Position numbers and translations under genes: made by a program
NCBI RefSeq assembly: GCF_003334405.1
Contig: NZ_QOWM01000010.1
Length of the DNA stretch: 64,000 nucleotides
Reading direction: 5' to 3' (one strand)
DNA from: Escherichia coli
Lineage (GTDB): Bacteria > Pseudomonadota > Gammaproteobacteria > Enterobacterales > Enterobacteriaceae
The notes under the pieces: generated by a model
Seen by the model: the letters and a program-made list of their open reading frames with translations, nothing else
The model's database searches: none
Told to the model about the DNA's origin: nothing
Part shown: positions 1 to 64,000 of the stretch, piece after piece
How positions within the stretch are numbered: the first letter of the stretch is position 1
Layout: the number at the start of each line of letters is the position of its first letter

Positions 1-77
1 ACACCTGCCGAACCCTGGACAATGGGACCGCCATACTGAGTCATATCTCCCTGACGCGCCGCTGGTTTTCCGCTCAT
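1..77 (-). CDS. rhsD: Rhs-family polymorphic toxin, N-terminal 26 codons only (partial; continues beyond left edge of window)
   Basis: Reverse complement of 1..77 starts with ATG at 75..77 and translates MSGKPAARQGDMTQYGGPIVQGSAGV, which I recognise as the conserved Rhs N-terminus. Position immediately downstream of ybbP on the same strand matches rhsD synteny. Too short to appear in the ORF track. Confidence 0.8.
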   Translation of the reverse strand, partial: MSGKPAARQGDMTQYGGPIVQGSAG

Positions 78-507
78 ATAAAGTGCCCTTTTAGTTATTG
101 TTCATATCCCTGTGTTAGCAACAAAAAAAAATAAAATGACACACAAGACCAGCTAATGTATTTATATATTTTTCACATAAACTTATTTGTTCTCAATCAA
201 CAACAACTGTTATTACAGGTCACTTTCAATATTTTATTAAACTAACATTTTTAGCACAGATGAATTCATCATCAACAAATTCACTATATGGATAATATCC
301 ATTCAACGCATATGATTTATGATTTTATTAGTCTGAGTTATTTTTGTAGGGCTATATTTAAAATCAATAAACTCCACCGATTCAGATTAATATCAGCAAT
401 AGAAAGATAGGAAATCACCAATTCAATAACATCATCAATGAAACATATTGTAGAATTAATTTAAACAAGGCGTTCCATTCAACCAGAACGCCCCTTATTT
501 ACTCTCA

Positions 508-2922
508 TCACCCCGCAAACTGCCTGAACAGCGCCTTACCCTTAACCAGTCGCGCACCCAGCCAGCCGCCGAAAAGCGACAGCAGCAGCGCTCCGCTGCA
601 CGGCAGAACAATCCACAATCGCCAGTCTGGCTCCCACGGAAAATCAAACACTTTCGCCTGCAACACTGCCAGCGCCGTTTCCGCACCAATTGCGGCCACC
701 AGGCCGGAAACAAACCCAAGCATGGCGAACTCACACCACAACGTGGTACGCAGCAGTTTTTTCCCCGCACCGAGTGTGCGCCACACCACCAGCTCCTGAT
801 GACGCTGACGCATTCCCACCTGCACCTGTGCCAGCAACAGCAACATACCGCAGGCGGTGACCAGTACCACCATCACTTCCAGCGCCCGACTTACCTGCTC
901 CAGCACCTGACCGACCTGTTTTAAAATCGCGCCAATATCTAACAGGCTAATGGTCGGGAACTGGCGGTTGAGTTGTGTCAACATGCCGTTGCCATTCTCC
1001 CAGCGGAAACTGGTAAGCCAGCTCTGCGGTTGCCCGTCTAATGCCCCTTCAGGGAAAATAAAATAGAAATTAGGCCGCAGACTTTCCCAGTCCACTTTGC
1101 GCAGGCTGGTCACTTTAGCGCGGAACTCCTGGGTATCGCCCATAAAAGTCACGGTATCACCGAGGGCAACGTTTAAGCGTTTCGCCAGCCCCTCTTCCAT
1201 CGACACTTCATCGGCTTTTGGCGGCCAGTTACCGGCGACAATCGGATTATGATCGGGCCGCGTATTTTGCCAGGTAAGATTGAGTTCGCGGTTAAGCGCC
1301 TCATCTTCATTACCTTCTGTCGGCTTATCGTTAATCGCCGTCAGCCGCGCCCGCACCACCGGATAAAACGATTCCGGGACTATCTGATGTTCCGCGAGGA
1401 ACGCTTTTAGCGGTGCTACCTGTTCTGTGGCGATGTTAATTAAAAAGTAGTTCGGGCTTTCTGGAGGTAGCTGCTGCTGCCAGCGGTCGAGCAGATCGCC
1501 ACGCAACACCAGCAGCAGTGCCAGCAGCATAAAGGAGAGCGAAAATGCCGAAAGCTGACTTAACGTTGACCACGGCTGACGTAACAGGCGGCTAACCGCC
1601 AGGCGCAGAGGCAGCGATTTCAGCGTCATGCGGCGAAGTACATTCAGCAGCATCCAGCCCAGCACACCGCACAGCAAAGCCAGTACTACCGCGCCCGCCA
1701 GCACCGCCCAAAGCAGCATGCTGCCACCCATTAATCCGGCGAGCAGCAGCACAACCACCACACTGACAATCGGCAGATAAAACTTCAGCGGCCAGACGTT
1801 CGCTACCACATCATTACGTAATACGCGTAAAGGCTGCGTTGCCAGCAACAAGCGATATGGTCGTAGCCCCACCAGCAGCGAGATGACCGTCATGGTGCCA
1901 AGCGCCCACAGCCACGGCCAGAGGCTGGCTGGCGGTAGTGCAGCAGGCAGAACGGGCTTGAGCAGCACCATCAACACGTTTTCGAACAACAGGCCTATGG
2001 CCCCACCGGTAACGGCTGAAAGCGTCAGCACCATCAACCACTGACCGACGATTAGCTTACGCAGTTGCGCTCGCCCTGCCCCCAGCGTTTTGAGGATCGC
2101 CACCAGATCGTAGCGACTGCGACAGTAATGATTCATCGCTACCGCCACCGCTGCCACTGCCAGCAGCAAGGTCAGAAGCGCCGAAAGCAGCAGGAACTGT
2201 TGCGAGCGTTCCATCGATCGCCCCAGCGCGCCTTCGTCCTGTTCCAGACCGTACCAGCGTTGTTCGGGTTTAAGCTGAGGTAACAACCATTTCTCATAGC
2301 CGTCGAGCTGGTTCTCGTTGCCGCCGAATTTATAACGCCAGGTGACCCGACTCCCCGGCTGCACGGCTCCGGTTTTATCGACATCCGCCAGATTCATCAT
2401 CAGACGCGGAGCCATCTGGAAGGGGTTAAAACCGGAATCCGGTTCCTGAATCACTTCTCCGGCAATCCGCAAGGTGGCATCGCCCACGTCAATGGTGTCG
2501 CCCGTTTTCAGGTTAAGCAGTGCCATCAGGCGTGGGGCCAGCAATACGCTGCCCGCCTGCGGTTTCAGGCCAGGGGGATTAGTTTGCAGATCGCCATACA
2601 TCGGGTAGATATCATCCACCGCTTTGACGTTCGCCAGCTGCGGTGTGTCGCCTGCAAAGGTCATTGTGGCGAAAGTCAGCTGCTTGCCGACTTTCAGGCC
2701 GCGCTTTTGCGCTTCCTCCAGCCACGCTTGCGGCACTTCGCGTGAACTGCGCAACGCCCGATCGCCCGCCATAAACTCACGGCTTTGCTGGCTTAAGCCC
2801 TTCTCCATGCGATCGCTGATATTGCCCAGCGCCAGCACGCAGGCCACCGCCAGGCTTAGCGCCAGCCAGACAATTAATAGCGACGGCGAACGCCATTCGC
2901 GCCAGAACCAACGTGCAATCAT
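508..2922 (-). CDS. ybbP: ABC transporter permease, FtsX/MacB-like, 804 aa
   Basis: ORF track 508..2922 (-), 804 aa with multiple hydrophobic TM stretches and large extracytoplasmic segments typical of MacB/LolE-type permeases. Start overlaps the ybbA stop by 4 nt (operon). Confidence 0.93.
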   Translation of the reverse strand: MIARWFWREWRSPSLLIVWLALSLAVACVLALGNISDRMEKGLSQQSREFMAGDRALRSSREVPQAWLEEAQKRGLKVGKQLTFATMTFAGDTPQLANVKAVDDIYPMYGDLQTNPPGLKPQAGSVLLAPRLMALLNLKTGDTIDVGDATLRIAGEVIQEPDSGFNPFQMAPRLMMNLADVDKTGAVQPGSRVTWRYKFGGNENQLDGYEKWLLPQLKPEQRWYGLEQDEGALGRSMERSQQFLLLSALLTLLLAVAAVAVAMNHYCRSRYDLVAILKTLGAGRAQLRKLIVGQWLMVLTLSAVTGGAIGLLFENVLMVLLKPVLPAALPPASLWPWLWALGTMTVISLLVGLRPYRLLLATQPLRVLRNDVVANVWPLKFYLPIVSVVVVLLLAGLMGGSMLLWAVLAGAVVLALLCGVLGWMLLNVLRRMTLKSLPLRLAVSRLLRQPWSTLSQLSAFSLSFMLLALLLVLRGDLLDRWQQQLPPESPNYFLINIATEQVAPLKAFLAEHQIVPESFYPVVRARLTAINDKPTEGNEDEALNRELNLTWQNTRPDHNPIVAGNWPPKADEVSMEEGLAKRLNVALGDTVTFMGDTQEFRAKVTSLRKVDWESLRPNFYFIFPEGALDGQPQSWLTSFRWENGNGMLTQLNRQFPTISLLDIGAILKQVGQVLEQVSRALEVMVVLVTACGMLLLLAQVQVGMRQRHQELVVWRTLGAGKKLLRTTLWCEFAMLGFVSGLVAAIGAETALAVLQAKVFDFPWEPDWRLWIVLPCSGALLLSLFGGWLGARLVKGKALFRQFAG

Positions 2923-3605
2923 GCTTCCTCCTGCAACTGCCCGTTCACCAGCCGTAAGCAGCGGTCGCAGCGTGCCGCCAGTTGCAGGTCGTGGGTCACC
3001 ATAATCAACGTGGTGCCATGTTCACGGTTGAGGGAAAACAGCAGGTCGGCAATTTTATCGCCCGTCTGGCGGTCAAGGTTGCCGGTGGGTTCGTCGGCAA
3101 ACAGCACATCAGGTCGACCATTAAAGGCTCGTGCCAGCGCCACTCGTTGCTGTTCACCGCCGGAAAGCTGTGCCGGAAGATGATCCAGACGTTTACCCAG
3201 CCCTAACTGTTCGAGCAACGCTTTCGCCCCGTTACGACTTTCCGCGCTACTCTCACCGCGCAGCAGAGCCGGAAGCTCGACGTTTTCCAGCGCGTTAAGG
3301 GTAGGAATTAACATAAATGACTGAAAAACAAAGCCGACGTGCTTCGCGCGCAACTTTGCCCGCGCTTCTTCGTCCATATTATGTAGCGGTTGTCCCACCA
3401 GACTCACTTCGCCACTGCTGCCGTCATCAAGCCCGGCGAGGATCGCCAGCAAGGTTGACTTACCCGATCCCGACTCGCCCACCAGTGCGATGGTCTCGCC
3501 ACGTTTGACAACCAGCTCAACTCCGGTGAGGATGGAGAGTTCATGCTCCCCCTGACCGACGGACTTCTTAAGATGATGAACTTCAACAATGTTTTCCGCT
3601 GGCAT
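2919..3605 (-). CDS. ybbA: ABC transporter ATP-binding protein, 228 aa
   Basis: ORF track 228 aa with Walker A GESGSGKST, ABC signature LSGGEQQR and Walker B DVLFADEP. Confidence 0.95.
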   Translation of the reverse strand: MPAENIVEVHHLKKSVGQGEHELSILTGVELVVKRGETIALVGESGSGKSTLLAILAGLDDGSSGEVSLVGQPLHNMDEEARAKLRAKHVGFVFQSFMLIPTLNALENVELPALLRGESSAESRNGAKALLEQLGLGKRLDHLPAQLSGGEQQRVALARAFNGRPDVLFADEPTGNLDRQTGDKIADLLFSLNREHGTTLIMVTHDLQLAARCDRCLRLVNGQLQEEA

Positions 3606-4199
3606 TTGCCCTTCCTGTTCCTGGTCCTGTTAACCTTCCGTGCCGCCGCAGCGGACACGTTATTGATTCTGGGTGATAGCCTGAGCGCCGGGTATCGAAT
3701 GTCTGCCAGCGCGGCCTGGCCTGCCTTGTTGAATGATAAGTGGCAGAGTAAAACGTCGGTAGTTAATGCCAGCATCAGCGGCGACACCTCGCAACAAGGA
3801 CTGGCGCGCCTTCCGGCTCTGCTGAAACAGCATCAGCCGCGTTGGGTGCTGGTTGAACTGGGCGGCAATGACGGTTTGCGTGGTTTTCAGCCACAGCAAA
3901 CCGAGCAAACGCTGCGCCAGATTTTGCAGGATGTCAAAGCCGCCAACGCTGAACCATTGTTAATGCAAATACGTCTGCCTGCAAACTATGGTCGCCGTTA
4001 TAATGAAGCCTTTAGCGCCATTTACCCCAAACTCGCCAAAGAGTTTGATGTTCCGCTGCTGCCCTTTTTTATGGAAGAGGTCTACCTCAAGCCACAATGG
4101 ATGCAGGATGACGGTATTCATCCCAACCGCGACGCCCAGCCGTTTATTGCCGACTGGATGGCGAAGCAGTTGCAGCCTTTAGTAAATCATGACTCATAA
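3573..4199 (+). CDS. tesA: Multifunctional acyl-CoA thioesterase I / protease I / lysophospholipase L1 (SGNH hydrolase), 208 aa
   Basis: ORF track 3543..4199; trimmed to the internal ATG at 3573 giving MMNFNNVFRW, a signal peptide, and the GDSLSAGY catalytic motif. 5' end overlaps the ybbA start on the opposite strand. Confidence 0.93.
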   Translation: MMNFNNVFRWHLPFLFLVLLTFRAAAADTLLILGDSLSAGYRMSASAAWPALLNDKWQSKTSVVNASISGDTSQQGLARLPALLKQHQPRWVLVELGGNDGLRGFQPQQTEQTLRQILQDVKAANAEPLLMQIRLPANYGRRYNEAFSAIYPKLAKEFDVPLLPFFMEEVYLKPQWMQDDGIHPNRDAQPFIADWMAKQLQPLVNHDS

Positions 4200-4998
4200 A
4201 GCAACGGAGATCCTGACAGGTAAAGTTATGCAAAAATCGGTCTTAATTACCGGATGTTCCAGTGGAATTGGCCTGGAAAGCGCGCTCGAATTAAAACGCC
4301 AGGGTTTTCATGTGCTGGCAGGTTGCCGGAAACCGGATGATGTTGAGCGCATGAACAGCATGGGATTTACCGGCGTGTTGATCGATCTGGATTCACCAGA
4401 AAGTGTTGATCGCGCAGCCGACGAGGTGATCGCCCTGACCGATAATTGTCTGTATGGGATCTTTAACAATGCCGGATTCGGCATGTATGGCCCCCTTTCC
4501 ACCATCAGCCGTGCGCAGATGGAACAGCAGTTTTCCGCCAACTTTTTCGGCGCACACCAGCTCACCATGCGCCTGTTACCCGCGATGTTACCGCACGGTG
4601 AAGGGCGTATTGTGATGACATCATCGGTGATGGGATTAATCTCCACGCCGGGTCGTGGCGCTTACGCGGCCAGTAAATATGCGCTGGAGGCGTGGTCAGA
4701 CGCACTGCGCATGGAGCTGCGCCACAGCGGAATTAAAGTCAGCCTGATCGAACCCGGTCCCATTCGTACTCGCTTCACCGACAACGTCAACCAGACGCAA
4801 AGTGATAAACCAGTCGAAAATCCCGGCATCGCCGCCCGCTTTACGTTGGGACCGGAAGCGGTGGTGGACAAAGTACGCCATGCTTTTATTAGCGAGAAGC
4901 CGAAGATGCGCTATCCGGTGACGCTGGTGACCTGGGCGGTAATGGTGCTTAAGCGCCTGCTGCCGGGGCGCGTGATGGACAAAATATTGCAGGGGTGA
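4189..4998 (+). CDS. ybbO: Short-chain dehydrogenase/reductase (NAD(P)-binding), 269 aa
   Basis: ORF track 269 aa; Rossmann motif TGCSSGIG and SDR catalytic YAASK. Start overlaps the tesA 3' end by 11 nt. Confidence 0.93.
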   Translation: MTHKATEILTGKVMQKSVLITGCSSGIGLESALELKRQGFHVLAGCRKPDDVERMNSMGFTGVLIDLDSPESVDRAADEVIALTDNCLYGIFNNAGFGMYGPLSTISRAQMEQQFSANFFGAHQLTMRLLPAMLPHGEGRIVMTSSVMGLISTPGRGAYAASKYALEAWSDALRMELRHSGIKVSLIEPGPIRTRFTDNVNQTQSDKPVENPGIAARFTLGPEAVVDKVRHAFISEKPKMRYPVTLVTWAVMVLKRLLPGRVMDKILQG

Positions 4999-5016
4999 GT
5001 TGAAGCGCGCGCTTAA

Positions 5017-5913
<897 letters not shown>

Positions 5914-5942
5914 TATTCCGTTGATCGGCACATGAACCACAA

Positions 5943-5968
5943 CGCCGGATGCGATGCTGCGCATCCGG
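5943..5968. terminator. REP-like GC-rich hairpin between convergent cnoX and fetB (probable bidirectional terminator)
   Basis: Inverted repeat gccggatgcg ... cgcatccggc read directly in the sequence between two convergent stop codons. Confidence 0.6.
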
Positions 5969-5975
5969 CATCGCA

Positions 5976-6755
5976 TCATTTCTTCTTCAATTGCGTCACC
6001 ACCAACTGGTGGCGCGAATTATAAAACTTACGATAGGTTAAATAGCAGGCAATAATGGTCGACAAGCTGGCGGTTGAGAGCAGCATAAAGGTCACCATAA
6101 TCTGATATTTAATCGCCTTCACCGGATCAATCCCGGCAAATATCAGCCCGGACATCATTCCTGGTAAACTCACTAAGCCAACCGTTTTTGCTGAATCGAC
6201 CGTCGGAATTAAAGCCGCGCGAATACTGTCGCGAATCAATATCGCTGAAGCCTGCTTCGGCGTCGCACCAAGACTCAGTTTCTCCTGAATCTGTTGCTGT
6301 TCGCTAATGACCCGTTGCCCTAAATTGTTGTAACACAACCCCACCGCTACCATGGCGTTACCGGCAATCATCCCGGCGATAGGGATCACCTGCATCGGGA
6401 TAAATTCAATCGACCCTGAGAGAATCAGCACCGCCAGGGTAATTCCCGCCCCGACCGTAATGGCAATAAACGATGAGATAAAAGCTTTAGCAATATATTT
6501 ACTGCGTTTTTGCGCGTTCCACGCCGCATTAAAGCAGATAAATAACACCATCAATAATGTCAGGCTGGCATCATCCACGCTGAAAATATACTTCAGCACA
6601 TAGCCGACAATAATCAGCTGAATTATCGCTCGCCCGACGCTCCAGAGAATATCTTTCTCCAGCGCCAGTTTTTCTTTATGGCTAATTAAGATTGCCACCA
6701 CCACCAGCATTAATGCCAGTGCTAATGATTCGTTAGTAATATTATGCGAGTTCAT
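5976..6755 (-). CDS. fetB: Iron-export ABC transporter permease, 259 aa
   Basis: ORF track 5976..6782; trimmed to the ATG at 6755 (MNSHNITNESLALA...). Polytopic membrane protein; its start overlaps the fetA stop. Confidence 0.9.
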   Translation of the reverse strand: MNSHNITNESLALALMLVVVAILISHKEKLALEKDILWSVGRAIIQLIIVGYVLKYIFSVDDASLTLLMVLFICFNAAWNAQKRSKYIAKAFISSFIAITVGAGITLAVLILSGSIEFIPMQVIPIAGMIAGNAMVAVGLCYNNLGQRVISEQQQIQEKLSLGATPKQASAILIRDSIRAALIPTVDSAKTVGLVSLPGMMSGLIFAGIDPVKAIKYQIMVTFMLLSTASLSTIIACYLTYRKFYNSRHQLVVTQLKKK

Positions 6756-7419
6756 AGCGTGCTTCCTGCATTTCTCCGGCATGCGGTTGCAGTGTAATCA
6801 CTTTATCCGCATGATTAATTTCGTCTTTATCGTGTGTCACCCACAGCACGGCAATATTTTGCTCGCGCACATAACGATGGATCATCTCATTGACGTTATG
6901 TTTATTACTTTCATCCAGCGCACTGGTTATTTCATCCAGCAATAAAACCTTCGGCATAAATTGCAGGTTACGAATCAATGAGATGCGTTGTTTTTCACCA
7001 CCAGATAGCTCGGCGATATTCTTCGTCAAAATGCTGTCCGGCAAGGCGAAGCGTTCGAGAAAATCGAGAAAAATGGCTGGGTCAGGCTGCCGGTTACGGA
7101 TCTGCCAGGGAAAGATCAGATTATCGTATACCGTATCGCCAAACAGCGTCGGTGTCTGGGCGCAGTAAGAGACTTGTTGGCGGTAGATTTCTGGCTTTAG
7201 TGTGCTGACATCCTCACCTTCAAACAGTAACGTTCCGCTGGTTGGGCTGATCAATGAAGCAACTATTTTTAGCAGCGTACTTTTGCCACAACCAGAAGGA
7301 CCGGTAATTAACTTAAATTCGCCAGCACGCAGCGAAAAATTGATGTTATTAAGAATCTTCGCATCACCCGCCAGATATCCTACGTTTTGTAGCTGAAGCA
7401 AAGGACTATTTTCCTGCAT
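6742..7419 (-). CDS. fetA: Iron-export ABC transporter ATP-binding protein, 225 aa
   Basis: ORF track 225 aa; Walker A GPSGCGKST, signature LSGGEKQR, Walker B LLLDEITS. Confidence 0.93.
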   Translation of the reverse strand: MQENSPLLQLQNVGYLAGDAKILNNINFSLRAGEFKLITGPSGCGKSTLLKIVASLISPTSGTLLFEGEDVSTLKPEIYRQQVSYCAQTPTLFGDTVYDNLIFPWQIRNRQPDPAIFLDFLERFALPDSILTKNIAELSGGEKQRISLIRNLQFMPKVLLLDEITSALDESNKHNVNEMIHRYVREQNIAVLWVTHDKDEINHADKVITLQPHAGEMQEARYELA

Positions 7420-7564
7420 CGCTGTTCCCTTTTTCTGATTTTTACTAAAAACAGTTTATCCTTCGCAGGAATAAGGGGGAACTCTCTTTCAGTAATCAGG
7501 TATAATTTGTTTAATCAAGCAGCAATTTTGCTGATTATGGACGGTACAACAGGAGGTTTTTCCG

Positions 7565-8482
7565 ATGCTTATCTTTATCCCGATTCTCATTTTTGTCGCG
7601 CTGGTCATTGTCGGCGCGGGTGTCAAAATCGTACCGCAGGGCTATCAGTGGACAGTAGAACGCTTTGGTCGCTATACCAAAACGTTACAGCCGGGGCTCA
7701 GTCTGGTGGTGCCGTTTATGGATCGCATTGGTCGCAAGATCAATATGATGGAGCAAGTGCTCGATATCCCTTCCCAGGAAGTTATCTCGAAAGATAACGC
7801 CAACGTTACCATCGACGCCGTGTGCTTTATTCAGGTGATTGACGCGCCGCGCGCGGCTTATGAAGTCAGCAATCTGGAGCTGGCGATCATCAACCTGACC
7901 ATGACTAACATCCGTACCGTGCTGGGTTCAATGGAACTTGACGAAATGCTCTCTCAGCGCGACAGCATCAACTCACGCCTGCTGCGTATTGTCGATGAAG
8001 CCACCAACCCGTGGGGGATTAAAGTCACCCGTATTGAAATTCGCGACGTGCGCCCACCGGCAGAGCTTATCTCTTCAATGAACGCGCAGATGAAAGCGGA
8101 ACGTACCAAACGCGCTTACATTCTTGAAGCGGAAGGGATCCGTCAGGCGGAAATCCTCAAAGCCGAAGGTGAAAAACAGTCGCAAATCCTGAAAGCGGAA
8201 GGCGAACGTCAGTCGGCGTTTTTACAGGCTGAAGCGCGTGAACGTTCCGCCGAAGCAGAAGCCCGCGCCACCAAAATGGTGTCTGAAGCTATCGCCTCCG
8301 GTGATATTCAGGCGGTGAACTACTTCGTAGCGCAGAAATACACCGAAGCGTTACAGCAGATCGGTTCCTCCAGTAACAGCAAAGTAGTGATGATGCCATT
8401 AGAGGCCAGCAGCCTGATGGGGTCGATTGCCGGGATTGCCGAGCTGGTGAAAGACAGCGCCAACAAACGGACTCAGCCATGA
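7565..8482 (+). CDS. qmcA: SPFH/stomatin-prohibitin family membrane protein, 305 aa
   Basis: ORF track 305 aa; N-terminal TM helix, SPFH domain and C-terminal coiled coil with repeated [29 protein letters not shown]. Confidence 0.93.
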
Positions 8483-8937
8483 TGGAGTTAATGGTCGTTC
8501 ATCCACATATTTTCTGGCTCAGTCTCGGCGGTTTGCTGCTGGCAGCCGAGATGCTGGGCGGAAATGGTTATTTGTTGTGGAGCGGCGTGGCAGCGGTGAT
8601 TACCGGCCTGGTGGTCTGGCTGGTGCCGCTGGGTTGGGAGTGGCAAGGGGTAATGTTTGCCATCCTGACGCTGCTCGCCGCCTGGCTGTGGTGGAAATGG
8701 TTGTCGCGGCGGGTGCGCGAACAAAAGCACAGCGATAGTCATTTAAACCAGCGCGGGCAGCAGCTGATTGGCCGACGTTTTGTGCTGGAATCTCCGCTGG
8801 TCAACGGGCGCGGTCATATGCGCGTCGGTGACAGTTCATGGCCTGTCAGCGCCAGCGAGGATCTCGGTGCAGGTACGCATGTTGAAGTCATTGCGATAGA
8901 AGGGATAACCCTACATATCCGAGCCGTCTCGTCTTAA
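8479..8937 (+). CDS. ybbJ: NfeD-like inner membrane protein (partner of the SPFH protein), 152 aa
   Basis: ORF track 152 aa; hydrophobic N-terminal half plus a C-terminal OB-fold-like soluble segment. Start overlaps the qmcA stop by 4 nt. Confidence 0.9.
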
Positions 8938-9345
8938 TCACCCTGCCCGATGATGACAGCAGCCGGAGAGATTTTCGATAATCGGGCAGTCGGCGCTGTC
9001 ATCGCCAGGGCAGGCATTCGCCAGTGCCAGCAGCTGGTCGCGCATGGATTGCAGCTCCTCAATGTGTCGTTCGATCTCCGCCACCTTCTCCAGCGTGCGC
9101 CGTTTGACGTCGGCGCTGTGCCGCTGCGGGTCGTTAAACAGATTCACCAGCTCGCCGCTCTCTTCCAGGTTAAAGCCCACCTGCCGTGCCTGGCGCAGTA
9201 AGGTCAGTTCGTTGAGATGCTGCTGCGTGTAGGTGCGATAACCGTTTTCGCTGCGCATCGGCGGCGTCACCAGCCCCTTCTCTTCATAGAAGCGAATGGC
9301 TTTGCTGGTCAGGCCGGTAATTTTTGCTACATCGCTGATGTTCAT
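8938..9345 (-). CDS. cueR: MerR-family Cu(I)-responsive transcriptional activator, 135 aa
   Basis: ORF track 135 aa; [26 protein letters not shown] helix-turn-helix and C-terminal metal-binding cysteines ([10 protein letters not shown]). Confidence 0.95.
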
Positions 9346-9469
9346 CGTTCGCGCAACGCCTCCTGTGCTTTGTTAAAGGGTTTCAACAGATATTCAAGCA
9401 CGTTTTTTTGCCAGTGCGAATATCGACCGCCACCACAATAATACAGGAAGTACTGCGCACAGAGAGATG

Positions 9470-10762
9470 TTATACGGTTTTATTGCGCTTCATGACCATT
9501 GCCACAATAAGGCTGAGTAAGAGTGAGCCAATAATCCATATCAACGCACGGCTACCCTGGGACCACAGACTGTAGATAAAGCCAACGATCACCAACAACA
9601 TCACCAACGTACCAACGATAAGAATCGGCAACGAGGCGTGAATATCATGACGCAGGCGGATCGCCACCACAAACACCGCCAGGTAGCAAATCAAAAAGGT
9701 GGCGCTGGCAACGCTGGCGAGTGAGCCTAAATTCAGTGCCGCCGTCATCAGCATAATCAACACCACGACAATAATGTTGCCCCAGGTACTCTGCCGCCAC
9801 AGGGATTTATTCATTAGCTTCGGCAGTTCGCGTTCGCTGCCCATGTTGTCCATGATGTTAAACACGGCGAACAGGTTCGCGTTAATGGCTGAAGCCGTCG
9901 CCAGTAAAGCGCCGATGACGACGATCACATAACCCACATGCCCGAGCAGCGGAGAAGCAGCCTGCGCTACGGCGGTATCGGCATATTTTTCTAACTCTAA
10001 TGCCGATACATCGCTAAGCAAAACCAGTGCCAGCGAGATATAAAGCAACGTGGTAACGCCAATCGCCACCAGAAACGCCCGTGGCATAATGACCTGCGGA
10101 TCTTTCACTTTATCCGCCGCGTTCGCCATCATGCCAAAGCCCGCATAGGCAAGGAAAGTTATCCCAATACAGGAGAAGAACGCACCGGAGCTGGGGGGCG
10201 CAGAGACGGAAATATGCGCCGGTTGCAGCGACCAGACACCGGCAATAATCAGCAATAACAGGATCATCATTTTAATGCCGACGAGGATCACTTCCAGCCG
10301 CCCTACCGCATGGTTGCTTAAGGAGTTGAAAAGCGTCATCACCGCAATGATCCCCAACGCGTAGAGCAAAATAAGGTGCTCCTCCTGGCTGCCTTCATGC
10401 AAAAACTGCACGGCATAAGCGCCAAAAGCACGGGCGACCATGGCGATGCTCACCGCCAGCGTCAACAGGTACAGTAACGAGAGCGCCAGCGAAAAGACGC
10501 CGTTGCCTAATCCGCGACGAAAGAAGTCGATAATGCCGCCATTGCTGGGATAGCTCGCCCCCAGACGCGCATAGGCATAACCGGAAAACATCGCCACAAT
10601 ACCGCCAAAAGCAAAGGCGACCCAGGTCGAGGCTTCCATTAGCAATGCAGCCTGCCCCAGCAGCGCGAAGATCCCCGCCCCCACCATTGCCCCAATGCCG
10701 ATGGAAACGACGTTCCATAGACCGAGAGGTTTGTTACCGTTATTACCTTCCGTGTTCATCAT
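9470..10762 (-). CDS. ybaT: APC-family amino-acid transporter, 430 aa
   Basis: ORF track 430 aa, about 12 predicted TM helices; lies immediately downstream of glsA on the same strand. Confidence 0.92.
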   Translation of the reverse strand: MMNTEGNNGNKPLGLWNVVSIGIGAMVGAGIFALLGQAALLMEASTWVAFAFGGIVAMFSGYAYARLGASYPSNGGIIDFFRRGLGNGVFSLALSLLYLLTLAVSIAMVARAFGAYAVQFLHEGSQEEHLILLYALGIIAVMTLFNSLSNHAVGRLEVILVGIKMMILLLLIIAGVWSLQPAHISVSAPPSSGAFFSCIGITFLAYAGFGMMANAADKVKDPQVIMPRAFLVAIGVTTLLYISLALVLLSDVSALELEKYADTAVAQAASPLLGHVGYVIVVIGALLATASAINANLFAVFNIMDNMGSERELPKLMNKSLWRQSTWGNIIVVVLIMLMTAALNLGSLASVASATFLICYLAVFVVAIRLRHDIHASLPILIVGTLVMLLVIVGFIYSLWSQGSRALIWIIGSLLLSLIVAMVMKRNKTV

Positions 10763-10764
10763 GA

Positions 10765-11697
10765 TCAGCCCTTAAACACGTTATAGCCGAGTTGCTTAGC
10801 GACCGATGCCACCATTTTTTGACCGCGAACACTGTTGCCATCTTCGTCCAGCGGTGGTGAGAACGCGGCAATTCCCATCACTCCAGGGACGACCGCCAGA
10901 ATACCGCCACCTACACCGCTTTTGCCCGGTAAACCAACACGATACGCCCAGTCACCGGAGCGACCATACAGCCCTTCCATCATCATTTCGGCCAGAATGT
11001 ACGGCACGTTGTCGGCCTGAAGAACGCGTTTATGCGTCAACGGATTCACACCACCTGCCGCCAGCGTCGCGCCAAGCGTTGCCAGTTCAATAGTATTGAG
11101 GAGCGTGGAGCACTGACGGGTATACACGTCACAGGCTTCCATTGCATCACAATAGAGATATCCGGCGGAGTACAGCAGCCAGGCTATGGCCCGGTTATGG
11201 AAGTTGGTTGTTTGTTCCGACTGGTTGACTTCGTCAGAGAGCGCTACCTGCTCGCCAGCCAGTTGCTGTTGGATATGTAAAATTCGCTGCCAGCGTTGTT
11301 CAACATTTTCAGCGTTAATCAGGCTGGTGGTGGCAATAGCGCCAGCATTTACCAGTGGCGAAAGCGGTTTGCCGCCATGCAACTCTAAGGCGATAACTGA
11401 GTTAAAGGGCAATCCGGTCGGGTCAGCGCCAATTTTGTCCTGTACCGCCTGCGGGCCGACATCTTCTAACGCAAGGGCTAACGTACAGACTTTCGAGATG
11501 GATTCCAGTGCAAAGCGGTAATCACTGTCACCCGCACTATAGACGTTGCCATCGCAGGTCACGATAGCCACTGCCGCCAGTTGACCTGGTACATTCGCCA
11601 GAAAGGGAATGTAATCGGCATTTTGTCCGCCGTTAAGTGAGTGAAATTGGGTGTAAGCCTGATCCACTGCCTGCTGTAATTTGTTTGCATCTAACAT
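10765..11697 (-). CDS. glsA: Glutaminase 1, 310 aa
   Basis: ORF track 310 aa; serine-dependent beta-lactamase-like glutaminase fold; followed 2 nt later by ybaT (operon). Confidence 0.93.
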   Translation of the reverse strand: MLDANKLQQAVDQAYTQFHSLNGGQNADYIPFLANVPGQLAAVAIVTCDGNVYSAGDSDYRFALESISKVCTLALALEDVGPQAVQDKIGADPTGLPFNSVIALELHGGKPLSPLVNAGAIATTSLINAENVEQRWQRILHIQQQLAGEQVALSDEVNQSEQTTNFHNRAIAWLLYSAGYLYCDAMEACDVYTRQCSTLLNTIELATLGATLAAGGVNPLTHKRVLQADNVPYILAEMMMEGLYGRSGDWAYRVGLPGKSGVGGGILAVVPGVMGIAAFSPPLDEDGNSVRGQKMVASVAKQLGYNVFKG

Positions 11698-11887
11698 CTT
11701 TTGTTAACTCCTTTTTATAGATGCGGGAGGTAATTCCTCACCCCGGTGCCGATTTTCAGGCATCCTGATTTAACTTAGCACCCGCAACTTAACTACAGGA
11801 AAACAAAGAGATAAATGTCTAATCCTGATGCAAATCGAGCCGATTTTTTAATCTTTACGGACTTTTACCCGCCTGGTTTATTAATTT

Positions 11888-11918
11888 CTTGACCTTCCCC
11901 TTGCTGGAAGGTTTAACC
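11888..11918 (+). promoter_or_regulatory. MerR-type copA promoter: -35 TTGACC, CueR operator dyad in a long (about 19 bp) spacer, then the -10 region
   Basis: ttgACCTTCCcctt-GCTGGAAGGTttaacc read directly; perfect 7-bp inverted repeat ACCTTCC / GGAAGGT lying between -35- and -10-like hexamers about 45 bp upstream of the copA ATG. Confidence 0.8.
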
Positions 11919-11958
11919 TTTATCACAGCCAGTCAAAACTGTCTTAAAGGAGTGTTTT

Positions 11959-14463
11959 ATGTCACAAACTATCGACCTGACCCTGGACGGCCTGTCCTGC
12001 GGTCACTGCGTTAAACGCGTGAAAGAAAGTCTTGAACAGCGTCCGGATGTTGAGCAGGCGGATGTGTCTATCACTGAAGCGCACGTTACCGGGACTGCCA
12101 GTGCAGAACAGCTGATCGAAACCATCAAACAAGCGGGTTATGACGCATCTGTAAGCCACCCAAAGGCTAAACCGCTGGCGGAGTCATCAATCCCGTCGGA
12201 AGCACTGACAGCGGTTTCTGAGGCGCTTCCGGCAGCGACCGCCGATGACGATGACAGCCAGCAGTTGCTGCTGAGCGGCATGAGCTGCGCCAGCTGTGTC
12301 ACCCGCGTACAAAATGCGCTGCAAAGCGTACCGGGCGTCACTCAGGCACGGGTAAACCTGGCGGAGCGTACTGCGCTGGTGATGGGCAGTGCCTCCCCAC
12401 AAGATTTAGTGCAGGCGGTGGAAAAAGCGGGCTACGGCGCGGAAGCGATTGAAGATGACGCTAAACGCCGCGAGCGCCAGCAAGAAACCGCCGTCGCTAC
12501 GATGAAGCGCTTCCGCTGGCAGGCAATTGTCGCACTGGCGGTGGGTATCCCGGTGATGGTCTGGGGGATGATCGGCGATAACATGATGGTCACCGCTGAC
12601 AACCGCAGCCTGTGGTTGGTTATCGGCCTGATAACCCTGGCAGTGATGGTTTTCGCCGGCGGCCATTTTTACCGCAGTGCATGGAAAAGCCTGCTGAACG
12701 GTGCGGCGACGATGGATACGCTGGTGGCGCTGGGTACTGGCGTGGCGTGGCTCTATTCGATGAGCGTCAACCTGTGGCCGCAGTGGTTCCCGATGGAAGC
12801 GCGACATCTTTATTACGAAGCCAGCGCGATGATTATCGGTCTGATCAATCTCGGCCATATGCTGGAAGCGCGCGCACGCCAGCGTTCTTCTAAGGCGCTG
12901 GAAAAGTTACTCGATTTAACCCCGCCGACGGCACGCCTGGTTACTGACGAAGGTGAAAAAAGCGTGCCTCTGGCAGAAGTGCAGCCAGGTATGTTGCTGC
13001 GCCTGACGACCGGCGATCGCGTGCCGGTAGATGGCGAGATTACCCAGGGCGAAGCATGGCTGGATGAAGCGATGCTGACGGGCGAACCAATCCCGCAGCA
13101 AAAAGGCGAAGGCGATAGCGTCCATGCCGGGACAGTGGTACAGGACGGCAGTGTGCTGTTTCGTGCCAGTGCGGTTGGCAGCCATACTACGCTGTCACGA
13201 ATCATTCGCATGGTGCGCCAGGCCCAGAGCAGCAAGCCAGAAATCGGTCAGCTGGCGGATAAAATCTCAGCCGTATTTGTGCCGGTAGTGGTGGTTATTG
13301 CGCTTGTCAGTGCGGCAATCTGGTATTTCTTTGGTCCGGCACCGCAGATTGTCTATACCCTGGTGATTGCCACCACGGTACTGATTATTGCCTGTCCGTG
13401 TGCGCTGGGGCTGGCGACGCCGATGTCGATTATTTCCGGCGTCGGGCGGGCGGCTGAGTTTGGCGTGCTGGTGCGGGACGCTGACGCGCTGCAACGCGCC
13501 AGTACACTCGACACTGTAGTGTTCGATAAAACCGGGACGCTGACTGAAGGGAAGCCGCAGGTTGTCGCAGTGAAAACATTTGCTGATGTTGATGAAGCGC
13601 AGGCATTGCGTCTGGCGGCGGCACTGGAGCAAGGTTCCAGCCATCCGCTGGCACGAGCGATCCTCGATAAAGCAGGTGATATGCAGCTACCGCAGGTCAA
13701 CGGTTTCCGCACATTGCGCGGGCTGGGCGTGAGCGGTGAAGCTGAAGGTCATGCGTTATTGCTGGGCAATCAGGCGCTGTTAAATGAGCAACAGGTTGGT
13801 ACCAAAGCTATCGAAGCGGAGATTACTGCTCAGGCATCGCAAGGGGCAACGCCTGTGCTGCTGGCGGTTGACGGGAAAGCGGTAGCCCTGCTGGCAGTAC
13901 GCGATCCGTTGCGTAGTGATAGCGTGGCGGCGCTGCAACGCCTGCATAAAGCGGGATATCGTCTGGTGATGTTGACCGGGGATAACCCAACCACCGCCAA
14001 TGCGATCGCCAAAGAAGCAGGGATTGATGAGGTGATCGCCGGGGTGCTGCCGGACGGTAAAGCCGAAGCGATCAAACATCTGCAAAGTGAAGGACGTCAG
14101 GTGGCAATGGTGGGCGACGGCATTAACGACGCGCCAGCGCTGGCTCAGGCGGATGTCGGCATTGCGATGGGTGGCGGCAGTGATGTTGCCATTGAAACCG
14201 CGGCGATTACCCTGATGCGCCATAGCCTGATGGGCGTTGCGGATGCGCTCGCTATTTCCCGCGCAACGCTGCACAACATGAAGCAGAACCTGCTCGGTGC
14301 GTTTATCTACAACAGTATCGGTATTCCGGTCGCCGCCGGTATTTTGTGGCCGTTCACTGGAACACTGCTTAACCCGGTAGTTGCCGGAGCGGCAATGGCG
14401 CTCTCGTCGATTACCGTAGTGAGTAACGCCAACCGGTTGCTGCGGTTTAAACCGAAGGAATAA
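11959..14463 (+). CDS. copA: Cu(I)-exporting P1B-type ATPase, 834 aa
   Basis: ORF track 834 aa; two N-terminal metal-binding domains (CGHC, CASC), the CPC motif in [12 protein letters not shown], phosphorylation site DKTGTLT and the hinge [12 protein letters not shown]. Confidence 0.97.
12159..12170 (+). other. Programmed -1 ribosomal frameshift site in copA (slippery heptamer C CCA AAG, then a stop in the -1 frame)
   Basis: Heptamer cccaaag at 12159..12165 lies in-frame at codons 68-69; the -1 frame reads CCC AAA GGC TAA, predicting a 70-aa product that contains only the first metal-binding domain. Confidence 0.75.
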
Positions 14464-14469
14464 GTACAT

Positions 14470-14760
<291 letters not shown>

Positions 14761-14778
14761 TGAAGCGATGTTTTGGCC

Positions 14779-15120
14779 TTACGCGACCTTTTTTGCACGC
14801 TCTTCACGGCGTGCCAAATATTCAGCCACTGTTTCAATCCGTCCCAATTCTTCCTGGGTGCGCATGTTGTTTTCAACTTCCCAAAGATCAACCGCCGCCT
14901 GGAGGTTTAGCCAAAAATCGACTGTGGTATCAAAAACTTTCGCCAGACGAAATGCCATCTCAGTAGTGAGTTTACGATTGTTATTGATCAGTGCACTGAC
15001 GCTATTACGATGAACATGCAGCAACTCTGCTAACTCATTGATTTTCAAATCGAGCGGTTCCAGATATTCATAGAGAAGAATAGCTCCGGGTGTCGTCGGT
15101 TTTCTTGTTGCCTGTTTCAT
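14779..15120 (-). CDS. ybaQ: XRE-family helix-turn-helix protein, HigA-like antitoxin homolog, 113 aa
   Basis: ORF track 14779..15174; trimmed to the ATG at 15120 (MKQATRKPTTPGAILLYEYLEP...). HTH segment INELAELLHVHRNSVSALINN. No toxin-like ORF adjacent. Confidence 0.85.
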   Translation of the reverse strand: MKQATRKPTTPGAILLYEYLEPLDLKINELAELLHVHRNSVSALINNNRKLTTEMAFRLAKVFDTTVDFWLNLQAAVDLWEVENNMRTQEELGRIETVAEYLARREERAKKVA

Positions 15121-15257
15121 GGTTTTTAACTGTTGCTTCCTTGTGAATAGCGATGCAAGAACATACTGAATCATACAAACACATTAAACAAGTCTCCAAC
15201 TCCATTTGCGCCATCCCTCACCGCGCGCTAGCATGATATTTCACAAAGGGAGGTCGT

Positions 15258-16052
15258 ATGGATCTGTTGTACCGGGTAAAAACGCTTTGGGCCGCGCTGC
15301 GCGGTAATCATTACACCTGGCCTGCCATCGATATCACCCTCCCCGGCAATCGCCATTTTCATCTGATTGGCAGTATTCATATGGGTAGCCACGATATGGC
15401 TCCCCTGCCCACCCGTTTGCTCAAAAAGCTCAAAAACGCCGATGCGCTGATCGTCGAGGCGGATGTTTCCACCAGCGATACGCCTTTTGCTAATTTGCCT
15501 GCCTGCGAGGCGCTGGAAGAGCGCATTAGCGAGGAGCAACTCCAAAACCTGCAGCACATTAGCCAGGAGATGGGCATTTCTCCCTCACTCTTTTCTACCC
15601 AACCGCTGTGGCAAATCGCGATGGTTCTTCAGGCGACGCAGGCACAAAAACTGGGGCTGCGGGCAGAATACGGTATCGATTACCAGCTATTGCAGGCGGC
15701 GAAGCAACAACATAAACCCGTGATTGAACTGGAAGGGGCTGAAAACCAGATTGCCATGTTGCTCCAGCTCCCTGACAAAGGACTGGCGCTGCTGGACGAT
15801 ACGCTGACCCACTGGCATACCAACGCACGGTTGCTGCAACAAATGATGAGCTGGTGGCTGAATGCACCGCCGCAAAATAATGATATAACGCTGCCCAATA
15901 CGTTCAGTCAGTCGCTGTACGATGTGCTGATGCATCAGCGAAATCTCGCCTGGCGGGATAAATTACGCGCCATGCCGCCGGGGCGATATGTGGTCGCGGT
16001 CGGTGCACTACACCTGTATGGAGAAGGGAATTTGCCGCAAATGTTGCGCTAA
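15258..16052 (+). CDS. ybaP: TraB/GumN-family protein, 264 aa
   Basis: ORF track 264 aa; family assignment from memory of the K-12 annotation, not from an identifiable motif in the sequence. Confidence 0.88.
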   Translation: MDLLYRVKTLWAALRGNHYTWPAIDITLPGNRHFHLIGSIHMGSHDMAPLPTRLLKKLKNADALIVEADVSTSDTPFANLPACEALEERISEEQLQNLQHISQEMGISPSLFSTQPLWQIAMVLQATQAQKLGLRAEYGIDYQLLQAAKQQHKPVIELEGAENQIAMLLQLPDKGLALLDDTLTHWHTNARLLQQMMSWWLNAPPQNNDITLPNTFSQSLYDVLMHQRNLAWRDKLRAMPPGRYVVAVGALHLYGEGNLPQMLR

Positions 16053-16134
16053 AAAAATGGCCAATATCGCTATTGGCCCGTCAAAGAGGAATTTCATTTT
16101 TTTATTATTATGCCGTCACTTTAAGCGACGGTGT
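16051..16134 (-). ncRNA. chiX: Hfq-dependent small RNA ChiX (also called MicM/SroB)
   Basis: Reverse complement of 16051..16134 reads ACACCGTCGCTTAAAGTGACGGCATAATAATAAAAAAATGAAATTCCTCTTTGACGGGCCAATAGCGATATTGGCCATTTTTTT, matching my memory of ChiX, with an intrinsic terminator hairpin (GGCCAATAGCGATATTGGCC) and U-tract. Confidence 0.85.
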
Positions 16135-16240
16135 AACTCGATTGTCGCTCAATCTCACCATCCTGCCAATACTCTTAGGCAAGATGACTCTTTTTTTTGG
16201 ACCGCCATCAGGCGTATGCTTGCTTCGTTTTTTTGTTTAA

Positions 16241-16735
<495 letters not shown>

Positions 16736-16740
16736 GCATT

Positions 16741-16764
16741 GTGCCGGATGCAAACATCCGGCAC
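16741..16764. terminator. GC-rich hairpin between convergent ybaK and ushA (probable bidirectional terminator)
   Basis: gtgccggatg-caaa-catccggcac perfect inverted repeat directly after the ybaK stop and before the ushA stop. Confidence 0.65.
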
Positions 16765-16771
16765 TTTCGGA

Positions 16772-18424
16772 TTACTGCCAGCTCACCTCACCTTTCGGTT
16801 CATAAACACTCACATCCAGCGGCGAGCTTTTCTGGATATACGCTTTCAGCACTTCGGCATCAATAAAGCCGGTATTCACATAGCCCGGTTTGTTATCAAG
16901 GCGCGGATATCCATCACCGCCGGTGGCATTGAAGTTTAATGTCGCCATACGGTAAGTTTTCGCCGGATCGACCGGTTCGCCTTTGATTTTAAGGTCGTTC
17001 AGTTTGCCGTCTTTCGCCACAAAGCTAACGTTGGCAAATTGCGGGTAGGCACCTGAATCTGGCTTCATCTGCGCGACGGCGGTCAGGTAATCAATCACCT
17101 CTTTACCGGTCATGTCGGCATACACCACCACATTGCCGAATGGCTGCACTTTCAGCACGTTTTTATAGCTGATATCGCCTGCTTCGATAGAATCACGAAT
17201 TCCGCCTCCGCTCATCACCGCAAAGTCGGCACCAGTGCGATCCATTTGGGCTGCCAGAATCAACCGCCCCATATTGGTCTGTACAAAACGCACTTTGTCA
17301 CGATCGCCTTCCAGACGACCATTGGTTTCGCCTATTTTCACTTCCAGCTGCGCTTTGCCTTTGTTCTGGAACGGTGATAACAGCGAGATCATTTGCTGGT
17401 TTTCAGCGATTTCAGGAGTGTAAAGCACGCGCTCGCTTTTCCCGTCTTCCCAGGTCACTTTCTTCTTCAGGTTCACCGGAATCAGCTGGTAGTTAACCAT
17501 TTTCATTTCGCCATTACGAAACTCAAAATCAGCCCGTCCCACGTATTTGCCCCACTCATGCGCCTGCACAATCCAGATGCCGTTTTGTTGATCTGGTTTG
17601 CATGGCGTACCCGGCACGTAATCGACCTGTTTTTTGTTTTCTGCCGCCATGCAGACCGGATCTTGCGAGTGACCACCGACGATCATCGCCAGCGATCCGG
17701 CAGGCAGCGCGCGTGCCATCTCCACATCGCCCGGTGCGTTAGAGCCGTGCTCACCATTATCGTAATGCCCCATATGGGTCGCCGCGATAATAATGTCTGG
17801 CTTTTCTGTCTGTTGCAGCTCCTGAATCACCAGCTTCGCTTCATCGGCGGGCTTACGAAATTCGATATCAGTGAAGTATTCCGGGTTACCAATTTTTGCT
17901 GTGTCATCGGTTGTCAGCCCAATAACGGCAATTTTCAGATCCTGACGCTTAAACAGCGCCCACGGTTTAAACAGGCGCTCGCCAGTACTTTTCTGGTAGA
18001 TATTCGCGGAAAGCAACGGGAACTTGGCCCACTTTTCCTGCTGGCGTAATACGGTGAGCGGATTATCAAATTCATGATTACCGATCGCCATCGCGTCATA
18101 GCCCACCAGATTCATACCGCGAAAATCAGGTTCGGCATCCTGTAAGTCAGACTCGGGCACGCCAGTGTTAATGTCGCCACCGGAAAGTAGCAGCACGCTA
18201 CCGCCTTCAGCCGCAACCTCTTTGCGGATACCATCCACCAGCGTTTTTTGCGCCGCCAGACCATATTCGCCACATTCATTGCGCCAAAAATGCCCATGAT
18301 GATCATTGGTATGCAGAACTGTAATTTTGTAGGTTTTATCCTGCTCATACGCCAGAGCAGTTTCACTCGCCAGTGTAAATGTGGTTAACAGCGCTAACGC
18401 CACGCCCCGCTGCAATAATTTCAT
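16772..18424 (-). CDS. ushA: Periplasmic UDP-sugar hydrolase / 5'-nucleotidase, 550 aa
   Basis: ORF track 550 aa; signal peptide and calcineurin-like metallophosphoesterase motifs (DHHGH, GNHEFD). Confidence 0.95.
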   Translation of the reverse strand: MKLLQRGVALALLTTFTLASETALAYEQDKTYKITVLHTNDHHGHFWRNECGEYGLAAQKTLVDGIRKEVAAEGGSVLLLSGGDINTGVPESDLQDAEPDFRGMNLVGYDAMAIGNHEFDNPLTVLRQQEKWAKFPLLSANIYQKSTGERLFKPWALFKRQDLKIAVIGLTTDDTAKIGNPEYFTDIEFRKPADEAKLVIQELQQTEKPDIIIAATHMGHYDNGEHGSNAPGDVEMARALPAGSLAMIVGGHSQDPVCMAAENKKQVDYVPGTPCKPDQQNGIWIVQAHEWGKYVGRADFEFRNGEMKMVNYQLIPVNLKKKVTWEDGKSERVLYTPEIAENQQMISLLSPFQNKGKAQLEVKIGETNGRLEGDRDKVRFVQTNMGRLILAAQMDRTGADFAVMSGGGIRDSIEAGDISYKNVLKVQPFGNVVVYADMTGKEVIDYLTAVAQMKPDSGAYPQFANVSFVAKDGKLNDLKIKGEPVDPAKTYRMATLNFNATGGDGYPRLDNKPGYVNTGFIDAEVLKAYIQKSSPLDVSVYEPKGEVSWQ

Positions 18425-18641
18425 ACTTCTCTCCCTGACCTGATTTCAACGTGTTGAAAAATAGTATGACGCGACATCATAGACAAGTCTGCGTCCGGTG
18501 AAGATAAATCTGCATCCAGATTAGAAATTCTGTATTCGGCGTTGAGACTTCCTTCAGACGACGCATACAGGTATGTTAGTCTGGTAATAATCACAAATAA
18601 GATCATTCTTTACATCGCAACCCTGAAAAAGTGACTTTCCT

Positions 18642-19862
18642 ATGGCAATGAGTGAACAACCCCAGCCTGTGGCGGGCGCGGCTGCGTCAACGACCAAGGC
18701 CCGAACATCGTTTGGTATTTTAGGTGCTATCAGCCTCTCACATCTGCTGAACGACATGATCCAATCGCTGATTCTGGCGATTTATCCGCTGCTTCAGTCA
18801 GAATTTTCTCTGACATTTATGCAGATTGGCATGATAACCCTCACCTTCCAGCTCGCCTCTTCGCTACTGCAACCAGTGGTCGGCTACTGGACCGATAAAT
18901 ATCCGATGCCATGGTCGTTGCCAATTGGCATGTGCTTTACCTTAAGCGGTCTGGTGCTGCTTGCGCTGGCGGGCAGTTTTGGCGCAGTTCTGCTGGCGGC
19001 GGCGCTGGTCGGTACCGGTTCATCGGTCTTTCATCCGGAATCTTCTCGCGTGGCCCGTATGGCTTCCGGCGGGCGGCATGGCCTGGCGCAATCTATCTTT
19101 CAGGTCGGCGGCAACTTTGGCAGTTCCCTGGGACCCTTGCTGGCGGCGGTGATTATCGCGCCTTATGGCAAAGGCAACGTTGCCTGGTTTGTGCTTGCGG
19201 CACTGCTGGCGATCGTGGTGTTGGCGCAAATCAGCCGTTGGTACTCGGCACAGCACCGAATGAATAAAGGAAAACCCAAAGCGACGATTATCAATCCACT
19301 GCCGCGCAATAAAGTTGTACTGGCGGTCAGCATTCTGTTAATCCTCATTTTCTCGAAATATTTCTATATGGCGAGCATCAGCAGCTATTACACCTTTTAT
19401 CTGATGCAAAAATTCGGATTATCTATCCAGAATGCTCAGCTTCATCTGTTTGCCTTCCTGTTTGCCGTTGCGGCAGGTACGGTGATCGGCGGGCCTGTAG
19501 GGGATAAAATTGGGCGGAAATATGTGATTTGGGGCTCTATCCTCGGCGTTGCGCCGTTTACGCTGATTTTACCCTACGCCAGCCTGCACTGGACGGGGGT
19601 TTTAACGGTGATTATTGGATTTATCCTCGCTTCGGCATTCTCTGCCATTCTGGTCTACGCTCAGGAGCTGCTTCCAGGACGTATCGGTATGGTTTCTGGA
19701 CTCTTTTTCGGTTTTGCTTTTGGCATGGGAGGTCTGGGAGCGGCAGTTCTGGGGCTTATCGCCGATCACACCAGCATCGAGTTAGTCTATAAAATCTGTG
19801 CTTTCCTGCCACTATTGGGGATGTTGACCATATTCCTGCCTGATAACCGGCATAAAGACTGA
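18642..19862 (+). CDS. fsr: MFS transporter, fosmidomycin resistance protein, 406 aa
   Basis: ORF track 406 aa, 12-TM MFS topology. Confidence 0.92.
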   Translation: MAMSEQPQPVAGAAASTTKARTSFGILGAISLSHLLNDMIQSLILAIYPLLQSEFSLTFMQIGMITLTFQLASSLLQPVVGYWTDKYPMPWSLPIGMCFTLSGLVLLALAGSFGAVLLAAALVGTGSSVFHPESSRVARMASGGRHGLAQSIFQVGGNFGSSLGPLLAAVIIAPYGKGNVAWFVLAALLAIVVLAQISRWYSAQHRMNKGKPKATIINPLPRNKVVLAVSILLILIFSKYFYMASISSYYTFYLMQKFGLSIQNAQLHLFAFLFAVAAGTVIGGPVGDKIGRKYVIWGSILGVAPFTLILPYASLHWTGVLTVIIGFILASAFSAILVYAQELLPGRIGMVSGLFFGFAFGMGGLGAAVLGLIADHTSIELVYKICAFLPLLGMLTIFLPDNRHKD

Positions 19863-19869
19863 TTTCATT

Positions 19870-19902
19870 GCAGCCAAAGGCAAACTTTGGCTGCATCGTT
19901 TT
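19870..19902 (+). terminator. Putative intrinsic terminator of fsr
   Basis: Hairpin gcagccaaag-gcaaa-ctttggctgc followed by a weak T-rich tract (atcgtttta). Confidence 0.55.
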
Positions 19903-20099
19903 ACAGTCGCCATAAGCCTTTCCTCTGTTAAACCGCCTTCTGTTTTCCGATCCGTGCTTTTTTTGCAGCTAATTCCATTTTTCTGCAAAATTCAATAATT
20001 ATTCATGAACATCATCAATGAAATTGTCATAAACTATTACCTGTAATTTTGGTTTTCCCGGCCAAAAATGGACAATAACCACCAGGAAAAGGAGACGGA

Positions 20100-21776
20100 A
20101 TGCATCACGCCACCCCGCTTATCACCACCATTGTTGGCGGCCTTGTGCTCGCCTTTATCCTCGGCATGCTGGCCAATAAACTACGTATTTCTCCTCTGGT
20201 GGGATATCTGTTAGCGGGTGTGCTGGCAGGACCATTCACTCCGGGCTTTGTTGCCGATACCAAGCTTGCCCCGGAACTGGCTGAACTGGGCGTCATTCTG
20301 TTGATGTTTGGCGTCGGTTTGCACTTTTCGCTGAAGGATTTGATGGCGGTAAAGGCCATCGCCATTCCCGGTGCGATCGCCCAGATAGCCGTGGCGACGC
20401 TGCTGGGTATGGCGCTCTCTGCCGTGCTGGGCTGGTCGTTAATGACCGGTATCGTGTTCGGTTTATGTCTTTCCACCGCCAGTACCGTGGTGTTACTGCG
20501 CGCACTTGAAGAACGGCAATTAATTGACAGTCAGCGTGGGCAAATCGCCATCGGTTGGTTGATTGTGGAAGACCTGGTAATGGTTCTGACGCTGGTGTTG
20601 CTGCCCGCAGTGGCAGGAATGATGGAACAGGGCGATGTGGGCTTTGCCACTCTTGCAGTCGATATGGGGATCACCATCGGCAAAGTGATCGCATTTATCG
20701 CCATTATGATGCTGGTAGGTCGCCGTCTGGTGCCGTGGATTATGGCACGCAGCGCGGCAACCGGTTCTCGCGAGCTGTTTACCCTGTCGGTGCTGGCGCT
20801 GGCGTTAGGGGTTGCCTTTGGTGCGGTAGAGCTGTTTGATGTCTCCTTTGCACTCGGTGCGTTCTTTGCCGGGATGGTACTGAACGAGTCTGAACTGAGT
20901 CACCGTGCCGCCCACGATACGCTGCCATTGCGCGACGCGTTTGCGGTGCTGTTTTTTGTCTCCGTCGGGATGTTGTTTGATCCGTTAATTCTGATTCAGC
21001 AACCGCTGGCAGTGCTGGCGACGCTGGCGATTATTCTGTTTGGTAAGTCGTTAGCCGCATTTTTCCTGGTGCGACTGTTTGGTCACTCCCAACGTACGGC
21101 ATTAACCATCGCCGCCAGCCTGGCGCAGATTGGTGAGTTCGCGTTTATCCTGGCGGGACTGGGAATGGCATTGAATTTACTGCCGCAGGCCGGACAAAAC
21201 CTGGTACTGGCAGGGGCGATCCTGTCGATTATGCTCAACCCGGTACTGTTCGCACTACTGGAGAAATATCTGGCGAAGACCGAAACGCTGGAAGAGCAGA
21301 CGCTGGAAGAGGCAATCGAAGAAGAGAAGCAGATCCCAGTGGATATTTGCAACCATGCGCTACTGGTGGGTTACGGTCGTGTAGGCAGCCTGCTGGGGGA
21401 GAAATTGCTCGCCTCTGATATTCCGCTGGTGGTGATTGAGACGTCACGAACCCGTGTTGATGAGCTGCGAGAGCGCGGGGTCCGCGCAGTATTGGGCAAT
21501 GCGGCGAACGAAGAAATTATGCAACTGGCGCATCTGGAATGTGCAAAATGGCTGATCCTGACGATTCCCAACGGTTATGAAGCGGGTGAGATTGTGGCAT
21601 CTGCCCGCGCGAAAAATCCGGATATTGAGATTATTGCCCGCGCCCATTATGACGATGAAGTGGCGTATATCACCGAACGTGGTGCGAATCAGGTAGTGAT
21701 GGGCGAGCGTGAAATCGCCCGTACCATGCTGGAACTGCTGGAAACGCCACCGGCGGGTGAGGTGGTGACGGGGTAA
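20100..21776 (+). CDS. ybaL: CPA2-family cation/proton antiporter with C-terminal RCK/TrkA-N domain, 558 aa
   Basis: ORF track 558 aa; Na+/H+ exchanger membrane domain plus NAD-binding Rossmann motif GYGRVG. Confidence 0.92.
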   Translation: MHHATPLITTIVGGLVLAFILGMLANKLRISPLVGYLLAGVLAGPFTPGFVADTKLAPELAELGVILLMFGVGLHFSLKDLMAVKAIAIPGAIAQIAVATLLGMALSAVLGWSLMTGIVFGLCLSTASTVVLLRALEERQLIDSQRGQIAIGWLIVEDLVMVLTLVLLPAVAGMMEQGDVGFATLAVDMGITIGKVIAFIAIMMLVGRRLVPWIMARSAATGSRELFTLSVLALALGVAFGAVELFDVSFALGAFFAGMVLNESELSHRAAHDTLPLRDAFAVLFFVSVGMLFDPLILIQQPLAVLATLAIILFGKSLAAFFLVRLFGHSQRTALTIAASLAQIGEFAFILAGLGMALNLLPQAGQNLVLAGAILSIMLNPVLFALLEKYLAKTETLEEQTLEEAIEEEKQIPVDICNHALLVGYGRVGSLLGEKLLASDIPLVVIETSRTRVDELRERGVRAVLGNAANEEIMQLAHLECAKWLILTIPNGYEAGEIVASARAKNPDIEIIARAHYDDEVAYITERGANQVVMGEREIARTMLELLETPPAGEVVTG

Positions 21777-21807
21777 ACGGTGGTTGCCGGATGTAAAATA
21801 TGAAAAA

Positions 21808-21896
21808 TATGTAGGCATGATAAGACGCGCCAGCGTCGCATCAGGCATCGAGAGCCAAATGCCAGATGCGGCGTGAATGCCTTATCTGGCCTACGA
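21808..21896. repeat. BIME/REP element (two inverted REP palindromes) between ybaL and gsk
   Basis: gtaggcatgataagacgcgccagcgtcgcatcaggcat ... gccagatgcggcgtgaatgccttatctggcctac read directly. Confidence 0.85.
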
Positions 21897-21908
21897 ACCG
21901 ACGATAAC

Positions 21909-23213
21909 TTAACGATCCCAGTAAGACTCTTCCAGGCTGTCTTCACGCTCCGGCAAGCCGCGCGTTAAACGAGGTGAATGCTGGTTCAGTACCTGATAGC
22001 TCACACGGTTAGCATATTTACACACCTGCGCTAACGATGAATAAGTTAACCAGGTGAATTTATGTTTGCTGGAGTTTGGTACGTTGCTACGATGGTAGCT
22101 GTTGGCGGTAATGTCATGCAGCAACGCTGCCAATGCGCCATCCCCCGCTCCATTAGTGTTCATGATTTTTTCCGGCCCGCCCATGTACGGCGCAATGTGC
22201 GAATATACACGCAGCGGATTCTGGCAATCCTTGTGGCGCATGGCGCGGCTAAACTCATACTGGTTGAATTCCGCTATAGCGCCCGGCAGCAGCGGATGCT
22301 GGGTTTTACGTTTCGCTTCGTCTTCGGTAAAGCCCGCCATATACAAGCCGATTGGCCCGGCGGTGCACAGCACCAGATCTACCCAGTCCAGCGCCTTGTC
22401 AGATGCCAACAACGGATCGCTTTCTCCGGTCAACGCTTCGGCTTCATCTTCGTTCATCGCAAGGATAGAGACGTGATCTTTGAGGAATTGCTGCCACCAC
22501 TGCGGATTCTCGGCAATGACAAACTTGGTGCCCAGCGTCAGCACCACCGGTACGTTATATTTCTTCGCGTACTCAATGGCTTTCATGGTTGCTTCCGGCA
22601 TGGGTTCACCCGGCTTGCAACGCACCAGATATGAGGTGAGAACCAGTGCCGAGGCTCCGGCAATCACATCTTCCGGAATGCTTTCAGCCCGCAGCTGGTT
22701 CATGTGGCCTGGACTGATAGCAAAGGTACGTTCCCCGGACTCGCCAATCAGCGTAAAGCAACGACCAATCGGGCCATCCACGCCTTGTAGATAGTTAAGA
22801 TCGGTACGGCTGGAAGTGTTACACAGGTAACGATAGGCATAACTGCCAATTTCAATATTGCTGCACATGACGCCCAGCAGCACCGAACGGTCGTCCGCGA
22901 GCACCGAGTAGTTGTGCATGGTGTTACCAATGGTGCCACCCGCAAACTGATGGGTAATCAGGTTTTTCTGTTTTAGTTCCTGATAAAGCACTTCGGCTAC
23001 ATCATCCTCAATCACCAGTGAATGCCCGGCGCTTAATCCATAACGCTCAATAAATTCATCATCCACTTTCGCTTCAATATCGACCAGCGTTTGATCGATA
23101 CCCACTACCCAGGCAGCGCTGGTTTCGTTTTCTGGCTGGAATTGCTGAAGCAGCGGATCGCGTGCGTTTACGGGGAAGTAATGTTTGGATTTACGTTTAC
23201 CGGGAAATTTCAT
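21909..23213 (-). CDS. gsk: Inosine-guanosine kinase, 434 aa
   Basis: ORF track 434 aa; PfkB/ribokinase-like carbohydrate kinase fold. Confidence 0.93.
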   Translation of the reverse strand: MKFPGKRKSKHYFPVNARDPLLQQFQPENETSAAWVVGIDQTLVDIEAKVDDEFIERYGLSAGHSLVIEDDVAEVLYQELKQKNLITHQFAGGTIGNTMHNYSVLADDRSVLLGVMCSNIEIGSYAYRYLCNTSSRTDLNYLQGVDGPIGRCFTLIGESGERTFAISPGHMNQLRAESIPEDVIAGASALVLTSYLVRCKPGEPMPEATMKAIEYAKKYNVPVVLTLGTKFVIAENPQWWQQFLKDHVSILAMNEDEAEALTGESDPLLASDKALDWVDLVLCTAGPIGLYMAGFTEDEAKRKTQHPLLPGAIAEFNQYEFSRAMRHKDCQNPLRVYSHIAPYMGGPEKIMNTNGAGDGALAALLHDITANSYHRSNVPNSSKHKFTWLTYSSLAQVCKYANRVSYQVLNQHSPRLTRGLPEREDSLEESYWDR

Positions 23214-23364
23214 GGTTGTTTTTACGGGTGGTTAACTGAGCGGCGAATGTTAACACAATCTGACGGGAGCGCGCGAGACGCAGCCAGTTTCAATATCAGC
23301 AGGCGGGATCGCATTTTCATGGCAGTGGTTCCTTACAATGACGTAATTTGAAAGGAGTTTTTGT

Positions 23365-24324
23365 ATGAAGCCGGAAAACAAACTACCTGTTCTGGACCTT
23401 ATTTCTGCTGAAATGAAGACCGTTGTGAATACTCTTCAGCCGGATTTACCGCCCTGGCCCGCAACGGGAACGATTGCTGAGCAACGACAGTATTACACGC
23501 TTGAGCGCCGATTCTGGAATGCGGGCGCTCCAGAAATGGCAACCAGAGCTTACATGGTTCCAACAAAATATGGGCAGGTGGAAACACGTCTCTTTTGTCC
23601 GCAGCCAGATAGCCCAGCGACGCTATTTTATTTGCATGGAGGCGGTTTTATTCTCGGCAATCTCGATACCCACGATCGCATCATGCGCCTGCTGGCAAGC
23701 TACAGCCAATGTACGGTGATTGGTATTGATTACACCCTTTCACCTGAAGCGCGTTTTCCGCAAGCGATAGAGGAAATTGTGGCTGCTTGTTGTTATTTCC
23801 ACCAGCAGGCGGAGGATTATCAAATCAATATGTCCCGCATTGGCTTTGCCGGTGATTCCGCAGGTGCCATGCTGGCGCTCGCCAGTGCGTTGTGGTTGCG
23901 TGATAAACAGATCGATTGCGGTAAAGTTGCGGGCGTTTTGCTGTGGTATGGGCTTTACGGATTACGGGATTCCGTGACTCGTCGTCTGTTGGGCGGTGTC
24001 TGGGATGGCTTAACGCAACAGGATTTGCAGATGTACGAAGAGGCATATTTAAGCAACGACGCGGACCGCGAGTCGCCGTATTACTGTCTGTTTAATAATG
24101 ATCTCACTCGCGAAGTTCCGCCCTGTTTTATTGCCGGGGCGGAGTTCGATCCGCTGCTGGATGACAGCCGTCTGCTTTACCAGACGTTAGCGGCGCATCA
24201 GCAGCCCTGTGAGTTCAAACTCTACCCAGGCACGCTGCACGCCTTTTTGCATTATTCACGGATGATGAAAACCGCCGACGAGGCTCTTCGCGACGGCGCT
24301 CAGTTCTTTACCGCTCAGCTTTAG
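23365..24324 (+). CDS. aes: Acetyl esterase (hormone-sensitive-lipase family), 319 aa
   Basis: ORF track 319 aa; oxyanion-hole motif HGGGF and nucleophile motif GDSAGA. Confidence 0.95.
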
Positions 24325-25283
24325 CGATACGCGGCAACAAGATTAGCCATCATTTCGATATGTTCCGGCGTGGCATTAAGCGCCGGAATATATTCATATT
24401 TTTTCCCGCCGGCACCGAGGAAGACCTCACGGTTTTGCTCGGCAATCTCTTCCAGCGTCTCCAGACAATCCGCAGCAAAGCCCGGGCACATCACCTGAAT
24501 ATGACCTACGCCTTTTTCTCCGAGCATTTTCAGCGTTTCGTCGGTATAAGGCATCAGCCAGGGTTCCCGACCAAAGCGCGACTGAAAGGTCATCATCACT
24601 TTTTCCGGTGCCATCCCCAATGCGGAAGCCAGTTCACGAGTCGTTGTGCGGCAACGTTGCGGGTAATCATCGCCTTCATCTGCATAACGCTGGGGAATGC
24701 CATGATAAGAGAGCAGTAGCAGATCCGGTTCGCCATGTTTGGCAAAAGAAGCGCGTACGCTGTTCGCCAGTGCATTAATGTAATCGTGGTTATCGGCGTA
24801 ATCACGTATAAACGATATCCCTGGAATGCTACGTTTGCGCGCCAGAATGCGTGCCAGTTCATCCCATACCGCACCGACCGTAGAACAGGAGAATTGCGGA
24901 TAAAGCGGCAGCACCACAATATGATCTACATGCTCTGCCAGGAGTTCATCTACGGCGCTTTCCAGTGATGGCGAGCCGTAGCTCATTCCCAGCGCTACGG
25001 GCATCTCCGGTAAACGTTGTGCCAGCGCCTGCTGTTGCTGGCGGCTGTAAACCATCAGCGGCGAGCCACCTTCCATCCAGACAGAGGCATACAGCTTCGC
25101 CACACGCGGCGAGCGCAGCGGCAAAATCACGCCGCGCAGCAATGGCCACCATAACAACCGTGAGGTATCAACCACGCGTCTGTCGCTTAAAAATTGTTTC
25201 AGATAGCGTTTTACCGCTTCAGGTGTGGGGGCATCGGGCGTACCCAGGTTTGCCAGCAGGATACCGGTTTTAGTCTGACGCAT
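24321..25283 (-). CDS. hemH: Ferrochelatase, 320 aa
   Basis: ORF track 320 aa; 3' end overlaps the aes 3' end by 4 nt (convergent). Confidence 0.95.
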
Positions 25284-25439
25284 TACCGCCTCTTATCGAT
25301 TCAACTTGTTGATAATTGTAGCGGAAAAGTGAGGAAGAAGAACTAATTGCTGTGAGAGGTCAAATCAGAAAAAGGAATAGCGCAGATTGAGGTTTTTGTA
25401 AAAGGCCGAATGAATATCCGGCCTGAGATTGCTGATAAG

Positions 25440-25505
25440 TTTGCTTGTGCGGGCCTGTTCCCCTCACCCTAACCCTCTCCCCGAGGGGGCGAGGGGACTG
25501 TCCGT
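25440..25505. repeat. GC-rich imperfect palindromic intergenic element (not REP-type) between hemH and adk
   Basis: cccctcaccctaaccctctccccgagggggcgaggggac: a CCCTCnCCC / GGGnGAGGG-type dyad. I cannot name the repeat family with confidence. Confidence 0.5.
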
Positions 25506-25518
25506 GCGCGCTTTCGAA

Positions 25519-26235
<717 letters not shown>

Positions 26236-26300
26236 TCAAGAAAGGCACCTGGGGCTGAAACGGTTAATGGCGAGATAATTTGCGGAAAGTGCAGATGATG

Positions 26301-26339
26301 AAAAGAAAAATGCCGGATGACACGAAGGTCATCCGGCAT
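26301..26339 (-). terminator. Intrinsic terminator downstream of htpG
   Basis: On the minus strand: hairpin aatgccggatgac-cttcgtg-tcatccggcatt followed by a U-rich tract (tttttctttt). Confidence 0.7.
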
Positions 26340-26343
26340 TACA

Positions 26344-28218
26344 TCAGGAAACCAGCAGCTGGTTCATACGACGAATAAACAGGTTCGGATCTTCCAGCGT
26401 GCCGCGTTCTGCCAGCAGCGCCTGATCCAGCAGCAGTTCTACCCACTCGCTGAACTTCGCTTCATCTTCAGTATCTGCCGCACGTTTCACCAGTACGTGA
26501 TCCGGGTTCAGTTCGAAGATGTATTTCACTTCTGGCACTTTCTGGCCCGCCGCAGCGAACAGTTTCGCCATCTGAGTGCTCATTTCGTCCGCGTCGGTCG
26601 AAACGATCGCTGGCGTATCGGTCAGACGGTGAGTCAGACGGACATCTTTCACGCGCTCGCCGAGCAGGGCTTTCACACGGTCGATGAACGGAGTCAGTGC
26701 TTTCTCCGCTTCTTTCGCGCTCTCATCAACTTCGTCAGCCAGTTTTTCAAGCGACTCGTCAACTTTAGACACCGACTGGAACGGTTTACCGTCGAACTCA
26801 GTCAGATAGTTCATCATCCACTCATCGATGCGGTCGGAAAGCAGCAGAACTTCGATGCCTTTCTTACGCAGCAGTTCCAGGTGCGGGCTGCTCTTCGCTG
26901 CCGCATAGCTGTCTGCGGTGATGTAGTAGATTTTCTCCTGCCCTTCTTTCATGCGGGAAACGTAGTCTTCCAGAGATACGGTCTGCGCAGAAGAATCGGT
27001 ATGGGTAGAAGCAAAACGCAGCAGTTTGGCGATCGCTTCCTGGTTAGCGAAATCTTCCGCCGGACCTTCTTTCAGTACCAGGCCAAACTGTTGCCAGAAG
27101 GTCTGGTATTTTTCCGCGTCGTCTTTCGCCAGTTTTTCCAGCATTTGCAGCACACGCTTGGTCAGCGCATTGCGCAGGTTACGCGTTACCGTGCTGTCCT
27201 GGAGGATTTCACGGGAAACGTTCAGCGGCAGATCGCTGGAGTCAATCAGACCACGCACGAAGCGCAGATAGTTCGGCATGAACTGTTCTGCGTCGTCCAT
27301 GATGAACACACGCTGAACATACAGTTTCAGGCCGTGTTTATGATCGCGGTTCCACATATCCCACGGAGCCTGGGACGGGATGTACAGCAGGCTGGTGTAC
27401 TCCTGCTTACCTTCAACACGGTTGTGGCTCCAGGTCAGCGGATCATTAAAGTCGTGGGCGATGTGTTTGTAGAACTCTTTGTACTCTTCATCGGTGATTT
27501 CCGACTTGTTACGAGTCCACAGCGCCTGCGCTTTGTTGATTTTCTCCCAGGAGATAACGGTTTCGCCGTCTTTCTCTTCGCGTTTTTCGATCTCTACCGG
27601 CAGCGCGATATGGTCGGAGTATTTGCTGATGATGGAACGCACGCGCCAGTCATCGAGGAACTCGTCTTCGCCTTCACGCAGATGCAGGGTGATTTCAGTA
27701 CCACGATCTTCTTTGGTGATGTCGGCAACGGTGTATTCACCTTCGCCAGCCGATTCCCAGAAGACGCCATTTTCTGGTTTTTCGCCTGCCGCGCGAGTAC
27801 GCACGGTCACTTTGTCGGCCACGATAAACGCAGAGTAGAAACCAACACCAAACTGACCGATCAGCTGGCTGTCTTTCGCCTGGTCAGAACCCAGGGATTC
27901 GAGGAATGATTTGGTACCGGATTTAGCGATAGTCCCCAGATGGTCAATCACTTCGTCGCGGGTCATCCCCACGCCGTTATCGGAGATGGTCAGCGTACGC
28001 TTGTCTTTATCGAAAGAGACACGAACGCGTAGTTCGCCATCACCTTCGTACAGGTCCGGGTTAGAGAGCGCACGGAAACGCAGCTTGTCCGCCGCATCGG
28101 AGGCGTTAGAGATAAGCTCACGCAGGAAGATTTCTTTATTGGAATAGAGAGAATGGATCATCAGGTGCAGAAGCTGTTTCACTTCTGACTGAAAACCACG
28201 AGTTTCTTGTCCTTTCAT
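26344..28218 (-). CDS. htpG: Hsp90-family molecular chaperone HtpG, 624 aa
   Basis: ORF track 624 aa; GHKL ATPase N-terminus ([21 protein letters not shown]). Confidence 0.97.
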
Positions 28219-28269
28219 GTAGGTCTACCTCAATAATGCCATTTTAAGGTTAAAAACAGGATGTGGGAG

Positions 28270-28298
28270 AGATGGGGACAAGGGAGAATAATTTCAAG
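28270..28298 (-). promoter_or_regulatory. sigma32 (heat-shock) promoter of htpG
   Basis: Minus strand reads CTTGAAA-ttattctcccttgt-CCCCATCT, matching the sigma32 -35 / -10 consensus with a 14-nt spacer, about 50 bp upstream of the htpG start. Confidence 0.75.
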
Positions 28299-28327
28299 CG
28301 AGAGCAGGTGATCCTGCTCTCGTTTGC

Positions 28328-28932
28328 TTAAAAACGAATCTTATGACGCCCGGCAAGGGAGTGTGACAACGTGGTGCCGTCGACCATTTCCAGCTCGCCG
28401 CCAACCGGAACGCCATGAGCGATTCGGCTGGCTTCCACGTCATATTGCGCGCAAAGCTCGGCAATGTAGTTAGCGGTAGCTTCACCTTCAACCGTGGGGT
28501 TGGTGGCGAGGATCACTTCAGTGATTTTTTCCTCTGCCAGACGCTGTTCCAGACGATCAAGCCCGATATCATCCGGACCGATGCCGTCCAGCGGTGACAG
28601 ATGCCCCATCAACACAAAATAACGACCTGAAAACTGCCCCGTCTGCTCAATGGCGTAGATGTCCGCCGGACTCTCCACCACGCAGATTTGACCGTTTTCC
28701 TGACGACGCGGATTCGAACAGATGTTACAGACTTCCTGTTCGGTGAAAGTGCGGCAATCGGCGCAGTGGCCGATTTCCGACATCGCCCGGGTGAGCGCCT
28801 GCGCCAGACGCATCCCGCCGCTACGATCGCGCTGAAGCAGCGTGAACGCCATACGCTGCGCCGACTTCGGGCCAACGCCCGGCAGACAGCGCAGTGCTTC
28901 CATAAGCTGTGTTAACAGCGGGCTGGTTTGCA

Positions 28933-28933
<1 letters not shown>
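28328..28933 (-). CDS. recR: Recombination protein RecR, 201 aa
   Basis: ORF track 201 aa; C4 zinc finger ([16 protein letters not shown]) and Toprim domain. Confidence 0.96.
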
Positions 28934-29277
<344 letters not shown>

Positions 29278-29314
29278 TCACGTTAAGGATGACGAACGTA
29301 AGCTGTGCTTACGA

Positions 29315-31246
29315 TCAAATGGGGCGGATACTTTCTTCATCCAGCTCCGCATCGAAGAACCGACGCAGGGTCTGAATATTATTATCCGCAATAATGGACT
29401 CGCGCGCCTGCGCAAGTTTTTCTTCGTATATCGCCTGACGCCACTCCAGCGGCGTACGCACCGCGGGATTATCATCTTCAACGATAGTCAGTTCAACCGT
29501 TGAACCTTTTAACATGCTCAACGCTTCAGCCAGTTTTTGCTGTGCACCGCGGTTGTTCAAATGCCGCTGAGAGGAGCGCAAATGCAGACATACTGCGTTG
29601 TCGCTCTCCTCTTTCCAGGCATTTAACGCCACCTGTTCGACCAGTTTTGGTAGCGAAAGTTGGCTCACCTGTGCCGCCCACGGGTCGCGCTCAATGGCTT
29701 CTGCCGCTAGCTTCGCCGCCAGTTCCGGCGTTTTTTCATGTTCCAGCGCTTTTTTCAGCGCCTTCGGCGTGGCGACCACTTCTTTTTGCTGCATCACCGG
29801 AGTGGTCGCCTTCCAGCGATACGCTTCTTTTTTGGCTGGCGCTTTTTCCAGCGCCGATGGCACCGGACGCGCCTGAACGCGATCGGTGACCGAAGCCAGT
29901 CTTTCCAGCGCAGCGTTATTCACCGGCCGCGCGCGGGTAGCGGCTGCCGGTTCACTCTTTTTTGCTTTGGTTGCTCCCTGCACGCGCTGCAACTGCTGGC
30001 GCGCCGCCAGCACCTGGCTGGTGGTTTCCGGGAGCGGTACAGTCGGTGCCTGCTGCGGCGCTGATTGCGGTTGCGGCGGCACCTGGGTTGGCGTCATTAC
30101 TGCCGTTGGCGCGACGGGTGCAAAGGACTGTCGTGGCACTTCTGGCTCAGGCAGCGGCATACGCGGATGGAATGCCAGCGCGCGCAGCAGCGTCATCTCA
30201 ACGCCCATGCGACGGTCCGGCGCATACGGTAATTCTTTGCGACCAATCAACAGCGTCTGATAGTAAAGCTGAATATCCGTCGGCGGTATGGTGCGCGCCA
30301 GTTCACGCATCCGCAGCTCGATGGCGGCCATGTCGTTGCCAAGTGCAGCAGGCGAAAGTTGTACCATCGCAATACGATGCAACAGGCCGAGCATTTCCAC
30401 CAGCAACGCTTCCCACTCGATACCACGGGCAGCGGCTTCATTAATCAGCGCCATTACGCGCTCGCCGTTGGCCTCGACCATCGCTTCAACCAGCGACAGC
30501 GCCTGATCGTCGTCAAGCGTACCCAGCATCGCACTGACCGCCTGGGTTGAAACCTGGCCGTCACCGCTGGCAATCGCCTGGTCGGTCAGACTTAAGGCAT
30601 CTCGCAGGCTGCCTTCAGCGGCGCGTGCCAGCAATTGCAGCGCCCGCGGCTCGTGAGCGATATGTTCTTCGTTGAGGATGTGCTCAAGCTGATGGCGAAT
30701 TTGCTCGACATCCAGCGCCTTGAGATGAAATTGCAGACAGCGTGACAAAATCGTCACCGGCAATTTCTGTGGATCGGTCGTCGCCAGCAGAAACTTAACG
30801 TGCTCCGGCGGCTCTTCAAGGGTTTTTAACAGTGCGTTAAAGCTGTGGCGCGACAGCATATGCACTTCGTCGATCAGATAAACTTTGAAACGACCACGCG
30901 CCGGAGCGTACTGGACGTTATCCAGCAGGTCGCGGGTATCTTCAACTTTGGTGCGCGAGGCGGCGTCGATTTCAATCAGATCGACAAAGCGCCCCTGCTC
31001 GATTTCACGACAGTTATCGCACACGCCGCACGGCGTCGCGGTAATGCCGGTTTCGCAGTTTAGCCCCTTCGCCAGCAGTCGGGCGATAGAGGTTTTTCCG
31101 ACGCCACGGGTGCCGGAAAAAAGATAAGCATGATGAATACGCCCTAACGACAAGCCGTTCGCCAGTGCGGTCAGCACATGTTCCTGGCCGACGACGTCAG
31201 CAAAGGTTTGTGGGCGCCATTTTCGGGCTAAGACCTGATAACTCAT
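29315..31246 (-). CDS. dnaX: DNA polymerase III subunits tau/gamma, 643 aa (tau)
   Basis: ORF track 643 aa; AAA+ clamp-loader motifs (GTRGVGKTS Walker A, zinc module CGVCDNC). Confidence 0.97.
   Translation of the reverse strand: MSYQVLARKWRPQTFADVVGQEHVLTALANGLSLGRIHHAYLFSGTRGVGKTSIARLLAKGLNCETGITATPCGVCDNCREIEQGRFVDLIEIDAASRTKVEDTRDLLDNVQYAPARGRFKVYLIDEVHMLSRHSFNALLKTLEEPPEHVKFLLATTDPQKLPVTILSRCLQFHLKALDVEQIRHQLEHILNEEHIAHEPRALQLLARAAEGSLRDALSLTDQAIASGDGQVSTQAVSAMLGTLDDDQALSLVEAMVEANGERVMALINEAAARGIEWEALLVEMLGLLHRIAMVQLSPAALGNDMAAIELRMRELARTIPPTDIQLYYQTLLIGRKELPYAPDRRMGVEMTLLRALAFHPRMPLPEPEVPRQSFAPVAPTAVMTPTQVPPQPQSAPQQAPTVPLPETTSQVLAARQQLQRVQGATKAKKSEPAAATRARPVNNAALERLASVTDRVQARPVPSALEKAPAKKEAYRWKATTPVMQQKEVVATPKALKKALEHEKTPELAAKLAAEAIERDPWAAQVSQLSLPKLVEQVALNAWKEESDNAVCLHLRSSQRHLNNRGAQQKLAEALSMLKGSTVELTIVEDDNPAVRTPLEWRQAIYEEKLAQARESIIADNNIQTLRRFFDAELDEESIRPI
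29957..29963 (-). other. Programmed -1 ribosomal frameshift site of dnaX (A AAA AAG), which yields the gamma subunit
   Basis: Minus strand reads GCAACCAAAGCAAAAAAGAGTGAA; the heptamer is in-frame at Lys429-Lys430 and the -1 frame reads AAA AAA GAG TGA (stop). Confidence 0.85.
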
Positions 31247-31374
31247 TGGCAGGCTCTGAAACGCTGGAAGGTGGATTCACGAAGGGGTAATGCTAACACA
31301 GCCCCGTCAGAACGGCGAGGCTGAATGCACATCTTGTGCTGTCCGTAGCGTGGGCAGCACAAGACTGGCGATAA

Positions 31375-31926
31375 TTAATGGCCCGGGAACGGGACAAGGC
31401 TGTAGCTGGTAATGCCCTGTTTTTCGAGACGCTGTTCGCCGCCGAGATCGAACAGGTTGATAATGAACGCAGCGTCAGCCACTTCACCACCCAGACGACG
31501 GATCAGTTTAACGGTCGCTTCGATAGTGCCGCCGGTTGCCAGCAGGTCGTCCACCACCAGAACTTTGTCGCCCGGTTTGATGGCATCAACGTGGATCTCC
31601 AGCTGATCGGTGCCGTATTCCAGGTCGTAAGTTTCACTGATGGTTTCACGCGGCAGTTTGCCCGGTTTACGGACCGGTACAAAGCCAACGCCCAGACCCA
31701 GAGCTACCGGAGCGCCAAACAAGAAGCCACGCGCTTCGGTGCCGACAACTTTGGTAATGCCCGCATTTTTGTAACGCTCAACCAGCAAGTCGATGCTGAG
31801 AGCGTAAGCTTTCGGGTCTTCCAGTAAGCTGGTGACATCGCGGAAAAGAATGCCGGGTTTTGGGTAGTCCTGAATGCTTTTGATGCTATTTTTGAGATAC
31901 TCAAGCTGCTGTGCAGTCGCGGTCAT
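31375..31926 (-). CDS. apt: Adenine phosphoribosyltransferase, 183 aa
   Basis: ORF track 31375..31980; trimmed to the ATG at 31926 ([13 protein letters not shown]...). PRPP-binding motif [13 protein letters not shown]. Confidence 0.95.
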
Positions 31927-32078
31927 AAGTGTATGCCTGCTTGTTACGGTGGTACTCACGGCGCGTTTTAAACGTATCAAAAGTAACAGTTGTTTAACCT
32001 TTGACCGCCTGCGCCTGTGCTCGAAAACGCCAGAATGTACTGGCTGTACGCAATAATTGCAACTGCGATTGTTGTGCT

Positions 32079-32456
32079 TCAGTGCTTTTCTTGCTTTTCA
32101 TCAATCACCGGAATTCGCCACATATAGAAAAGCAAACAGGCGAGAATTACCAGCAACATGATGCGCACCCATGGCATCTGGACGAACCACAGAGAAATGG
32201 CAAACGTGAGCAAAATAAGCAAAATCGCCCGCGGTTTGACGCCGCGCGGCATCGCATGATGTTTCTGCCAGAAACGTAGATAGCTGCCAAACCATGAGCG
32301 GTACAGCAACCAGGCGTGAAAGCGCGGGGAAGAACGGGCAAAGCACCAGGCCGCCAGCAGGATAAACGGCGTCGTCGGTAATACCGGTAATACCACGCCC
32401 AGCGTACCCAGCACTACCGCCAGCCAGCCAATGATGATTAAAATGATTCGTTGCAT
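32079..32456 (-). CDS. ybaN: DUF454-family inner membrane protein, 125 aa
   Basis: ORF track 125 aa; hydrophobic small membrane protein. Confidence 0.88.
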
Positions 32457-32525
32457 ATTGAGTGTTGTCAGCTTACAGAGTGGCTACTTTAGCATAACAA
32501 TTATCATTTTCATTGAGGTCTTATC

Positions 32526-33053
32526 GTGAAAACCGCCCTGCTGCTGGAAAAACTGGAAGGACAGCTCGCTACGCTGCGTCAGCGTTGTGCCCCGGTGTCA
32601 CAGTTCGCCACGCTAAGTGCTCGTTTCGACAGGCATCTTTTTCAGACTCGTGCGACAACACTACAGGCTTGTCTCGACGAGGCGGGCGATAATCTGGCTG
32701 CGCTTCGTCATGCAGTTGAGCAGCAACAGCTGCCGCAAGTGGCCTGGCTGGCGGAACATCTGGCGGCACAACTGGAAGCCATCGCGCGTGAAGCCTCCGC
32801 CTGGTCATTGCGCGAGTGGGACAGTGCACCACCGAAAATTGCCCGCTGGCAGCGTAAACGTATTCAGCATCAGGATTTTGAGCGGCGGCTACGTGAGATG
32901 GTTGCCGAACGCAGAGCCCGTCTGGCGCGGGTGACCGATCTCGTGGAACAGCAAACGCTGCATCGTGAAGTGGAAGCCTATGAAGCGCGCCTGGCACGCT
33001 GCCGCCATGCGCTGGAAAAAATCGAAAACAGGTTAGCGCGTTTAACCCGCTAG
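32526..33053 (+). CDS. priC: Primosomal replication protein N'' (PriC), 175 aa
   Basis: ORF track 175 aa; basic helical protein. Confidence 0.9.
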
Positions 33054-33066
33054 CAATGGAGAGAAT

Positions 33067-33228
33067 ATGTCACTGGAAAATGCCCCTGACGATGTCAAAC
33101 TGGCTGTCGATTTGATTGTGCTGCTGGAGGAAAATCAGATCCCTGCCAGTACCGTGCTGCGCGCGCTGGATATTGTAAAGCGTGATTATGAAAAGAAATT
33201 AACGCGCGATGATGAGGCGGAAAAGTGA
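33067..33228 (+). CDS. ybaM: Small protein YbaM (DUF2496), 53 aa
   Basis: Hand-translated: ATG at 33067 gives [53 protein letters not shown], stop at 33226..33228. Below the ORF-track size cutoff. Confidence 0.85.
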
Positions 33229-33280
33229 GAAATAAATGGGGTCGCTAAATGTCCCCTAAGGTTGCGGGCAAACGCAAAAC

Positions 33281-33380
33281 TGCCTGATGCGCTACGCTTA
33301 TCAGGCCTACACCGCTCCTGCAATATATTGAATTCTTGCGGTTTCGTAGGCCGGATAAGGCGGTCACGCCGCATCCGGCA
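33281..33380. repeat. BIME/REP element between ybaM and mscK
   Basis: tgcctgatgcgctacgcttatcaggcctac ... gtaggccggataaggcggtcacgccgcatccggca read directly. Confidence 0.85.
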
Positions 33381-33439
33381 TGAACAACGCGCACTTTGTT
33401 AGCAATCTCGGGGCAACTAAATGTTGCCCCCTTTCGTTT

Positions 33440-36400
33440 TTACCCTACCGCTGGCGTCGGGTCATCGCCTTTGTAGTCGCGTTTTACTTCCGTCACCTCA
33501 TCGCCCTTCTCGTTGTGCAGATGCACTTCAAGCTGGTTAAAGGCAATGTTGATGTCGTTTTCACGGCACAGCTGATCGATAGTACGGTTCAGCTCATCGA
33601 CAGTACGACTACGGTCACGCAGTTCACGCACATACAGACGCAGCTCATGATCCAACGTGCTGGCACCAAATGCCGTAAAGAAGACTTCCGGCATTGGTTC
33701 GTGCATCACCCTTGGGTGCTCAGTCGCCGCCTTCAGTAACACTTTACGCACTTTTTCCAGATCGGAGCCATAGGCCACGCCGAGACGGATCACCAGACGC
33801 GTAGTAGTGTCAGTCAACGACCAGTTGATCAGACGCTCGGTAACAAACGCTTTGTTCGGGATGATCACTTCTTTGCGATCGAAATCGGTAATCGTTGTCG
33901 CACGAATACGGATCTTACTTACCGTCCCCGAGAAGCTACCAATGGTTACCGTATCGCCAATACGCACCGGACGTTCGAATAGAATGATCAAACCGGAGAC
34001 GAAGTTACCGAAAATTTCTTGTAAACCAAAACCAAGACCTACGGATAATGCTGCGGCCAGCCACTGGAGTTTATCCCAAGAGACGCCCAGCGATCCGAAC
34101 ACCGTCATCGCACCAACAGCAATAATGATGTAGTTAAGGATGGTAGTAATGGCATACGACGCGCCCTGGCGCATATTCAGTCGCGAGAGCACCAGCACTT
34201 CCAGTAAACCAGGCAGGTTGCGAATCAACGCCCAGGCCACCATTGAGGCGATAATCGCAAACAACAGACTGCCCATGGTGACGTTTTTCACCACCGCAGC
34301 GCCAGCTTCAGTGCCGTTGTAATGCCAGAGCGTGATGCTGTCGAGATAGCTGAACACGGTGATCAAATCGGACCAAATTGCCCAGAACATGACACCGAAC
34401 AGCGCAAACATCAGCAACATGGTAATACGCAGCGTCTGCTGGTTAACTTGCTCCAGTGCAATGGTGGGTTCTTCCGGCGGTTCAGCACCTTCTGCGCCCT
34501 CTTTCACCAGATTCTGCCGACGCGCCAGCGCACGACGCCAGGCGATACGCCGCGCCGCTACGCTTAAGCCACGCAGTACCGTCTGGTACAGCAGGTTCCA
34601 GATGATCACCAGATAAACGGTTTCAATCCAGCGTCCTGCCAGACGCAGCGTAGTGTAGAAGTAGCCTGTAGCAGTCAGCACCATCAGCGCAATCGGGATT
34701 ATCGACAGCACGGTAATGGTGACCAGTCGCATGGTGTGCGACTCTTTATCACGCCAGCTTTCGCGGCACATCGGCCATACCAGGAAGGCAATCAGCAGCA
34801 GGTTGAAGAAAATCATCGCTTGCCCCAGCACATCATCCATCAGATGCAGCGGGGAAAGTTCTGCCACCACAGACCAGAAATGGATAGGCAGCAATGCGAG
34901 ACTGATGCGGACAATTTGCCGACGCCAGTGGCTGGTCTGCTGTTCCGGCATGCCGAAGTGACGTACGGCAACGCCGTTTTTCTCCAGTACCTTCCAGCAC
35001 AGGCCAAACACCAGCCAGAATATCGCCAGTTTTTTGCTGAACGACCATAGCAGTTCGCTGATGTTGAGCTGCATGGTCAACAGAATCAGGCCAACCGCGA
35101 GAATAATCAGGCACACCGGCAGCGCACGGATCAGGTCGATAAGGATCGCTTTTGGTGTGTTGAGCTGGCTGTCGTTACGCAGGGAACCCACAGCGGAAGC
35201 CAGTTTTTGTTGATACGCTTTCAGCCAGCCCAGACGCCAGTGGATCAGCCCGGCAATCAACAGCAGCGGCAAACCAGCGAGGAAAGCGATAAAAACGGCG
35301 GGCCAGGCTTTTTGCCAGTTCACCGTGATTTTCATCGACTTAAATTCATCTTTCAGGCTTTGCGGGAACGCTTTGATCCAGTCCCAGTCCATTGGACGGT
35401 TACTGTTCACCCAAAAGATTTGCTGAGTCAGGATGGATTTCAGGTTTTTCGACACACTCATTAACTGCTGCTGGTTGATTTGCAGGTTAATGGCCATCAT
35501 CAGCTGGTTACCCAACTGTTTGTTGAGTTGATCCAGCAATTCGCGACGCATATCAACCACTTGCAATAACGCATCGTGAACTTCGCTGTTGACTTCGTTG
35601 GTGTGACCTTCTTCCAGTTTGTTGACGAACGCATCGCTCTGGAAGAGTGCATCACGCTGCTGGTTAACTTCAAACTGTTCGAGACGCAAATCCGCGATGC
35701 GGTTGGTCATGTTTTCCAGTTCATCCGCCGAGGGCAGCGTTTGTTGTTGCTGGTAAAGGATACGAGACAACAGCAGGCTGCCCTTCAGGACGGCAATCTG
35801 CTCTTTAATATTGCGTTCCGATTGCAGCGCCCGCTCCAGCCAGTTTTTGACTTTAATGTTTTGCTGCATCAACTGATTACCGTTTTCAGTCGCGGTAATC
35901 AGACGCTGACTTAACTGCTGGTTAATTTCCAGTTCCTGCTTCACCAGCGGATTAGCCTGAATACGCGCGGCTTCATCCGGGGAGACGGCTTCCTGCGCCG
36001 TTTTTTCGGTTAAAGTCAGGCGCTTGCTGTTTACCGCTTCTTGCAACAGTTGTAACTGGTGCTCCAGACGAGCGCTGTTCGCCGTCACGTAATCACGTTG
36101 CTTTTGCAAGGTATCCTGCAAGACGGTGTTCCCTTCCAGGCTTTTACGCTGCTGGTCAATCTCCGCATTCAGCAACGCCTGCTGGGCCTGCATTAACACT
36201 TTCTGGCTGGGACGTAAGGCTGTCTCGCCGACATCAGTCCCATCCAGACGACTGCGAATTTGTTGCAGCTGCTGCGAAGCGTTATACATCGCATTTTGCA
36301 CGCGTTCGGGCTGCGTCTGTAACGAAACCAGCTGGCTGTTATAAGACGCCAGATCGTTTTGTGCGTTTTGCAAATCGTCCAGCGCCTGGGCAACGCGAGT

Positions 36401-36802
36401 TTCCAGCTGGCGCAACGACAGCGTGCTCAGAATTTTGCGCGTTTCTTCGTCGTTATCGACATCGCTAAGTGCTGTTAACGCCGCGGTCGCCTGGCGCATT
36501 TTTTCCGGCGCTTCAGCGACTTTTTGCCGTAGCTGAACTGTCTCTTCTTTTATGCGATCGATTTTATCGAGGGTGGCTAATGTATCTGTCAGATCCTGCT
36601 GCACCAGTTTGTCCTGAGCAGAAAGATCTTTTTGTTTATTTAGTGAGTCAAGTTGCGCCTGCAGGTCCGCTTTTGTCGGCAGATCACCATTCGATGACGC
36701 CCGCGCAAACGCCGTGTTCTGGCATAACAAGACAAAAACAAAAGCAATAAATGCTGAAAAAACAAAATGCCGTGATCGTTTGTAATACTGGAACATAGTC
36801 AT
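33440..36802 (-). CDS. mscK: Potassium-dependent mechanosensitive channel MscK, 1120 aa
   Basis: ORF track 1120 aa; signal peptide, long periplasmic coiled-coil region, multiple TM helices and a C-terminal MscS-like domain. Confidence 0.96.
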   Translation of the reverse strand: MTMFQYYKRSRHFVFSAFIAFVFVLLCQNTAFARASSNGDLPTKADLQAQLDSLNKQKDLSAQDKLVQQDLTDTLATLDKIDRIKEETVQLRQKVAEAPEKMRQATAALTALSDVDNDEETRKILSTLSLRQLETRVAQALDDLQNAQNDLASYNSQLVSLQTQPERVQNAMYNASQQLQQIRSRLDGTDVGETALRPSQKVLMQAQQALLNAEIDQQRKSLEGNTVLQDTLQKQRDYVTANSARLEHQLQLLQEAVNSKRLTLTEKTAQEAVSPDEAARIQANPLVKQELEINQQLSQRLITATENGNQLMQQNIKVKNWLERALQSERNIKEQIAVLKGSLLLSRILYQQQQTLPSADELENMTNRIADLRLEQFEVNQQRDALFQSDAFVNKLEEGHTNEVNSEVHDALLQVVDMRRELLDQLNKQLGNQLMMAINLQINQQQLMSVSKNLKSILTQQIFWVNSNRPMDWDWIKAFPQSLKDEFKSMKITVNWQKAWPAVFIAFLAGLPLLLIAGLIHWRLGWLKAYQQKLASAVGSLRNDSQLNTPKAILIDLIRALPVCLIILAVGLILLTMQLNISELLWSFSKKLAIFWLVFGLCWKVLEKNGVAVRHFGMPEQQTSHWRRQIVRISLALLPIHFWSVVAELSPLHLMDDVLGQAMIFFNLLLIAFLVWPMCRESWRDKESHTMRLVTITVLSIIPIALMVLTATGYFYTTLRLAGRWIETVYLVIIWNLLYQTVLRGLSVAARRIAWRRALARRQNLVKEGAEGAEPPEEPTIALEQVNQQTLRITMLLMFALFGVMFWAIWSDLITVFSYLDSITLWHYNGTEAGAAVVKNVTMGSLLFAIIASMVAWALIRNLPGLLEVLVLSRLNMRQGASYAITTILNYIIIAVGAMTVFGSLGVSWDKLQWLAAALSVGLGFGLQEIFGNFVSGLIILFERPVRIGDTVTIGSFSGTVSKIRIRATTITDFDRKEVIIPNKAFVTERLINWSLTDTTTRLVIRLGVAYGSDLEKVRKVLLKAATEHPRVMHEPMPEVFFTAFGASTLDHELRLYVRELRDRSRTVDELNRTIDQLCRENDINIAFNQLEVHLHNEKGDEVTEVKRDYKGDDPTPAVG

Positions 36803-36929
36803 GATGAATGAAGGTTTCTGAACCTGAAGAACGACCTGAAAAAGTCAAACCGCAAGAATATCACGACGCAGTGAACCAGAATAGCAACGACGAAAATGTC
36901 CAGGAAAAATCCTGGAGTCAGATTCAGGG

Positions 36930-37577
36930 TTATTCGTTAGTGGCAGGATTACGAAGCGTGGGGCACAGGAGATACATCTCCAGTAAGATGGCAACGTAAT
37001 CGCGGGCTTCTTTTTTAAGATCAAAAGATTGCGGGGCAAAGAGCCAGTTTTCCATCAGGCCGGAAATATAGCCGCGCATAATAATTGCTGCGCGACGCGT
37101 CATTAAATCCGCAGGCAACATTTTCGCTTCAATACAATGTTTTAACGTTTGTTCTATACGGTCATAACTTTCCAGACAGAGATTACGTTGTGCCTGTTGC
37201 ACAACAGCCATTTCTCCGACAAATTCGCATTTGTGGAATATAATCTCCATCAATAATCGACGCCGTTCTTCTGTCACCGTGGATTCAAGAACATGAATTA
37301 ATATCTCTCTTAATACTGAGAGTGGATCGCCAGGGAATTTTGCCTGATACTCAAGCTCTAGTTCACCAATATTGGATTCTGACAGTTCCCAGATCTCACT
37401 GAACAAATCCGACTTGTCTTTAAAATGCCAGTAGATTGCACCGCGCGTAACGCCAGCTGCTTTTGCAATCTCGCCCAGCGAGGTGGATGATACCCCCTGC
37501 TGTGAGAAAAGACGTAGAGCCACATCGAGGATGTGTTGGCGCGTTTCTTGCGCTTCTTGTTTGGTTTTTCGTGCCAT
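36930..37577 (-). CDS. acrR: TetR-family repressor of acrAB, 215 aa
   Basis: ORF track 215 aa; N-terminal TetR helix-turn-helix ([25 protein letters not shown]). Confidence 0.96.
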
Positions 37578-37605
37578 ATGTTCGTGAATTTACAGGCGTT
37601 AGATT

Positions 37606-37629
37606 TACATACATTTGTGAATGTATGTA
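37606..37629. promoter_or_regulatory. AcrR operator: 24-bp palindrome in the acrR-acrA divergent promoter region
   Basis: tacatacatttgtgaatgtatgta (inverted repeat TACATACATT / AATGTATGTA) read directly between the divergent acrR and acrA starts. Confidence 0.85.
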
Positions 37630-37718
37630 CCATAGCACGACGATAATATAAACGCAGCAATGGGTTTATTAACTTTTGACCATTGACCAATTTGAAATCG
37701 GACACTCGAGGTTTACAT

Positions 37719-38912
37719 ATGAACAAAAACAGAGGGTTTACGCCTCTGGCGGTCGTTCTGATGCTCTCAGGCAGCTTAGCCCTAACAGGATGTGACGACA
37801 AACAGGCCCAACAAGGTGGCCAGCAGATGCCCGCCGTTGGCGTAGTAACAGTCAAAACTGAACCTCTGCAGATCACAACCGAGCTTCCGGGTCGCACCAG
37901 TGCCTACCGGATCGCAGAAGTTCGTCCTCAAGTTAGCGGGATTATCCTGAAGCGTAATTTCAAAGAAGGTAGCGACATCGAAGCAGGTGTCTCTCTCTAT
38001 CAGATTGATCCTGCGACCTATCAGGCGACATACGACAGTGCGAAAGGTGATCTGGCGAAAGCCCAGGCTGCAGCCAATATCGCGCAATTGACGGTGAATC
38101 GTTATCAGAAACTGCTCGGTACTCAGTACATCAGTAAGCAAGAGTACGATCAGGCTCTGGCTGATGCGCAACAGGCGAATGCTGCGGTAACTGCGGCGAA
38201 AGCTGCCGTTGAAACTGCGCGGATCAATCTGGCTTACACCAAAGTCACCTCTCCGATTAGCGGTCGCATTGGTAAGTCGAACGTGACGGAAGGCGCATTG
38301 GTACAGAACGGTCAGGCGACTGCGCTGGCAACCGTGCAGCAACTTGATCCGATCTACGTTGATGTGACCCAGTCCAGCAACGACTTCCTGCGCCTGAAAC
38401 AGGAACTGGCGAATGGCACGCTGAAACAAGAGAACGGCAAAGCCAAAGTGTCACTGATCACCAGTGACGGCATTAAGTTCCCGCAGGACGGTACGCTGGA
38501 ATTCTCTGACGTTACCGTTGATCAGACCACTGGGTCTATCACCCTACGCGCTATCTTCCCGAACCCGGATCACACTCTGCTGCCGGGTATGTTCGTGCGC
38601 GCACGTCTGGAAGAAGGGCTTAATCCAAACGCTATTTTAGTCCCGCAACAGGGCGTAACCCGTACGCCGCGTGGCGATGCCACCGTACTGGTAGTTGGCG
38701 CGGATGACAAAGTGGAAACCCGTCCGATCGTTGCAAGCCAGGCTATTGGCGATAAGTGGCTGGTGACAGAAGGTCTGAAAGCAGGCGATCGCGTAGTAAT
38801 AAGTGGGCTGCAGAAAGTGCGTCCTGGTGTCCAGGTAAAAGCACAAGAAGTTACCGCTGATAATAACCAGCAAGCCGCAAGCGGTGCTCAGCCTGAACAG
38901 TCCAAGTCTTAA
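37719..38912 (+). CDS. acrA: RND efflux periplasmic adaptor lipoprotein AcrA, 397 aa
   Basis: ORF track 37683..38912; trimmed to the ATG at 37719 (MNKNRGFTPLAVVLMLSGSLALTGC, lipobox LTGC). Confidence 0.97.
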   Translation: MNKNRGFTPLAVVLMLSGSLALTGCDDKQAQQGGQQMPAVGVVTVKTEPLQITTELPGRTSAYRIAEVRPQVSGIILKRNFKEGSDIEAGVSLYQIDPATYQATYDSAKGDLAKAQAAANIAQLTVNRYQKLLGTQYISKQEYDQALADAQQANAAVTAAKAAVETARINLAYTKVTSPISGRIGKSNVTEGALVQNGQATALATVQQLDPIYVDVTQSSNDFLRLKQELANGTLKQENGKAKVSLITSDGIKFPQDGTLEFSDVTVDQTTGSITLRAIFPNPDHTLLPGMFVRARLEEGLNPNAILVPQQGVTRTPRGDATVLVVGADDKVETRPIVASQAIGDKWLVTEGLKAGDRVVISGLQKVRPGVQVKAQEVTADNNQQAASGAQPEQSKS

Positions 38913-38931
38913 CTTAAACAGGAGCCGTTAA

Positions 38932-42084
<3,153 letters not shown>

Positions 42085-42629
42085 TACAACGTGTAATCAC
42101 TAAGGCCGCGTAAGCGGCCTTTTTTATGCATAACCTACGAACATTAAGGAGTAATTGAACCACCAACTCAGGATCTCATACGAAAACCAGTATTAACCAC
42201 GGATAAAATTCATAAAAAATACTGATTGTTAGTTAATTTATATTAAGTAGCGCTAATAGATTTAATAATCCATAATCATTTAGAGGCTATTCTTAATTAT
42301 TTGCGGTAATTCTTTATTCATTCCTCGGTTATTACGTCATATTCAGAGCAATCCTGGTATTAGTGTCACCAATTTCATCTGGCGATAATCCTGAAATGTT
42401 ATGAATAGTTCGAGCAAACTGCTTTTACCTGCTGCGGGTTAGTGCTAGTATGAAAAAGTGAGTCCTGTCCCGCTTCCTTCCTAATTGTAATTTTTCGTAA
42501 TAATGCGATGAAAACCTGCAAAGAGTGGCTTATAGTTAAGCTAACAAACGAGAGGGCAAGTCCAGGTCAGTAAGTTTTTTCCATCCCGAAAGGTGTCCGT
42601 TAGTTCAACCGCTAAGAAGGGGACGCGTT

Positions 42630-43004
42630 ATGGATGAATACTCACCCAAAAGACATGATATCGCACAGCTTAAGTTTCTCTGTGAAACCCTGTATCATGA
42701 CTGCCTTGCAAACCTTGAAGAAAGCAATCATGGCTGGGTAAACGACCCAACCTCGGCGATCAACCTCCAGTTGAATGAACTGATTGAGCATATTGCGACC
42801 TTCGCACTTAATTACAAAATTAAGTATAATGAAGACAATAAGCTCATTGAGCAGATCGACGAATATCTGGATGACACCTTTATGTTGTTCAGTAGTTATG
42901 GTATTAATATGCAGGATCTTCAGAAATGGCGGAAGTCAGGTAATCGACTATTCCGTTGTTTTGTCAATGCGACGAAAGAGAATCCTGCGAGTTTATCTTG
43001 TTAG
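42630..43004 (+). CDS. tomB: Hha toxicity modulator TomB (YbaJ), 124 aa
   Basis: ORF track 124 aa; located immediately upstream of hha on the same strand. Confidence 0.92.
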
Positions 43005-43029
43005 AATTATTACAACCATAGGTAGAAGT

Positions 43030-43248
43030 ATGTCCGAAAAACCTTTAACGAAAACCGATTATTTAATGCGTTTACGTCGTTGCCAGACAATTGACACGCT
43101 GGAGCGTGTTATCGAGAAAAATAAATACGAATTATCAGATAATGAACTGGCGGTATTTTACTCAGCCGCAGATCACCGCCTCGCCGAATTGACCATGAAT
43201 AAACTGTACGACAAGATCCCTTCCTCAGTATGGAAATTTATTCGCTAA
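43030..43248 (+). CDS. hha: Hemolysin expression-modulating protein Hha (H-NS co-regulator), 72 aa
   Basis: ATG at 43030 gives [72 protein letters not shown]; embedded in the longer ORF-track entry 42784..43248. Confidence 0.95.
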
Positions 43249-43325
43249 TAAATAATTCGCTTTCGGAGCTATAACCGGCTGTTTATTAAGAATTTTATAC
43301 TTTTTCGCCATGAAGACATACCCTA

Positions 43326-43341
43326 TGTGATCTTTATCACA
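43326..43341. promoter_or_regulatory. Perfect CRP-consensus palindrome (TGTGA-N6-TCACA) upstream of maa
   Basis: tgtga-tcttta-tcaca read directly, about 80 bp upstream of the maa start codon. Confidence 0.55.
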
Positions 43342-43419
43342 CAGATGTAATGGGAACGTTCTCTTCACTGACTTTTCGTCTTACTGTGTTGCCGCATTTT
43401 CAGCAACCGGAGGTCAGTA

Positions 43420-43971
43420 ATGAGCACAGAAAAAGAAAAGATGATTGCTGGTGAGTTGTATCGCTCGGCAGATGAGACGTTATCTCGCGATCGCCTGCGC
43501 GCTCGTCAGCTTATTCACCGATACAATCATTCCCTGGCGGAAGAGCACACATTACGCCAGCAAATTCTCGCTGATCTATTCGGTCAGGTGACAGAGGCTT
43601 ATATTGAGCCAACGTTTCGCTGTGACTATGGCTATAACATTTTTCTCGGTAATAATTTTTTCGCCAACTTCGATTGCGTGATGCTTGATGTCTGCCCTAT
43701 TCGCATCGGTGATAACTGTATGTTGGCACCAGGCGTTCATATCTACACGGCAACACATCCCATCGACCCTGTAGCACGTAATAGCGGTGCTGAACTGGGG
43801 AAACCCGTCACCATCGGTAATAACGTCTGGATTGGCGGACGCGCGGTCATTAACCCTGGTGTGACCATTGGTGATAACGTCGTGGTAGCCTCAGGTGCAG
43901 TTGTCACAAAAGATGTCCCGGACAACGTTGTCGTGGGCGGTAATCCAGCCAGAATAATTAAAAAATTGTAA
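43420..43971 (+). CDS. maa: Maltose O-acetyltransferase (left-handed beta-helix hexapeptide acyltransferase), 183 aa
   Basis: ORF track 183 aa; hexapeptide repeats ([46 protein letters not shown]). Confidence 0.95.
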
Positions 43972-44086
43972 TCGGTTTTTCGCAACTGTTATGCAAAATT
44001 GTGGTAGATCTGTTACTTCCCCTCTACTATTCCCACGTTAAAATAGGGTGTTCCCTGGAAAGTTGCAGATACCACGAAGGCAAACG

Positions 44087-44557
44087 ATGACCGAAATACA
44101 ACGCCTGCTGACCGAAACGATTGAGTCTCTGAATACCCGCGAAAAACGCGACAACAAACCCCGCTTTAGTATCAGTTTTATCCGTAAACATCCGGGGCTG
44201 TTTATCGGTATGTACGTTGCTTTTTTTGCCACCCTGGCGGTGATGTTGCAGTCCGAAACGCTGTCAGGCTCTGTCTGGCTACTGGTTGTATTATTTATCC
44301 TGCTTAATGGTTTCTTCTTTTTCGATGTCTACCCACGCTACCGCTATGAAGATATCGACGTGCTGGATTTCCGCGTTTGCTATAACGGCGAATGGTACAA
44401 CACGCGCTTTGTACCTGCCGCGCTGGTTGAAGCCATCTTGAACTCTCCGCGTGTCGCGGATGTTCATAAGGAACAACTGCAAAAAATGATCGTCCGTAAA
44501 GGTGAACTGTCTTTTTACGATATTTTTACCCTCGCTCGCGCCGAATCAACATCTTAA
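44087..44557 (+). CDS. ylaC: Uncharacterised inner membrane protein, 156 aa
   Basis: ORF track 44048..44557; trimmed to the ATG at 44087 ([16 protein letters not shown]...). Two hydrophobic helices. Confidence 0.85.
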
Positions 44558-44714
44558 GTTAGGGTTACATACCAGGCGTAAAGCTCTGCGCCTGGTCAAA
44601 TGACAATGATCGTTTCCACCCATCACTTCATGAAATACCAGCTCTACCTCCTTATCTCCAGCCAGCCTTTTTCCACAATCAGATATACTTTCCCTACACT
44701 GTGTTAATAAGGAT

Positions 44715-46271
44715 ATGCTGGTGAGAACACGACATCTGGTCGGCCTTATTTCGGGAGTACTGATTCTTTCAGTATTGCTGCCTGTCGGCTTAAGCATCTG
44801 GCTGGCCCATCAGCAGGTAGAAACATCGTTTATTGAAGAGCTGGATACCTATTCCTCCCGCGTCGCTATTCGAGCCAATAAGGTGGCGACACAAGGGAAA
44901 GATGCGCTGCAGGAGCTGGAAAGATGGCAAGGCGCTGCCTGTAGCGAAGCCCATCTCATGGAAATGCGTCGGGTATCTTACAGTTATCGCTATATTCAGG
45001 AAGTGGCTTATATCGATAACAACGTTCCCCAGTGTTCGTCTCTGGAGCATGAAAGTCCGCCCGATACCTTCCCCGAGCCAGGTAAAATTTCGAAAGATGG
45101 TTATCGTGTCTGGTTAACATCGCATAACGATTTAGGCATTATCCGTTACATGGTCGCCATGGGAACGGCACATTATGTCGTCATGATCGACCCCGCTTCC
45201 TTTATTGATGTCATTCCCTATAGCTCATGGCAAATTGATGCCGCCATTATTGGCAATGCCCATAACGTTGTCATAACCAGCAGCGATGAAATTGCTCAGG
45301 GAATTATTACCAGGCTACAAAAAACACCCGGTGAGCATATCGAAAATAATGGAATCATTTACGATATCCTGCCCTTACCGGAGATGAATATTTCGATCAT
45401 CACATGGGCTTCAACGAAAATGTTGCAGAAAGGCTGGCATCGGCAAGTCTTTATTTGGTTACCGCTCGGGTTGGTGATTGGCCTGCTGGCAGCGATGTTT
45501 GTGCTGCGTATTTTGCGCCGTATTCAGTCACCGCATCATCGGCTGCAGGATGCTATCGAAAATCGTGATATTTGCGTGCACTATCAGCCGATTGTCTCCT
45601 TAGCCAATGGCAAAATTGTCGGTGCTGAGGCACTGGCGCGCTGGCCGCAGACAGACGGTAGTTGGTTGTCACCAGATAGTTTTATTCCGCTGGCACAGCA
45701 AACGGGCCTTTCTGAGCCATTGACGCTACTGATTATAAGAAGCGTCTTTGAAGATATGGGCGACTGGCTGCGTCAGCATCCACAGCAGCATATTTCGATC
45801 AATCTTGAATCCCCCGTGCTCACCTCGGAAAAAATCCCGCAATTGCTGCGTGACATGATCAATCACTATCAGGTTAATCCCAGACAGATCGCGCTTGAAC
45901 TCACTGAACGCGAGTTTGCCGATCCGAAAACCAGCGCCCCGATAATTTCTCGCTACCGGGAGGCGGGCCATGAAATTTATCTTGATGATTTTGGTACGGG
46001 GTATTCAAGTTTAAGTTATTTACAGGATCTGGATGTCGACATTCTGAAGATCGATAAATCTTTCGTTGATGCGCTGGAATATAAAAATGTCACGCCGCAT
46101 ATCATCGAAATGGCAAAAACACTGAAACTGAAAATGGTAGCGGAGGGAATCGAAACCAGTAAACAAGAAGAGTGGTTACGCCAGCATGGCGTGCACTACG
46201 GTCAGGGCTGGCTCTACAGCAAGGCATTACCGAAAGAAGATTTCTTACGCTGGGCCGAGCAACATTTGTGA
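44715..46271 (+). CDS. pdeB: CSS-motif sensor domain / EAL-domain c-di-GMP phosphodiesterase, about 516-518 aa
   Basis: ORF track 518 aa; N-terminal TM, periplasmic sensor segment with conserved cysteines, second TM and a C-terminal EAL domain (EALARWP ... DDFGTGYSSLSYL). The exact start codon is uncertain by a couple of codons. Confidence 0.88.
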   Translation: MLVRTRHLVGLISGVLILSVLLPVGLSIWLAHQQVETSFIEELDTYSSRVAIRANKVATQGKDALQELERWQGAACSEAHLMEMRRVSYSYRYIQEVAYIDNNVPQCSSLEHESPPDTFPEPGKISKDGYRVWLTSHNDLGIIRYMVAMGTAHYVVMIDPASFIDVIPYSSWQIDAAIIGNAHNVVITSSDEIAQGIITRLQKTPGEHIENNGIIYDILPLPEMNISIITWASTKMLQKGWHRQVFIWLPLGLVIGLLAAMFVLRILRRIQSPHHRLQDAIENRDICVHYQPIVSLANGKIVGAEALARWPQTDGSWLSPDSFIPLAQQTGLSEPLTLLIIRSVFEDMGDWLRQHPQQHISINLESPVLTSEKIPQLLRDMINHYQVNPRQIALELTEREFADPKTSAPIISRYREAGHEIYLDDFGTGYSSLSYLQDLDVDILKIDKSFVDALEYKNVTPHIIEMAKTLKLKMVAEGIETSKQEEWLRQHGVHYGQGWLYSKALPKEDFLRWAEQHL

Positions 46272-46312
46272 ATTTTTGGGCTGACGGCACGCCGCACAGC
46301 CCGTCACGCTAC

Positions 46313-46666
46313 CTATTCGTCGATGATTGACTCGAATCCGCCATAGATCATTCGCTTGCCGTCAAACGGCATGGACTCGCCGAACTCTTTCATCCGTGGG
46401 TCCGACATCATCTTTTGATTAGCAGCGTCGCGGACCTCTTTTGAAGGGTATTCAATCCAGCTAAAGACAACCTCTTCATTCTCTTCCGCTTTCACCGCCA
46501 TACGAAAATCGGTCACTTTGCCATCCGGTACATCGCTGGCCCAGCATTCGACAATACGAAGCGCGCCAAACTCTTTAAACAATGGCGCAGCCTTAGCGGC
46601 CATTTCCCGATAGGCATCCTTTTTATCGGCAGGAACGGCAACCACAAAACCATCAACATACTTCAT
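46313..46666 (-). CDS. ybaA: DUF1428-family protein, 117 aa
   Basis: ORF track 117 aa. Confidence 0.88.
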   Translation of the reverse strand: MKYVDGFVVAVPADKKDAYREMAAKAAPLFKEFGALRIVECWASDVPDGKVTDFRMAVKAEENEEVVFSWIEYPSKEVRDAANQKMMSDPRMKEFGESMPFDGKRMIYGGFESIIDE

Positions 46667-46776
46667 CAGACATACCTCCGAAGCGTACTGCGCAGCCAGA
46701 CAATTCTTGCGACGTCAGTTGTGGTTAAAGTTTAGCCATGTTGGGATTTTTTGACGAAACGGTGGGAGGCAGAAAT

Positions 46777-46890
46777 GGGTGGGGGCCCTGCCAGCTACAT
46801 CCCGGCACACGCGTCATCTGCCTTGGCTGCTTCCTTCCGGACCTGACCTGGTAAACAGAGTAGCGTTGCGGGAGAACCAACAGAGCCCCC
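46777..46890 (-). ncRNA. ffs: 4.5S RNA, the signal recognition particle RNA (114 nt)
   Basis: Reverse complement of 46777..46890 matches, base for base, the 4.5S RNA sequence as I recall it (GGGGGCTCTGTTGGTTCTCCCGCAACGC...GGCAGGGCCCCCACCC), including the conserved domain IV GGAA tetraloop region. ORF-track entries overlapping it are spurious. Confidence 0.95.
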
Positions 46891-46966
46891 ATTGAGAGCG
46901 TTGAGAACCAACGCGCAGGCGCATTATCACTGCTGCCCCGGCTAATTGCAACCCATCGCGTGCCAG

Positions 46967-47356
46967 ATGCTGGTTTCTTGCGCAATGCGACTTCACTCGG
47001 GCGTTTTTCCAGATTATGCTGAAAAATTACCTCAGGAAGAAAAGATGGAAAAAGAAGATTCATTTCCCCAACGCGTCTGGCAAATCGTCGCCGCTATTCC
47101 CGAAGGCTATGTCACCACTTACGGTGATGTGGCGAAACTGGCGGGATCGCCCCGCGCCGCGCGCCAGGTGGGCGGTGTGTTAAAGCGTCTCCCTGAAGGC
47201 AGCACCTTACCCTGGCACCGGGTGGTTAATCGCCACGGCACAATTTCGCTAACCGGACCGGATTTACAGCGTCAGCGACAGGCATTACTGGCAGAAGGTG
47301 TGATGGTATCGGGAAGCGGGCAAATCGACTTGCAGCGTTATCGCTGGAACTACTAA
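46967..47356 (+). CDS. atl: Alkyltransferase-like protein (ATL; O6-alkylguanine DNA-binding, non-catalytic), 129 aa
   Basis: ORF track 46946..47356; start set at the ATG at 46967 (MLVSCAMRL...). Methyltransferase-like DNA-binding fold lacking the catalytic cysteine context (PWHRVVN). Start is uncertain. Confidence 0.82.
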   Translation: MLVSCAMRLHSGVFPDYAEKLPQEEKMEKEDSFPQRVWQIVAAIPEGYVTTYGDVAKLAGSPRAARQVGGVLKRLPEGSTLPWHRVVNRHGTISLTGPDLQRQRQALLAEGVMVSGSGQIDLQRYRWNY

Positions 47357-47386
47357 CCCTCTCCGGGCGGAGAGGGTTAACGTCGC

Positions 47387-47959
47387 TTAATATTGCGTAG
47401 GAGCTGGAACTGCCGAAGACGGATTCACCTGAGTTGGTGAAGTCGAAGGTACGGTAGTCGTTGCGCCACCGCTGGCCTGAACCGGCACGGCGGTTTGCTG
47501 TACCGGCACCAATGTCAGGTCGGCTTTAGTTCCGCCCTGGTTGATCACCGGCTGAACGGTATCGGTGATAAATACCAGTTTGTCATTCACGGTAATCGCC
47601 GCACTCAACAGAATACGCGCGTTCGGCTGAACATCTGCCGGGTTAAATGGCAGAACAAAGCTGAATGGTGACTGTTTACCTTCAGTACGCACCGCTTTCT
47701 GCGCCAGCACTTTTGACGGTGCATCGGCTAACGACGCGTCAGAAAGTGTCACGGTCAGCACAGCATCAGGCGGCAGTGCGACTTTCTGACGGATCCAGAC
47801 GGTACCGGAGACATTCGGTTGCTGGATAGCTGGTTGTTGTGTTGCTGAAATAGACGTATTTGCAGCCGGTGCTGGCGTCTGAATATCCGCGCTTTTATCT
47901 GCGCAAGCCGCCAACGCAATCGCAACCGCTAAACCACTGGCCATGTGCACGAGTTTCAT
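47387..47959 (-). CDS. ybaY: Lipoprotein YbaY, 190 aa
   Basis: ORF track 190 aa; signal peptide with lipobox LAACA and a Pro/Thr/Ala-rich low-complexity C-terminus. Confidence 0.88.
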   Translation of the reverse strand: MKLVHMASGLAVAIALAACADKSADIQTPAPAANTSISATQQPAIQQPNVSGTVWIRQKVALPPDAVLTVTLSDASLADAPSKVLAQKAVRTEGKQSPFSFVLPFNPADVQPNARILLSAAITVNDKLVFITDTVQPVINQGGTKADLTLVPVQQTAVPVQASGGATTTVPSTSPTQVNPSSAVPAPTQY

Positions 47960-48176
47960 TCATTTCTCCTTATTATCAATGCACCAGCGGGCTAACTTTC
48001 CTCGCCGGAAGAGTGGTTAACAAAATAGTAACGTCAACAAGTGTGGCACACATCACGCATTTCTGCCTGTAATTAGCCCGTAATTCAGACCATTGCACCC
48101 ATCGGACCAGTAGCAAATTTGCGTTATACTCAACTCACTTTGGCTTGCTGCGGCAGCTTTGTTACTGGAGAGTTAT

Positions 48177-49037
48177 ATGAGTCAGGCGCTAAAAAATTTA
48201 CTGACATTGTTAAATCTGGAAAAAATTGAGGAAGGACTCTTTCGCGGCCAGAGTGAAGATTTAGGTTTACGCCAGGTGTTTGGCGGCCAGGTCGTGGGTC
48301 AGGCCTTGTATGCTGCAAAAGAGACCGTCCCTGAAGAGCGGCTGGTACATTCGTTTCACAGCTACTTTCTTCGCCCTGGCGATAGTAAGAAGCCGATTAT
48401 TTATGATGTCGAAACGCTGCGTGACGGTAACAGCTTCAGCGCCCGCCGGGTTGCTGCTATTCAAAACGGCAAACCGATTTTTTATATGACTGCCTCTTTC
48501 CAGGCACCAGAAGCGGGTTTCGAACATCAAAAAACAATGCCGTCCGCGCCAGCGCCTGATGGCCTACCTTCGGAAACGCAAATCGCCCAATCGCTGGCGC
48601 ACCTGCTGCCGCCAGTGCTGAAAGATAAATTCATCTGCGATCGTCCGCTGGAAGTCCGTCCGGTGGAGTTTCATAACCCACTGAAAGGTCACGTCGCAGA
48701 ACCACATCGTCAGGTGTGGATCCGCGCAAATGGTAGCGTGCCGGATGACCTGCGCGTTCATCAGTATCTGCTCGGTTACGCTTCTGATCTTAACTTCCTG
48801 CCGGTAGCTCTACAGCCGCACGGCATCGGTTTTCTCGAACCGGGGATTCAGATTGCCACCATTGACCATTCCATGTGGTTCCATCGCCCGTTTAATTTGA
48901 ATGAATGGCTGCTGTATAGCGTGGAGAGCACCTCGGCGTCCAGCGCACGTGGCTTTGTGCGCGGTGAGTTTTATACCCAAGACGGCGTACTGGTTGCCTC
49001 GACCGTTCAGGAAGGGGTGATGCGTAATCACAATTAA
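48177..49037 (+). CDS. tesB: Acyl-CoA thioesterase II, 286 aa
   Basis: ORF track 48159..49037; trimmed to the ATG at 48177 ([30 protein letters not shown]...). Confidence 0.95.
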
Positions 49038-49085
49038 AAAAATAGCCGGAGGTGAAAACCGTCCGGCTGTTTTTTGCAGTGCTTG

Positions 49086-50372
49086 TTACGCGTTATAGGC
49101 ATTCTCGCCGTGGCTGTTGACATCCAGCCCTTCTCGCTCCTGCTCTTCCGGTACACGCAGACCAACCGTCAGATCCGCCAATTTGTAGCCGATAAATGCC
49201 ACAACACCGGACCAGACGATCGTAATGGCGATGCTTTCCAGCTGTACCAGCAACTGATGGCCCATCGTCACACCTTCAGCGAAGCCCACGCCGCCCAGCG
49301 AGCTGGCGGCAAAAATCCCGGTCATGATACAGCCGACAATGCCACAAACGCCGTGCACACCGAAGACATCGCAGGGATCATCCACCCGCAGCAAGCGTTT
49401 GAGCATGGTAACGCCCCACAAGCCCGCCAGACCAGCTACCACGCCGATAATCAACGCGCCGCCAACCCCAATGTAGCCGCAGGCTGGCGTCACGCCGACC
49501 AGGCCGGCAATCGCGCCAGAACACGCCCCCAGCAGTGAAGGCTTACCACGCAGCGCCCATTCACCGAAGATCCAGCCAAGAATTGCCGCCGCCGTTGCGA
49601 CCACAGTATTCACAAATGCCAGTGCCGCGATTTCATTCGCCGTGCCCGCTGACCCGGCGTTAAAGCCAAACCAACCGATATAGAGAATGGCAGTCCCGGT
49701 GAAGACCATCGGCAGGTTGTGCGGTTTAAACGCCTCTTTACCGAAGCCCACGCGTTTTCCTATCAGATACGCGCCCACCAGACCGGCGATTGCGGCGTTA
49801 ATGTGCACCACGGTGCCACCCGCGAAATCCAGCGCACCGTGAGAAGCCAGCAAACCACCGCCCCACACCATATGCGCAATCGGAATGTAAGAGAGCGTCA
49901 GCCATACCACCACGAAAATCAACACAGCTGAGAAGCGGATTCGTTCCGCCAGCGCCCCAACTATCAAGCCGACGGTAATGCAGGCAAACGATCCCTGAAA
50001 CGCCACGTGGATATACTGATAAATGCTGCCCATCACCGCCGTCAGTTCGATGTTTTTCAGCATCAACCAGTTAATGTTGCCGAAGAAGTTGTTGCCCTCA
50101 CCAAACGCCAGCGAGTAACCGTAAACCACCCAGAGAATACAGACCAGTGCAAATGTCACCGTCACCTGCGTCAGCATCGACAGCACGTTTTTGCCGCGAA
50201 TCAACCCACCGTAAAACAGGGCAATCCCCGGAATAGTCATAAACAGCACCAGCGCAGTACAAATCATCATAAACGCATTGTCGGCTTTATCGGCCACCGC
50301 AGGTGCAGCCATTACCAGTCCCGGAAGCATCGCCAGTGAAGCAAGCCCAGTTTTTATCGTCGCTATCTTCAT
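49086..50372 (-). CDS. amtB: Ammonium channel AmtB, 428 aa
   Basis: ORF track 428 aa; signal peptide and 11-TM Amt/MEP fold; lies immediately downstream of glnK on the same strand. Confidence 0.97.
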   Translation of the reverse strand: MKIATIKTGLASLAMLPGLVMAAPAVADKADNAFMMICTALVLFMTIPGIALFYGGLIRGKNVLSMLTQVTVTFALVCILWVVYGYSLAFGEGNNFFGNINWLMLKNIELTAVMGSIYQYIHVAFQGSFACITVGLIVGALAERIRFSAVLIFVVVWLTLSYIPIAHMVWGGGLLASHGALDFAGGTVVHINAAIAGLVGAYLIGKRVGFGKEAFKPHNLPMVFTGTAILYIGWFGFNAGSAGTANEIAALAFVNTVVATAAAILGWIFGEWALRGKPSLLGACSGAIAGLVGVTPACGYIGVGGALIIGVVAGLAGLWGVTMLKRLLRVDDPCDVFGVHGVCGIVGCIMTGIFAASSLGGVGFAEGVTMGHQLLVQLESIAITIVWSGVVAFIGYKLADLTVGLRVPEEQEREGLDVNSHGENAYNA

Positions 50373-50401
50373 TTTTCGTTCCTGTTGCTGTGTGCCAGAG
50401 A

Positions 50402-50740
50402 TTACAGCGCCGCTTCGTCGGCTTCGCCGGTACGAATACGAATGACGCGTTGCAATTCAGCGACGAAGATTTTGCCGTCGCCAATTTTTCCGGTGTAAGC
50501 CGCCTTACTGACGATATCGATCACTTCATCGAGTTGGTCATCAGCAATCGCCACATCAATTTTTACTTTTGGCAGGAAATTGACGCTGTATTCCGCCCCC
50601 CGGTACAGCTCGGCATGCCCTTTCTGACGCCCGAAACCTTTCACTTCGGTGACGGTCAGGCCCTGAATACCAATGGAAGATAACGCTTCACGAACGTCTT
50701 CCAGCTTGAATGGTTTGATTATCACGGTCACCAGCTTCAT
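50402..50740 (-). CDS. glnK: PII nitrogen regulatory protein GlnK, 112 aa
   Basis: ORF track 50402..50878; trimmed to the ATG at 50740 (MKLVTVIIKPFKLEDVREAL...). T-loop uridylylation region RYRGAEY-like (LYRGAEYSV). Confidence 0.96.
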   Translation of the reverse strand: MKLVTVIIKPFKLEDVREALSSIGIQGLTVTEVKGFGRQKGHAELYRGAEYSVNFLPKVKIDVAIADDQLDEVIDIVSKAAYTGKIGDGKIFVAELQRVIRIRTGEADEAAL

Positions 50741-50792
50741 AGATCCCCTCCGGTCAGAATTCGGTAATGGTTCTGCTACACGAAGAAGGTAT

Positions 50793-50808
50793 TGCAAGCG
50801 GTGTGCCA
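50793..50808 (-). promoter_or_regulatory. sigma54 (-24/-12) promoter of glnK-amtB
   Basis: Minus strand reads TGGCAC-accgc-TTGCA (consensus TGGCAC-N5-TTGCA), about 55 bp upstream of the glnK ATG. TGCAC-containing dyads further upstream (about 50860..50905) are candidate NtrC sites. Confidence 0.8.
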
Positions 50809-50920
50809 GAAATGAAAAACGAGAAAGAGAGCAGGAAGTTAAGAAGTTTGAAAATGAAAACGCACTATGACAGTGCACAGTGCGTTACATTTTTGCACCA
50901 ACGATGAAATATTGCGCTAT

Positions 50921-54467
<3,547 letters not shown>

Positions 54468-54496
54468 GCGTTGTGTCCTGACCTGATTCTGGATAT

Positions 54497-54955
54497 TTAT
54501 TCGATGGGTAAAGAAGTGGTGTATTTAATCTGTTCCATCGCGAAGCTGGAAGTGACGTCCGACAGCCCCGGCACGCTGTTTACCAGACGCTTATAAAACT
54601 CGTCGTAGCGTTTCATGTCGGCAACCTGGACGCGCATCAGATAATCGTATTCACCAGCCATGCGCCAGAACCCCAGCACTTCTGGCATTTCGGTAACCAC
54701 CGTGACAAAGCGGCAATACCATTCGCTGCTGTGATGTTGCGTTTTTATCAGCACAAAAGCGGTCAGGCCGAGGCCTATTTTTTCCGGATCCAGCAGGGCG
54801 ACTTTGCCGATAAGGATACCGTCGTCCTCCAGCCGTTTCAGGCGCTTCCAGCAAGGGGTGGTTGTCAGATTAACGGCTTCAGCCAGTGCCTGCAAAGAGA
54901 GGGTGCAATCCTGCTGCAGTAAGGCCAGCAGCTTACGGTCAATTTTATCTAACAT
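54497..54955 (-). CDS. decR: Lrp/AsnC-family transcriptional regulator, 152 aa
   Basis: ORF track 54497..55183; trimmed to the ATG at 54953..54955 ([31 protein letters not shown]..., HTH plus RAM domain). Confidence 0.9.
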
Positions 54956-55107
54956 AGCCCTTCCACAGAGAATTTTTTTCTCTTTTAATTTTATTTTAAA
55001 GGTGAAATCACGACAATTTATTCTGTGCGGTTTAAACACCACGGCACAAAATGACAAATTCAACGCAAAAAAAACCGGGCAATTGCCCGGTGCTGGAAGG
55101 GATCTCG

Positions 55108-55926
55108 TTATTCGGGGGAATAAGGTAGATGTGGATAGTCCAGCCAGTGCGTCAAATAGTGAGAGACAGCCTGATTTCGGCAATGTCCAATCACCGGTAA
55201 ATGCGGGAGCTCCGCGCGCAGTTGCGGCATCGCATTGCCCATAATAAATCCGCTACCGACGCTGACTAACATTTCGCGATCGTTCATCGCATCACCAAAG
55301 GCCATGCAATCGCGCAACGATAAACCTAAATGTTGGGTCAGCACCGTCAATGCAGCGCCTTTATTGCAGCCCACCGGCAGCACTTCGAGGCAATCCGTGG
55401 CGGAAAAACACAAATGTGCACGCTCGCCTAATGCTTCGTATAGCTGGATCTGCAAGCGTGTAAGATCGTCGTGATCGCCACAGAAGCAGATCTTGGTGAC
55501 GCTGCCGAGTGGCATTTTTTTGACATCGATTATCTGATAACGAAAACCGCTATAGACAAATGCCTGCAACAACGCAGGGATCTCTTTCCCGGTAAACCAA
55601 CCGTCGTCATTGAAGATATGCATGCTGGCTCGGGTATCCCATTGCTGATACAGCACCAGCTCCGCGACATCCGCAGGTAAATCATCACGATGTAAAAGTT
55701 CACCTTCCAGAGAATGCACGCGCGTTCCGTTGCCGGTAATCAAATACGCATCCAGCGATAGCGCCCCGAGAATATGCTGCATCTCCAGCGCATGACGCCC
55801 CGTGGCAAAAGTGAGGGTAATGTCGCGTTCACGCAGTCGCGCCAAAGTAGAGAGGGTTTTCTCACCTAAATGATGGTCAGGCATCAATAAAGTGCCATCC
55901 ATATCAAATGCTGCCAGACGAGCCAT
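55108..55926 (-). CDS. cof: HAD-superfamily phosphatase (HMP-PP phosphatase Cof), 272 aa
   Basis: ORF track 55108..55938; trimmed to the ATG at 55926 ([17 protein letters not shown] motif I DxDGT). Confidence 0.92.
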
Positions 55927-56025
55927 TTCTTTCTCCACTCTGTGACACGGTTAATGGTGATTGAGTATCACCTGATATATACGGAAGTAATAGTGAATAG
56001 TTAAATAATATTGTTCCGGGTTTAT

Positions 56026-57726
56026 ATGCGATTGCTCAACCGTCTTAACCAGTATCAACGTCTGTGGCAACCTTCCGCCGGAAAGCCGCAAACCGTCACC
56101 GTCAGCGAACTGGCCGAACGCTGTTTTTGCAGCGAACGCCATGTTCGTACGCTGTTGCGTCAGGCACAGGAGGCGGGATGGCTGGAGTGGCAGGCGCAGT
56201 CAGGACGCGGAAAGCGCGGACAATTACGCTTTCTGGTCACGCCGGAATCGCTACGCAATGCGATGATGGAACAGGCACTGGAAACCGGAAAGCAGCAAGA
56301 TGTGCTGGAGCTGGCGCAACTGGCCCCAGGTGAGCTGCGCACTCTGTTACAGCCGTTTATGGGCGGACAATGGCAAAACGATACACCCACGTTGCGTATT
56401 CCCTACTATCGCCCGCTCGAACCGCTACAACCAGGCTTTTTGCCCGGCCGTGCCGAGCAGCATCTCGCCGGGCAGATATTTTCCGGCCTGACCCGCTTCG
56501 ATAATAATACTCAGCGCCCGATTGGCGATTTAGCGCATCACTGGGAAACCTCTACTGACGGGTTACGCTGGGACTTTTATCTTCGTTCAACCCTACACTG
56601 GCATAACGGCGATGCAGTAAAAGCCTCACACTTACACCAGCGATTATTGATGCTGTTACAACTGCCAGCACTGGATCAATTATTTATTAGCGTGAAGCGT
56701 ATTGAAGTCACCCATCCGCAGTGTCTGACCTTCTTTTTACATCGCCCTGATTACTGGCTTGCGCACCGGCTGGCGAGCTATTGCAGCCATCTGGCGCATC
56801 CGCAATTCCCACTGATCGGCACGGGTCCTTTTCGCTTAACACAATTCACAGCAGAGCTGGTGCGCCTGGAAAGCCATGATTATTACCATTTACGTCATCC
56901 GCTGCTTAAAGCGGTTGAGTACTGGATAACTCCGCCGCTTTTCGAAAAAGATTTGGGAACCAGTTGTCGGCATCCCGTGCAAATCACCATCGGCAAACCG
57001 GAGGAGCTGCAACGGGTCAGCCAGGTCAGTAGCGGCATCAGTTTAGGTTTTTGCTATTTGACGTTGCGCAAAAGTCCCCGACTCTCCCTCTGGCAGGCGC
57101 GAAAAGTGATCTCCATTATTCATCAATCCGGTTTATTACAAACGTTAGAAGTCGGAGAAAACCTGATCACCGCCAGTCATGCATTACTGCCAGGCTGGAC
57201 TATTCCGCATTGGCAGGTACCGGATGAAGTCAAACTACCGAAAACCTTGACGCTGGTTTATCACCTACCGATAGAACTTCATACCATGGCAGAACGCCTA
57301 CAGGCGACACTGGCAGCGGAAGGCTGTGAACTCACAATTATTTTTCATAACGCAAAAAACTGGGACGACACGACCCTACAGGCACACGCAGACCTCATGA
57401 TGGGCGACAGATTAATTGGCGAAGCACCGGAATATACTCTGGAGCAATGGCTGCGCTGCGATCCGCTGTGGCCACATGTTTTCGACGCTCCAGCATACGC
57501 ACATCTACAATCGACACTGGATGCCGTGCAAATAATGCCTGATGAAGAAAACCGATTTAATGCCCTGAAAGCGGTTTTTAGCCAGTTAATGACAGATGCG
57601 ACGCTGACGCCGCTGTTCAACTATCACTATCGCATTAGTGCCCCTCCCGGCGTGAACGGTGTGCGACTGACACCGCGCGGCTGGTTTGAATTTACCGAAG
57701 CCTGGCTTCCCGCGCCATCGCAATGA
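56026..57726 (+). CDS. ybaE: SgrR-like putative transcriptional regulator: N-terminal winged-helix domain fused to a solute-binding-protein (family 5) domain, 566 aa
   Basis: ORF track 56011..57726 begins at a TTG; start moved to the ATG at 56026 (MRLLNRLNQYQRLWQ...). N-terminal segment TVSELAERCFCSERHVRTLLRQAQEAGWLEWQAQSGRGKRGQLRF resembles a winged-helix DNA-binding module; there is no signal peptide. Confidence 0.85.
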   Translation: MRLLNRLNQYQRLWQPSAGKPQTVTVSELAERCFCSERHVRTLLRQAQEAGWLEWQAQSGRGKRGQLRFLVTPESLRNAMMEQALETGKQQDVLELAQLAPGELRTLLQPFMGGQWQNDTPTLRIPYYRPLEPLQPGFLPGRAEQHLAGQIFSGLTRFDNNTQRPIGDLAHHWETSTDGLRWDFYLRSTLHWHNGDAVKASHLHQRLLMLLQLPALDQLFISVKRIEVTHPQCLTFFLHRPDYWLAHRLASYCSHLAHPQFPLIGTGPFRLTQFTAELVRLESHDYYHLRHPLLKAVEYWITPPLFEKDLGTSCRHPVQITIGKPEELQRVSQVSSGISLGFCYLTLRKSPRLSLWQARKVISIIHQSGLLQTLEVGENLITASHALLPGWTIPHWQVPDEVKLPKTLTLVYHLPIELHTMAERLQATLAAEGCELTIIFHNAKNWDDTTLQAHADLMMGDRLIGEAPEYTLEQWLRCDPLWPHVFDAPAYAHLQSTLDAVQIMPDEENRFNALKAVFSQLMTDATLTPLFNYHYRISAPPGVNGVRLTPRGWFEFTEAWLPAPSQ

Positions 57727-57790
57727 ATAGCTGGTCCGGGTTAATCGCAGGCGTTACCATAACGCTTTTATTGTTCAAGCAGGATTATCT

Positions 57791-58486
57791 ATGAAACGTG
57801 CTGTCGTTGTGTTCAGTGGAGGTCAGGATTCCACCACCTGTCTGGTGCAGGCATTACAACAATATGATGAAGTCCATTGCGTGACGTTCGATTACGGTCA
57901 GCGGCATCGCGCAGAAATCGACGTGGCACGCGAACTGGCGCTGAAACTGGGGGCACGCGCGCATAAGGTGCTGGATGTCACCCTGCTCAACAAGCTGGCG
58001 GTCAGTAGCCTGACGCGTGACAGCATTCCGGTGCCTGATTATGAACCTGAAGCCGATGGTATCCCGAATACGTTTGTCCCAGGGCGTAATATTTTGTTCC
58101 TGACGCTGGCGGCAATATATGCGTATCAGGTAAAAGCAGAAGCCGTAATTACTGGCGTCTGCGAAACGGATTTCTCCGGCTACCCGGATTGCCGCGATGA
58201 GTTTGTGAAAGCACTAAACCATGCCGTCAGTTTGGGCATGGCGAAAGATATTCGTTTTGAAACGCCGCTGATGTGGATTGATAAAGCGGAAACCTGGGCG
58301 CTGGCAGATTATTACGGCAAACTGGATTTAGTCCGTAACGAAACGTTGACCTGCTATAACGGCTTTAAAGGCGACGGTTGCGGTCATTGTGCGGCATGTA
58401 ATTTACGCGCCAACGGTTTGAATCATTATCTGGCCGATAAACCGACGGTGATGGCAGCGATGAAGCAGAAAACCGGGTTGAGGTAA
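57791..58486 (+). CDS. queC: 7-cyano-7-deazaguanine synthase QueC, 231 aa
   Basis: ORF track 231 aa; PP-loop ATPase motif SGGQDSTT and a C-terminal zinc-binding cysteine cluster ([16 protein letters not shown]). Confidence 0.96.
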
Positions 58487-58500
58487 TTATTCCGGGTGTC

Positions 58501-58527
58501 GCCGGATGCGGCTTGAGCATCCGGCAC
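58501..58527. terminator. GC-rich hairpin between convergent queC and fadM (probable bidirectional terminator)
   Basis: gccggatgcggc-ttgag-catccggcac read directly between the two convergent stop codons. Confidence 0.6.
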
Positions 58528-58537
58528 CACAAAACGT

Positions 58538-58936
58538 TTACTTAACCATCTGCTCCAGCTTTTCGCGCAATTCCCCTTCCAGAGCTAATGCTTTCTGCGT
58601 TTTAAGATCAATACAAACAAACGTAATAAGCGCATCCGCTACCACCTGCCCTTCCGGCTCCAGTGTAATGACCTGGCTTAAGATGCCGCTTTTACCGTTT
58701 AATTGCTGCAACTGACTGGTAATAGTTAACAGGTCACTTAATACCGCTGGGCGACGATAGTTAATATTGATATTGACCACGACGAAGGCGATGTTATGGG
58801 CCGTCATCCACTGAAAACTGTCGCTATTTTCCAACCCATCCCAGCGGGCTTCTTCGAGAAATTCAAGGTAGCGGGCGTTGTTGACGTGCTGGTAAACGTC
58901 GAGATGATATCCACGAACTTTGATTTGTGTTTGCAT
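58538..58936 (-). CDS. fadM: Long-chain acyl-CoA thioesterase III (hotdog fold), 132 aa
   Basis: ORF track 132 aa; 4HBT hotdog thioesterase. Confidence 0.93.
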   Translation of the reverse strand: MQTQIKVRGYHLDVYQHVNNARYLEFLEEARWDGLENSDSFQWMTAHNIAFVVVNININYRRPAVLSDLLTITSQLQQLNGKSGILSQVITLEPEGQVVADALITFVCIDLKTQKALALEGELREKLEQMVK

Positions 58937-58977
58937 AGCGCAATAACCTTACGTTGTTGTTATAAGTACAGAGGTCA

Positions 58978-61423
<2,446 letters not shown>

Positions 61424-61546
61424 GGTGTAACAACACTCCGCTGTAGATGACTGTGTACCTCACGCAACGTATCGATGCGCGCAAAGGCCTATTGTGACAA
61501 GAAACGGGGGCAATTGTCAGCCCACAAGACGCAGAAAGTCACCGAA

Positions 61547-61580
61547 TACAAATAAAAAAGGCACATCAGTAGATGCGCCC
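61547..61580 (-). terminator. Putative intrinsic terminator of hupB
   Basis: Minus strand: ggcgcatc-tact-gatgtgcc stem (one mismatch) followed by ttttttatttg. Confidence 0.6.
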
Positions 61581-61614
61581 TTGAACTTCGTCACATCCCC
61601 ACTGGGGACAACGC

Positions 61615-61887
61615 TTAGTTTACCGCGTCTTTCAGTGCTTTACCTGCACGGAAGCTCGGTACTTTAGCAGCAGCGATGGTGATCTCTTTACCGGTCTGCG
61701 GGTTGCGGCCAGTACGGGCAGCACGCTCTTTAACGGCAAAAGTACCAAAACCTACCAGTGCTACATCATCCCCTTCTTTCAGAGATTCAGTTACGGAAGC
61801 AATAATAGCATCTAACGCACGGCCAGCCGCAGCTTTAGAGATATCAGCCCCTGCAGCAATCTTGTCGATCAATTGAGATTTATTCAC
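61615..61887 (-). CDS. hupB: DNA-binding protein HU-beta, 90 aa
   Basis: ORF track 90 aa; [27 protein letters not shown]... canonical HU/IHF fold. Confidence 0.98.
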
Positions 61888-62026
61888 TCTTCTCTTCCTC
61901 TTTATAATTTATATCGCACTTGAATCCTTCAAGGTACGAACGCGCAGCAGTTATATCAGGCCAGCCATCCCCTTACAACACCCCTTAATAAGGGCAAGCC
62001 CGATCCGCCATCTAACTTAGCGAGAC

Positions 62027-62064
62027 AAAAAAAGGCTGGCAAGCCCGAATTAGCCTGCCAGCCC
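62027..62064 (-). terminator. Intrinsic terminator downstream of lon (hairpin flanked by A/T runs on both sides; possibly bidirectional)
   Basis: aaaaaaa-ggctggcaagccc-gaat-tagcctgccagcc-ctgttttta; perfect 8-bp-plus stem with a U-tract on the minus strand immediately after the lon stop. Confidence 0.75.
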
Positions 62065-62095
62065 TGTTTTTATTAGTGCATTTTGCGCGAGGTCA

Positions 62096-64000
62096 CTATT
62101 TTGCAGTCACAACCTGCATACCAGACGGTTCATTTTGCAGCGCCAGAGTCAGAACTTCCTCAATGCGCTTCACAGGATGAATGTCCAGATCGGCAATTAC
62201 GTTGTCAGGAATCTCTTCCAGATCGCGTTTATTTTCGAACGGAATTAGCACTGTTTTAATCCCGCCGCGATGCGCTGCCAGGAGTTTTTCTTTCAAACCA
62301 CCGATCGGCAGTACCTGACCACGCAGAGTGATCTCACCGGTCATTGCCACATCGGCACGAACCGGGTTACCGGTCAGGCAAGAAACCAGCGCGGTGCACA
62401 TAGCAATACCGGCACTCGGACCATCTTTCGGCGTCGCACCTTCCGGTACGTGGACGTGGATGTCACGTTTTTCGTAAAAATCAGGGTTGATCCCCAGTTT
62501 TTCCGCACGCGCACGAACCACCGTTAACGCCGCCTGAATGGACTCCTGCATCACTTCGCCGAGCGAACCGGTATAGGTCAGTTTGCCTTTACCCGGAACA
62601 CATGCGGTTTCAATGGTCAGCAAGTCACCGCCCACTTCCGTCCACGCCAGACCGGTTACCTGACCGACACGGTTTTCGTTATCCGCGCGACCATAGTCGA
62701 AACGCTGAACACCGAGATAGTCATGCAGGTTATCGCCGTTAATTTCGATATGTTTTAATGACTTATCGAGCAGTAACTGCTTAACCGCTTTGCGACACAG
62801 TTTGGAGATTTCACGCTCCAGACCACGCACGCCCGCCTCACGGGTGTAGTAACGAATAATGCCGATAATGGCGCTATCGTCGACGGTCAGCTCACCTTTT
62901 TTCAGTGCATTACGTTCAATCTGCTTCGGCAGCAGGTGACGTTTGGCGATGTTCAGTTTTTCATCTTCGGTATAACCGGAGAGGCGAATCACTTCCATAC
63001 GATCCAGCAGCGGTGCCGGAATGTTCATGGAGTTCGACGTCGCGACAAACATCACGTCGCTGAGATCGTAATCCACTTCCAGGTAGTGGTCGCTGAACGC
63101 TACGTTCTGCTCTGGATCCAGCACTTCAAGCAGTGCAGAGGCCGGATCGCCACGCATGTCAGAAGACATTTTGTCGATCTCATCGAGCAGGAACAGCGGG
63201 TTTTTCACGCCCACTTTCGCCATTTTCTGGATCAGTTTACCCGGCATAGAACCGATGTAAGTACGGCGGTGACCACGGATTTCCGCTTCATCACGCACGC
63301 CGCCCAGCGCCATACGGACATATTTACGCCCGGTGGCTTTGGCAATGGACTGACCAAGAGAGGTTTTACCTACCCCCGGCGGCCCTACCAGGCAGAGGAT
63401 CGGTCCCTTGATTTTGTTGACACGGCTTTGAACCGCAAGATACTCAAGGATTCGATCTTTCACGCGCTCCAGACCATAATGGTCGGTATCAAGGATTTCC
63501 TGCGCCTGACGCAGGTCTTTTTTGACCTTGCTACGCGCATTCCACGGCACCTGTACCATCCAGTCGATATAACCACGCACTACGGTCGCTTCTGCCGACA
63601 TCGGAGACATCATTTTCAGCTTCTGCAACTCTGCTTCCGCTTTCTCTTTTGCCTCTTTCGGCATCTTCGCCGCGTCGATTTTGCGCTTCAGGGCTTCGTT
63701 TTCGTCCGGCGCGTCGTCCATTTCACCGAGTTCTTTCTGAATAGCTTTCATTTGCTCGTTCAGATAGTACTCACGCTGGGATTTCTCCATCTGCTTTTTA
63801 ACGCGGTTGCGAATGCGTTTCTCAACCTGCAGCAGATCGATTTCCGATTCCATCATTGCCATCAGATATTCCAGACGTTCGTTAACGTCGGACATCTCCA
63901 GAACAGACTGTTTGTCAGCCAGTTTCAGCGGCATATGTGCAGCAATGGTATCCGCCAGACGCGCCGGATCGTCGATGCTATTCAGCGACGTCAGCACTTC
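62096..64000 (-). CDS. lon: ATP-dependent Lon protease, C-terminal roughly 630 codons (partial; the 5' end lies beyond the right edge of the window)
   Basis: ORF track 62096..63997, 633 aa, containing the AAA+ Walker [10 protein letters not shown] and the Ser-Lys protease domain ([11 protein letters not shown]); the reading frame remains open to the window edge. Confidence 0.96.

Follow-up and report, generated by a model that had tools for sequence, protein, structure and literature searches.

The programmed −1 ribosomal frameshift cassette of dnaX in a stretch of Escherichia coli DNA

The dnaX reading frame on the minus strand of the window, by which we mean the whole 64,000-nt stretch of Escherichia coli DNA analysed here, raises the question of whether one gene gives two proteins through an intact −1 frameshift site. 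Read without interruption, the gene (29315..31246, minus strand; 643 codons and a stop) encodes tau, which has 643 amino acids and a mass of 71.1 kDa by script. A shorter product, gamma, lacks the C-terminal domains with which tau binds DnaB and the polymerase core. A preliminary description of this DNA had proposed that the signal for gamma is intact, and we followed it up by recounting the frame, folding the RNA and comparing the site with reference and related genomes. We conclude that the feature is almost certainly the programmed −1 ribosomal frameshift cassette of E. coli K-12 dnaX. This identification is based on an in-phase slippery heptamer, the GAG TGA that follows it in the −1 frame, an upstream AGGGAG, a downstream hairpin, a match to the Rfam family RF00382, identity to E. 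coli K-12 MG1655, conservation, covariation and the published literature.

The slippery heptamer and the two reading frames

Inside the 643-codon frame the minus strand around the frameshift site reads GTGCAGGGAGCAACCAAAGCAAAAAAGAGTGAACCGGCAGCCGCTACCCGCGCGCGGCCGGTGAATAAC, and at the site itself ...GCAGGGAGCAACCAAAGCAAAAAAGAGTGAACCGGCAGCCGCTACCCGCGCGCGGCCGGTGAAT... Recounting by script, we placed the heptamer A AAA AAG at 29957..29963 (minus strand), in the frame and at the residues, Lys429-Lys430, that had been proposed. The heptamer opens on the last base of codon 428 (GCA, Ala) and continues with AAA for Lys429 and AAG for Lys430, so that in the tau frame it has the X_XXY_YYZ phase. These codons, 429-430 of 643, place the site roughly two-thirds into the coding sequence, and a script run over the gene found it to be the only in-phase X_XXY_YYZ heptamer in dnaX.

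Across the site the zero frame translates as TKAKKSEPAA and the −1 frame as NQSKKE*. The −1 frame thus ends after a single codon, as had been predicted: its two codons, GAG TGA, occupy 29952..29957 (minus strand), with GAG (29957..29955) encoding Glu431 and TGA (29954..29952) serving as the gamma stop. The shifted product consists of the 430 residues shared with tau plus this one glutamate, and the script returned the anticipated length of 431 residues and a mass of 47.5 kDa. Its coding extent is 29952..31246 (minus strand), read as codons 1-430 in frame 0 and then as GAG and TGA after the −1 slip.

The heptamer by itself is not beyond chance expectation. The window has 20 copies of AAAAAAG, where shuffles give 13 ± 3, and we rejected heptamer frequency as evidence since the motif is no rarer than chance; phase and context carry the signal. 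The site stands out because the Rfam DnaX model gives a score of 96.8 bits (E = 5.8e-20) to the combination of heptamer, stop, hairpin and Shine-Dalgarno-like element.

Three copies of AAAAAAG lie on the dnaX coding strand, and the two others are out of phase. One, at 29833..29827 (minus strand), reads GCC AAA AAA GAA over Lys472-Lys473 and has the phase AAA AAA G, not X_XXY_YYZ; a −1 slip there would add a tail of 30 residues. Three nucleotides past this second A-run we predicted a hairpin (29824..29788, minus strand; −18.5 kcal/mol, z = −3.9) that none of 200 shuffles equalled. The third copy lies at 29755..29749. The second A-run varies even among Citrobacter species, and several enterobacteria encode Lys-Lys without A6. 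We rejected a second frameshift site at either of these copies, both being out of phase and not conserved. That 29788..29833 might act as a minor second pausing or frameshift site, giving a form of tau truncated 30 residues into the −1 frame, is very improbable, and P-site re-pairing at the second A-run would be imperfect.

The flanking stimulators and the extent of the cassette

A stem-loop had been expected immediately 3' of the heptamer on the minus strand. We found it at 29922..29951 (minus strand, running from 29951 to 29922) as ACCGGC-A-GCCGC-UACCC-GCG-C-GC-G-GCCGGU, with a minimum free energy (MFE) of −19.1 kcal/mol and a structure identical to that of the Rfam consensus. The hairpin has 11 base pairs, one A/G apposition and a bulged C. 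It begins 5 nt past the heptamer, with the first C-G pair at 6 nt, and the intervening AGUGA (29956..29952) doubles as the spacer between heptamer and hairpin.

Folding of the 57 nt from 29900 to 29956, the check put forward in the preliminary description, did return the hairpin within the MFE structure, though the energy was unremarkable against shuffles (z = +0.2). Restricting the fold to a 39-nt core gave z = −2.3, and 3 of 200 shuffles did equally well; the shuffles were made from the local, G+C-rich sequence. From these two values we take thermodynamics alone to be weak evidence for the hairpin. We therefore rejected folding energy on 29900..29956 (z = +0.2) as the deciding criterion and turned to the covariance model, reference identity and covariation. 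With the heptamer in frame and a stable hairpin downstream, neither of the two outcomes that were named as able to overturn the proposal was found.

Upstream of the heptamer we identified an internal Shine-Dalgarno-like AGGGAG at 29974..29979 (minus strand), with a spacer of 10 nt to the heptamer by script. It falls inside the RF00382 match and corresponds to the upstream frameshift stimulator. This third known stimulator was the sole omission from the preliminary description, which had drawn the feature at 29940..29963. That extent correctly takes in the heptamer, GAG TGA and the 5' arm of the hairpin, and it falls short of the full element, which occupies 29918..29982 (minus strand) as delimited both by Rfam RF00382 and by the RefSeq feature 'DnaX frameshifting element'.

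The cmscan match to RF00382 runs from 29982 to 29918 (minus strand) and covers model positions 1-65 of 65, at a bit score to be compared with a gathering score of 35 bits. The 65-nt sequence agrees with the RF00382 consensus at all positions, one consensus position being variable. The three signals (Shine-Dalgarno-like element, heptamer and hairpin) are present with the expected phase, spacing and fold. Compared with the E. coli dnaX element of RF00382, every feature is the same, including the heptamer, the 10-nt Shine-Dalgarno spacing, the 5-6-nt hairpin spacing, the 11-bp stem and GAG TGA; we found no difference, and the sequence is the type example itself.

Rfam models also matched elsewhere in the window. 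These matches comprise the sroB small RNA (RF00368; 16051..16134, minus strand, 82 bits), the 4.5S/SRP RNA ffs (RF00169; 46786..46882, minus strand, 68 bits) and three naRNA4 matches (RF02564) at 14575..14652, 14676..14753 and 21814..21891, found on both strands at 64-89 bits. We take the naRNA4 matches to be palindromic repeats of the REP/BIME type. When 24 kb of the window was used as a query, a median of 25 extra partial places per genome matched, which would be consistent with such repeats.

Conservation in E. coli and covariation among enterobacteria

Comparison with reference dnaX bore out the proposal. The gene is 100% identical to that of E. coli K-12 MG1655 and many other strains, as is its product to WP_000122013.1, 'DNA polymerase III subunit gamma/tau'; the MG1655 RefSeq record annotates the same element, as a 65-nt sequence_feature, at the corresponding place. 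Identity to MG1655 is also 100% over 24 kb (20000 to 44000), and the gene order matches, with apt, ybaN and priC on one side of dnaX and ybaB, recR and htpG on the other. Of 5426 complete E. coli genomes, 5425 contain the 91-nt region around the site, and in 5309 it is at least 99% identical.

Several records in this collection depart from the common pattern. One of the 5426 genomes labelled complete is without any dnaX match, and two carry dnaX on a record with a plasmid label. Because dnaX is regarded as essential, these cases look like problems of assembly or labelling. In the assembly of E. coli O157:H7 Z1833 (NZ_CP062705.1), dnaX carries a 60-nt in-frame deletion that shortens the coding sequence to 1872 nt, compared with 1932 nt. 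The deletion corresponds to about 29862..29921 (minus strand) of the window, lies directly after the 3' arm of the hairpin between direct repeats CCGGTG, and takes out 20 residues where the tau-specific region begins while leaving the frameshift cassette whole.

Among relatives we scanned one genome per species with the pattern AGGGAG-N10-AAAAAAGAGTGA. This pattern preselects AGGGAG, the heptamer and GAGTGA and is hence blind to the rate at which relatives lose them; only the hairpin was left unconstrained. The scan returned at least 120 loci. About 75 of the matches listed are Enterobacterales dnaX, in 59 distinct sequences, and when each of these 59 was folded alone, every one formed a hairpin at the same offset.

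In an alignment of 31 sequences, the E. coli structure paired 87% of cells, compared with 28-52% when the 3' partners were slid by 1-3 columns. Two-sided changes occur at four pairs of the stem. The basal pair changes from A-U to G-C in 10 sequences, one G-C pair becomes A-U in a Mixta species and another in Enterobacter ENT03, and a C-G pair becomes G-C in two sequences. Over the apex of the hairpin the tau peptide is variable and carries indels (AATRA, AASRA, APGRA, APGA and ARSA), and the basal stem is invariant. That the stem persists while the apex peptide varies argues for selection on the RNA. Part of the invariance may reflect protein constraint, since the basal stem overlaps conserved Glu-Pro-Ala and Arg-Pro codons.

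The elements of Enterobacter, Pantoea, Erwinia, Serratia, Mixta and Buttiauxella share with E. coli the same AGGGAG, 10-nt spacer, A AAA AAG and GAG TGA, as well as a basal stem, (A/G)CCGGC...GCCGG(U/C), at the same offset. The basal pair differs between the E. coli type, which has A-U, and the Pantoea/Erwinia type, which has G-C. The apical stem follows one of two registers by clade. In Escherichia, Citrobacter and Kosakonia it takes a form with a bulged C (GCCGC/GCG-C-GC) and a loop of 5 nt, whereas in Enterobacter, Pantoea, Erwinia, Serratia and Buttiauxella it is a continuous GCGC/GCGC, with loops of 3-8 nt in these other genera. We rejected a single consensus structure for all enterobacteria, as neither register pairs all sequences at columns 41-43; all of them share just the 6 bp at the base of the stem and the 2 bp that follow.

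Candidatus Pantoea persica (match at 3006..3033, minus strand) retains the Shine-Dalgarno-like element, the heptamer and GAG TGA and has a much shorter hairpin (GAGCCGGCAGCGUCGGCUAAC), with the tau peptide at the site shortened to SEPAASANSAL. This short hairpin may be a reduced stimulator in a symbiont genome.

The matches listed also include about 40 loci from Collinsella and a few scattered others. The Collinsella sequence, AAGGGAGAATCTGTGCCAAAAAAGAGTGAGAGCACGGG, is conserved across many genomes and consists of AAGGGAG, 5 nt and then GTG CCA AAA AAG AGT GAG... Reading this sequence, we take it to be probably the beginning of an unrelated gene, with its ribosome-binding site and a GTG codon that opens the peptide MPKKSES..., and we rejected these loci as chance fits to the pattern.

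The mechanism of the shift and other routes to gamma

We established the presence, phase, spacing and fold of the signals, their identity to the reference and their conservation from the sequences compared here, and we take the slip, its efficiency and its kinetics from the literature, in which gamma production by a ribosomal shift was established experimentally for the identical sequence (PMC5009743, PMC5389563, PMC7282821). In the proposed mechanism, the ribosome would arrive at A AAA AAG with tRNA-Lys on AAA in the P site and on AAG in the A site. The AGGGAG 10 nt upstream is a predicted pairing partner for the anti-Shine-Dalgarno end of 16S rRNA. At the mRNA entry channel, 5-6 nt downstream, the hairpin would hinder translocation. 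Both tRNA-Lys would then re-pair one base back, on AAA AAA, in about half or more of passages. After the slip GAG would be read, and the TGA stop would release gamma (431 aa); ribosomes that do not slip would go on to make tau (643 aa).

Published measurements on dnaX give each of these signals a role. Half of the ribosomes (50%) shift and terminate one codon later (PMC5009743), and efficiencies of 50-80% are quoted elsewhere (PMC5389563, PMC7282821). The hairpin stimulates the shift (PMC7282821), and in vitro the efficiency falls from 84% to 50% when AGGGAG is mutated, to 20% when the hairpin is deleted and to 2% when the heptamer is made non-slippery (PMC5389563). In the prevalent route the two tRNA-Lys slip during translocation hindered by the hairpin, and a slow single-tRNA route operates when aminoacyl-tRNA is limiting (PMC6771820). 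E. coli has a single tRNA-Lys (mnm5s2U34) to read both AAA and AAG, and this makes AAG prone to shifting (PMC5009743). We found no tRNA genes in the window.

Gamma could in principle arise one step earlier, through slippage of RNA polymerase on the A-run. Thermus thermophilus gamma arises by transcriptional slippage, and there the same gene likewise yields tau and a truncated gamma, at about 1:1 (PMC5009743); the heptamer does contain a homopolymer of six A (29963..29958). However, bacterial transcriptional slippage is described on runs of 9 A or T (PMC5009743), a length that the six A here fall short of. The T. thermophilus mechanism works at the level of RNA polymerase on a longer A-run (9), whereas the A6 of the window is accompanied by stimulators directed at the ribosome, namely a conserved hairpin and a Shine-Dalgarno-like element at fixed spacing. 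Transcriptional slippage is disfavoured further by the 60-84% frameshifting obtained when a defined dnaX mRNA is translated in vitro (PMC5389563, PMC7282821), and we consider it exceedingly improbable as the source of gamma in E. coli.

We give equally scant probability to the view that heptamer, stop and hairpin coincide without function and that any short DnaX is a proteolytic fragment of tau, on the model of Caulobacter crescentus, where a proteolytic gamma is known (PMC5009743). The abundance of AAAAAAG in the window and the unexceptional folding energy of the 57-nt stretch are what a coincidence would look like. Set against it are the Rfam E-value, the status of the site as the sole in-phase heptamer in the gene with a −1 stop one codon on, and the compensatory changes that preserve the stem across genera while the peptide varies. 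Published mutagenesis also speaks against coincidence, the identical sequence being the experimental model system. We therefore retain programmed ribosomal frameshifting as the origin of gamma.

As a ribosomal frameshift site, the dnaX cassette resembles those of IS911 and other IS3-family elements, IBV and HIV-1, which likewise combine an X_XXY_YYZ heptamer with a 3' structure. IS elements often have a 5' Shine-Dalgarno stimulator, as dnaX does (PMC5009743), and the IS911/IS3-family and viral sites share with dnaX a two-tRNA slippage coupled to translocation (PMC6771820). In contrast to dnaX, where the shift truncates the product after one codon at about 50%, the IS911/IS3-family and viral sites fuse two ORFs into a longer product at low efficiency.

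The site was already known in full: it is the exact sequence on which dnaX frameshifting was characterised, and our analysis adds nothing new to it. Its value lies in being a sanity check, in that one of the most thoroughly characterised recoding signals in biology was recovered from raw sequence. The dnaX element is the standard bacterial model of −1 frameshifting, and in E. coli it fixes the ratio of tau to gamma in the DNA polymerase III clamp loader.

Follow-up and report, generated by a model that had tools for sequence, protein, structure and literature searches.

An intact AcrR operator in the acrR–acrAB divergent control region of an Escherichia coli strain, in its K-12 reference form

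Introduction

The chief intrinsic multidrug efflux pump in Escherichia coli is AcrAB–TolC. Losing repression by AcrR is known to be one step towards resistance, which makes checking the acrR locus reasonable in strain typing. The 24 bp AcrR operator of K-12 is credited to Su, Rutherford and Yu (2007) by PMC10597343. The acrR and acrAB transcription units point away from each other, with acrR 141 bp upstream, and AcrR represses both acrAB and its own gene (PMC9769551). The locus studied here raises two questions: is the palindrome in the gap between acrR and acrA the operator of AcrR, and does its being intact tell us how efflux is regulated in this strain? In what follows, the window is the whole 64 kb stretch of E. 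coli DNA that was analysed, and positions are counted from its first letter.

Results and discussion

The acrR–acrAB locus and its K-12 counterpart

The genes, the gap between them and the palindrome are arranged as follows.

36930–37577, minus strand: acrR, TetR-family repressor of 215 residues, reference allele (open reading frame, translation and K-12 annotation at the same place)
37578–37718: acrR–acrA intergenic region, 141 bp, 35% G+C, from the acrR start codon (37577) to the acrA ATG (37719)
37606–37629: AcrR operator, a perfect 10-4-10 inverted repeat with arm TACATACATT (37606–37615), spacer TGTG (37616–37619) and arm AATGTATGTA (37620–37629)
37719–38912, plus strand: acrA, periplasmic adaptor of 397 residues, reference allele
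38935–42084, plus strand: acrB, RND permease of 1049 residues, reference allele, downstream of acrA

This is the layout of an AcrR–acrAB divergon, in which the repressor gene is divergent from an operon encoding an RND adaptor and permease across a 141 bp gap. An earlier note on this DNA had placed an acrR–acrAB divergent control region at 37578–37718, which are exactly the bounds of the gap, and the genes on either side are confirmed. AcrR scores 419.3 bits against the NCBIfam AcrR equivalog NF007949 (cut-off 271) and 178.7 bits, below the cut-off of 274, against the model of its paralogue, the acrEF/envCD regulator; AcrA and AcrB reach 885 bits (cut-off 765) and 2422 bits (cut-off 2150) against their own NCBIfam equivalogs. 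In AcrR, the N-terminal helix-turn-helix DNA-binding domain TetR_N (Pfam PF00440) covers residues 16–62 (E = 1.9e-19) and the C-terminal ligand-binding domain TetR_C_2 (Pfam PF08361) residues 84–202 (E = 3e-53). A PDB sequence search (E ≤ 1e-10) found the E. coli AcrR sequence in two entries, the crystal structures 2qop and 3bcg, which match the protein over its full length (E = 1.6e-141). We take both to be DNA-free structures, so that the two-dimer binding mode considered below rests on biochemistry and analogy. Residues T5, L34, R45 and E67, known from resistance or ligand studies (E67 being a ligand residue), are all wild type.

Many E. coli chromosomes, that of K-12 MG1655 among them, match the 861 bp segment 36900–37760 at 100% identity; the MG1655 annotation gives the gene order mscK, acrR, acrA, acrB. 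Over a wider span, 30900–43760, there are 0 mismatches to MG1655 (NZ_CP032667.1) in 12 861 bp. The reference alleles are therefore present throughout, in the three genes acrR, acrA and acrB as well as in the operator, the marbox and the leader, and the locus does not differ from the K-12 divergon at any point. The earlier note had named an alignment to the reference acrR–acrA region and acrR as the check on its reading; this alignment to MG1655 showed acrR, acrA, acrB and the intergenic region to be free of IS elements, frameshifts and substitutions.

The window as a whole is collinear with MG1655 and carries 14 single-base differences, all outside 24823–47649 (positions 4701, 15083, 18273, 21878, 22990, 24822, 47650, 48566, 49503, 51498, 52105, 55879, 57992 and 60173). 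Eleven are transitions and three transversions; seven are synonymous, one is intergenic and six are non-synonymous (YbaQ D13A, UshA Y51C, Gsk A75V, YbaY S104P, MdlB G402D and QueC E68K). To go by bit scores, neither 1–25000 nor 45000–64000 has an identical counterpart in any complete E. coli genome, the best hits having about five and four mismatches, respectively. Since the synonymous and non-synonymous counts are nearly equal, the strain looks more like a mutagenised or mutator relative of K-12 than a product of natural divergence. The 5.2 kb acrR–acrB span has 0 changes where about 1.1 would be expected, a difference that is not significant.

The palindrome matches the published AcrR binding site

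The 24-mer TACATACATTTGTGAATGTATGTA has a single exact match in the 64 kb window, at 37606–37629, and no other AcrR-operator-like site occurs in the window at up to three mismatches. It was never matched in 100 dinucleotide-preserving shuffles, and by our own arithmetic a perfect 10+10 inverted repeat with a 4 nt spacer is expected about 0.06 times per 64 kb of random sequence. The same 24-mer is known as the AcrR site, described as two 10 bp inverted repeats separated by a 4 bp spacer and proposed to bind a dimer of dimers (PMC10597343). The experimentally defined operator is thus present in the acrR–acrA intergenic region without a mismatch to the sequence given in that paper and, as far as sequence identity goes, the palindrome is the published AcrR binding site. 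The intact 24 bp operator announced by the earlier note is borne out: it is exact, unique, and identical to both the published site and K-12. We put the probability that this is the canonical E. coli acrR–acrAB divergent control region in its K-12 reference form at about 97%. The feature is an already known, textbook regulatory site, and nothing in the evidence contradicts the assignment.

Candidate promoters, marbox and leader elements

Around the operator, the following elements were located.

37604–37633, plus strand: candidate acrAB sigma-70 promoter, −35 TTTACA (37604–37609), 18 nt spacer, −10 TACCAT (37628–37633), 9/12 matches in a consensus scan
37643–37672, minus strand: candidate acrR promoter from the consensus scan only, −35 TTAATA (37672–37667), −10 TATATT (37650–37645) or TATTAT (37648–37643)
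37558–37577, minus strand: marbox, the activator site of MarA, SoxS and Rob, ATGGCACGAAAAACCAAACA, which coincides with coding nucleotides 1–20 of acrR
37698–37711, plus strand: acrA leader elements, TCGGA (37698–37702) and Shine–Dalgarno GAGG (37708–37711)

The two hexamers of the promoter-like match for acrAB straddle the operator, and transcription of acrAB would start near 37640, which we take to agree with the acrAp start in RegulonDB. Leftward transcription from the candidate acrR promoter would cross the operator. The marbox has been placed in the first 20 nt of acrR and is required for the up-regulation of acrAB when AcrR is inactivated (PMC11642870). Judged by the presence of its sequence, it stands upstream of the promoter as in the promoters of the mar/sox/rob regulon. 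The 20 bp element lies 26 bp upstream of the candidate −35, on the strand opposite acrA; what sets this locus apart from other mar/sox/rob promoters is that the divergent repressor gene contains the marbox within its coding sequence, so that whole-gene deletions of acrR also remove the activator site. The gap between the two genes, which the earlier note had marked as the control region, is therefore too narrow, as the marbox lies beyond it.

The marbox covers acrR codon 5 (ACC, 37563–37565, wild type here), and the resistance-associated substitutions T5N and T5I of experimental evolution (PMC11702832) change marbox bases. Since the marbox lies in acrR codons 1–7, the effect of substitutions there, T5N/T5I for example, may come in part from altered activator binding in cis and not from the protein alone.

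In the acrA leader, TCGGA at 37698–37702 is the same sequence as the secondary CsrA site of the Salmonella leader, and the primary site, AAGGA in Salmonella, reads CGAGG in E. coli at the Shine–Dalgarno sequence. The CsrA-bound acrAB leader of Salmonella combines a primary motif of the type A(N)GGA with a secondary GGA. The Salmonella sites were defined in the 141 bp acrAB region of that organism (PMC5727465).

Two further candidate sites were considered and set aside. An inverted repeat (37569–37577 and 37632–37640) shares GCACGA with the marbox and might have marked a second one, but by our reading its downstream copy misfits the rest of the consensus; the conservation of 37632–37640 is better explained by the −10 and the start region. 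A direct repeat of 18 nt (37575–37592 and 37608–37625, 78% identity) resembles the operator centre and overlaps the acrR start codon, as a second AcrR site might. It is probably due to chance, because 37578–37603 is poorly conserved, being variable in 85 Enterobacterales loci, and because there is no second site within three mismatches.

Conservation of the operator and of its repressor

We scanned one genome per species for the exact 10 bp arms with any 4 nt spacer between them and obtained at least 120 loci, lineages with altered arms falling outside these counts. In 113 of the 120 matches listed, the palindrome adjoins the start of a gene for an AcrR homologue, which is read away from it. 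Between palindrome and AcrR, a gap of 28 nt is the most frequent (61 loci among the matches listed); the window has this gap too, and an AcrA homologue stands on the other side of the palindrome in most of the AcrR-adjoining loci. The spacer takes 25 different sequences among the matches listed, which points to constraint on the arms but not on the bases of the spacer. A spacer of TATG in place of TGTG, with unchanged arms, is seen in the E. coli genomes SCPM-O-B-8794 and E69 (L057 and L078) and in E. albertii (L006). Four of the 120 matches, from Thomasclavelia, Clostridium, Pseudidiomarina and Parendozoicomonas, show no detectable AcrR-like gene in the stretch retrieved; we estimate that matches of this kind in AT-rich genomes come close to chance expectation.

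Among the matches listed, 20 loci keep the exact arms beside an AcrR that is only 35–45% identical (among them L004, L011, L013, L017–L019, L021, L031, L047, L061, L068, L076, L077, L084, L095, L097, L104 and L107). They come from Aeromonas, Acidovorax, Ottowia, Comamonas, Polaromonas, Oxalobacteraceae, Herbaspirillum, Silvimonas and others. In these 20 loci, residues 1–62 of AcrR are 64% identical, compared with 27% for the rest of the protein, and the motif TRGA(I/V)YWHF of TetR_N (residues 44–52) is conserved but for one I/V change. At the level of sequence comparison, this joint conservation of the DNA-binding head and of the site is independent support for the repressor–operator assignment.

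Within the control region, an alignment of 85 Enterobacterales loci brings out four conserved blocks: the marbox, the TTTA of the −35, CCATAGCAC after the palindrome, and a distal leader block, TCGGACACTCGAGGTTTAC, which is conserved across the Enterobacterales. The conservation of the marbox in these loci is strong but confounded by coding constraint.

Alternative readings of the palindrome

Could the inverted repeat have arisen by chance in AT-rich intergenic DNA and have no function? The 35% G+C of the region would favour such repeats, and the four cross-species matches with no detectable AcrR-like gene nearby may be chance matches themselves. The absence of any match in the shuffles, the constant position beside AcrR homologues in nearly all the matches listed, and the published binding (PMC10597343; PMC9769551) effectively refute this idea, to which we attach next to no weight. 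An inverted repeat could also act mainly as RNA. Transcription of acrR from the candidate promoter at 37672–37643 would place the palindrome in the 5′ leader of its mRNA, where it forms a 10 bp stem in both the minimum-energy and the centroid structures, and such a hairpin might affect stability or translation. The fold of the 78 nt acrR leader is, however, no better than that of shuffled sequences (z = −1.39; 13 of 200 shuffles as good), nor is that of the acrA leader (z = −0.19), and neither leader matches an Rfam family at E ≤ 1. Moreover, the arms are kept base for base in distant lineages, with no compensatory change, which fits read-out by a protein, and direct binding of AcrR has been published in the same two papers. 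We therefore rejected the RNA-structure reading, which we consider very improbable.

A different possibility is that AcrR is one of several occupants of the site, with its paralogue AcrS/EnvR and possibly OmpR also acting at the palindrome. The score of AcrR against the acrEF/envCD regulator model indicates that a close paralogue exists. AcrS represses acrAB. An OmpR site overlapping the AcrR site has been proposed in Yersinia enterocolitica (PMC4403819). We give shared occupancy a minority chance; both acrS and ompR lie outside the window, and the proposal would add to binding by AcrR rather than compete with it. The operator of AcrR in its K-12 form remains the reading that we retain.

A model for the control of acrAB

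Two dimers of AcrR, a TetR-family repressor, reportedly bind the 10-4-10 palindrome at 37606–37629. This site fills the space between the −35 and −10 hexamers proposed for acrAB, overlaps both, and stands just downstream of the candidate acrR promoter, so that bound AcrR would block RNA polymerase on acrAB and hinder the transcription of acrR itself; the operator overlaps the candidate promoter hexamers in the first case and lies in the path of acrR transcription in the second. What we infer here is steric occlusion and the precise positions of promoters and starts. The C-terminal domain of AcrR would take up pump substrates or metabolites (ethidium, putrescine, cadaverine, spermidine), on which AcrR would leave the DNA, and the main activation would come from MarA, SoxS or Rob at the marbox inside acrR. 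In EMSA experiments with the acrAB promoter, all four ligands release AcrR in vitro, and AcrR-dependent induction of acrAB has been described for ethidium, putrescine and cadaverine (PMC9769551). The sequence and gene identities, the geometry and the comparative conservation on which this model draws come from the present analysis, while binding, ligands and marbox function are taken from the papers cited.

AcrR has relatives with a similar architecture. Like AcrR, the repressors of the TetR–tetO, QacR–IR1, TtgR–ttgABC and MtrR–mtrCDE systems combine an N-terminal TetR_N domain with a C-terminal ligand pocket, TtgR and MtrR being the nearest solved relatives (E = 1e-44 to 1e-32). The TetR/QacR-type pairs also share with the acrR locus a repressor gene divergent from the efflux operon, a palindrome over the promoter, which for acrAB is a candidate one, and release by drugs. 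With 24 bp and two proposed dimers, the AcrR operator resembles that of QacR, which holds two dimers, and differs from tetO, which is 15 bp long and binds a single dimer. AcrR would also differ from the repressors of these pairs in its role: with activation coming from MarA, SoxS or Rob, it acts as a modulator rather than as the main switch.

What the intact operator says about efflux and resistance

The earlier note had called mutations in this operator or in acrR a common route to multidrug resistance. This holds for acrR, since efflux-mediated resistance often arises through mutations in that gene (PMC11702832; PMC3514110), and not for the operator. Morbidostat evolution gave four intergenic events overlapping the AcrR site with the gyrase inhibitor GP6 and one with ciprofloxacin, against 22 and 34 events, respectively, inside acrR, comprising IS insertions, frameshifts and T5N/T5I (PMC11702832).

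Of 5424 complete E. coli genomes, 5420 have the 141 bp intergenic region at 99% identity or more, and the exact 40 bp around the operator are present in 5382 of 5426 (about 99%), many clinical and ESBL strains included. A 28 nt exact word around the operator is absent from about 35 of the 5426 genomes, some of which could be accounted for by a spacer variant such as TATG. About 41 complete genomes lack any one place covering at least 80% of the 861 bp query, a rough lower bound on gross interruptions of acrR, as the count uses identity bands only and some IS1 insertions are joined in the search output and so hidden.

Some individual genomes deserve mention. IS1 lies inside acrR in several complete genomes (H1–H4 in the search with 36900–37760), and two records carry a plasmid copy of the acrR–acrA region. 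In NZ_CP148461.1 (H70, a chicken isolate), an IS481-family transposase is annotated under or next to the match to 37599–37718, and this match ends at about 37599, between the marbox and the −35/operator. To judge from these positions, a natural insertion may have split the activator site from the promoter here.

From the intact operator, the earlier note had concluded that efflux regulation in this strain is wild type. This does not follow: the operator is near-invariant, in clinical and ESBL isolates as well, and so does not distinguish strains, and marRAB, soxRS, rob and the lon promoter are all outside the 64 kb window. MarA, SoxS or Rob, acting through the marbox, is needed for the up-regulation of acrAB (PMC11642870), and a nonsense mutation in marR had a larger effect than acrR::IS5, the two being synergistic (PMC3514110). 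What can be said from this DNA is that the local regulation alone should be wild type, that is, of the reference type. At the window edge (62096–64000, minus strand) stand the 3′ 1905 nt of lon, without a difference from K-12; the 5′ part of the gene, like its promoter, falls outside. MarA and SoxS are degraded by Lon. During the evolution with GP6, a mutation appeared upstream of lon (PMC11702832).

Conclusion

The reference sequence found at this locus brings no new biology for the strain itself, whose efflux status cannot be read from it without marR, soxR, rob and lon. Where the comparison between species may lead further is in the pairing of site and repressor. The operator arms and the helix-turn-helix head of AcrR, with its TRGA(I/V)YWHF motif, may form a frozen recognition module shared by the regulators of RND pumps in Enterobacterales, Aeromonas and several Betaproteobacteria (Comamonadaceae, Oxalobacteraceae and Silvimonas), even though their ligand-binding domains have drifted apart to about 27% identity; taken jointly with the cis reading of T5N/T5I, this is a tentative proposal, and one that we would not expect to hold in full. 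If it is true, distant AcrR-type repressors should bind each other's operators, and cross-regulation would then be expected after horizontal transfer.

Follow-up and report, generated by a model that had tools for sequence, protein, structure and literature searches.

The acrB-tomB gap of Escherichia coli as the probable transcription-control region of the tomB-hha operon

The 545-bp gap between acrB and tomB is probably the region from which transcription of the tomB-hha operon is controlled, together with the end of acrB, and nothing in it indicates a separate RNA or protein gene. As a documented promoter and control region it is ordinary and largely known already. The modest new part is an Rcs-type box, apparently near-perfect in most genera and degenerated in E. 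coli. Hha is an H-NS partner that helps silence virulence and foreign genes, and control of its synthesis has practical weight for that reason.

The window (the whole 64,000-nucleotide stretch of DNA that was analysed) is E. coli K-12-like DNA: it reads as the opposite strand of MG1655 459338-523337, apart from 14 mismatches, and the gap corresponds to NC_000913.3 480709-481253. A first-pass annotation had described an unusually long, AT-rich gap upstream of tomB and hha. Both genes are confirmed by their open reading frames (ORFs) and by RefSeq annotation (the TomB family is PF10757), and the description of the gap holds: it ranks first in length among the 59 intergenic regions of the window (median 109 bp, second longest 430 bp), and its GC content is 0.378, compared with 0.522 for the window and 0.441 as the median of intergenic regions 50 bp or longer. 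It is clearly AT-rich, yet with the sixth lowest GC among 39 such regions its composition is not extreme; the core at 42201-42480 has a GC of 0.339. Orthologous spacers in 76 Enterobacteriaceae species measure 435-559 bp with a GC of 0.35-0.40, indicating that length and AT-richness are conserved in the family. The features discussed below are as follows.

42085-42629: acrB-tomB gap, 545 bp (acrB ends at 42084, tomB starts at 42630)
42085-42127, plus strand: acrB 3' UTR with an intrinsic terminator (terminator scan)
42127-42200, no strand: Escherichia-only, non-conserved segment, a 74-bp insert
42201-42480, no strand: AT-rich upstream region, about 280 bp, GC 0.34, with short conserved motifs and variable spacers
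42343-42356, no strand: degenerate RcsAB/RcsB-type box TCAGAGCAATCCTG, 9 of 14 positions of TAAGAATATTCCTA
42394-42406, no strand: remnant of (G)CTAAC-N3-ATGAA-N4-AAGG, a conserved motif with a fixed position in other genera; ATGAAT at 42401 is left of it
42443-42451, plus strand: extended -10-like element TGCTAGTAT, which may act as a weak second promoter starting near 42458
42487-42501, plus strand: CpxR box GTAAT-TTTTC-GTAAT (GTAATTTTTCGTAAT), a direct repeat at -56 to -42 from the start
42508-42536, plus strand: sigma-70 core promoter P1 (promoter scan), -35 ATGAAA at 42508-42513, -10 TATAGT at 42531-42536
42543-42629, plus strand: tomB 5' UTR, 87 nt from the mapped start
42617-42623, plus strand: Shine-Dalgarno sequence AAGGGGA of tomB
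42630-43004, plus strand: tomB (ORF, RefSeq annotation), first gene of the operon regulated from the gap
43030-43248, plus strand: hha (ORF, RefSeq annotation), second gene of the tomB-hha operon

The tomB promoter and its CpxR box

The promoter scan identified P1, in which ATGAAA and TATAGT are separated by 17 nt and 9 of 12 positions match the consensus. TATAGT with the 17-nt spacer is present in 74 of the 76 species. Shimada 2014 gives the same sequence for tomB-hha as a 'constitutive promoter' of RpoD, whose holoenzyme binds it in vitro (PMC3946193), and a sigma-S ChIP peak over the tomB promoter (479920-480115 in U00096.2; PMC4447067) translates to 42447-42642 of the window and covers P1. 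Kim et al. 2012 listed a sole tomB transcription start at 480019 (NC_000913.2), with 53 reads and an 87-nt UTR (PMC3415461, supplementary file 2). This start is the A at 42543, 7 nt after the -10 hexamer, so that P1 has both the hexamer distance (16-18 nt) and the start position (5-9 nt after the -10) of a sigma-70 promoter. At the orthologous promoter of K. pneumoniae, tomB (ybaJ) likewise has one start, with a 97-nt leader (PMC3415461). No further start in the E. coli gap is given by Kim 2012, a set that covers few growth conditions and that a silenced upstream promoter would escape; the Cappable-seq list for the K-12 plus strand only, which is the minus strand of the window, contains none in the gap. 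These data show transcription of tomB-hha from a single mapped sigma-70 promoter, starting at 42543.

Just upstream of P1, within the most conserved block of the gap, lies the CpxR box. In 74 of the 76 species a box of the form GTAATTTTTCGT(A/G)AT precedes the -35 hexamer by exactly 6 nt, and the whole arrangement (box, 6 nt, -35, 17 nt, TATAGT) is identical in these 74; the box is also kept in four outgroup genera, Yersinia, Serratia, Erwinia and Pantoea. The E. coli copy matches 8 of 10 positions of GTAAA-N5-GTAAA, a score that is common in shuffled AT-rich DNA. Since such a score is not by itself significant relative to shuffles, the case for CpxR rests on the invariance of the box and on the Yersinia gel shift: there, in EMSA, CpxR~P binds the box, which is located 56 bp ahead of TSS2, and the orthologous promoter is more active in Cpx-on mutants (PMC13353760). 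Furthermore, tomB and hha are CpxR targets in RegulonDB, tomB belongs to the CpxR iModulon (PMC7657598), and a LolCDE inhibitor, which activates Cpx, Rcs and RpoS together, raised tomB expression 6- to 11-fold (PMC5105897). A CpxR ChIP-exo study did not include tomB among its 'direct targets'. From the conservation, the Yersinia gel shift and the database listings we infer that phosphorylated CpxR would activate the tomB promoter under envelope stress, from a class-I-type position at -56 to -42.

The leader carries an invariant CCATCCC at 42581-42587 and a small hairpin at 42600-42615, directly before the ribosome-binding site. Its folding is unremarkable (z = +0.2) and no better than that of shuffled sequence. 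The consensus structure reaches -5.7 kcal/mol, and covariation is confined to one 5-bp hairpin, in which one pair alternates between U-A (31 sequences) and G-C (20 sequences). CCAUCCC is complementary to GGGGAUG at the Shine-Dalgarno sequence; both sides are invariant, so covariation cannot judge this candidate pairing.

The end of acrB and the AT-rich upstream region

Eighteen nucleotides past the acrB stop codon begins a terminator hairpin, AAGGCCGC-GTAA-GCGGCCTT (42102-42121), followed by a T-run. It folds at -18.8 kcal/mol (z = -3.7) and is kept across genera with compensatory stem changes such as GGTCGCG/CGCGACC and GGGCCGC/GCGGCCC. Transcription of acrAB stops at this strong hairpin beyond the acrB stop codon. 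The segment that follows, 42127-42200, has a column conservation of only 0.03-0.09, is missing from other genera in the alignment and is bounded by a 12-nt inverted repeat (42120-42131 and 42208-42219). This 74-bp Escherichia-only segment is the reason why the E. coli spacer is longer than the family median of 509 bp, and the 545 bp would thus consist of a family-wide control region of about 500 bp and an Escherichia-specific insert.

Between the insert and the CpxR box, conserved blocks occur at 42205-42245, 42260-42275, 42338-42360 and 42394-42406, and the published start-site sets list no transcription start within 42201-42480. Genomic SELEX reported an H-NS binding site in the tomB-acrB spacer (PMC3946193). 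The H-NS high-affinity motif gave one match at two mismatches or fewer, not above shuffles, and we found no 10-11-bp AA/TT periodicity, the sign of phased A-tracts or curvature, in the region. On the basis of AT-richness and the SELEX report, H-NS sensitivity is plausible, and 42201-42480 is the likely H-NS-bound part of the gap. By the same evidence, composition and SELEX, these roughly 280 bp upstream of the CpxR box would act as a landing platform for H-NS, probably H-NS/Hha, and would also hold further operators. The first-pass annotation had expected complex regulation here, which is supported by the invariant CpxR box, the sigma-70 promoter, the sigma-S ChIP peak, the SELEX H-NS site and the cross-genus motifs. 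It had also named an opposite picture, a short leader with the rest silent and non-conserved: the leader is indeed short, but the rest carries short conserved motifs.

The clearest operator candidate among these motifs resembles an Rcs box. The RcsAB box consensus is a 14-bp pseudo-palindrome, TaAGaatatTCctA, or, as a core, TN(G/A)GAN4TC(T/C)NA, and in our hands it recovers the known flhDC, rprA and rcsA boxes in K-12. Validated E. coli boxes score 10-12 of 14, and the copy in the E. coli gap is marginal, falling below them at 9, with 7 of the 8 specified positions of TNRGAN4TCYNA. At the orthologous position, which in most genera precedes the CpxR box by about 170 bp, the element is a near-perfect palindrome: 52 of the 76 species reach at least 12 of 14, compared with 1.2% of shuffled spacers, and Kluyvera ascorbata reaches 14 of 14. 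The Salmonella and Kluyvera copies score 13-14 of 14. Judged by sequence, then, the Rcs-type box is well kept in most Enterobacteriaceae and degenerated in E. coli. In most genera the (G)CTAAC-N3-ATGAA-N4-AAGG motif stands between the two boxes, with 62-73 bp from the Rcs-type box down to the motif and 101-114 bp from the motif down to the CpxR box; from one relative to another these intervals shift by lengths not divisible by 3, so the motif is not coding. A further element, TGnTAnnAT, is common to Escherichia, Salmonella and Citrobacter in the alignment, and at 42443-42451 it may be a weak second promoter.

We found no published report of RcsB control of tomB; the induction by the LolCDE inhibitor, under which Rcs is active along with Cpx and RpoS, bears on it indirectly. 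That tomB-hha is a direct target of two envelope-stress systems, through the CpxR box and through an RcsAB-type operator with the (G)CTAAC motif, is a tentative reading that we hold to be possible but doubtful. The upstream Rcs/(G)CTAAC module, possibly with its own weak promoter, could link the Rcs phosphorelay to Hha. The Rcs-type box is well conserved in Salmonella, Klebsiella, Enterobacter and Citrobacter and degenerate in E. coli; if it is functional, a second envelope-stress pathway would be tied to H-NS/Hha silencing in several pathogens, and with the module decaying in Escherichia, E. coli K-12 would be a poor model for it.

A PdhR site was also considered. The PdhR box ATTGGTnnnACCAAT (core GGTnnnACC) has no GGTNNNACC counterpart in the gap, and the box given for tomB-hha in a 2020 gSELEX paper falls within acrB, at 41614-41630, with 8 of 14 positions, and was rejected.

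Alternative accounts of the gap

A small regulatory RNA or small protein of its own might hide in the gap, which is unusually long for a co-directional spacer and contains a conserved ATG at 42401, inside the ATGAA motif, and a TAAGGAG at 42145-42151, inside the Escherichia-specific insert. We consider this highly improbable. The only internal ORF of at least 25 aa is a TTG-initiated one of 40 aa on the reverse strand, and when the longest ORF is taken from each spacer of the 76 species, the median is 47 aa, against a shuffled expectation of 49 aa, which bears out the earlier statement that the gap has no credible ORF. Two recurrent ORF clusters, which might pass for families, were rejected as translations of the conserved CpxR box and promoter with no preserved frame, and among close relatives the interval separating the conserved ATG from the CpxR box changes by lengths that are not multiples of 3. 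As for an RNA, the features of a small RNA gene (its own start and terminator, conserved sequence or structure, a family match) were not found: no Rfam family matched near its gathering score anywhere in the gap, and the weak, sub-threshold Trp_leader and isrK matches seen at a permissive E-value are the acrB terminator hairpin alone. That terminator is also the only terminator-like site in the terminator scan of the gap and its only conserved RNA structure, and the P1 start is the only one listed on either strand. RefSeq K-12 annotation, including validated small proteins and sRNAs, has nothing at 480709-481253. The first-pass suggestion of a small RNA is therefore not supported, there being no Rfam match near threshold, no Cappable-seq start on the K-12 plus strand and no conserved structure beyond the acrB terminator.

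A long 5' UTR, also suggested at first pass, fares no better as far as the mapped transcript is concerned, since the single listed start at 42543 gives an 87-nt leader; a long structured leader or riboswitch, taken as more than about 150 nt with covarying structure, was not found. It might still be that a silent far-upstream promoter, for example one repressed by H-NS, produces a tomB leader of 170-350 nt with post-transcriptional control. Candidates would be a TATAAT-like element at 42264-42269 (AATAAT in E. coli), a hexamer conserved in many genera, and the TGnTAGTAT element at 42443-42451, whose TGnTAnnAT pattern is shared by the three genera named above. This idea draws further support from an RpoS-holoenzyme SELEX peak in the tomB-acrB spacer at 480454 (U00096.2), approximately position 42108 of the window, and from Y. 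pseudotuberculosis ymoBA, which has two starts, at -188 and -106 (PMC13353760). Nevertheless, Kim 2012 gives one start in the E. coli gap and one for K. pneumoniae tomB (PMC3415461), the TATAAT-like element lacks an acceptable -35 hexamer at a distance of 16-19 nt (the conserved blocks upstream of it are 21-22 nt away), the spacers between motifs vary in length and sequence without conserved RNA structure, and the mapped leader folds no better than shuffled sequence. We regard such a leader as quite unlikely. A different question, the origin of the length, is addressed by the idea that the spacer is the remains of a gene lost when acrAB came beside tomB in Enterobacteriaceae, which is compatible with a control region. 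In Yersinia, Serratia, Erwinia and Pantoea, where acrB is absent from the locus, a 354-bp ORF (117 aa) stands directly upstream of tomB and ends at, and overlaps, the CpxR box (…GAA TTG TAA); its product had no NCBIfam match, and a database search returned only Erwiniaceae hypothetical proteins. The distance from the acrB terminator to the CpxR box in Enterobacteriaceae is similar, about 350 bp, AATTGTAA is kept in E. coli at the 5' edge of the box, and the Erwinia and Pantoea ORF has AAGAATATTC… at codons ~20-24, matching 11 of 14 positions of the Rcs-type box. However, a match of this quality arises in about 10% of shuffled spacers, the CpxR site alone explains the kept AATTGTAA, and searches of the ORF against 80 spacers by tblastn, six-frame protein profile (hmmsearch) and DNA profile (nhmmer), which included the 691-846-bp spacers of deep-branching genera, matched only at the CpxR box. 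A relic origin thus appears unlikely.

Collectively, the evidence favours a control region for tomB-hha. For E. coli the result mostly confirms the databases (one promoter, a short leader, probable Cpx control and a spacer reported as H-NS-bound) and removes the suggestion of a hidden RNA.

Comparison with known systems

Like AT-rich promoters silenced by H-NS, the tomB promoter has about 280 bp at 34% GC beside it in a spacer flagged by SELEX, and a product of the operon, Hha, is itself an H-NS partner, so that feedback is conceivable. Unlike H-NS-silenced islands, the acrB-tomB spacer is core, vertically inherited DNA and not horizontally acquired; the gap also lacks phased A-tracts and a high-affinity H-NS motif, and the promoter gives a clear start-site signal in standard cultures. 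The operon resembles type II toxin-antitoxin systems in having two small genes with the modulator, TomB, first, but no palindromic operator overlaps its promoter, and external regulation (by CpxR, sigma factors and H-NS) rather than antitoxin autorepression appears to govern it.

CpxR-activated E. coli promoters such as cpxP, yebE, yccA and ftnB carry GTAAA-N5-GTAAA within about 100 bp upstream of the start. The tomB promoter likewise has a 5-nt-spaced, GTAAA-like direct repeat, at -56 to -42 on the coding strand; tomB co-varies with the CpxR iModulon and is listed in RegulonDB, and the orthologous box binds CpxR~P. The tomB promoter differs from them in that both pentamers are GTAAT and not GTAAA, in being bound by RNA polymerase alone (as a 'constitutive' promoter) and by sigma-S holoenzyme, and in that the ChIP-exo study did not call tomB a direct target. 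With the RcsAB/RcsB boxes of flhDC, rprA, rcsA and wza the comparison depends on the genus: in most Enterobacteriaceae the spacer has TAAGAATATTCCTR at a fixed position, and this sequence fits the consensus as well as or better than validated E. coli boxes, whereas the E. coli copy is degenerate and, with about 190 bp between it and the mapped start downstream, is far from promoter-proximal, the usual position.

Yersinia ymoBA offers a further parallel. Its gap is 158 bp and is preceded by the 117-aa ORF, unlike the 545 bp after acrB in E. coli, it has two mapped starts where E. coli has one, and a search of 1.5 kb upstream of ymoB in the Yersinia loci gave no Rcs-type box. The operon order is nevertheless the same, TomB/YmoB followed by Hha/YmoA, and both loci share the CpxR box, the 56 bp from it to the proximal start, and an alignable Shine-Dalgarno sequence and start context.

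The acrB-tomB gap and the tomB promoter

The window matches E. coli K-12 MG1655 459338-523337 in reverse complement, with 14 mismatches, and NC_000913.3 coordinates were converted by subtracting them from 523338. The gap between acrB and tomB (42085-42629, 545 bp) carries no RefSeq annotation. It ranks first in length among the window's 59 intergenic regions, whose median is 109 bp, and its GC content is 0.378 (0.339 in the core, 42201-42480), compared with an intergenic median of 0.441 and 0.522 for the window, which bears out the first-pass annotation's description of it as long and AT-rich. Of 5426 complete E. coli genomes, 5424 contain the gap at 90-100% identity, and in all but 19 of these the identity is at least 95%.

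Features of the acrB-tomB region (window positions)
38935-42084: acrB
42102-42121: acrB terminator hairpin, conserved, with compensatory stem changes (fold z = -3.7)
42127-42200: Escherichia-only segment, absent from the other genera in the alignment
42201-42480: AT-rich upstream part, short conserved motifs between variable spacers
42483-42502: near-invariant block AATTGTAATTTTTCGTAATA, followed by the promoter
42508-42536: tomB promoter from the promoter scan, -35 ATGAAA (42508-42513), 17-nt spacer, -10 TATAGT (42531-42536)
42543-42629: tomB leader, moderately conserved in the alignment
42630-43004: tomB
43030-43248: hha

A single tomB start is listed by Kim et al. 2012 (PMC3415461, supplementary file 2), at 480019 of NC_000913.2 with 53 reads and an 87-nt 5' UTR; adding 776 converts this to version 3 and places it at window 42543, 7 nt downstream of the TATAGT found by the scan. 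The upstream 50-mer tabulated for this start ends …TATAGTTAAGCTA, and the same list holds no second start between 479900 and 480499 (NC_000913.2). The K. pneumoniae orthologue likewise has one start, with a 97-nt UTR and a promoter sequence identical to that of E. coli (PMC3415461). ATGAAA-17-TATAGT is also the RpoD-holoenzyme 'constitutive' promoter of tomB-hha in Shimada et al. 2014 (PMC3946193). A sigma-S ChIP peak reported at 479920-480115 (PMC4447067), whose coordinate version we checked against dps, spans window 42447-42642 and includes the promoter. Among the K-12 plus-strand entries of the Cappable-seq list, the part used here and antisense to tomB, no start falls in the gap.

Since the mapped leader is only 87 nt long, the long 5' UTR proposed earlier is not supported. 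Folding of the leader shows no advantage over shuffled sequence (z = +0.2). A 5-bp hairpin (42600-42615) lies directly 5' of the Shine-Dalgarno sequence, one of its pairs being U-A in 31 sequences and G-C in 20. The invariant CCAUCCC at 42581-42587 could pair with the Shine-Dalgarno sequence GGGGAUG, to which it is complementary; this pairing is unproven because neither side ever varies. Further upstream, a TGnTAnnAT element (42443-42451), which Escherichia shares with Salmonella and Citrobacter, is a candidate for a weak second promoter, by analogy with the Yersinia -188 start; the start-site list records no E. coli start at this element. The motifs at 42222-42269 (CTGATTG, ATTTATAT and AATAAT, the last replaced by TATAAT in other genera) look promoter-like, yet have no -35 hexamer at a workable spacing.

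Two E. coli isolates carry IS1 in this region. In the cheese isolate FAM21845 (locus L098) it splits the promoter between -35 and -10, with a 9-bp target duplication corresponding to 42522-42530. In TUM13773 (locus L099) it replaces 42193-42572, removing the upstream region, CpxR box, promoter, start site and first 30 nt of the leader, so that tomB-hha must be silent or IS1-driven. Within tomB, hha has starts of its own at 42915 and about 43014, with leaders of 115 nt and 16 nt (Kim et al. 2012, PMC3415461), and there is a good promoter match, TTCGCA-18-TATAAT (10/12, 42801-42830). Thus transcription of hha can occur independently of tomB, a point of relevance to the 'toxin-antitoxin' balance. 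Apparent TomB-Hha fusions of about 205 aa with both domains (PF10757 and PF05321; database proteins P0005, P0008, P0010, P0026, P0027 and others) occur in some assemblies, and may reflect errors of sequencing or gene calling, or else genuine read-through across the 25-nt gap.

A family-wide architecture with a CpxR box

We gathered tomB loci from 80 genomes that represent different Enterobacteriaceae species, and compared 76 acrB-tomB spacers, this window included. Every spacer is both long (435-559 bp, with a median of 509) and AT-rich (GC 0.35-0.40), and their alignment is a mosaic in which conserved parts alternate with variable ones. The E. coli spacer exceeds the median because of the 74-bp Escherichia-only segment. 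This is flanked by a 12-nt inverted repeat, TTTTTTATGCAT / ATTCATAAAAAA (42120-42131 and 42208-42219, 92% complementary), which may be a trace of how it was inserted.

The layout GTAATTTTTCGT(A/G)AT, 6 nt, (A/G)TGAAA, 17 nt, TATAGT is exact in 74 of the 76 species. The invariant block, at -56 to -42, repeats GTAAT directly (GTAAT-N5-GTAAT) and has the form of a CpxR box (consensus GTAAA-N5-GTAAA). The proximal ymoB start of Y. pseudotuberculosis has a CpxR motif 56 bp upstream, CpxR~P bound the ymoB fragment in EMSA, and ymoB promoter activity was higher in Cpx-on mutants (PMC13353760). The box is kept in the aligned Yersinia (for example GTAAGATTAAGTAAT), Serratia, Erwinia and Pantoea loci; therefore, the Yersinia experiment concerns a site homologous to that of E. 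coli. RegulonDB lists tomB and hha as CpxR targets, and the ChIP-exo study that reports tomB in the CpxR iModulon does not count it among direct targets (PMC7657598). The E. coli box scores 8/10, which alone is not significant in AT-rich DNA, and its predicted assignment is supported instead by its invariance, the fixed spacing and the EMSA on the orthologue. The 846-bp Mangrovibacter spacer (locus L092, 1655-2500) has no recognisable CpxR box and retains the TATAGT -10; this lineage may have a rewired tomB promoter.

A conserved Rcs-type box, degenerate in E. coli

In most genera, the CpxR box is preceded at a distance of about 165-180 bp by a palindrome, TAAGAATATTCCT(G/A). We scored it against TaAGaatatTCctA, the RcsAB-box consensus. 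On K-12 this consensus recovered three known boxes at their described positions: TAGGAAAAATCTTA of flhDC, a little downstream of the flhD start, TGAGACGAATCTGA of rprA, at -49 to -36, and TAAGGATTATCCGA, upstream of rcsA. At least 12 of the 14 positions matched in 52 of the 76 species, against 1.2% of shuffled spacers, and Kluyvera ascorbata matched all 14. The core pattern occurs just twice in the 64-kb window. The E. coli counterpart, TCAGAGCAATCCTG (42343-42356), is degenerate, with 9/14 positions and 7/8 of the core, below the validated boxes; judged by sequence, the site in this window is decayed.

A second motif in most genera, (G)CTAAC-N3-ATGAA-N4-AAGG, is placed between the two boxes, at 62-73 bp from the Rcs-type box and 101-114 bp from the CpxR box. 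These distances vary by non-multiples of three among close relatives, and so the motif is not coding. E. coli keeps only ATGAAT (42401). There, 42340-42357 and 42390-42407, which cover the degenerate Rcs-type box and the ATGAAT region, are the 18-nt arms of an imperfect inverted repeat, 72% complementary and 32 nt apart. The two elements may be related copies.

We found no literature report of RcsB control of tomB. The only hint of it is that a LolCDE inhibitor, which jointly activates Cpx, Rcs and RpoS, raises tomB 6- to 11-fold (PMC5105897). The conserved, putative Rcs-type box may be the sole part of this analysis that is new.

H-NS, hidden genes and the origin of the spacer

Shimada et al. 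flagged the tomB-acrB spacer with a genomic SELEX H-NS binding site (PMC3946193). In the gap sequence we saw neither a 10-11-bp AA/TT periodicity nor an enrichment of the high-affinity motif TCGATAAATT. H-NS occupancy is plausible, given the in vitro report and the AT-rich sequence, and tomB-hha regulation is probably H-NS-sensitive; feedback through Hha is conceivable. A PdhR box attributed to tomB-hha in a 2020 gSELEX paper lies at 41614-41630, about 460 bp inside acrB, with 8/14 consensus positions. A GGTnnnACC core is absent from the gap, and the PdhR-tomB link given in the database looks weak.

ORF lengths in the spacers equal the shuffled expectation and recurring ORFs merely reflect conserved promoter DNA, in agreement with the earlier view that the gap holds no credible ORF. 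The small RNA once considered finds no support: an Rfam scan gave sub-threshold matches only, on the acrB terminator, the sense strand has no second terminator-like site, and the start lists hold no extra starts. No palindromic operator of toxin-antitoxin type overlaps the tomB promoter.

In Yersinia, Serratia, Erwinia and Pantoea, tomB/ymoB is preceded not by acrB but by a conserved 117-aa ORF without a Pfam or NCBIfam match.

The 117-aa ORF in fetched loci
L084: 989-1342
L086: 990-1343
L087: 791-1144
L088: 1004-1357
L089: 1001-1354

It ends …ADEL, and the CpxR box overlaps with its stop codon (…GAA TTG TAA), so that in those families the operon may include it as a third gene; it lies 143-158 bp from tomB (356 bp in Serratia). 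The Enterobacteriaceae spacer as the remains of this ORF, lost since, would account for its length, not its function. However, protein, protein-profile and DNA-profile searches of the Enterobacteriaceae spacers matched the CpxR box only, and no homologue of the ORF was found in that family, whose deep-branching members (Cronobacter, Cedecea, Mangrovibacter and Apirhabdus) already have acrB, with spacers of 463-846 bp. We consider a relic improbable.

The first reading of the gap was half right: complex and probably H-NS-sensitive regulation stands, and the long leader and small RNA do not. The spacer corresponds to the promoter region already known for tomB-hha, in which the acrB terminator and AT-rich DNA come before a sigma-70 promoter that has a CpxR box and a short leader. 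To this we add a fixed family-wide architecture, a conserved Rcs-type box decayed in E. coli, a conserved motif without assignment and a differing gene neighbourhood in sister families.

Follow-up and report, generated by a model that had tools for sequence, protein, structure and literature searches.

The stretch of DNA analyzed here, hereafter the window, comprises 64,000 nucleotides of Escherichia coli, and all positions are counted from its first letter. Its segment 41838-44838 is identical to the reverse strand of positions 478500-481500 of the K-12 MG1655 chromosome (NC_000913.3), and coordinates were converted as NC_000913.3 position = 523338 - window position. According to the RefSeq annotation and the list of open reading frames, the E. 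coli gene order on the plus strand is acrB-tomB-hha-maa-ylaC-pdeB. The spacer between the hha stop codon (ending at 43248) and the maa ATG (starting at 43420) is 171 bp long, and the hha-maa region was found in 5425 of the 5426 complete E. coli genomes. The features of the region, with the evidence for each in brackets, are the following:

38935-42084, plus strand: acrB (open reading frame and annotation).
42630-43004, plus strand: tomB (open reading frame and annotation).
43030-43248, plus strand: hha, the upstream neighbor of maa (transferred RefSeq annotation and list of open reading frames).
43326-43341, no strand assigned: cAMP-CRP binding site with the core TGTGATCTTTATCACA (exact match, matrix score, published SELEX and ChIP-seq, conservation).
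43352-43363, no strand assigned: dyad GGGAACGTTCTC, resembling a TreR-type (LacI-family) operator (differs from the palindrome GGGAACGTTCCC at one position).
43359-43364, plus strand: -35-like hexamer TTCTCT, 3/6, placed 17 bp upstream of the -10 element (read from the sequence).
43382-43387, plus strand: -10 element TACTGT (TAnnnT), 3/6, spanning -12 to -7 (distance from the transcription start, conservation).
43394, plus strand: G at which maa transcription starts, giving a 26-nt leader (transcription start table of Kim et al. 2012).
43409-43413, plus strand: Shine-Dalgarno sequence GGAGG, 6 nt before the ATG (sequence, and a conserved purine-rich block in the alignment).
43420-43971, plus strand: maa (b0459), encoding maltose O-acetyltransferase, the gene served by the promoter (open reading frame, RefSeq annotation).
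43450-43465, no strand assigned: weak CRP-like motif GGTGAGTTGTATCGCT within the coding part of maa, at +57 to +72 (second motif of a SELEX peak).

A preliminary description of this DNA had read 43326-43341 as a perfect CRP palindrome with a 6-bp spacer, lying about 80 bp upstream of maa. The match is indeed exact, and the distance to the ATG is 78 bp from the 3' edge of the site and 86.5 bp from its center (43333.5). In NC_000913.3 the site occupies positions 479997-480012, and its 22-bp footprint corresponds to 43323-43344 in the window. Position-weight-matrix scoring used a symmetric matrix of 16 columns derived from the 106 other ChIP-seq sites in Table 1 of Haycocks 2015. On this matrix the maa site reaches 19.74 bits out of a maximum of 21.94 and ranks third among the 107 ChIP-seq sites, and the runner-up 16-mer in the window scores 12.13 bits. 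The match of the core extends to TGTGAT-N4-ATCACA; further out, the site departs from the 22-bp consensus (cta...cag against aaa...ttt).

The same description had called perfect sites rare. In the window, TGTGATCTTTATCACA is the sole perfect TGTGA-N6-TCACA. Dinucleotide shuffles of the sequence contained 0.08 perfect matches on average, with at least one match in 8 of 100 shuffles, and extrapolation from them predicts about five perfect cores per E. coli genome by chance. A perfect core is thus only mildly improbable, and its evidential weight must come from its context.

Binding of CRP at maa is already published, both in vitro and in vivo (2011 and 2015), whereas the preliminary description did not recall the site as documented. 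Genomic SELEX with purified cAMP-CRP placed maa among the 'newly identified targets', and the supplement of that study lists TGTGATAAAGATCACA in the 'maa< <hha' spacer at position 479228 of U00096.2 (Shimada 2011, PMC3105977). This sequence is the reverse complement of the maa site, and its coordinate converts to 43333.5 in the window. A second, weak motif listed under the same peak, AGCGATACAACTCACC at 479104, converts to 43457.5 and corresponds to GGTGAGTTGTATCGCT, which scores only about 8 bits on the CRP matrix; lying inside the maa coding sequence, it is probably incidental and not functional. ChIP-seq of CRP in the enterotoxigenic strain ETEC H10407 gave a high-confidence peak at 540805 with the site TGTGATCTTTATCACA, assigned to maa (Haycocks 2015, PMC4287617), which is one of the eight perfect-core sites in the table of that study. 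For K-12, we found no report of in vivo CRP occupancy of maa in the literature searched. The accessible parts of the text and supplements of the K-12 Crp ChIP-exo study of Latif 2018 contain no mention of maa or b0459, nor does the accessible text of CRPBSFinder 2023. Likewise, maa does not appear in the accessible text of PRECISE-1K or in the accessible text and supplements of a 2026 transcriptome atlas covering 43 carbon sources.

Two further observations concern CRP binding data for this window. The sequence GATGACGACGATCACA inside ybaT (9914-9929) is identical to another high-confidence ChIP-seq site (peak 574230; Haycocks 2015, PMC4287617), so the window holds a second in vivo CRP site, which is intragenic. 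In addition, a genomic SELEX study of FlhDC (PMC9962212) reports a peak whose center falls at window position 43328 (479234 in U00096.2), on the CRP palindrome and off the proposed FlhDC box. The targets listed there also include the treB/treR spacer and the CRP targets nagB/nagE, galE and xylE, and CRP sites may have been co-selected in that experiment.

The start of maa transcription was mapped to position 479168 of U00096.2, minus strand, with 3 reads and a 5' untranslated region of 26 nt (Kim et al. 2012, PMC3415461). The 51-mer given there as the upstream sequence is identical to window positions 43344-43394, which sets the start at G43394. Before this table was consulted, a start at 43394-43396 had been predicted from the position of the cross-species-conserved TACTGT. 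The mapped start is weakly supported, by 3 reads in one data set. Because the cells had been grown in glucose M9 medium, the low read number is consistent with catabolite repression. The portion of the same data available to us lists no start for treB and no start for Klebsiella maa.

With G43394 taken as +1, the center of the CRP site lies at -60.5. Class I CRP sites are positioned near -61.5, or at -72, -82 or -92, and the maa site falls 1 bp from the canonical -61.5. The site is therefore within functional distance of the mapped start, at a class I position. Together with SELEX and ChIP-seq, this position supports the original interpretation, a CRP site preceding maa. A scan of the hha-maa spacer for sigma-70 consensus promoters found no strong promoter on the plus strand. 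Consistently, SELEX with the RpoD holoenzyme selected the ylaB/ylaC, ylaC/maa, hha/tomB and tomB/acrB spacers and not the hha/maa spacer (Shimada 2014). A spacer that is not selected by the RpoD holoenzyme alone and that contains no consensus promoter is what one would expect of an activator-dependent promoter.

Insertion sequences occur in this region in other E. coli genomes. In E. coli ML35, an IS5-like ISKpn26 (2584-3785 of its locus) is inserted at CTTA, which is duplicated and corresponds to 43380-43383 in the window. It sits exactly at the maa -10 element and parts the CRP/TreR-type module from the gene. Other complete E. coli genomes carry IS1, IS3 or IS5/IS903 insertions in the tomB-hha-maa-ylaC region (42600-44600 in the window), and in some of these genomes hha or maa is annotated as split.

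To assess conservation, the regions upstream of maa were compared in 19 enterobacterial genomes (E. coli and 18 further ones). In 17 of the 19 promoters a CRP site scoring 13-19 bits is centered 80-102 bp before the ATG; in the remaining two (Klebsiella and Siccibacter) neither a CRP site nor the adjacent box was found. Column identities were computed on the nine species whose alignment is gap-free between the CRP site and the -10 element. Identity is 0.96 in each half-site, 0.56 in the 6-bp spacer and 0.49-0.60 in the flanks, the upstream flank, at 0.49, not being conserved. In Escherichia the half-sites do not vary, and the spacer reads TCTTTA, TCTTCA, CCTCCG, TCTTCG or TTTTTA. Constant half-sites around a variable spacer are what one expects of a functional CRP site.

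The same pattern bears on the possibility that the palindrome acts as RNA, either as a hairpin that terminates or stabilizes the hha transcript or as another structured RNA. The hha stop codon is 78 nt upstream of the palindrome, and a terminator scan flags the palindrome on the minus strand, with 10 pairs of which 3 are G-C. We nevertheless regard an RNA role as extremely improbable: the positions that vary between species are those of the spacer, or loop, and conservation follows the CRP half-sites and not base pairing. Moreover, no U-tract follows the palindrome on the plus strand, 43240-43400 folds no more stably than shuffled sequences do (z = 0.21) and no Rfam match was found. A better terminator candidate lies nearer hha, at about 43246-43300, where an AU-rich hairpin is followed by a U-rich tail. 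The minus-strand hit itself lacks both a genuine T-tract and a gene upstream of it and, with the z of 0.21, was rejected as an intrinsic terminator.

The preliminary description overlooked a second element, located 10 nt after the CRP 16-mer. The K-12 sequence GGGAACGTTCTC matches the palindrome GGGAACGTTCCC at 11 of 12 positions and is the only match with at most one mismatch in the window. For a spacer of 171 bp, the chance of such a match (37 allowed 12-mers) is roughly 8 in 10,000. Perfect 12-bp palindromes with CG at the center are characteristic of LacI-family operators and do not represent -35 elements. At maa the box (479975-479986 in NC_000913.3) extends from -42 to -31, running into the -35 region, where a repressor, once bound, would obstruct RNA polymerase. 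Its column identity across the nine aligned species is 0.94. Nine maa promoters contain GGGAACGTTCCC without mismatch (Salmonella, four Citrobacter, Enterobacter cloacae, an Enterobacter metagenome-assembled genome (MAG), Kluyvera and Enterobacter R1). One mismatch is found in E. coli K-12, E. ruysiae and Pluralibacter, two in Cedecea and Enterobacter Ag1, and three in E. albertii and in a divergent (cryptic-clade) 'E. coli' strain.

Among the 19 genomes, the box is absent from Escherichia sp. ESNIH1, Klebsiella and Siccibacter. ESNIH1 lacks it next to a near-perfect CRP site, and Klebsiella retains the synteny tomB-hha-maa-ylaC despite missing both elements. The missing elements of Klebsiella and Siccibacter, together with the boxless promoter of ESNIH1, indicate that the regulation of maa was rewired more than once. 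Because the box is imperfect and varies between lineages in Escherichia, control by TreR may be weakened or lost in this genus. The sequences would fit a history in which the box may be decaying there while the CRP site became perfect.

The distances between the elements are conserved as well. In the nine aligned species a TAnnnT motif stands at a fixed distance from the CRP site, with 85% column identity versus a background of about 55%. The gap between the CRP site and the box is usually 10 nt; it is 4 nt in Cedecea, Enterobacter Ag1 and Enterobacter R1, and 11 nt in Salmonella. Promoters with the 10-nt gap have 18 nt between the box and TAnnnT, and those with the 4-nt gap have 24 nt, except for 23 nt in Enterobacter R1; in Salmonella the distance is 20 nt. 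The spacing from the CRP site through the box to the -10 element is thus either 10+12+18 nt or 4+12+24 nt. The interval between CRP site and -10 element is constant in 9/9 in-register species and in 2/3 of the species with the 4-nt gap; the exceptions are Salmonella, which is 3 bp off, and Enterobacter R1, which is 1 bp off.

This geometry helps to judge whether CRP, once bound, matters for transcription. CRP could occupy the maa site with little or no transcriptional effect, in which case maa would be cAMP-independent. In the literature searched we found no experiment that ties maa mRNA or enzyme to crp, cAMP, treR or trehalose, about a third of CRP ChIP-seq peaks are intragenic with no obvious target (Haycocks 2015, PMC4287617), and chance alone would supply the handful of perfect sites per genome estimated above. 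However, half-sites conserved in 17/19 promoters around a variable spacer, and at a constant distance from the -10 element where this could be measured, are hard to explain without selection on promoter function. In addition, -60.5 is an activating position, and the weak core is not bound by the holoenzyme alone. Silent occupancy therefore appears quite unlikely to us.

A second start assigned to maa lies inside hha, at 479377 in U00096.2 (43185 in the window), with 7 reads and a 235-nt leader (Kim et al. 2012, PMC3415461). It could reflect an internal promoter, a processing site or noise. On a transcript from this start the CRP site would lie at about +148, and CRP bound there might repress maa, or block read-through from hha or from 43185, rather than activate. 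Such a role is very unlikely in our judgment. The geometry that is conserved is the distance to the downstream -10 element, whereas the flank upstream of the site is not conserved, and CRP is not known to be an efficient roadblock.

Activation of the class I type is the most likely function of the site, given a CRP center at -60.5 as in lac P1. The adjacent box leads to another promoter. The treBC promoter is CRP-dependent, repressed by TreR and induced by trehalose-6-phosphate. In K-12 the treB promoter reads TGTGATCTTCGCTGCG-tttc-GGGAACGTTCCC-(24 nt)-TATTCT, the same module as at maa. The palindrome GGGAACGTTCCC is invariant in the treB promoters of Escherichia, Salmonella, Pluralibacter, Enterobacter and Edwardsiella, where the mean identity of the intergenic region is 65%, and in all five genera these promoters lie directly downstream of the LacI-family gene treR. 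All 14 perfect copies of GGGAACGTTCCC among the 96 loci compared lie in maa promoters (9) or treB promoters (5), and none occurs in the 67 maa loci from Bacillota. The palindrome is probably the TreR operator that Horlacher and Boos (1997) are reported to have described; this putative identity is based on the conservation footprint together with that work. Because the same 12-mer stands in the treB promoters next to treR, the maa promoter resembles one of the treBC type. On the experimental side, treB is a recognized CRP target, and its spacer was also selected by cAMP-CRP in genomic SELEX (PMC3105977). TreR operators in the treBC promoter are annotated in RegulonDB, according to the citation of that database by Meinhardt et al. 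2012.

The TreR regulog of the Enterobacteriales comprises 8 regulons and 8 sites in 12 genomes (RegPrecise; Ravcheev 2014, PMC4052901), that is, a single TreR site per genome and hence none to spare for maa. This count, the boxless Klebsiella promoter and the decaying box of Escherichia would all suit an alternative in which the box is bound by another LacI-family protein or another regulator, or is a structural part of the promoter, and in which maa stands outside the trehalose regulon. We think this unlikely. The 12-mer is invariant at treB beside treR in five genera and was found nowhere else among the 96 loci, the order of CRP site, box and -10 element is common to both promoter families, and the palindrome looks like that of a LacI-family operator. 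Full-text searches of the literature retrieved no paper joining TreR with maa or with maltose acetyltransferase, and a search for GGGAACGTTCCC returned only papers on the Streptomyces CebR box and unrelated primers. The operator at maa thus appears to be unannotated, and the new observation made here is the presence of the box beside a known CRP site.

Taken together, we consider it likely that the palindrome is a genuine high-affinity CRP operator that forms the upstream element of a treBC-like maa promoter, one combining class I activation with TreR-type repression. In this promoter, cAMP-CRP at -60.5, placed as in lac P1, would recruit RNA polymerase through the C-terminal domain of the alpha subunit and would thereby rescue a weak core (-35 TTCTCT and -10 TACTGT) when glucose is absent. 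A LacI-family repressor, most likely TreR, would block RNA polymerase by occupying -42 to -31, and trehalose-6-phosphate would relieve this repression as it does at treBC. Activation of maa by CRP, binding of the box by TreR and continued function of the K-12 box despite its mismatch are inferences. The narrower proposal that the TreR (trehalose-6-phosphate) regulon of Enterobacteriaceae has maa as a second member, as yet unannotated and controlled by a treBC-type module, has in our estimate an even chance of being right. The box also suggests that CRP may be only part of the regulation of maa, the gene-specific signal being trehalose-6-phosphate.

A physiological rationale for such a link can be proposed. 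When TreC cleaves trehalose-6-phosphate, glucose-6-phosphate and free glucose result; free glucose, like maltose, is acetylated by Maa. Maa might therefore act as an overflow outlet for the glucose that TreC sets free, in parallel with LacA under the control of CRP and LacI.

A scan of reference genomes showed that the closest relatives of Maa outside the Enterobacteriaceae all belong to Bacillota (Paenibacillus, Bacillus and their kin), with 61-72% identity. This is not far below the 73-80% identity of Maa between enterobacterial genera, and maa may have been transferred horizontally between phyla.

The CRP site alone adds nothing new: genome-wide lists of CRP targets have included it since 2011 and 2015, and its behavior is that of a standard class I site. 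What is added here is the anatomy of the promoter, its footprint across genera and the adjacent TreR-type operator, which together make a modest and testable lead. If TreR does control maa, this would provide a regulatory clue to the role of Maa and tie it to trehalose catabolism. It would also enlarge the TreR regulon, so far treated as a single operon, and it would provide a compact case of a CRP plus LacI-family module common to a catabolic operon and an unlinked sugar acetyltransferase gene.

The maa site can be compared with three kinds of known systems. The other perfect-core CRP sites occupied in vivo (caiT, ycfQ/bhsA, ygcW/yqcE, galP, yibI, mtlA and fdoG) share the same core and ChIP-seq occupancy with maa. 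There is no difference in kind between them, and maa is merely less studied.

Lac P1 is the textbook class I CRP promoter, with CRP at -61.5 and a LacI-family repressor, and it drives expression of the paralogous LacA. Both promoters have one CRP site located about 61 bp before the transcription start, a weak core and an operator, putative at maa, of the LacI-family type, and the product in both cases is a hexapeptide-repeat sugar O-acetyltransferase. They differ in that the CRP core is perfect at maa and imperfect at lac. The putative operator of maa lies between the CRP site and the -10 element, over the -35 region, whereas that of lac lies at +11. Furthermore, maa is transcribed alone, whereas lacA is the last gene of a catabolic operon, and the activation of maa is presumptive, unlike that of lac.

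The treBC promoter differs from that of maa mainly in the quality and placement of the same parts. Its CRP site is weak (2-10 bits, with only the left half-site conserved), whereas that of E. coli maa is perfect. Conversely, the box is perfect at treB and starts 4 nt after the CRP 16-mer, whereas that of E. coli maa has one mismatch and starts 10 nt after it. The maa box is 6 bp closer to the -10 element than the treB box, and the action of TreR at maa is putative. In other respects the two promoters are alike: genomic SELEX with cAMP-CRP recovered both spacers, the distance from the predicted CRP center to the -10 element is 48 nt in both, and both present a CRP site, a GGGAACGTTCCC dyad and a TAnnnT -10 element in that order.

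Follow-up and report, generated by a model that had tools for sequence, protein, structure and literature searches.

Do ylaC, ybaA and ybaY, three y-genes that lie around ffs in Escherichia coli, belong together, and what purpose might be served by the compositionally biased C-terminus of YbaY? We addressed these questions for positions 44087–47959 of a 64,000-nucleotide stretch of E. coli DNA (contig NZ_QOWM01000010.1, hereafter the window).

A core-genome locus with three independent y-genes

The interval is ordinary, already annotated E. coli core chromosome, and the segment was matched in 5,425 of 5,426 complete E. coli genomes. Gene names come from an open reading frame (ORF) listing and from RefSeq records of E. 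coli DNA with the identical sequence, giving the order acrAB-tomB-hha-maa-ylaC-pdeB-ybaA-ffs-atl-ybaY-tesB-amtB (Table 1). Checked against the ORF listing, RefSeq, Pfam and Rfam, an earlier sequence-only reading of this DNA had correctly identified ylaC, ybaA, ybaY and ffs, their domains and the sequence of the YbaY tail. Also inside the interval are pdeB and atl/ybaZ, neither of which that reading named.

Table 1. Features of the interval, in window coordinates
Feature	Position	Strand	Description and evidence
ylaC	44087–44557	+	156 aa; ORF listing, RefSeq, Pfam PF10777
pdeB (ylaB)	44721–46271	+	Membrane c-di-GMP phosphodiesterase, EAL domain; between ylaC and ybaA
ybaA	46313–46666	-	117 aa; DUF1428; ORF listing, RefSeq, PDB 2OKQ
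ffs, 4.5S SRP RNA	46786–46882	-	Rfam RF00169 Bacteria_small_SRP, 68.1 bits, E 1e-13
Promoter-like site at ffs	46951–46923		Sequence scan
atl/ybaZ	47045–47356	+	MGMT-family alkyltransferase-like protein; TIGR00589, 54 bits; convergent with ybaY
G+C hairpin CCCTCTCC-GGGC-GGAGAGGG	47357–47376		Read directly from sequence
ybaY	47387–47959	-	190 aa; ORF listing, RefSeq
YbaY C-terminal tail, residues 153–190	47390–47503	-	38 residues, predicted non-globular
YbaY folded domain, residues 49–152	47504–47815	-	Seven-stranded YscW/ExsB-type beta-sandwich
YbaY N-terminal disordered tether, residues 20–48	47816–47902	-	Fast-evolving; carries all internal indels
YbaY signal peptide and lipobox, residues 1–19	47903–47959	-	LAAC at 16–19, Cys19
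tesB<>ybaY divergent control region	47960–48176		Sequence and literature

The three y-genes had been described as a cluster. This description does not hold: they are separate transcription units on both strands, with pdeB, ffs and atl intervening, and their co-occurrence is not conserved. Among 80 Enterobacteriaceae loci, ybaA was found inside the 6-kb flank of ybaY at 28 and ylaC at 15. The only arrangement constant across these genomes was amtB-tesB<>ybaY><atl-ffs (<>, divergent; ><, convergent), with tesB<>ybaY><atl-ffs present at all 80 loci wherever the contig permits. The order tesB<>ybaY><atl was seen in two distant genomes as well, and tesB<>ybaY in Photorhabdus. ylaC, ybaA and ybaY are independent units and form no common system. 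About one-third of E. coli genes are without a firm function, and three y-genes in 3.9 kb are unexceptional for this species. A G+C hairpin occupies the 30-bp gap that separates the convergent stop codons of atl and ybaY; it was not called by a T-run-dependent terminator scan, and is probably a bidirectional terminator.

That ylaC, ybaA and ybaY have no firmly established functions stands as far as biochemical function is concerned, but some characterization has already been published for these genes. YlaC matched Pfam PF10777 (1.5e-70) over model positions 1–153 of 154, and its ORF is preceded by a ribosome-binding site, GAAGG, 8 nt ahead of the ATG. The two transmembrane segments ascribed to it were recovered both by a hydropathy scan (residues ~36–55 and 60–84) and as AlphaFold2 (AF2) helices, and its 156-residue length agrees with the ORF listing. 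The overall layout is an N-terminal helix, the two transmembrane helices and a small C-terminal helical domain, a fold for which we found no match in the PDB; we conclude that YlaC is a two-transmembrane protein of the inner membrane whose N- and C-termini both lie in the cytoplasm. Among the 120 YlaC-family matches listed, those that bear a source name are mostly from Enterobacteriaceae. A ylaC knockout is reported to be mildly, and complementably, sensitive to boric acid.

The assignment of YbaA to DUF1428 was likewise confirmed (PF07237, 2.6e-48). YbaA is identical across all 117 residues (E 1.1e-75) to the Shigella flexneri protein in PDB 2OKQ, a DUF1428 alpha+beta barrel from which nothing sets it apart, and we conclude that it is a small cytoplasmic alpha+beta-barrel ligand-binding protein. 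Its biochemical function is indeed not established, yet a crystal structure is available and a 2025 preprint reported that YbaA binds ciprofloxacin with a Kd of ~1 µM in a pocket that includes Glu40, and that this binding leaves the MIC unaffected. All three y-genes are thus known genes, and the one modest new lead in the interval is the tail of YbaY.

YbaY is a four-module lipoprotein

YbaY consists of a lipobox, a disordered N-terminal tether, a beta-sandwich and a C-terminal tail. Its identification as a lipoprotein was borne out by a signal peptide ending in a lipobox with the acceptor cysteine. [quoted passage not shown] Consistent with this, YbaY has been listed as an outer-membrane lipoprotein with a disordered N-terminal linker (bioRxiv 10.1101/2021.01.05.425367). 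The tether is 29 residues long with an AF2 pLDDT of ~54–55, and thus resembles the N-terminal linkers of RcsF, Pal and NlpD, which share its length (>22 disordered residues), low pLDDT and variability in both sequence and length. In the tether, length would count and sequence would not, as befits the Lol-sorting linker of other outer-membrane lipoproteins.

The folded domain matched Pfam PF09619 (YscW; i-Evalue 9.7e-40) over model positions 2–107 of 107 and residues 46–150 of YbaY, and adopts the ExsB-type beta-sandwich fold in an AF2 model with a block-mean pLDDT of at least 88 for residues 51–150. This match raises the possibility that YbaY is a YscW/ExsB-class pilotin that escorts a secretin (GspD or HofQ; EpsD in Vibrio) via Lol to the outer membrane, with the tail as all or part of the secretin-binding element. 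The closest solved structure, 5WEC from Vibrio cholerae, was titled "alternative pilotin from the type II secretion system" by its depositors. 5WEC is most likely the Vibrio orthologue of YbaY, since a relative that shares 69% identity with it is found at the same tesB<>ybaY><atl position; its putative pilotin role comes from the PDB title, and we found no paper on 5WEC in the literature searched.

Nevertheless, several lines of evidence make a pilotin role for YbaY unlikely. No secretin or secretion-system gene is annotated at positions 1–50,000 of the window, nor did the 6-kb flanks of ybaY contain one at any of the 80 related loci. YscW (Yersinia) and ExsB (Pseudomonas, PDB 2YJL), to which YbaY is only 15% identical, are encoded inside type III secretion loci and act on their cognate secretin. 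By contrast, ybaY has no secretin nearby, keeps a single housekeeping location across all Enterobacteriaceae genomes sampled, and is controlled by sigmaS, osmotic stress and Rcs, unlike a secretion system. The domain is also found widely, with 3,451 clusters at 50% identity; it can form tandem arrays, and among 30 multidomain relatives it is fused to MliC (seven), Fasciclin (five), META (four) or the NlpE N-domain (three), so that "pilotin" could be at most one specialized use of it. Lastly, the Vibrio-like orthologue of the 5WEC type (P0246, 147 aa) lacks the long tail, which is therefore not a general pilotin element.

The tail is constrained as strongly as the folded domain

The peptide quoted in the sequence-only reading, TTTVPSTSPTQVNPSSAVPAPTQY, corresponds to residues 167–190 (window 47390–47461). 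Its low-complexity, Pro/Thr-rich character is real: P, T, S, Q, A and V make up 89% of residues 153–190, and of these 38 residues 12 are Ser or Thr and none is charged. It had been suggested that this C-terminus could be a flexible linker or an O-glycosylation-like region, readings that amount to a generic spacer or mucin-like segment in which composition alone would matter. Structure prediction, one of the checks proposed there, gave the tail a low pLDDT (55–76), unlike the confidently modelled domain. This low confidence is compatible with a spacer or glycosylated region, as are the legacy database name "Glycoprotein-polysaccharide metabolism" that persists on YbaY homologues and the unrelated tails of like composition in distant orthologues.

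Composition-only regions drift in both sequence and length. We therefore examined the conservation of the tail, the other check proposed, across 80 species of a single family in which whole YbaY is 78–94% identical; within this range, dN/dS was 0.053 for the tail, 0.033 for residues 166–190 and 0.048 for the folded domain, versus 0.082 for the N-terminal linker (residues 20–48). Likewise, dN was 0.075 for residues 166–190, versus 0.204, the highest value in the protein, for the linker. Tree-based counts gave ratios of amino-acid to synonymous changes of 0.17–0.22 (tail), 0.19 (domain) and 0.42 (linker). Residues 166–190 were indistinguishable from the domain (Mann-Whitney p=0.88) and differed from the linker (p=0.027); for the whole tail versus the linker, p=0.12, so that the contrast with the linker, although real, is modest in statistical terms. 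Nine sites (T173, S174, P175, T176, P180, S181, P185, A186 and P187) had no amino-acid change against 20–34 synonymous changes each. Moreover, no indel was found in the tail in any of the 80 species, every internal indel being in the N-terminal linker. At the protein level, purifying selection acts as strongly on the YbaY tail as on the folded domain.

Could this conservation be an artefact of constraint on the DNA, imposed for example by a terminator or antisense RNA that overlaps the tail codons, or by a second reading frame? The tail codons adjoin the convergent atl and the intergenic hairpin, and a 58-codon plus-strand ORF overlaps 47495–47671. However, the tail is close to saturation at synonymous sites (pS 0.68–0.71) and carries 21–22 synonymous changes per site, above the domain, which shows that the nucleotide sequence as such can change freely; an Rfam search also found nothing at the tail. 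The synonymous-site data effectively refute such an artefact, and we regard its probability as negligible.

The same data run opposite to the pattern of mucin-like spacers. Pro/Thr-rich O-glycosylated linkers connect one domain to another, and their length and number of repeats change rapidly. Those of secreted enzymes and surface proteins share the amino-acid composition of the YbaY tail; the tail, however, is invariant in length, is constrained site by site, and showed neither composition-driven drift nor repeat variation. Being a terminus with nothing beyond it, it links nothing, and the term "flexible linker" does not fit. O-glycosylation found no support either: no report of a glycosylated YbaY was found in the literature. 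E. coli K-12 is not known to possess a general O-oligosaccharyltransferase system in the periplasm. Given its fixed length, its invariant sites and a dN/dS equal to that of the domain, we consider it quite improbable that the tail is a spacer or glycosylated region.

In its present form, with the consensus GGAxTTVPSTSPTQVxPSSAxPAPTQ[Y/F], the tail occurs in core Enterobacteriaceae only. When the tail alone was searched against 5.8 billion proteins, all matches were YbaY fragments; Mangrovibacter and Brenneria have an unrelated P-rich sequence in its place, and the Photorhabdus orthologue (148 aa), like the Vibrio-like one, has no tail. Judging from these sequence comparisons, the tail looks like a lineage-specific binding motif. 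Since it is as strongly conserved as the folded domain, it probably binds something specific and is not a floppy spacer.

A possible role at the stressed envelope

Published regulation and phenotypes of ybaY temper the view that its function is not established, which holds for its biochemical function. ybaY is induced by sigmaS and osmotic stress, and its control region contains a sigmaS/osmotic promoter and a candidate activator site described by Reg-Seq. It belongs to the RcsB regulon (3.9-fold induction, listed beside osmB, osmY and ivy), is induced 7.6–14-fold by a LolCDE inhibitor, with mliC among the co-induced lipoprotein genes, and is reported to be targeted by OxyS. In Providencia, a mutant with a transposon in ybaY was attenuated and sensitive to polymyxin B while its LPS profile was normal, and virulence was restored in flies deficient in antimicrobial peptides; in Salmonella, deletion of ybaY gave no biofilm phenotype. 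Because tail-less orthologues exist, such as that of Photorhabdus, the Providencia phenotype, the only one found for ybaY, cannot be credited to the tail.

One way in which the tail might act is by contacting an outer-membrane beta-barrel or threading through it, which would expose part of YbaY at the cell surface in an RcsF-like manner as a sensor or surface shield. YbaY is listed alongside RcsF and Pal among outer-membrane lipoproteins with long disordered segments; an uncharged, extended tail would, at ~3 Å per residue, reach roughly 110 Å, and a lineage-restricted partner, for example enterobacterial porins, would explain the lineage-restricted conservation. We nonetheless give this arrangement little credence: the segment that RcsF employs is the linker at its N-terminus, whereas the YbaY tail is C-terminal, and we found no reports of surface exposure for YbaY. 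The tail differs from the linkers of RcsF, Pal and NlpD in its fixed length, its conserved sequence and its position at the opposite end of the protein.

The account that we favour, and to which we assign a somewhat better than even chance, combines an ordinary locus of independent y-genes with a stress-induced, four-module outer-membrane lipoprotein that would have a partner-docking tail and a barrier role. The tail would then be neither a passive spacer nor a glycosylation carpet. It would be an extended short linear motif that, in the manner of a polyproline-II "fishing line", attaches YbaY to one specific partner in the envelope. YbaY would not be a dedicated secretin pilotin but might aid the outer-membrane barrier under Rcs- and sigmaS-inducing stress, that is, upon exposure to cationic peptides, osmotic shock or a defect in lipoprotein trafficking. 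There is also some chance, although a small one, that an Enterobacteriaceae-specific tail motif tethers the Rcs/sigmaS-induced protein to an envelope partner as a stress-inducible adaptor against cationic peptides and lysozyme. Candidate partners for the tail include the porin lumen, a BAM or Lpt component, and a peptidoglycan-associated protein.

As a genome feature, little is at stake in this well-known locus of catalogued y-genes. What the analysis offers is a sharper hypothesis for one protein of the y-ome, namely that the tail of YbaY is a conserved functional element, with T173–Q177 and P185–T188 as mutable target sites. Envelope-stress regulation, the MliC, NlpE and META fusions and the polymyxin phenotype in Providencia all point toward barrier protection. 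C-terminal disordered tails of lipoproteins have been little studied as interaction modules. If our account is true, a lipoprotein present in every Enterobacteriaceae genome sampled would gain a role, and the notion of functional disordered segments in lipoproteins would be extended from N-terminal linkers to C-terminal tails.

Gene content and conservation of the ybaY neighborhood

The sequence-only reading had placed ylaC, ybaA and ybaY around ffs and had quoted a low-complexity peptide from the YbaY C-terminus. These positions and identities, and the peptide itself, were borne out by the ORF list, Rfam, the RefSeq annotation and family matches: YlaC matched PF10777 (1.5e-70), YbaA matched DUF1428 (2.6e-48), and YbaY matched PF09619 'YscW' (9.7e-40), and NCBIfam returned no model for YbaY or YbaA. 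The order in the RefSeq annotation of identical DNA is maa, ylaC, pdeB, ybaA, ffs, an MGMT-family gene (atl/ybaZ), ybaY, tesB, and amtB. Among complete E. coli genomes, 5,425 of 5,426 match the 3.9-kb segment at an identity of at least 95%. The three y-genes are known genes at a known locus and do not constitute a system.

Features of the locus and regions of YbaY, with dN/dS by region
Feature	Position (window nt, or YbaY residues)	Strand	Length and source	dN/dS
ylaC	44087-44557	+	156 aa from ATG, ORF list	
ybaA	46313-46666	-	117 aa, ORF list	
ffs, 4.5S SRP RNA gene	46786-46882	-	Rfam, 68 bits	
ybaY	47387-47959	-	190 aa, ORF list	
YbaY signal peptide	residues 1-19			0.18
YbaY N-linker	residues 20-48			0.082
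YbaY domain	residues 49-152			0.048
YbaY tail	residues 153-190			0.053
YbaY, segment of the sequence-only reading	residues 166-190			0.033

The genes had also been described as a cluster, a description that did not hold. They are spread over both strands, with pdeB, ffs and atl intervening, and among 80 loci from different Enterobacteriaceae species, in which the E. coli neighbors were located by tblastn or blastn, ybaA lay inside the 6-kb flank in 28 and ylaC in 15; ybaA, pdeB, ylaC and maa were all missing from the flank in 40 of the 80. The arrangement in which amtB-tesB diverges from ybaY, and ybaY converges with atl ahead of ffs, was found in these loci wherever the contig allows. The tesB-ybaY-atl part is seen again in a genome with a YbaY homologue sharing 69% identity with the Vibrio cholerae protein of PDB 5WEC, and also, along with mdlB-glnK-amtB, in GCA_000307305; in Photorhabdus, the divergent tesB-ybaY pair is followed directly by hha...acrB. 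Given the synteny across the 80 loci and this recurrence, we conclude that the 'cluster' is a set of y-genes meeting by chance around a conserved tesB-ybaY-atl-ffs core, and that tesB-ybaY-atl is the oldest piece of the neighborhood.

The divergent tesB-ybaY pair, usually with convergent atl, is kept well beyond the Enterobacteriaceae (in the Vibrio-like genome, GCA_000307305 and Photorhabdus). It spans 47387-49037 in the window, and 4844-6803, 2900-4796 and 2886-4447 in the fetched loci L083, L084 and L087, respectively. A single 217-bp control region is common to both genes, one for an acyl-CoA thioesterase and the other for this lipoprotein. The RefSeq start of atl is at 47045 (103 aa), and the frame is open upstream as far as a TTG at 46946 (136 aa); the 129-aa form of the older annotation also fits inside this extended frame. 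The longer forms would overlap promoter-like hexamers of ffs on the opposite strand (46951-46923). Where atl and ybaY converge, the 30 bp separating their stop codons are filled by a perfect 8-bp G+C hairpin, CCCTCTCC GGGC GGAGAGGG (47357-47376), which a simple terminator scan missed because no T-run flanks it on either side. Elsewhere in the window, acrR (36931-37577) is intact and encodes 215 aa, whereas the annotation of M217, the closest reference strain, gives it as frameshifted.

YbaA and YlaC

YbaA is identical to PDB 2OKQ. According to a 2025 preprint, it binds ciprofloxacin directly in live cells, with an SPR Kd of 1.0 uM and a crosslink to Glu40 of the central pocket, and its knockout leaves MIC and SOS induction unchanged. 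The same preprint points out that '4.5S RNA SRP' is a common mis-annotation of DUF1428 proteins, owing to their adjacency to ffs.

YlaC has two hydrophobic helices (~36-55 and 60-84) and 591 detectable relatives, with Enterobacteriaceae supplying most of the source-named entries among the matches listed. In the AlphaFold2 prediction, two transmembrane helices follow an N-terminal helix and precede a small C-terminal domain of three helices. We draw no fold-based inference for YlaC because this model is mediocre (pLDDT 70, pTM 0.47, shallow alignment) and a Foldseek search of it against the PDB returned no match at E <2; a PDB sequence search returned just Nad1-type noise (E ~2). An NCBIfam hit to NuoH scored 19.8 bits, far short of the cutoff of 531; it reflects hydrophobic similarity and was rejected. 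The Citrobacter rodentium homologue P0340 bears the JGI name 'Extracytoplasmic function sigma factor YlaC', which it owes to a clash of names with sigma-YlaC of Bacillus subtilis and not to homology. In a ylaC knockout, the MIC of boric acid falls from 100 to 80 mM, and the defect is complementable; this phenotype is weak and not mechanistic.

YbaY architecture and constraint on its C-terminal tail

YbaY carries the lipobox LAAC, in which Cys19 precedes an Ala. From an alignment of 49 sequences, AlphaFold2 modeled residues 49-152 with confidence as a seven-stranded beta-sandwich (block-mean pLDDT of at least 88 from residue 51), clearly a fold of the ExsB/YscW type. Confidence was low for residues 21-40 (pLDDT 54-55), and the four blocks of residues 151-190 scored 76, 55, 61 and 73, the last ten tail residues being slightly higher at 73. 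What counts in Lol-sorting linkers is their length and disorder, not their sequence (bioRxiv 10.1101/2021.01.05.425367); YbaY is on the list of that study, and its N-terminal tether acts like those linkers.

The domain is widespread (3,451 clusters at 50% identity) and often occurs in tandem arrays. Its fusion partners among 30 multidomain relatives (MliC 7, Fasciclin 5, META 4, NlpE N-domain 3, LppP/LprE, and LysM) are all envelope modules, several of them tied to defense or stress sensing. A Pfam scan of one homologue, P0238, for an MliC-YscW architecture found YscW alone, hence the MliC fusions rest on the count of 7 in 30.

The C-terminus of YbaY reads ...GGATTTVPSTSPTQVNPSSAVPAPTQY, and the peptide quoted from it corresponds to residues 167-190. 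In a first alignment of 14 genera, the C-terminal 38 residues were nearly invariant and the N-terminal tether was variable. We then codon-aligned 80 orthologous coding sequences and estimated dN/dS by the Nei-Gojobori method with the window sequence as reference: the tail proved to be as constrained as the folded domain (see table), and dN was 0.204 for the N-linker versus 0.075 for residues 166-190. Because the tail approaches saturation in its synonymous differences (pS 0.68-0.71), the constraint acts on protein rather than DNA, and a DNA-level cause of the conservation was rejected. A tree-aware Fitch count gave ratios of amino-acid to synonymous change of 0.42 for the linker, 0.19 for the domain, 0.22 for the tail, and 0.17 for residues 166-190; the last differed from the linker (Mann-Whitney, p=0.027) and not from the domain (p=0.88). 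Nine tail sites (T173, S174, P175, T176, P180, S181, P185, A186, and P187) showed zero amino-acid change against 20-34 synonymous changes each.

The length of the tail is likewise fixed: all internal indels of YbaY fall in the N-linker, the tail differs only by an optional terminal Pro, and rare E. coli length variants have deletions in the domain or linker, never in the tail. A tail-only search of 5.8 billion proteins returned nothing but 12 YbaY fragments, therefore the tail is not a shared module. Beyond the core Enterobacteriaceae its form differs: Mangrovibacter and Brenneria have unrelated P-rich sequence in its place, and both the Photorhabdus protein (148 aa) and the Vibrio-like orthologue (147 aa) have no tail.

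The observation of the sequence-only reading was sound, and its interpretation only partly right. A constrained, fixed-length, Enterobacteriaceae-specific sequence argues against both a passive linker and a mucin-like role; we infer that the tail serves for docking, as a motif particular to this lineage. The legacy name 'Glycoprotein-polysaccharide metabolism (protein)' is still attached to YbaY homologues in UniRef and NCBI (P0043, P0114, P0394, P0395, and P0167). We found no experimental basis for this name, which may be the source of the glycosylation idea. Rare variants from E. coli and Salmonella (P0017-P0033, P0101, P0105, and P0109), mostly singletons, have lost 4-24 residues of the beta-sandwich in frame, with the tail always spared; either loss of function or faulty assembly may account for them.

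Regulation and possible role of YbaY

The main rival to an envelope-stress role is that YbaY is a secretin pilotin. Its fold and names favor this reading, and nothing more does: the depositors' title of 5WEC is 'an alternative pilotin from the type II secretion system of Vibrio cholerae', and a full-text literature search found no paper on 5WEC or an 'alternative pilotin'. Support is lacking from its regulation and from its genomic setting, in the window up to position 50,000 and in the 6-kb flanks of the 80 loci, and the Vibrio-like orthologue lacks the tail.

In published work, ybaY is induced by sigmaS and osmotically, with a log2 fold change of 3.7 at 0.3 M NaCl. It goes up 3.9-fold upon RcsB overexpression, where it is listed beside osmB, osmY and the lysozyme inhibitor gene ivy, and rises 7.6-14-fold upon LolCDE inhibition, mliC being one of the lipoprotein genes induced alongside it; it is also a reported OxyS target. 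A Reg-Seq preprint describes an osmotic-shock activator footprint common to ybaY and yjbJ, the right half of which resembles an RcsB half-site. Inspection of the ybaY promoter region (47960-48176) by eye gave no clear match to such a half-site. RcsB with a partner is the obvious candidate for this activator, given the RcsB-like half-site in the preprint and, from independent papers, membership in the RcsB-overexpression regulon and the induction by LolCDE inhibition. A transposon insertion in a YbaY-family gene of Providencia alcalifaciens attenuates the bacterium in Drosophila and makes it sensitive to polymyxin B, with a normal LPS profile; the mutant regains virulence in AMP-deficient flies. 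Deletion of ybaY in Salmonella leaves biofilm unaffected.

YbaY would then be an envelope-stress-induced outer-membrane lipoprotein that aids barrier protection, and its tail would dock it in a lineage-specific manner. The one addition to the known picture is that the 'low-complexity' tail is constrained, fixed in length and specific to Enterobacteriaceae, which supplies defined YbaY residues for mutation.

Follow-up and report, generated by a model that had tools for sequence, protein, structure and literature searches.

The glnK-amtB promoter of Escherichia coli: a sigma-54 element with putative upstream NtrC sites

The mdlB–glnK intergenic region and its sigma-54 element

Within the 64-kb window (the whole stretch of E. 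coli DNA that was analysed), a 180-bp gap at 50741..50920 separates mdlB from glnK. It is bounded by the mdlB stop codon (50921-50923) and the glnK ATG (50740-50738), and both flanking genes are encoded on the minus strand and are co-directional. The genes and core promoter features are as follows.

50921..52702, minus strand: mdlB, encoding an ABC transporter, the upstream co-directional gene (open reading frame and RefSeq annotation)
50402..50740, minus strand: glnK, encoding PII-2, a P-II family nitrogen regulator of 112 aa (open reading frame and RefSeq annotation)
49086..50372, minus strand: amtB, encoding an ammonium channel of 428 aa, in the same operon as glnK (open reading frame and RefSeq annotation)
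50808..50793, minus strand: sigma-54 −24/−12 element of glnKp, TGGCAC-ACCGC-TTGCA, TGGCACACCGCTTGCA (exact match, conservation and published motif)
50782, minus strand: predicted +1, 42 nt upstream of the glnK ATG (deduced from the GC of the −12 element, with the C at 50794 as −12)
50745..50751, minus strand: glnK Shine-Dalgarno sequence GGAGGGG (from the sequence, with its Gs invariant in a 15-sequence alignment)

The spacing from glnK to amtB is 29 nt. The 180 bp are 100% identical to positions 472418-472597 of K-12 MG1655 (NC_000913.3), and a 901-bp query around the gap has matches in 5424 of 5426 complete E. coli genomes, the best of which are 100% identical. Among the E. coli matches listed, the intergenic region is at least 97.8% identical; in five sampled variants (97.8-99.4% identical), substitutions occur only outside the −24/−12 core and the two putative NtrC sites, A and B, described below. 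The element is glnKp itself, not merely a look-alike. It is already known and nothing new: passages of PMC3870243 and PMC9853098 cite van Heeswijk et al. 1996 and Atkinson et al. 2002 for glnKp as the glnK-amtB promoter. Compared with the K-12 promoter, we find the same locus, an identical sequence and the same −24/−12 motif as that recovered by ChIP-seq and gSELEX, with no difference between them.

One E. coli isolate departs from this arrangement. In 30859_5#287 (NZ_OZ040756.1; locus ~197-226), the intergenic match ends 14 nt before the ATG and continues as GGTGATGCTGCCAACTTACTGATTTAGTG, which we take to resemble a terminal repeat of IS1; in this isolate, glnKp and the ribosome-binding site of glnK appear to be split apart by an insertion.

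The −24/−12 element, TGGCACACCGCTTGCA, matches all 11 specified bases of TGGCAC-N5-TTGCW, with GG at −24, GC at −12 and consensus spacing between them. It is the single exact TGGCAC-N5-TTGCA in the 64-kb window, where 0.05 would be expected and where 5 of 100 shuffles contain one. The element is intergenic, lies on the glnK strand and places the predicted +1 42 nt before the ATG, in agreement with the start predicted in PMC4591121 (motif centre + 19; distance 42); the published studies consulted give no mapped 5′ end for it. To view this element across species, we scanned for GlnK in one genome per species, which yielded 79 loci, and aligned E. coli with 14 other Enterobacterales that share the mdlB-glnK-amtB order. 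Intergenic DNA is otherwise poorly conserved in this 15-sequence alignment, with a mean column identity of 41%. Against this background, TGGCA of the −24 box (50808-50804) and TTGC of the −12 box (50797-50794) are invariant, and each of the 15 loci has the element 59-104 bp before its ATG.

Published experiments place sigma-54 at the same site. In sigma-54 ChIP-seq, peak OS03 lies upstream of glnK (b0450); its motif, CTGGCACACCGCTTGCA, is on the plus strand, and the start predicted from it is 42 bp from the beginning of the gene (PMC4591121 Table 1). In addition, gSELEX with RpoN holoenzyme gave a peak between mdlB and glnK with CTGGCACACCGCTTGCA as its motif (PMC8743547). Reporter constructs, too, have employed glnKp as a working promoter that responds to NtrC (10.1101/086108; PMC7045595). 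A sequence-only reading of this DNA had assigned TGGCAC-N5-TTGCA at 50793..50808 on the minus strand as a −24/−12 element; the exact match and the published sigma-54 site of glnKp bear out this assignment. Comparison with the known architecture of the glnK promoter leads to the same place, as the region corresponds to MG1655 glnKp and the −24/−12 element to the published motif. An Rfam scan of 50300..51300 returned only a sub-threshold snoRNA chance match.

A second sigma-54-like element with one mismatch, TGGCACTGGTTTTGCT, is found elsewhere in the window at 10017..10032 on the minus strand. By arithmetic from the glnK ATG, its centre corresponds to U00096.2 512,537, which is the published intragenic ChIP-seq site IS02 in ybaT (PMC4591121 Table 2).

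Putative NtrC sites upstream of glnKp

Upstream of the −24/−12 element lie two 17-mers that resemble NtrC-binding dyads, together with an isolated half-site.

50877..50861, minus strand: putative NtrC site B, TGCACTGTCATAGTGCG, centred at −87, matching 10/14 positions of TGCACCA-N3-TGGTGCA (supported by conservation and phasing)
50897..50881, minus strand: putative NtrC site A, TGCAAAAATGTAACGCA, centred at −107, weaker, matching 9/14 positions of the consensus (supported by a conserved 20-bp offset)
50900..50894, minus strand: TGGTGCA, a perfect NtrC half-site that shares bases with the left half of site A and has no partner half (from the sequence)

Sites A and B are adjacent, 20 bp apart from centre to centre, and their positions at −107 and −87 fit the range of NtrC enhancers, which lie ~80-150 bp upstream of a sigma-54 promoter. 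The sequence-only reading had described TGCAC/GTGCA repeats between 50860 and 50905 as consistent with NtrC enhancer sites, naming two plus-strand stretches, cgcactatgacagtgcacagtgcg at 50861..50884 and ttttgcaccaacg at 50891..50903, both of which are found at those positions. The region it chose fits NtrC binding, as judged by conservation and published binding data; the dyads themselves are here redrawn to 50861..50877 and 50881..50897. In these terms, cgcactatgacagtgcacagtgcg consists of site B, a 3-bp linker and the last four bases of the right half of site A, and ttttgcaccaacg combines the left half of site A with the overlapping perfect TGGTGCA half-site. The perfect repeat CGCACT-N12-AGTGCG inside cgcactatgacagtgcacagtgcg is not spaced as a single NtrC dimer would require; it results from the inverted orientation of the right halves of sites A and B relative to each other.

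Matches of this quality are not enriched in the 64-kb window. TGCACCA-N3-TGGTGCA occurs 35 times at 10/14 or better (32 expected), close pairs of NtrC-like sites 16 times (15.8 expected) and GCAC-N7-GTGC once (2.06 expected). Scanning for NtrC sites was a check that the same reading had proposed: site B at 10/14 and site A at 9/14 are present, but the count does not rise above chance. Because 9/14 to 10/14 matches are common by chance, the dyad feature is weak on its own, and with counts at chance level we dropped consensus counting as evidence and used conservation instead. The significance of the NtrC dyads rests on position, conservation and published binding data. With respect to position, the sole GCAC-N7-GTGC of the window is at 50862..50876, 87 bp upstream of glnKp. 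A third consensus-like 17-mer, TGCGCTATTCAGGCGCT (50913..50929, 9/14), which overlaps the mdlB stop codon, was dismissed, as the stretch is not conserved.

In site B, the pattern GCAC..T.GTGCG (50876-50873, 50867 and 50865-50861) is invariant in all 15 Enterobacterales, as is the CA of the left half of site A (50895-50894); the other invariant columns are two Gs in the Shine-Dalgarno stretch, one more leader position and the ATG. In 12 of the 15 loci, a 17-mer resembling site A (8-9 of 14 positions) precedes site B by exactly 20 bp. The TGGTGCA half-site at 50894..50900 is conserved only in Escherichia, Citrobacter and Enterobacter within the 15-sequence alignment. The arrangement is not confined to the Enterobacterales: GCAC-N7-GTGC is found no more than 200 bp upstream of the −24/−12 element in 25 of the 35 glnK loci that have such an element near the ATG. 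Orthologous glnK promoters of Enterobacterales and of gamma- and beta-proteobacteria likewise carry this dyad upstream, with the −24/−12 element of the Enterobacterales in the interval before the ATG given above.

At NtrC-activated promoters, dependence on the face of the helix is expected for an enhancer this close to the promoter. Across species, the distance from site B to the predicted +1 ranges from −87 to −149, with values in the Enterobacterales of −87, −97, −118, −130/−131 and −140 to −142 and similar values outside this order. These distances are phased: a scan of periods from 7 to 16 bp peaks at 10.5 bp, with a Rayleigh R of 0.73 (Monte Carlo p = 0.0002). Orthologous promoters thus differ in enhancer–promoter distance by roughly whole helical turns, as in the step from −87 in Escherichia to −97 in Citrobacter. 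E. coli and E. albertii have the shortest spacer (−87); relative to 50809..50858, their relatives have ~10, 31, 43 or 54 extra bp, each near a whole number of turns. In Enterobacter sp. Bisph1, the DNA between the NtrC site and the −24 box contains an extra hairpin, AGCCCGC-ACC-GCGGGCT followed by CGTTTTT, whose sequence suggests a separate terminator inside the looping DNA.

Occupancy of the region by NtrC, and the dependence of glnK expression on it, come from published experiments. In nitrogen-starved cells, glnK-amtB is peak 1 of NtrC ChIP-seq; glnK mRNA is not readily detected after deletion of glnG, and complementation restores it (PMC4066584). NtrC gSELEX also gave a peak in the mdlB–glnK spacer (PMC8743547), and the NtrC-specific activity at glnKp, a promoter described as depending on NtrC phosphorylation alone, changes 400-fold (PMC3870243). 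Nitrogen control of the PII protein and the ammonium channel, as the sequence-only reading had supposed, agrees with these ChIP-seq, gSELEX and glnG-deletion data. The ChIP-seq interval, U00096.2 471741-471821, corresponds to 50741..50821 of the window; it covers both promoter and leader and lies 40-80 bp away from the dyads. This distance is within ChIP resolution, and the interval therefore supports the region, not the exact sites; that the two 17-mers are the actual NtrC contact sites is what we infer.

Features facing transcription from mdlB

Between the mdlB stop codon and the glnK start are a hairpin and two CT-rich tracts; the hairpin and the proximal tract could influence RNA arriving from upstream.

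50849..50886, minus strand (the sense of mdlB and glnK): terminator-like element, an 11-pair hairpin AACGCACUGUG/CAUAGUGCGUU (50886..50859) and then a U-rich tail, UUCAUUUUCA (terminator scan)
50821..50838, minus strand: distal CT-rich tract, CTTCCTGCTCTCTTTCTC, between the enhancer and the −24 box (from the sequence)
50782..50789, minus strand: proximal CT-rich tract, CCTTCTTC, covering −7 to +1 and known from published work as an anti-Shine-Dalgarno 'insulator' of glnKp (10.1101/086108 and RNA folds)

The hairpin begins 34 nt after the mdlB stop codon and comprises 11 pairs (5 of them G-C), a 6-nt loop and the tail UUUUCAUUUUC. A 56-nt fold has a predicted energy of −20.2 kcal/mol (z = −4.5), and none of 200 shuffles is as stable. 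On the sense RNA, the perfect CGCACT/AGTGCG repeat forms this hairpin, which is built from the right halves of sites A and B.

For the proximal tract, Levy et al. described an anti-Shine-Dalgarno insulator in glnKp, with a critical 7 nt near −4, that silences translation only on read-through RNA (10.1101/086108), and glnKp is the founding example of their CT-rich insulators. Their assays used synthetic constructs, whereas the results here are folds of the native sequence. In an RNA started at 50782, the Shine-Dalgarno sequence GGAGGGG (50751..50745) has a probability of being unpaired of 0.50; in read-through RNA it pairs with CUUCUUC (50788..50782), and this probability is 0.004. The tract CCTTCTTC is thus present here and, in its native context, is predicted to sequester the Shine-Dalgarno sequence only in read-through RNA. 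Sequestration as strong is seen with 3.7% of random genomic 76-mers placed upstream and with 20% of composition-matched shuffles. Accessibility of the Shine-Dalgarno sequence is lower in read-through RNA in all 15 aligned loci, and composition-matched shuffles often behave likewise, so the effect is mainly compositional and does not reflect a specific conserved pairing. Levy et al. also described insulation as mainly compositional (10.1101/086108). The distal tract CTTCCTGCTCTCTTTCTC may be the 'distal CT-rich region' of that study, in which mutations did not correlate with insulation (10.1101/086108).

Interpretation of the locus and alternative explanations

Every computationally testable sequence feature of a sigma-54 promoter and an NtrC enhancer is present in this region, and we consider it nearly certain that the region is glnKp, the sigma-54-dependent, NtrC-activated promoter of E. 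coli glnK-amtB. In the mechanism we envisage, sigma-54 RNA polymerase holoenzyme would wait as a closed complex on TGGCAC-N5-TTGCA (50808..50793). Upon nitrogen limitation, phosphorylated NtrC would assemble on the dyads at −87 (50877..50861) and −107 (50897..50881), reach the polymerase by DNA looping on a fixed face of the helix and use ATP hydrolysis to drive formation of the open complex. Transcription would then start near 50782, a position predicted from the −12 element, and lead to synthesis of GlnK, a PII paralogue, and of AmtB, the ammonium channel. Transcription arriving from mdlB could be met by two features, the hairpin and U-tract, as a possible terminator, and the CT-rich anti-Shine-Dalgarno tract at −7..+1.

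A closely related known promoter in E. coli is glnAp2 of glnALG, which also has a sigma-54 −24/−12 element with tandem upstream NtrC dyads. Read as a control in MG1655, the glnAp2 dyads are TGCACCAACATGGTGCT and AGCACTATATTGGTGCA, upstream of TGGCACAGATTTCGCT. They match the consensus at 13/14 and 12/14 positions and are spaced by 32 bp, whereas those of glnKp match at 10/14 and 9/14 and are spaced by 20 bp. Further sites of low affinity, termed 'governor' sites, are present in the glnAp2 region, and a sigma-70 promoter, glnAp1, overlaps there (PMC3870243, 10.1101/086108). By contrast, glnKp combines a perfect core promoter with a weaker enhancer and no overlapping sigma-70 promoter.

Three other explanations of the sequence deserve consideration. 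If the −24/−12 match were a chance or inactive sigma-54 binding site, glnK would be driven by another promoter. Sigma-54 does bind many non-productive sites in E. coli (PMC4591121), including the ybaT site in this window (10017..10032), and the EcoCyc column of the table in PMC4591121 marks glnKp as 'P', for predicted. Nevertheless, the glnKp element is intergenic, correctly oriented, 42 nt before the ATG as measured from its predicted +1 and conserved in position in 15 of 15 Enterobacterales; a scan of 50300..51300 for a sigma-70-like promoter found none; and NtrC-dependent induction and glnKp reporter activity have been published. An inactive site is accordingly a reading to which we give almost no credence. 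Nor is it any more probable that an enhancer-binding protein other than NtrC uses the dyads. Sigma-54 has several activators in E. coli (PMC8743547), and neither site A nor site B matches the NtrC consensus perfectly, but the conserved core, GCAC-N7-GTGC, is an NtrC-type dyad (consensus per PMC8743547), NtrC ChIP-seq and gSELEX match the region, and deletion of glnG abolishes glnK mRNA.

A somewhat stronger case, which we still regard as very improbable, is that the repeats are primarily an intrinsic terminator of the mdlAB transcript, with NtrC acting elsewhere or promoter-proximally. With its 11 pairs and the tail UUUUCAUUUUC, the hairpin that starts 34 nt downstream of the mdlB stop codon has the form of a terminator, and the centre of the NtrC ChIP-seq interval from PMC4066584 lies closer to the promoter. 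Moreover, stem and T-run are kept in nine close relatives, which include Escherichia, Citrobacter, Enterobacter, a Klebsiella-labelled genome and Superficieibacter, with one stem pair showing a T:A to C:G double change. The long stem and T-run are absent, however, in Yersinia, Rahnella, Acerihabitans and Photorhabdus, where GCAC..T.GTGCG of site B is still invariant, and a terminator would need neither the 17-bp NtrC geometry nor the phasing to the −24/−12 element. Covariation in the stem is no better than in shuffles (0.196 versus 0.194, with 224 of 500 shuffles reaching the score), and its arms, as NtrC half-sites, are inverted repeats anyway. The supplements of two Term-seq studies contain no mdlB 3′ end, and both mdlB and glnK are absent from them.

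We conclude from this pattern of conservation that NtrC binding is the deeply conserved function of the repeats; within the E. coli clade, it is plausible that the hairpin acts as a terminator. Neither role excludes the other. For example, in Escherichia, Citrobacter, Enterobacter and close relatives, the repeats could form a dual-use element in which the dyads bind NtrC as DNA and their right halves form the stem of an mdlAB terminator as RNA, a proposal that we put forward tentatively and judge to be less probable than not.

For the reading of genomes, the region serves as a positive control, in that a textbook sigma-54 promoter with its NtrC enhancer was recognised from raw sequence by a reader without tools. 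The possible overlap of enhancer and mdlB terminator and the helical phasing of the enhancer across species are mildly fresh and leave our understanding of the system unchanged. More broadly, glnKp serves as a standard reporter for the activity of NtrC, and ammonium uptake is gated by GlnK and AmtB, which makes this biology important, though it is well established. If the dual-use element is real, it would, together with the anti-Shine-Dalgarno tract, keep glnK-amtB under strict nitrogen control despite a co-directional operon 180 bp upstream.

Follow-up and report, generated by a model that had tools for sequence, protein, structure and literature searches.

SgrR (YabN in E. coli) is the glucose-phosphate stress regulator, and the phosphatase gene yigL is induced by the SgrR-SgrS circuit. 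SgrR also controls alaC, a distant gene, and no ligand is known for it (PMC4021124). A survey of SgrR homologues placed YbaE in their clade 2, with a predicted functional helix-turn-helix and a function described as unknown, and proposed that sgrR homologues target the genes transcribed divergently from them (Horler & Vanderpool 2009, PMC2760817). Thousands of genomes in RefSeq/PGAP carry the product name 'SgrR family transcriptional regulator'. Because both sources already present YbaE as an SgrR homologue, reading its architecture in this way is not new. That reading nevertheless keeps some corrective value, since the outdated label 'periplasmic binding protein' is still attached to YbaE in recent papers (PMC5389662, 2017; PMC12147183, 2025).

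YbaE is among those E. coli K-12 transcription factors that still lack a known signal or target. The full-text papers found to mention ybaE assign it neither an effector nor a regulon, as the preliminary description of this locus had supposed, and neither the literature nor a PDB profile search yielded an SgrR-family member whose structure has been solved or whose ligand has been identified. Carbon limitation induces ybaE expression in a manner that depends on Crp-cAMP but involves no direct binding of Crp (PMC6390033). A study comparing flow regimes in biofilms measured a 3.7-fold higher expression in one of them (PMC5389662). To this we add a conserved cof/ybaE pairing, a near-invariant 62-bp core between the two genes and candidate half-sites within that core.

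Domain architecture and predicted location of YbaE

The features discussed below are listed in Table 1, with positions referring to the 64,000-nucleotide stretch of E. coli DNA that was analysed (the window).

Table 1. Coordinates of ybaE, its neighbours, its encoded domains and candidate regulatory features in the window.
Feature	Position	Strand	Remarks
ybaE coding sequence	56026..57726	+	566 codons plus stop; same span as the RefSeq ybaE CDS (RefSeq locus 4027..5727; locus 3001 = window 55000)
Predicted winged helix-turn-helix, residues 1-70	56026..56235	+	Pfam SgrR_N; AlphaFold; Foldseek
Three-helix linker, residues 73-111	56242..56358	+	two AlphaFold models; still within Pfam SgrR_N
Family-5 (cluster C) solute-binding-protein fold, residues ~113-566	56362..57723	+	Pfam; Foldseek; profile search
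cof, HMP-PP phosphatase (Cof-type HAD-IIB)	55108..55926	-	NCBIfam equivalog NF011705; predicted YbaE target
queC	57791..58486	+	64 nt downstream of ybaE
62-bp core of the cof-ybaE spacer	55964..56025	.	near-invariant; candidate YbaE operator and overlapping divergent promoters
GATACT, candidate cof -10 hexamer	55964..55969	-	ATACT invariant in all genera; putative
Left half-site CGGAAG, candidate	55982..55987	+	CGGAAC in many genera; followed by invariant TAATAGTGAATA; from the alignment
Right half-site GTTCCG, candidate	56013..56018	+	inverted partner after 25 nt; ends 8 nt before the ybaE ATG
Hairpin then T-run, possible ybaE terminator	57749..57767	+	23 nt after the ybaE stop

A Pfam search detected both SgrR_N (PF12793; residues 7-119, E=5.3e-39, covering model positions 3-115 of 115) and SBP_bac_5 (PF00496; residues 165-303, E=1.3e-16), in agreement with the earlier assignment of YbaE to the SgrR family, which RefSeq also names. 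The AlphaFold model (pLDDT 90.6) likewise comprises a winged helix, a three-helix linker and a complete family-5 binding-protein body. The preliminary description had taken roughly the first 100 residues as a winged helix; such a module is modelled there, but it spans only residues 1 to about 70, and the linker takes up residues 73-111, with helices at 73-86, 90-97 and 101-111 in each of the two AlphaFold models. Within the head, the model places H1 at residues 2-14, a strand at 22-24, H2 at 26-33, the recognition helix H3 at 37-49 (CSERHVRTLLRQ) and the wing strands at 53-56 and 65-69, with an invariant GRG at 60-62. Residues R38, W52, W55, G60 and R61 are invariant across the family, and the head is the best-conserved part of the protein (0.83 vs 0.68 for the C-terminus among 63 orthologues). 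When the N-terminal module alone was submitted to Foldseek, nearly all of the top 50 matches were winged-helix regulators, of the MarR family and others, although these matches were weak (E=1e-3 to 1e-2, TM ~0.4); the other Pfam matches in the head, to Rrf2 and HTH_36, were marginal only.

The remainder of YbaE had been said to resemble periplasmic binding proteins, and the fold comparison bears this out. Foldseek against the PDB returned NikA, DppA, OppA, SapA and CntA with E-values from ~1e-27 to 1e-24 over ~500-530 columns, the NikA/DppA fold being matched at E~1e-27, and the family profile matched PDB sequences at E=2.6e-47 across profile positions 113-555. This body is the presumed effector-binding domain. 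Prediction of a ligand from the pocket residues R129, E144, W182, H193 and D456 was dropped: these positions are family-invariant, yet they could not be mapped confidently onto known ligand contacts in profile alignments.

Hydropathy and motif heuristics, used here in place of SignalP, found no signal peptide in YbaE, as had been noted before. Across the first 60 residues, Kyte-Doolittle means over 11-residue stretches peaked at 0.57, with no hydrophobic run of at least 7 residues; no 19-residue segment of the whole protein exceeded 1.12, and the motif heuristics detected neither a lipobox nor a twin-arginine (Tat) motif. A cytoplasmic location of YbaE is thus supported by its sequence.

The ybaE locus and its relation to sgrR

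The ybaE gene was found in 5369 of 5426 complete E. coli genomes at a coverage of at least 80%. We assign its start to the in-frame ATG at 56026, which lies inside an open reading frame spanning 56011..57726 on the plus strand, and not to the upstream TTG, because a 2-nt deletion immediately before the ATG in several genera puts the TTG out of frame. The gene is divergent from cof and directly upstream of queC, the arrangement given in the preliminary description. The cof product scored 554 bits against NF011705 (cutoff 336), and the next-best family was YigL at 222 bits.

The divergent cof/ybaE pair was retained in all orthologue loci. With a spacer of ~99 bp it extends from Escherichia to Erwinia/Winslowiella (56% identity), and it is also found with a 46%-identity orthologue whose wider neighbourhood is rearranged. 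In relatives at 39% identity and below the linkage to cof is gone, and those at 34-39% identity adjoin oxidoreductases, PTS genes or fimbrial loci instead. The whole mdlA-decR-cof-ybaE-queC-fadM block is syntenic; since all neighbourhood genes are syntenic in Enterobacteriaceae, the adjacency of cof is not a specific signal. On the other side of ybaE, the putative terminator overlaps a conserved TACCATA near position 57756, a possible queC -10 element.

Compared with E. coli SgrR, YbaE shows 27% identity over its full length (E=2e-54). It scored 231.9 bits against the NCBIfam SgrR equivalog NF010149 and did not reach the cutoff of 476, compared with 546.8 bits for a Rahnella protein (L075). 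The ybaE locus has neither sgrS/sgrT nor the thiB-side synteny, its divergent gene being cof and its neighbours decR and queC, and the true sgrR locus of the same strain lies elsewhere in the genome with sgrT, setA and thiB. On these sequence comparisons, YbaE is a paralogue of SgrR and not its orthologue.

A conserved core between cof and ybaE

When 56 distinct intergenic sequences representing about 20 genera were aligned, the 62-bp core showed a mean column identity of 0.86, as against 0.55 for the cof-proximal part of the spacer and 0.60 for the ybaE-queC spacer. It abuts the ybaE start codon and is retained in the 46%-identity orthologue. In E. coli genomes the core is unannotated and single-copy (median of 1 place per genome), so that a second copy as a hint to the regulon was discarded. 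An RNA element in the ybaE leader was rejected as well, given that Rfam yielded no match at E<=1 and that folding z-scores (+0.4 to +0.7) were no better than those of shuffled sequences. Scanning the cof-ybaE spacer for the sigma-70 consensus revealed no canonical promoter, an outcome that agrees with an activator-dependent promoter but does not demonstrate one. Conservation of the core could reflect promoters or another regulator.

The core contains a GGAAC/GTTCC inverted repeat located at -43 from the ybaE ATG, and a repeat of this kind is located at -42 from the sgrR ATG, and in E. coli, Pantoea, Erwinia and Rahnella a matching GTTCC precedes that start codon by 7-11 nt. In a third SgrR-family clade the upstream region holds a perfect CAGGAAC-N24-GTTCCTG, and the clades carrying the repeat have the recognition helix CS(E/R)RH(V/M)RTL in common. 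The spacing of the repeat varies from 22 to 26 nt; GGAAC-N20-30-GTTCC with at most one mismatch occurs only 13 times in the 64 kb. The repeat was absent upstream of one SgrR orthologue (L072), of the Rahnella SgrR (L075) and at the alaC promoter, and was also absent in four other clades (L079, L082, L083/L085, L087). With three clades carrying it and others lacking it, a universal, family-wide GGAAC-N-GTTCC operator was rejected.

The control regions of cof-ybaE and sgrR-sgrS appear collinear to the eye, but homology between their sequences was likewise rejected. Searched with nhmmer, a profile built from the 62-bp core of the YbaE clade matched itself alone (E=2e-18), with no hit at sgrR-sgrS, the alaC promoter or paralogue loci, so that the likeness to the SgrR operator is one of architecture only.

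Proposed mechanism and alternative explanations

The analysis establishes the domains and fold of YbaE, its missing export signals, its paralogy to SgrR, the synteny of the locus and the conservation of the intergenic core, whereas binding of YbaE at the core, regulation of cof and ybaE, and the nature of the effector are inferred. Sequence-specific DNA binding is supported indirectly by the winged-helix fold, by the high conservation of the head and by the operator-like core beside the gene. We propose, with a probability of roughly 0.6, that YbaE is an SgrR-family one-component transcription factor that binds the cof-ybaE core, represses ybaE and controls cof, and that is switched by a ligand. 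The family-5 body would have been recruited from transport as an intracellular ligand sensor, and a dimer or higher oligomer would bind the core through the spaced half-sites CGGAA(G/C)-N25-GTTCCG. Core-bound YbaE would then repress its own promoter and control the divergent cof promoter, and a small molecule in the cleft of the binding-protein body would switch its activity. Among paralogues of yigL, whose phosphatase product belongs to the SgrR-SgrS circuit, cof is the closest, and the effector is therefore most plausibly a phosphorylated metabolite that Cof removes when it is in excess.

A more specific form of this proposal, which is speculative and which we consider rather unlikely, is that YbaE and Cof constitute a second, sRNA-independent metabolite-stress module paralleling SgrR-SgrS-YigL. 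Through its binding-protein body YbaE would sense an excess of a phosphorylated metabolite, perhaps of the thiamine-pyrimidine or vitamin-B6 type, and would directly activate cof from the 62-bp operator; the design of this operator, with its widely spaced GGAAC/GTTCC half-sites, would then be common to several SgrR-family clades and represent a previously unrecognised binding-site architecture of the family.

The older annotation of YbaE as the periplasmic substrate-binding protein of an ABC transporter, a name that persists in some database entries, accords with the true family-5 binding-protein fold of its C-terminal 450 residues. However, its N-terminus is taken up by a predicted 110-residue winged-helix module, it lacks a signal peptide, lipobox or Tat motif, and the 9.6 kb of annotated sequence around ybaE contain no importer permease or ATPase genes (mdlAB, at a distance of two genes and on the opposite strand, encode exporter-type fused ABC proteins); this reading is already contradicted by the sequence and appears practically untenable. 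It also seems extremely unlikely that YbaE is a redundant or back-up SgrR for glucose-phosphate stress, acting on the sgrS and alaC promoters. The two proteins do have the same architecture and very similar recognition helices, and GGAAC-type half-sites are common to both genes, but the identity is only 27%, the score lies under the SgrR equivalog cutoff, sgrS/sgrT do not adjoin ybaE, and sgrR mutants are defective under stress although ybaE is present (PMC4021124). The ligand-binding domain of YbaE is also divergent from that of SgrR, so the ligand is probably different, and no phenotype ties YbaE to sugar-phosphate stress. Main control of queC (queuosine precursor synthesis), through co-transcription or the ybaE-queC spacer, is suggested by the position of queC, which in nearly every orthologue locus follows ybaE in the same orientation after 64 nt, and by the hairpin and conserved block in that spacer. 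Yet the block, with its own fixed spacing, resembles an independent promoter, the spacer contains no GGAAC/GTTCC repeat, and the sole nearby core-like match, at the far end of queC (58481-58497), is non-significant (E=6). Moreover, ~3.4 kb separate queC from ybaE in Erwinia persicina (L046, L069), and a degraded symbiont genome keeps queC while ybaE and cof decay, leaving this explanation quite improbable.

Possible, if doubtful, is that YbaE is a real SgrR-family factor whose true targets lie elsewhere, the core being kept for promoters or another regulator and cof being a mere neighbour. The core profile is unlike known SgrR-controlled promoters, adjacency within a wholly syntenic block is little informative, more distant YbaE relatives have unrelated neighbours, and SgrR too controls a distant gene, alaC (PMC4021124). 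On the other hand, autoregulation from a common spacer is very frequent for divergent regulators, the core directly adjoins the ybaE start codon, and ybaE and sgrR carry half-sites of one type at a shared offset from their start codons. Should YbaE act at the core, as in our preferred reading, the SgrR family would gain its first operator model, and Cof, a poorly understood phosphatase, would be tied to a regulator. In practical terms, what emerges is a defined 62-bp probe carrying two half-site candidates, with cof as the single predicted target.

Comparison with known systems

The body of YbaE has the three-lobed fold of the family-5 solute-binding proteins NikA, DppA, OppA, SapA and CntA in common over ~500 residues (TM ~0.6-0.7), with profile-to-sequence homology at E=1e-47 to 1e-36, although identity to YbaE is only 14-18%. 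Unlike these proteins, YbaE has an added N-terminal module predicted to bind DNA, no export signal and no partner permease or ATPase genes. The modelled head displays the H1-strand-H2-H3-wing topology found in MarR-family regulators such as HcaR (4rgu) and in the operator-bound N-terminal domain of a ROK repressor (5f7q), both of which were among its best, albeit weak, structural matches (E~1e-3, TM ~0.4). It differs from the MarR family in lacking the MarR dimerisation helices, and ligand sensing is predicted to reside in a separate 450-residue domain instead of a dimer-interface pocket.

With SgrR, YbaE has an identical domain order (SgrR_N, helical linker, SBP_bac_5 body), a closely similar recognition helix (CSERHVRTLL in YbaE, CSRRHMRTLL in SgrR) and a very similar GRG wing. 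The operator-region sequences of ybaE and sgrR are not alignable by profile search, whereas both genes are preceded by a GGAA(C)...GTTCC repeat that ends ~10 nt before the ATG. Each regulator is divergent from its presumed target gene, which for SgrR is the sRNA sgrS/sgrT and for YbaE is cof, a protein-coding phosphatase gene.

Identity and architecture of YbaE

Megablast with 55000-58600 found a match in all but one of the complete E. coli genomes (5425 of 5426), with 100% identity in many cases. The matched genomes carry annotations for cof, for ybaE as 'SgrR family transcriptional regulator', and for queC and fadM. The ybaE coding sequence of strain 720632 corresponds exactly to window positions 56026..57726; in this strain, mdlB-mdlA-decR-cof lie on the opposite strand and queC is 64 nt downstream, in line with the preliminary description of ybaE as divergent from cof and directly upstream of queC. 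Several genera have a deletion of 2 nt immediately before the ybaE ATG, which shifts an upstream TTG into another frame but preserves MRLL..., indicating that this ATG is the true start. Because the ORF, megablast annotation, coding-sequence mapping and start evidence agree, the coordinates and gene identity originally assigned are correct.

Positions of features at the ybaE locus (window coordinates) and at homologue loci (L-prefixed)
Feature	Position	Strand	Remark
decR/ybaO, mechanical ORF call	54497-55183		228 aa from TTG; 152 aa in RefSeq
cof	55108-55926		HMP-PP phosphatase
GGTGAT-N5-ATCACC	55956-55972		perfect inverted repeat in E. coli; overlaps invariant AGTAT
Near-invariant block	55964-56022		AGTAT..CCTG..ATATACGGAAgTAATAgTGAATA..T.......ATTGTTCCGGGTTT; reaches ybaE ATG
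CGGAA(G/C)-N25-GTTCCG	55982-55987 + 56013-56018		inverted repeat in the core
ORF with ybaE	56011..57726	+	in-frame ATG at 56026
ybaE-queC spacer	57727-57790		AAGCTGGTCG-N~17-TACCATA
Terminator-like hairpin	57749-57767 + T-run		overlaps conserved spacer block
sgrR beside thiBPQ	L076:645-2433		TPP riboswitch
cof and ybaE fragments	L068:5369-7330		Candidatus Pantoea persica
CAGGAAC-N24-GTTCCTG	L080:4890-4945		also in L081
Tandem SgrR-family genes	L083: 5001-6677, 7131-8795		also in L085
SgrR-family gene	L087:784-2442		near vipA/vipB

In one complete E. coli genome (NZ_OW968288.1), ybaE is interrupted by an IS4-like ISVsa5 insertion, and a protein cluster of 305 sequences (P0023) carries a called YbaE form of 444 aa without the DNA-binding head; ybaE is evidently dispensable and inactivated in some lineages. 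An 818-aa ORF call joining YbaE and QueC domains in one Logan assembly (protein P0002) probably arose as an artefact of assembly or frameshift, since the 64-nt spacer is not a multiple of three. The TTG extension of decR, overlapping the cof 3' end, is almost certainly not translated.

Pfam searches found both expected domains, SgrR_N at residues 7-119 (E=5.3e-39, model essentially full-length) and SBP_bac_5 at 165-303 (E=1.3e-16); Rrf2 and HTH models matched marginally across 21-86. Among NCBIfam models the SgrR equivalog ranked first, with an end-to-end alignment (8-564), but reached only 232 bits where the curated cutoff is 476; NikA, OppA, DppA and SapA came next as weak matches. YbaE shares 27% identity with SgrR of the same strain over its full length (BLASTP, E=2e-54), which, together with the score below the equivalog cutoff, indicates a paralogue in the same family rather than an orthologue.

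The AlphaFold2 model (69-sequence alignment; mean pLDDT 90.6, pTM 0.86) displayed a winged-helix topology in residues 1-70 (helices 2-14, 26-33 and 37-49; strands 22-24, 53-56 and 65-69), three helices in 73-111 and an alpha/beta body in 113-566. Foldseek against the PDB aligned approximately 500-530 columns to NikA, DppA, OppA, MppA, SapA, CntA and relatives (E=7e-28 to 1e-23), and the family profile retrieved the same binding proteins by sequence over profile positions 113-555 (E down to 2.6e-47), indicating a complete binding-protein fold beyond the 140 residues covered by Pfam. No SgrR-family member was found among solved structures. Modelled alone, the N-terminal 122 residues (pLDDT 83.9) retrieved almost only MarR-family and other winged-helix DNA binders at weak E values (1e-3 to 1e-2), including the operator-bound complexes of a ROK repressor (5f7q, rmsd 3.1 A, 71 columns) and AspA-DNA (5k5q). 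Family-invariant residues concentrate in this head, namely R38 in the recognition helix, W52, W55 and G60-R61-G62 in the wing, and conservation among 63 orthologues is higher there (0.83) than in the C-terminal half (0.68).

Localisation was assessed heuristically, by hydropathy and motifs rather than a trained predictor. The first 60 residues lack a hydrophobic core (maximum 11-residue Kyte-Doolittle mean 0.57, no apolar run of at least 7), the most hydrophobic 19-residue window anywhere scored 1.12, and neither a lipobox nor a twin-arginine motif was detected; the outcome is unambiguous, YbaE having no export signal, and the folded helix at 2-14 is consistent with this. The observation that YbaE joins a winged-helix N-terminus to a binding-protein remainder without a signal peptide is confirmed, and its interpretation as an SgrR-like regulator is supported; neither of the results that would have refuted it, a missing DNA-binding domain or the presence of a signal peptide, was obtained.

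As stated, this finding was already known from current annotation and a 2009 study of SgrR homologues (PMC2760817), in which the predicted HTH was missing only in clades 5 and 7 and the genes divergent from sgrR homologues were hypothesized to be their targets. The full-text papers surveyed that mention ybaE assign it no function, in agreement with its earlier designation as uncharacterised in effector and regulon. It was reported as a transcription factor gene induced in carbon limitation in a Crp-cAMP-dependent manner, with ligand unknown and without Crp binding to its promoter (PMC6390033), and a Keio ybaE knockout, labelled 'periplasmic SgrR family member', resists the lacritin peptide N-104 (PMC12147183).

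A conserved core upstream of ybaE

Alignment of 56 distinct cof-ybaE spacers revealed a near-invariant core of 62 bp with a mean column identity of 0.86 and long runs of at least 0.95, versus 0.55 in the cof-proximal part and 0.60 in the ybaE-queC spacer; across the genomes used, YbaE itself drops to 56% identity. GCGGAACTAATAGTGAA and GTGTTCAGGATTT are retained in the spacer of a 46%-identity orthologue. In E. coli genomes, the core occurs once and bears no annotation. An RNA element was ruled out, as the core had no Rfam match at E<=1 and its folding energies on either strand were no better than those of shuffles (z +0.4 to +0.7). No canonical sigma-70 promoter was detected in the spacer; the invariant minus-strand ATACT is a plausible weak -10 of cof, as might be expected of a promoter that depends on an activator.

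The E. coli repeat GGTGAT-N5-ATCACC looks like two CRP half-sites at a non-canonical distance; in the published work, the ybaE promoter was not bound directly by Crp (PMC6390033). The repeat is probably not the conserved element, since other genera keep only part of it.

Downstream, the ybaE-queC block is conserved at fixed spacing in nearly all genera, and the hairpin that it overlaps has partly compensatory changes in the stem (GCGTTA/TAACGC to ACGCTA/TAGCGT). Since the stretch from the hairpin to queC is too short to hold a promoter, the block is either a promoter of queC itself or a terminator/attenuator of ybaE that queC transcripts must pass.

Genomic context and proposed function

In a survey of one genome per species (74 loci), all loci whose protein reached 56% identity, spanning Escherichia to Erwinia and Winslowiella, had the order mdlA(-) decR(-) cof(-) / ybaE(+) queC(+) fadM(-) ybaV(-). 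Of 65 cof-ybaE spacers, 46 were 97-103 bp long. The 46%-identity orthologue, from a 3.5-Mb genome, retains cof / ybaE-queC and has lost mdlAB. Relatives at 34-39% identity adjoin unrelated genes (two GFO/IDH/MocA oxidoreductases, PTS EIICB, a TetR gene, fimbrial loci), so the cof linkage is restricted to the YbaE orthologue group; as the entire block is syntenic, cof adjacency by itself is weak evidence of a functional link.

Cof matches the HMP-PP phosphatase equivalog (554 bits, cutoff 336), with the sugar/pyridoxal-phosphate phosphatase YigL as second-best family (222 bits). Papenfort et al. reportedly found in 2013 that SgrS up-regulates YigL in sugar-phosphate stress. With a paralogous regulator and a paralogous phosphatase side by side, it can be hypothesized that YbaE detects a phosphorylated metabolite and regulates cof directly. 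In the favoured mechanism, YbaE is a winged-helix regulator of the cytoplasm, switched by a ligand, that would act on the core to regulate both itself and cof. The domain architecture is virtually certain, and we put the probability that YbaE is a DNA-binding regulator at roughly 80%. Action at the core has about even odds, control of cof is somewhat less likely than not, and a phosphorylated effector is rather unlikely. Although the architecture will not surprise a specialist, a defined probe and a predicted target make this orphan regulator directly testable.

In the eroding symbiont Candidatus Pantoea persica, cof and ybaE are fragmented while the flanking queC and mdlA are intact, a single anecdote consistent with joint loss. 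Thiamine genes adjoin both E. coli paralogues, sgrR having the thiamine transporter operon thiBPQ with its TPP riboswitch beside it and ybaE the thiamine-precursor phosphatase gene cof, which may be coincidence. Elsewhere, a chaperone-usher fimbrial locus that also has a GerE/LuxR regulator contains two tandem SgrR-family genes, and a further member is found close to type VI secretion genes; both settings are remote from sugar metabolism.

Comparison with SgrR and other clades

The ybaE core was compared with the sgrR-sgrS region and the alaC promoter. A YbaE-core profile search gave no match at either, and the GGAAC/GTTCC repeat was not found at L072 (an SgrR orthologue), L075 (Rahnella SgrR), L079, L082, L083/85 or L087; where present, its spacing ranges from 22 to 26 nt. 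A widely spaced GGAAC/GTTCC operator design common to SgrR-family clades is for these reasons suggestive rather than established. In the orientation of each regulator gene, the sequences are GGGAAA-N26-GTTCCCCTTTTATG at sgrR and CGGAAG-N25-GTTCCGGGTTTATATG at ybaE; with up to one mismatch allowed, GGAAC-N20-30-GTTCC begins at -42 from the sgrR ATG and -43 from the ybaE ATG, the background being 13 per 64 kb, or ~0.04 per 200 bp. GTTCCTCTTTTATG precedes the starts of Pantoea and Erwinia sgrR and Rahnella SgrR (546.8 bits), and the alaC promoter has CAGAGTTCCTCATTT, similar to CAGGAGTTCCCCTTTT at sgrR. The recognition helix CS(E/R)RH(V/M)RTL is common to clades with the repeat, whereas four RHxxN(L/V) clades are without it. 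A third clade (P0124, 37% identity) has an SgrR-family gene preceded by a PTS EIICB gene; 93 nt upstream of the SgrR-family gene, CAGGAAC-N24-GTTCCTG forms a perfect inverted repeat with 7-bp arms, the cleanest candidate operator of any family member seen.
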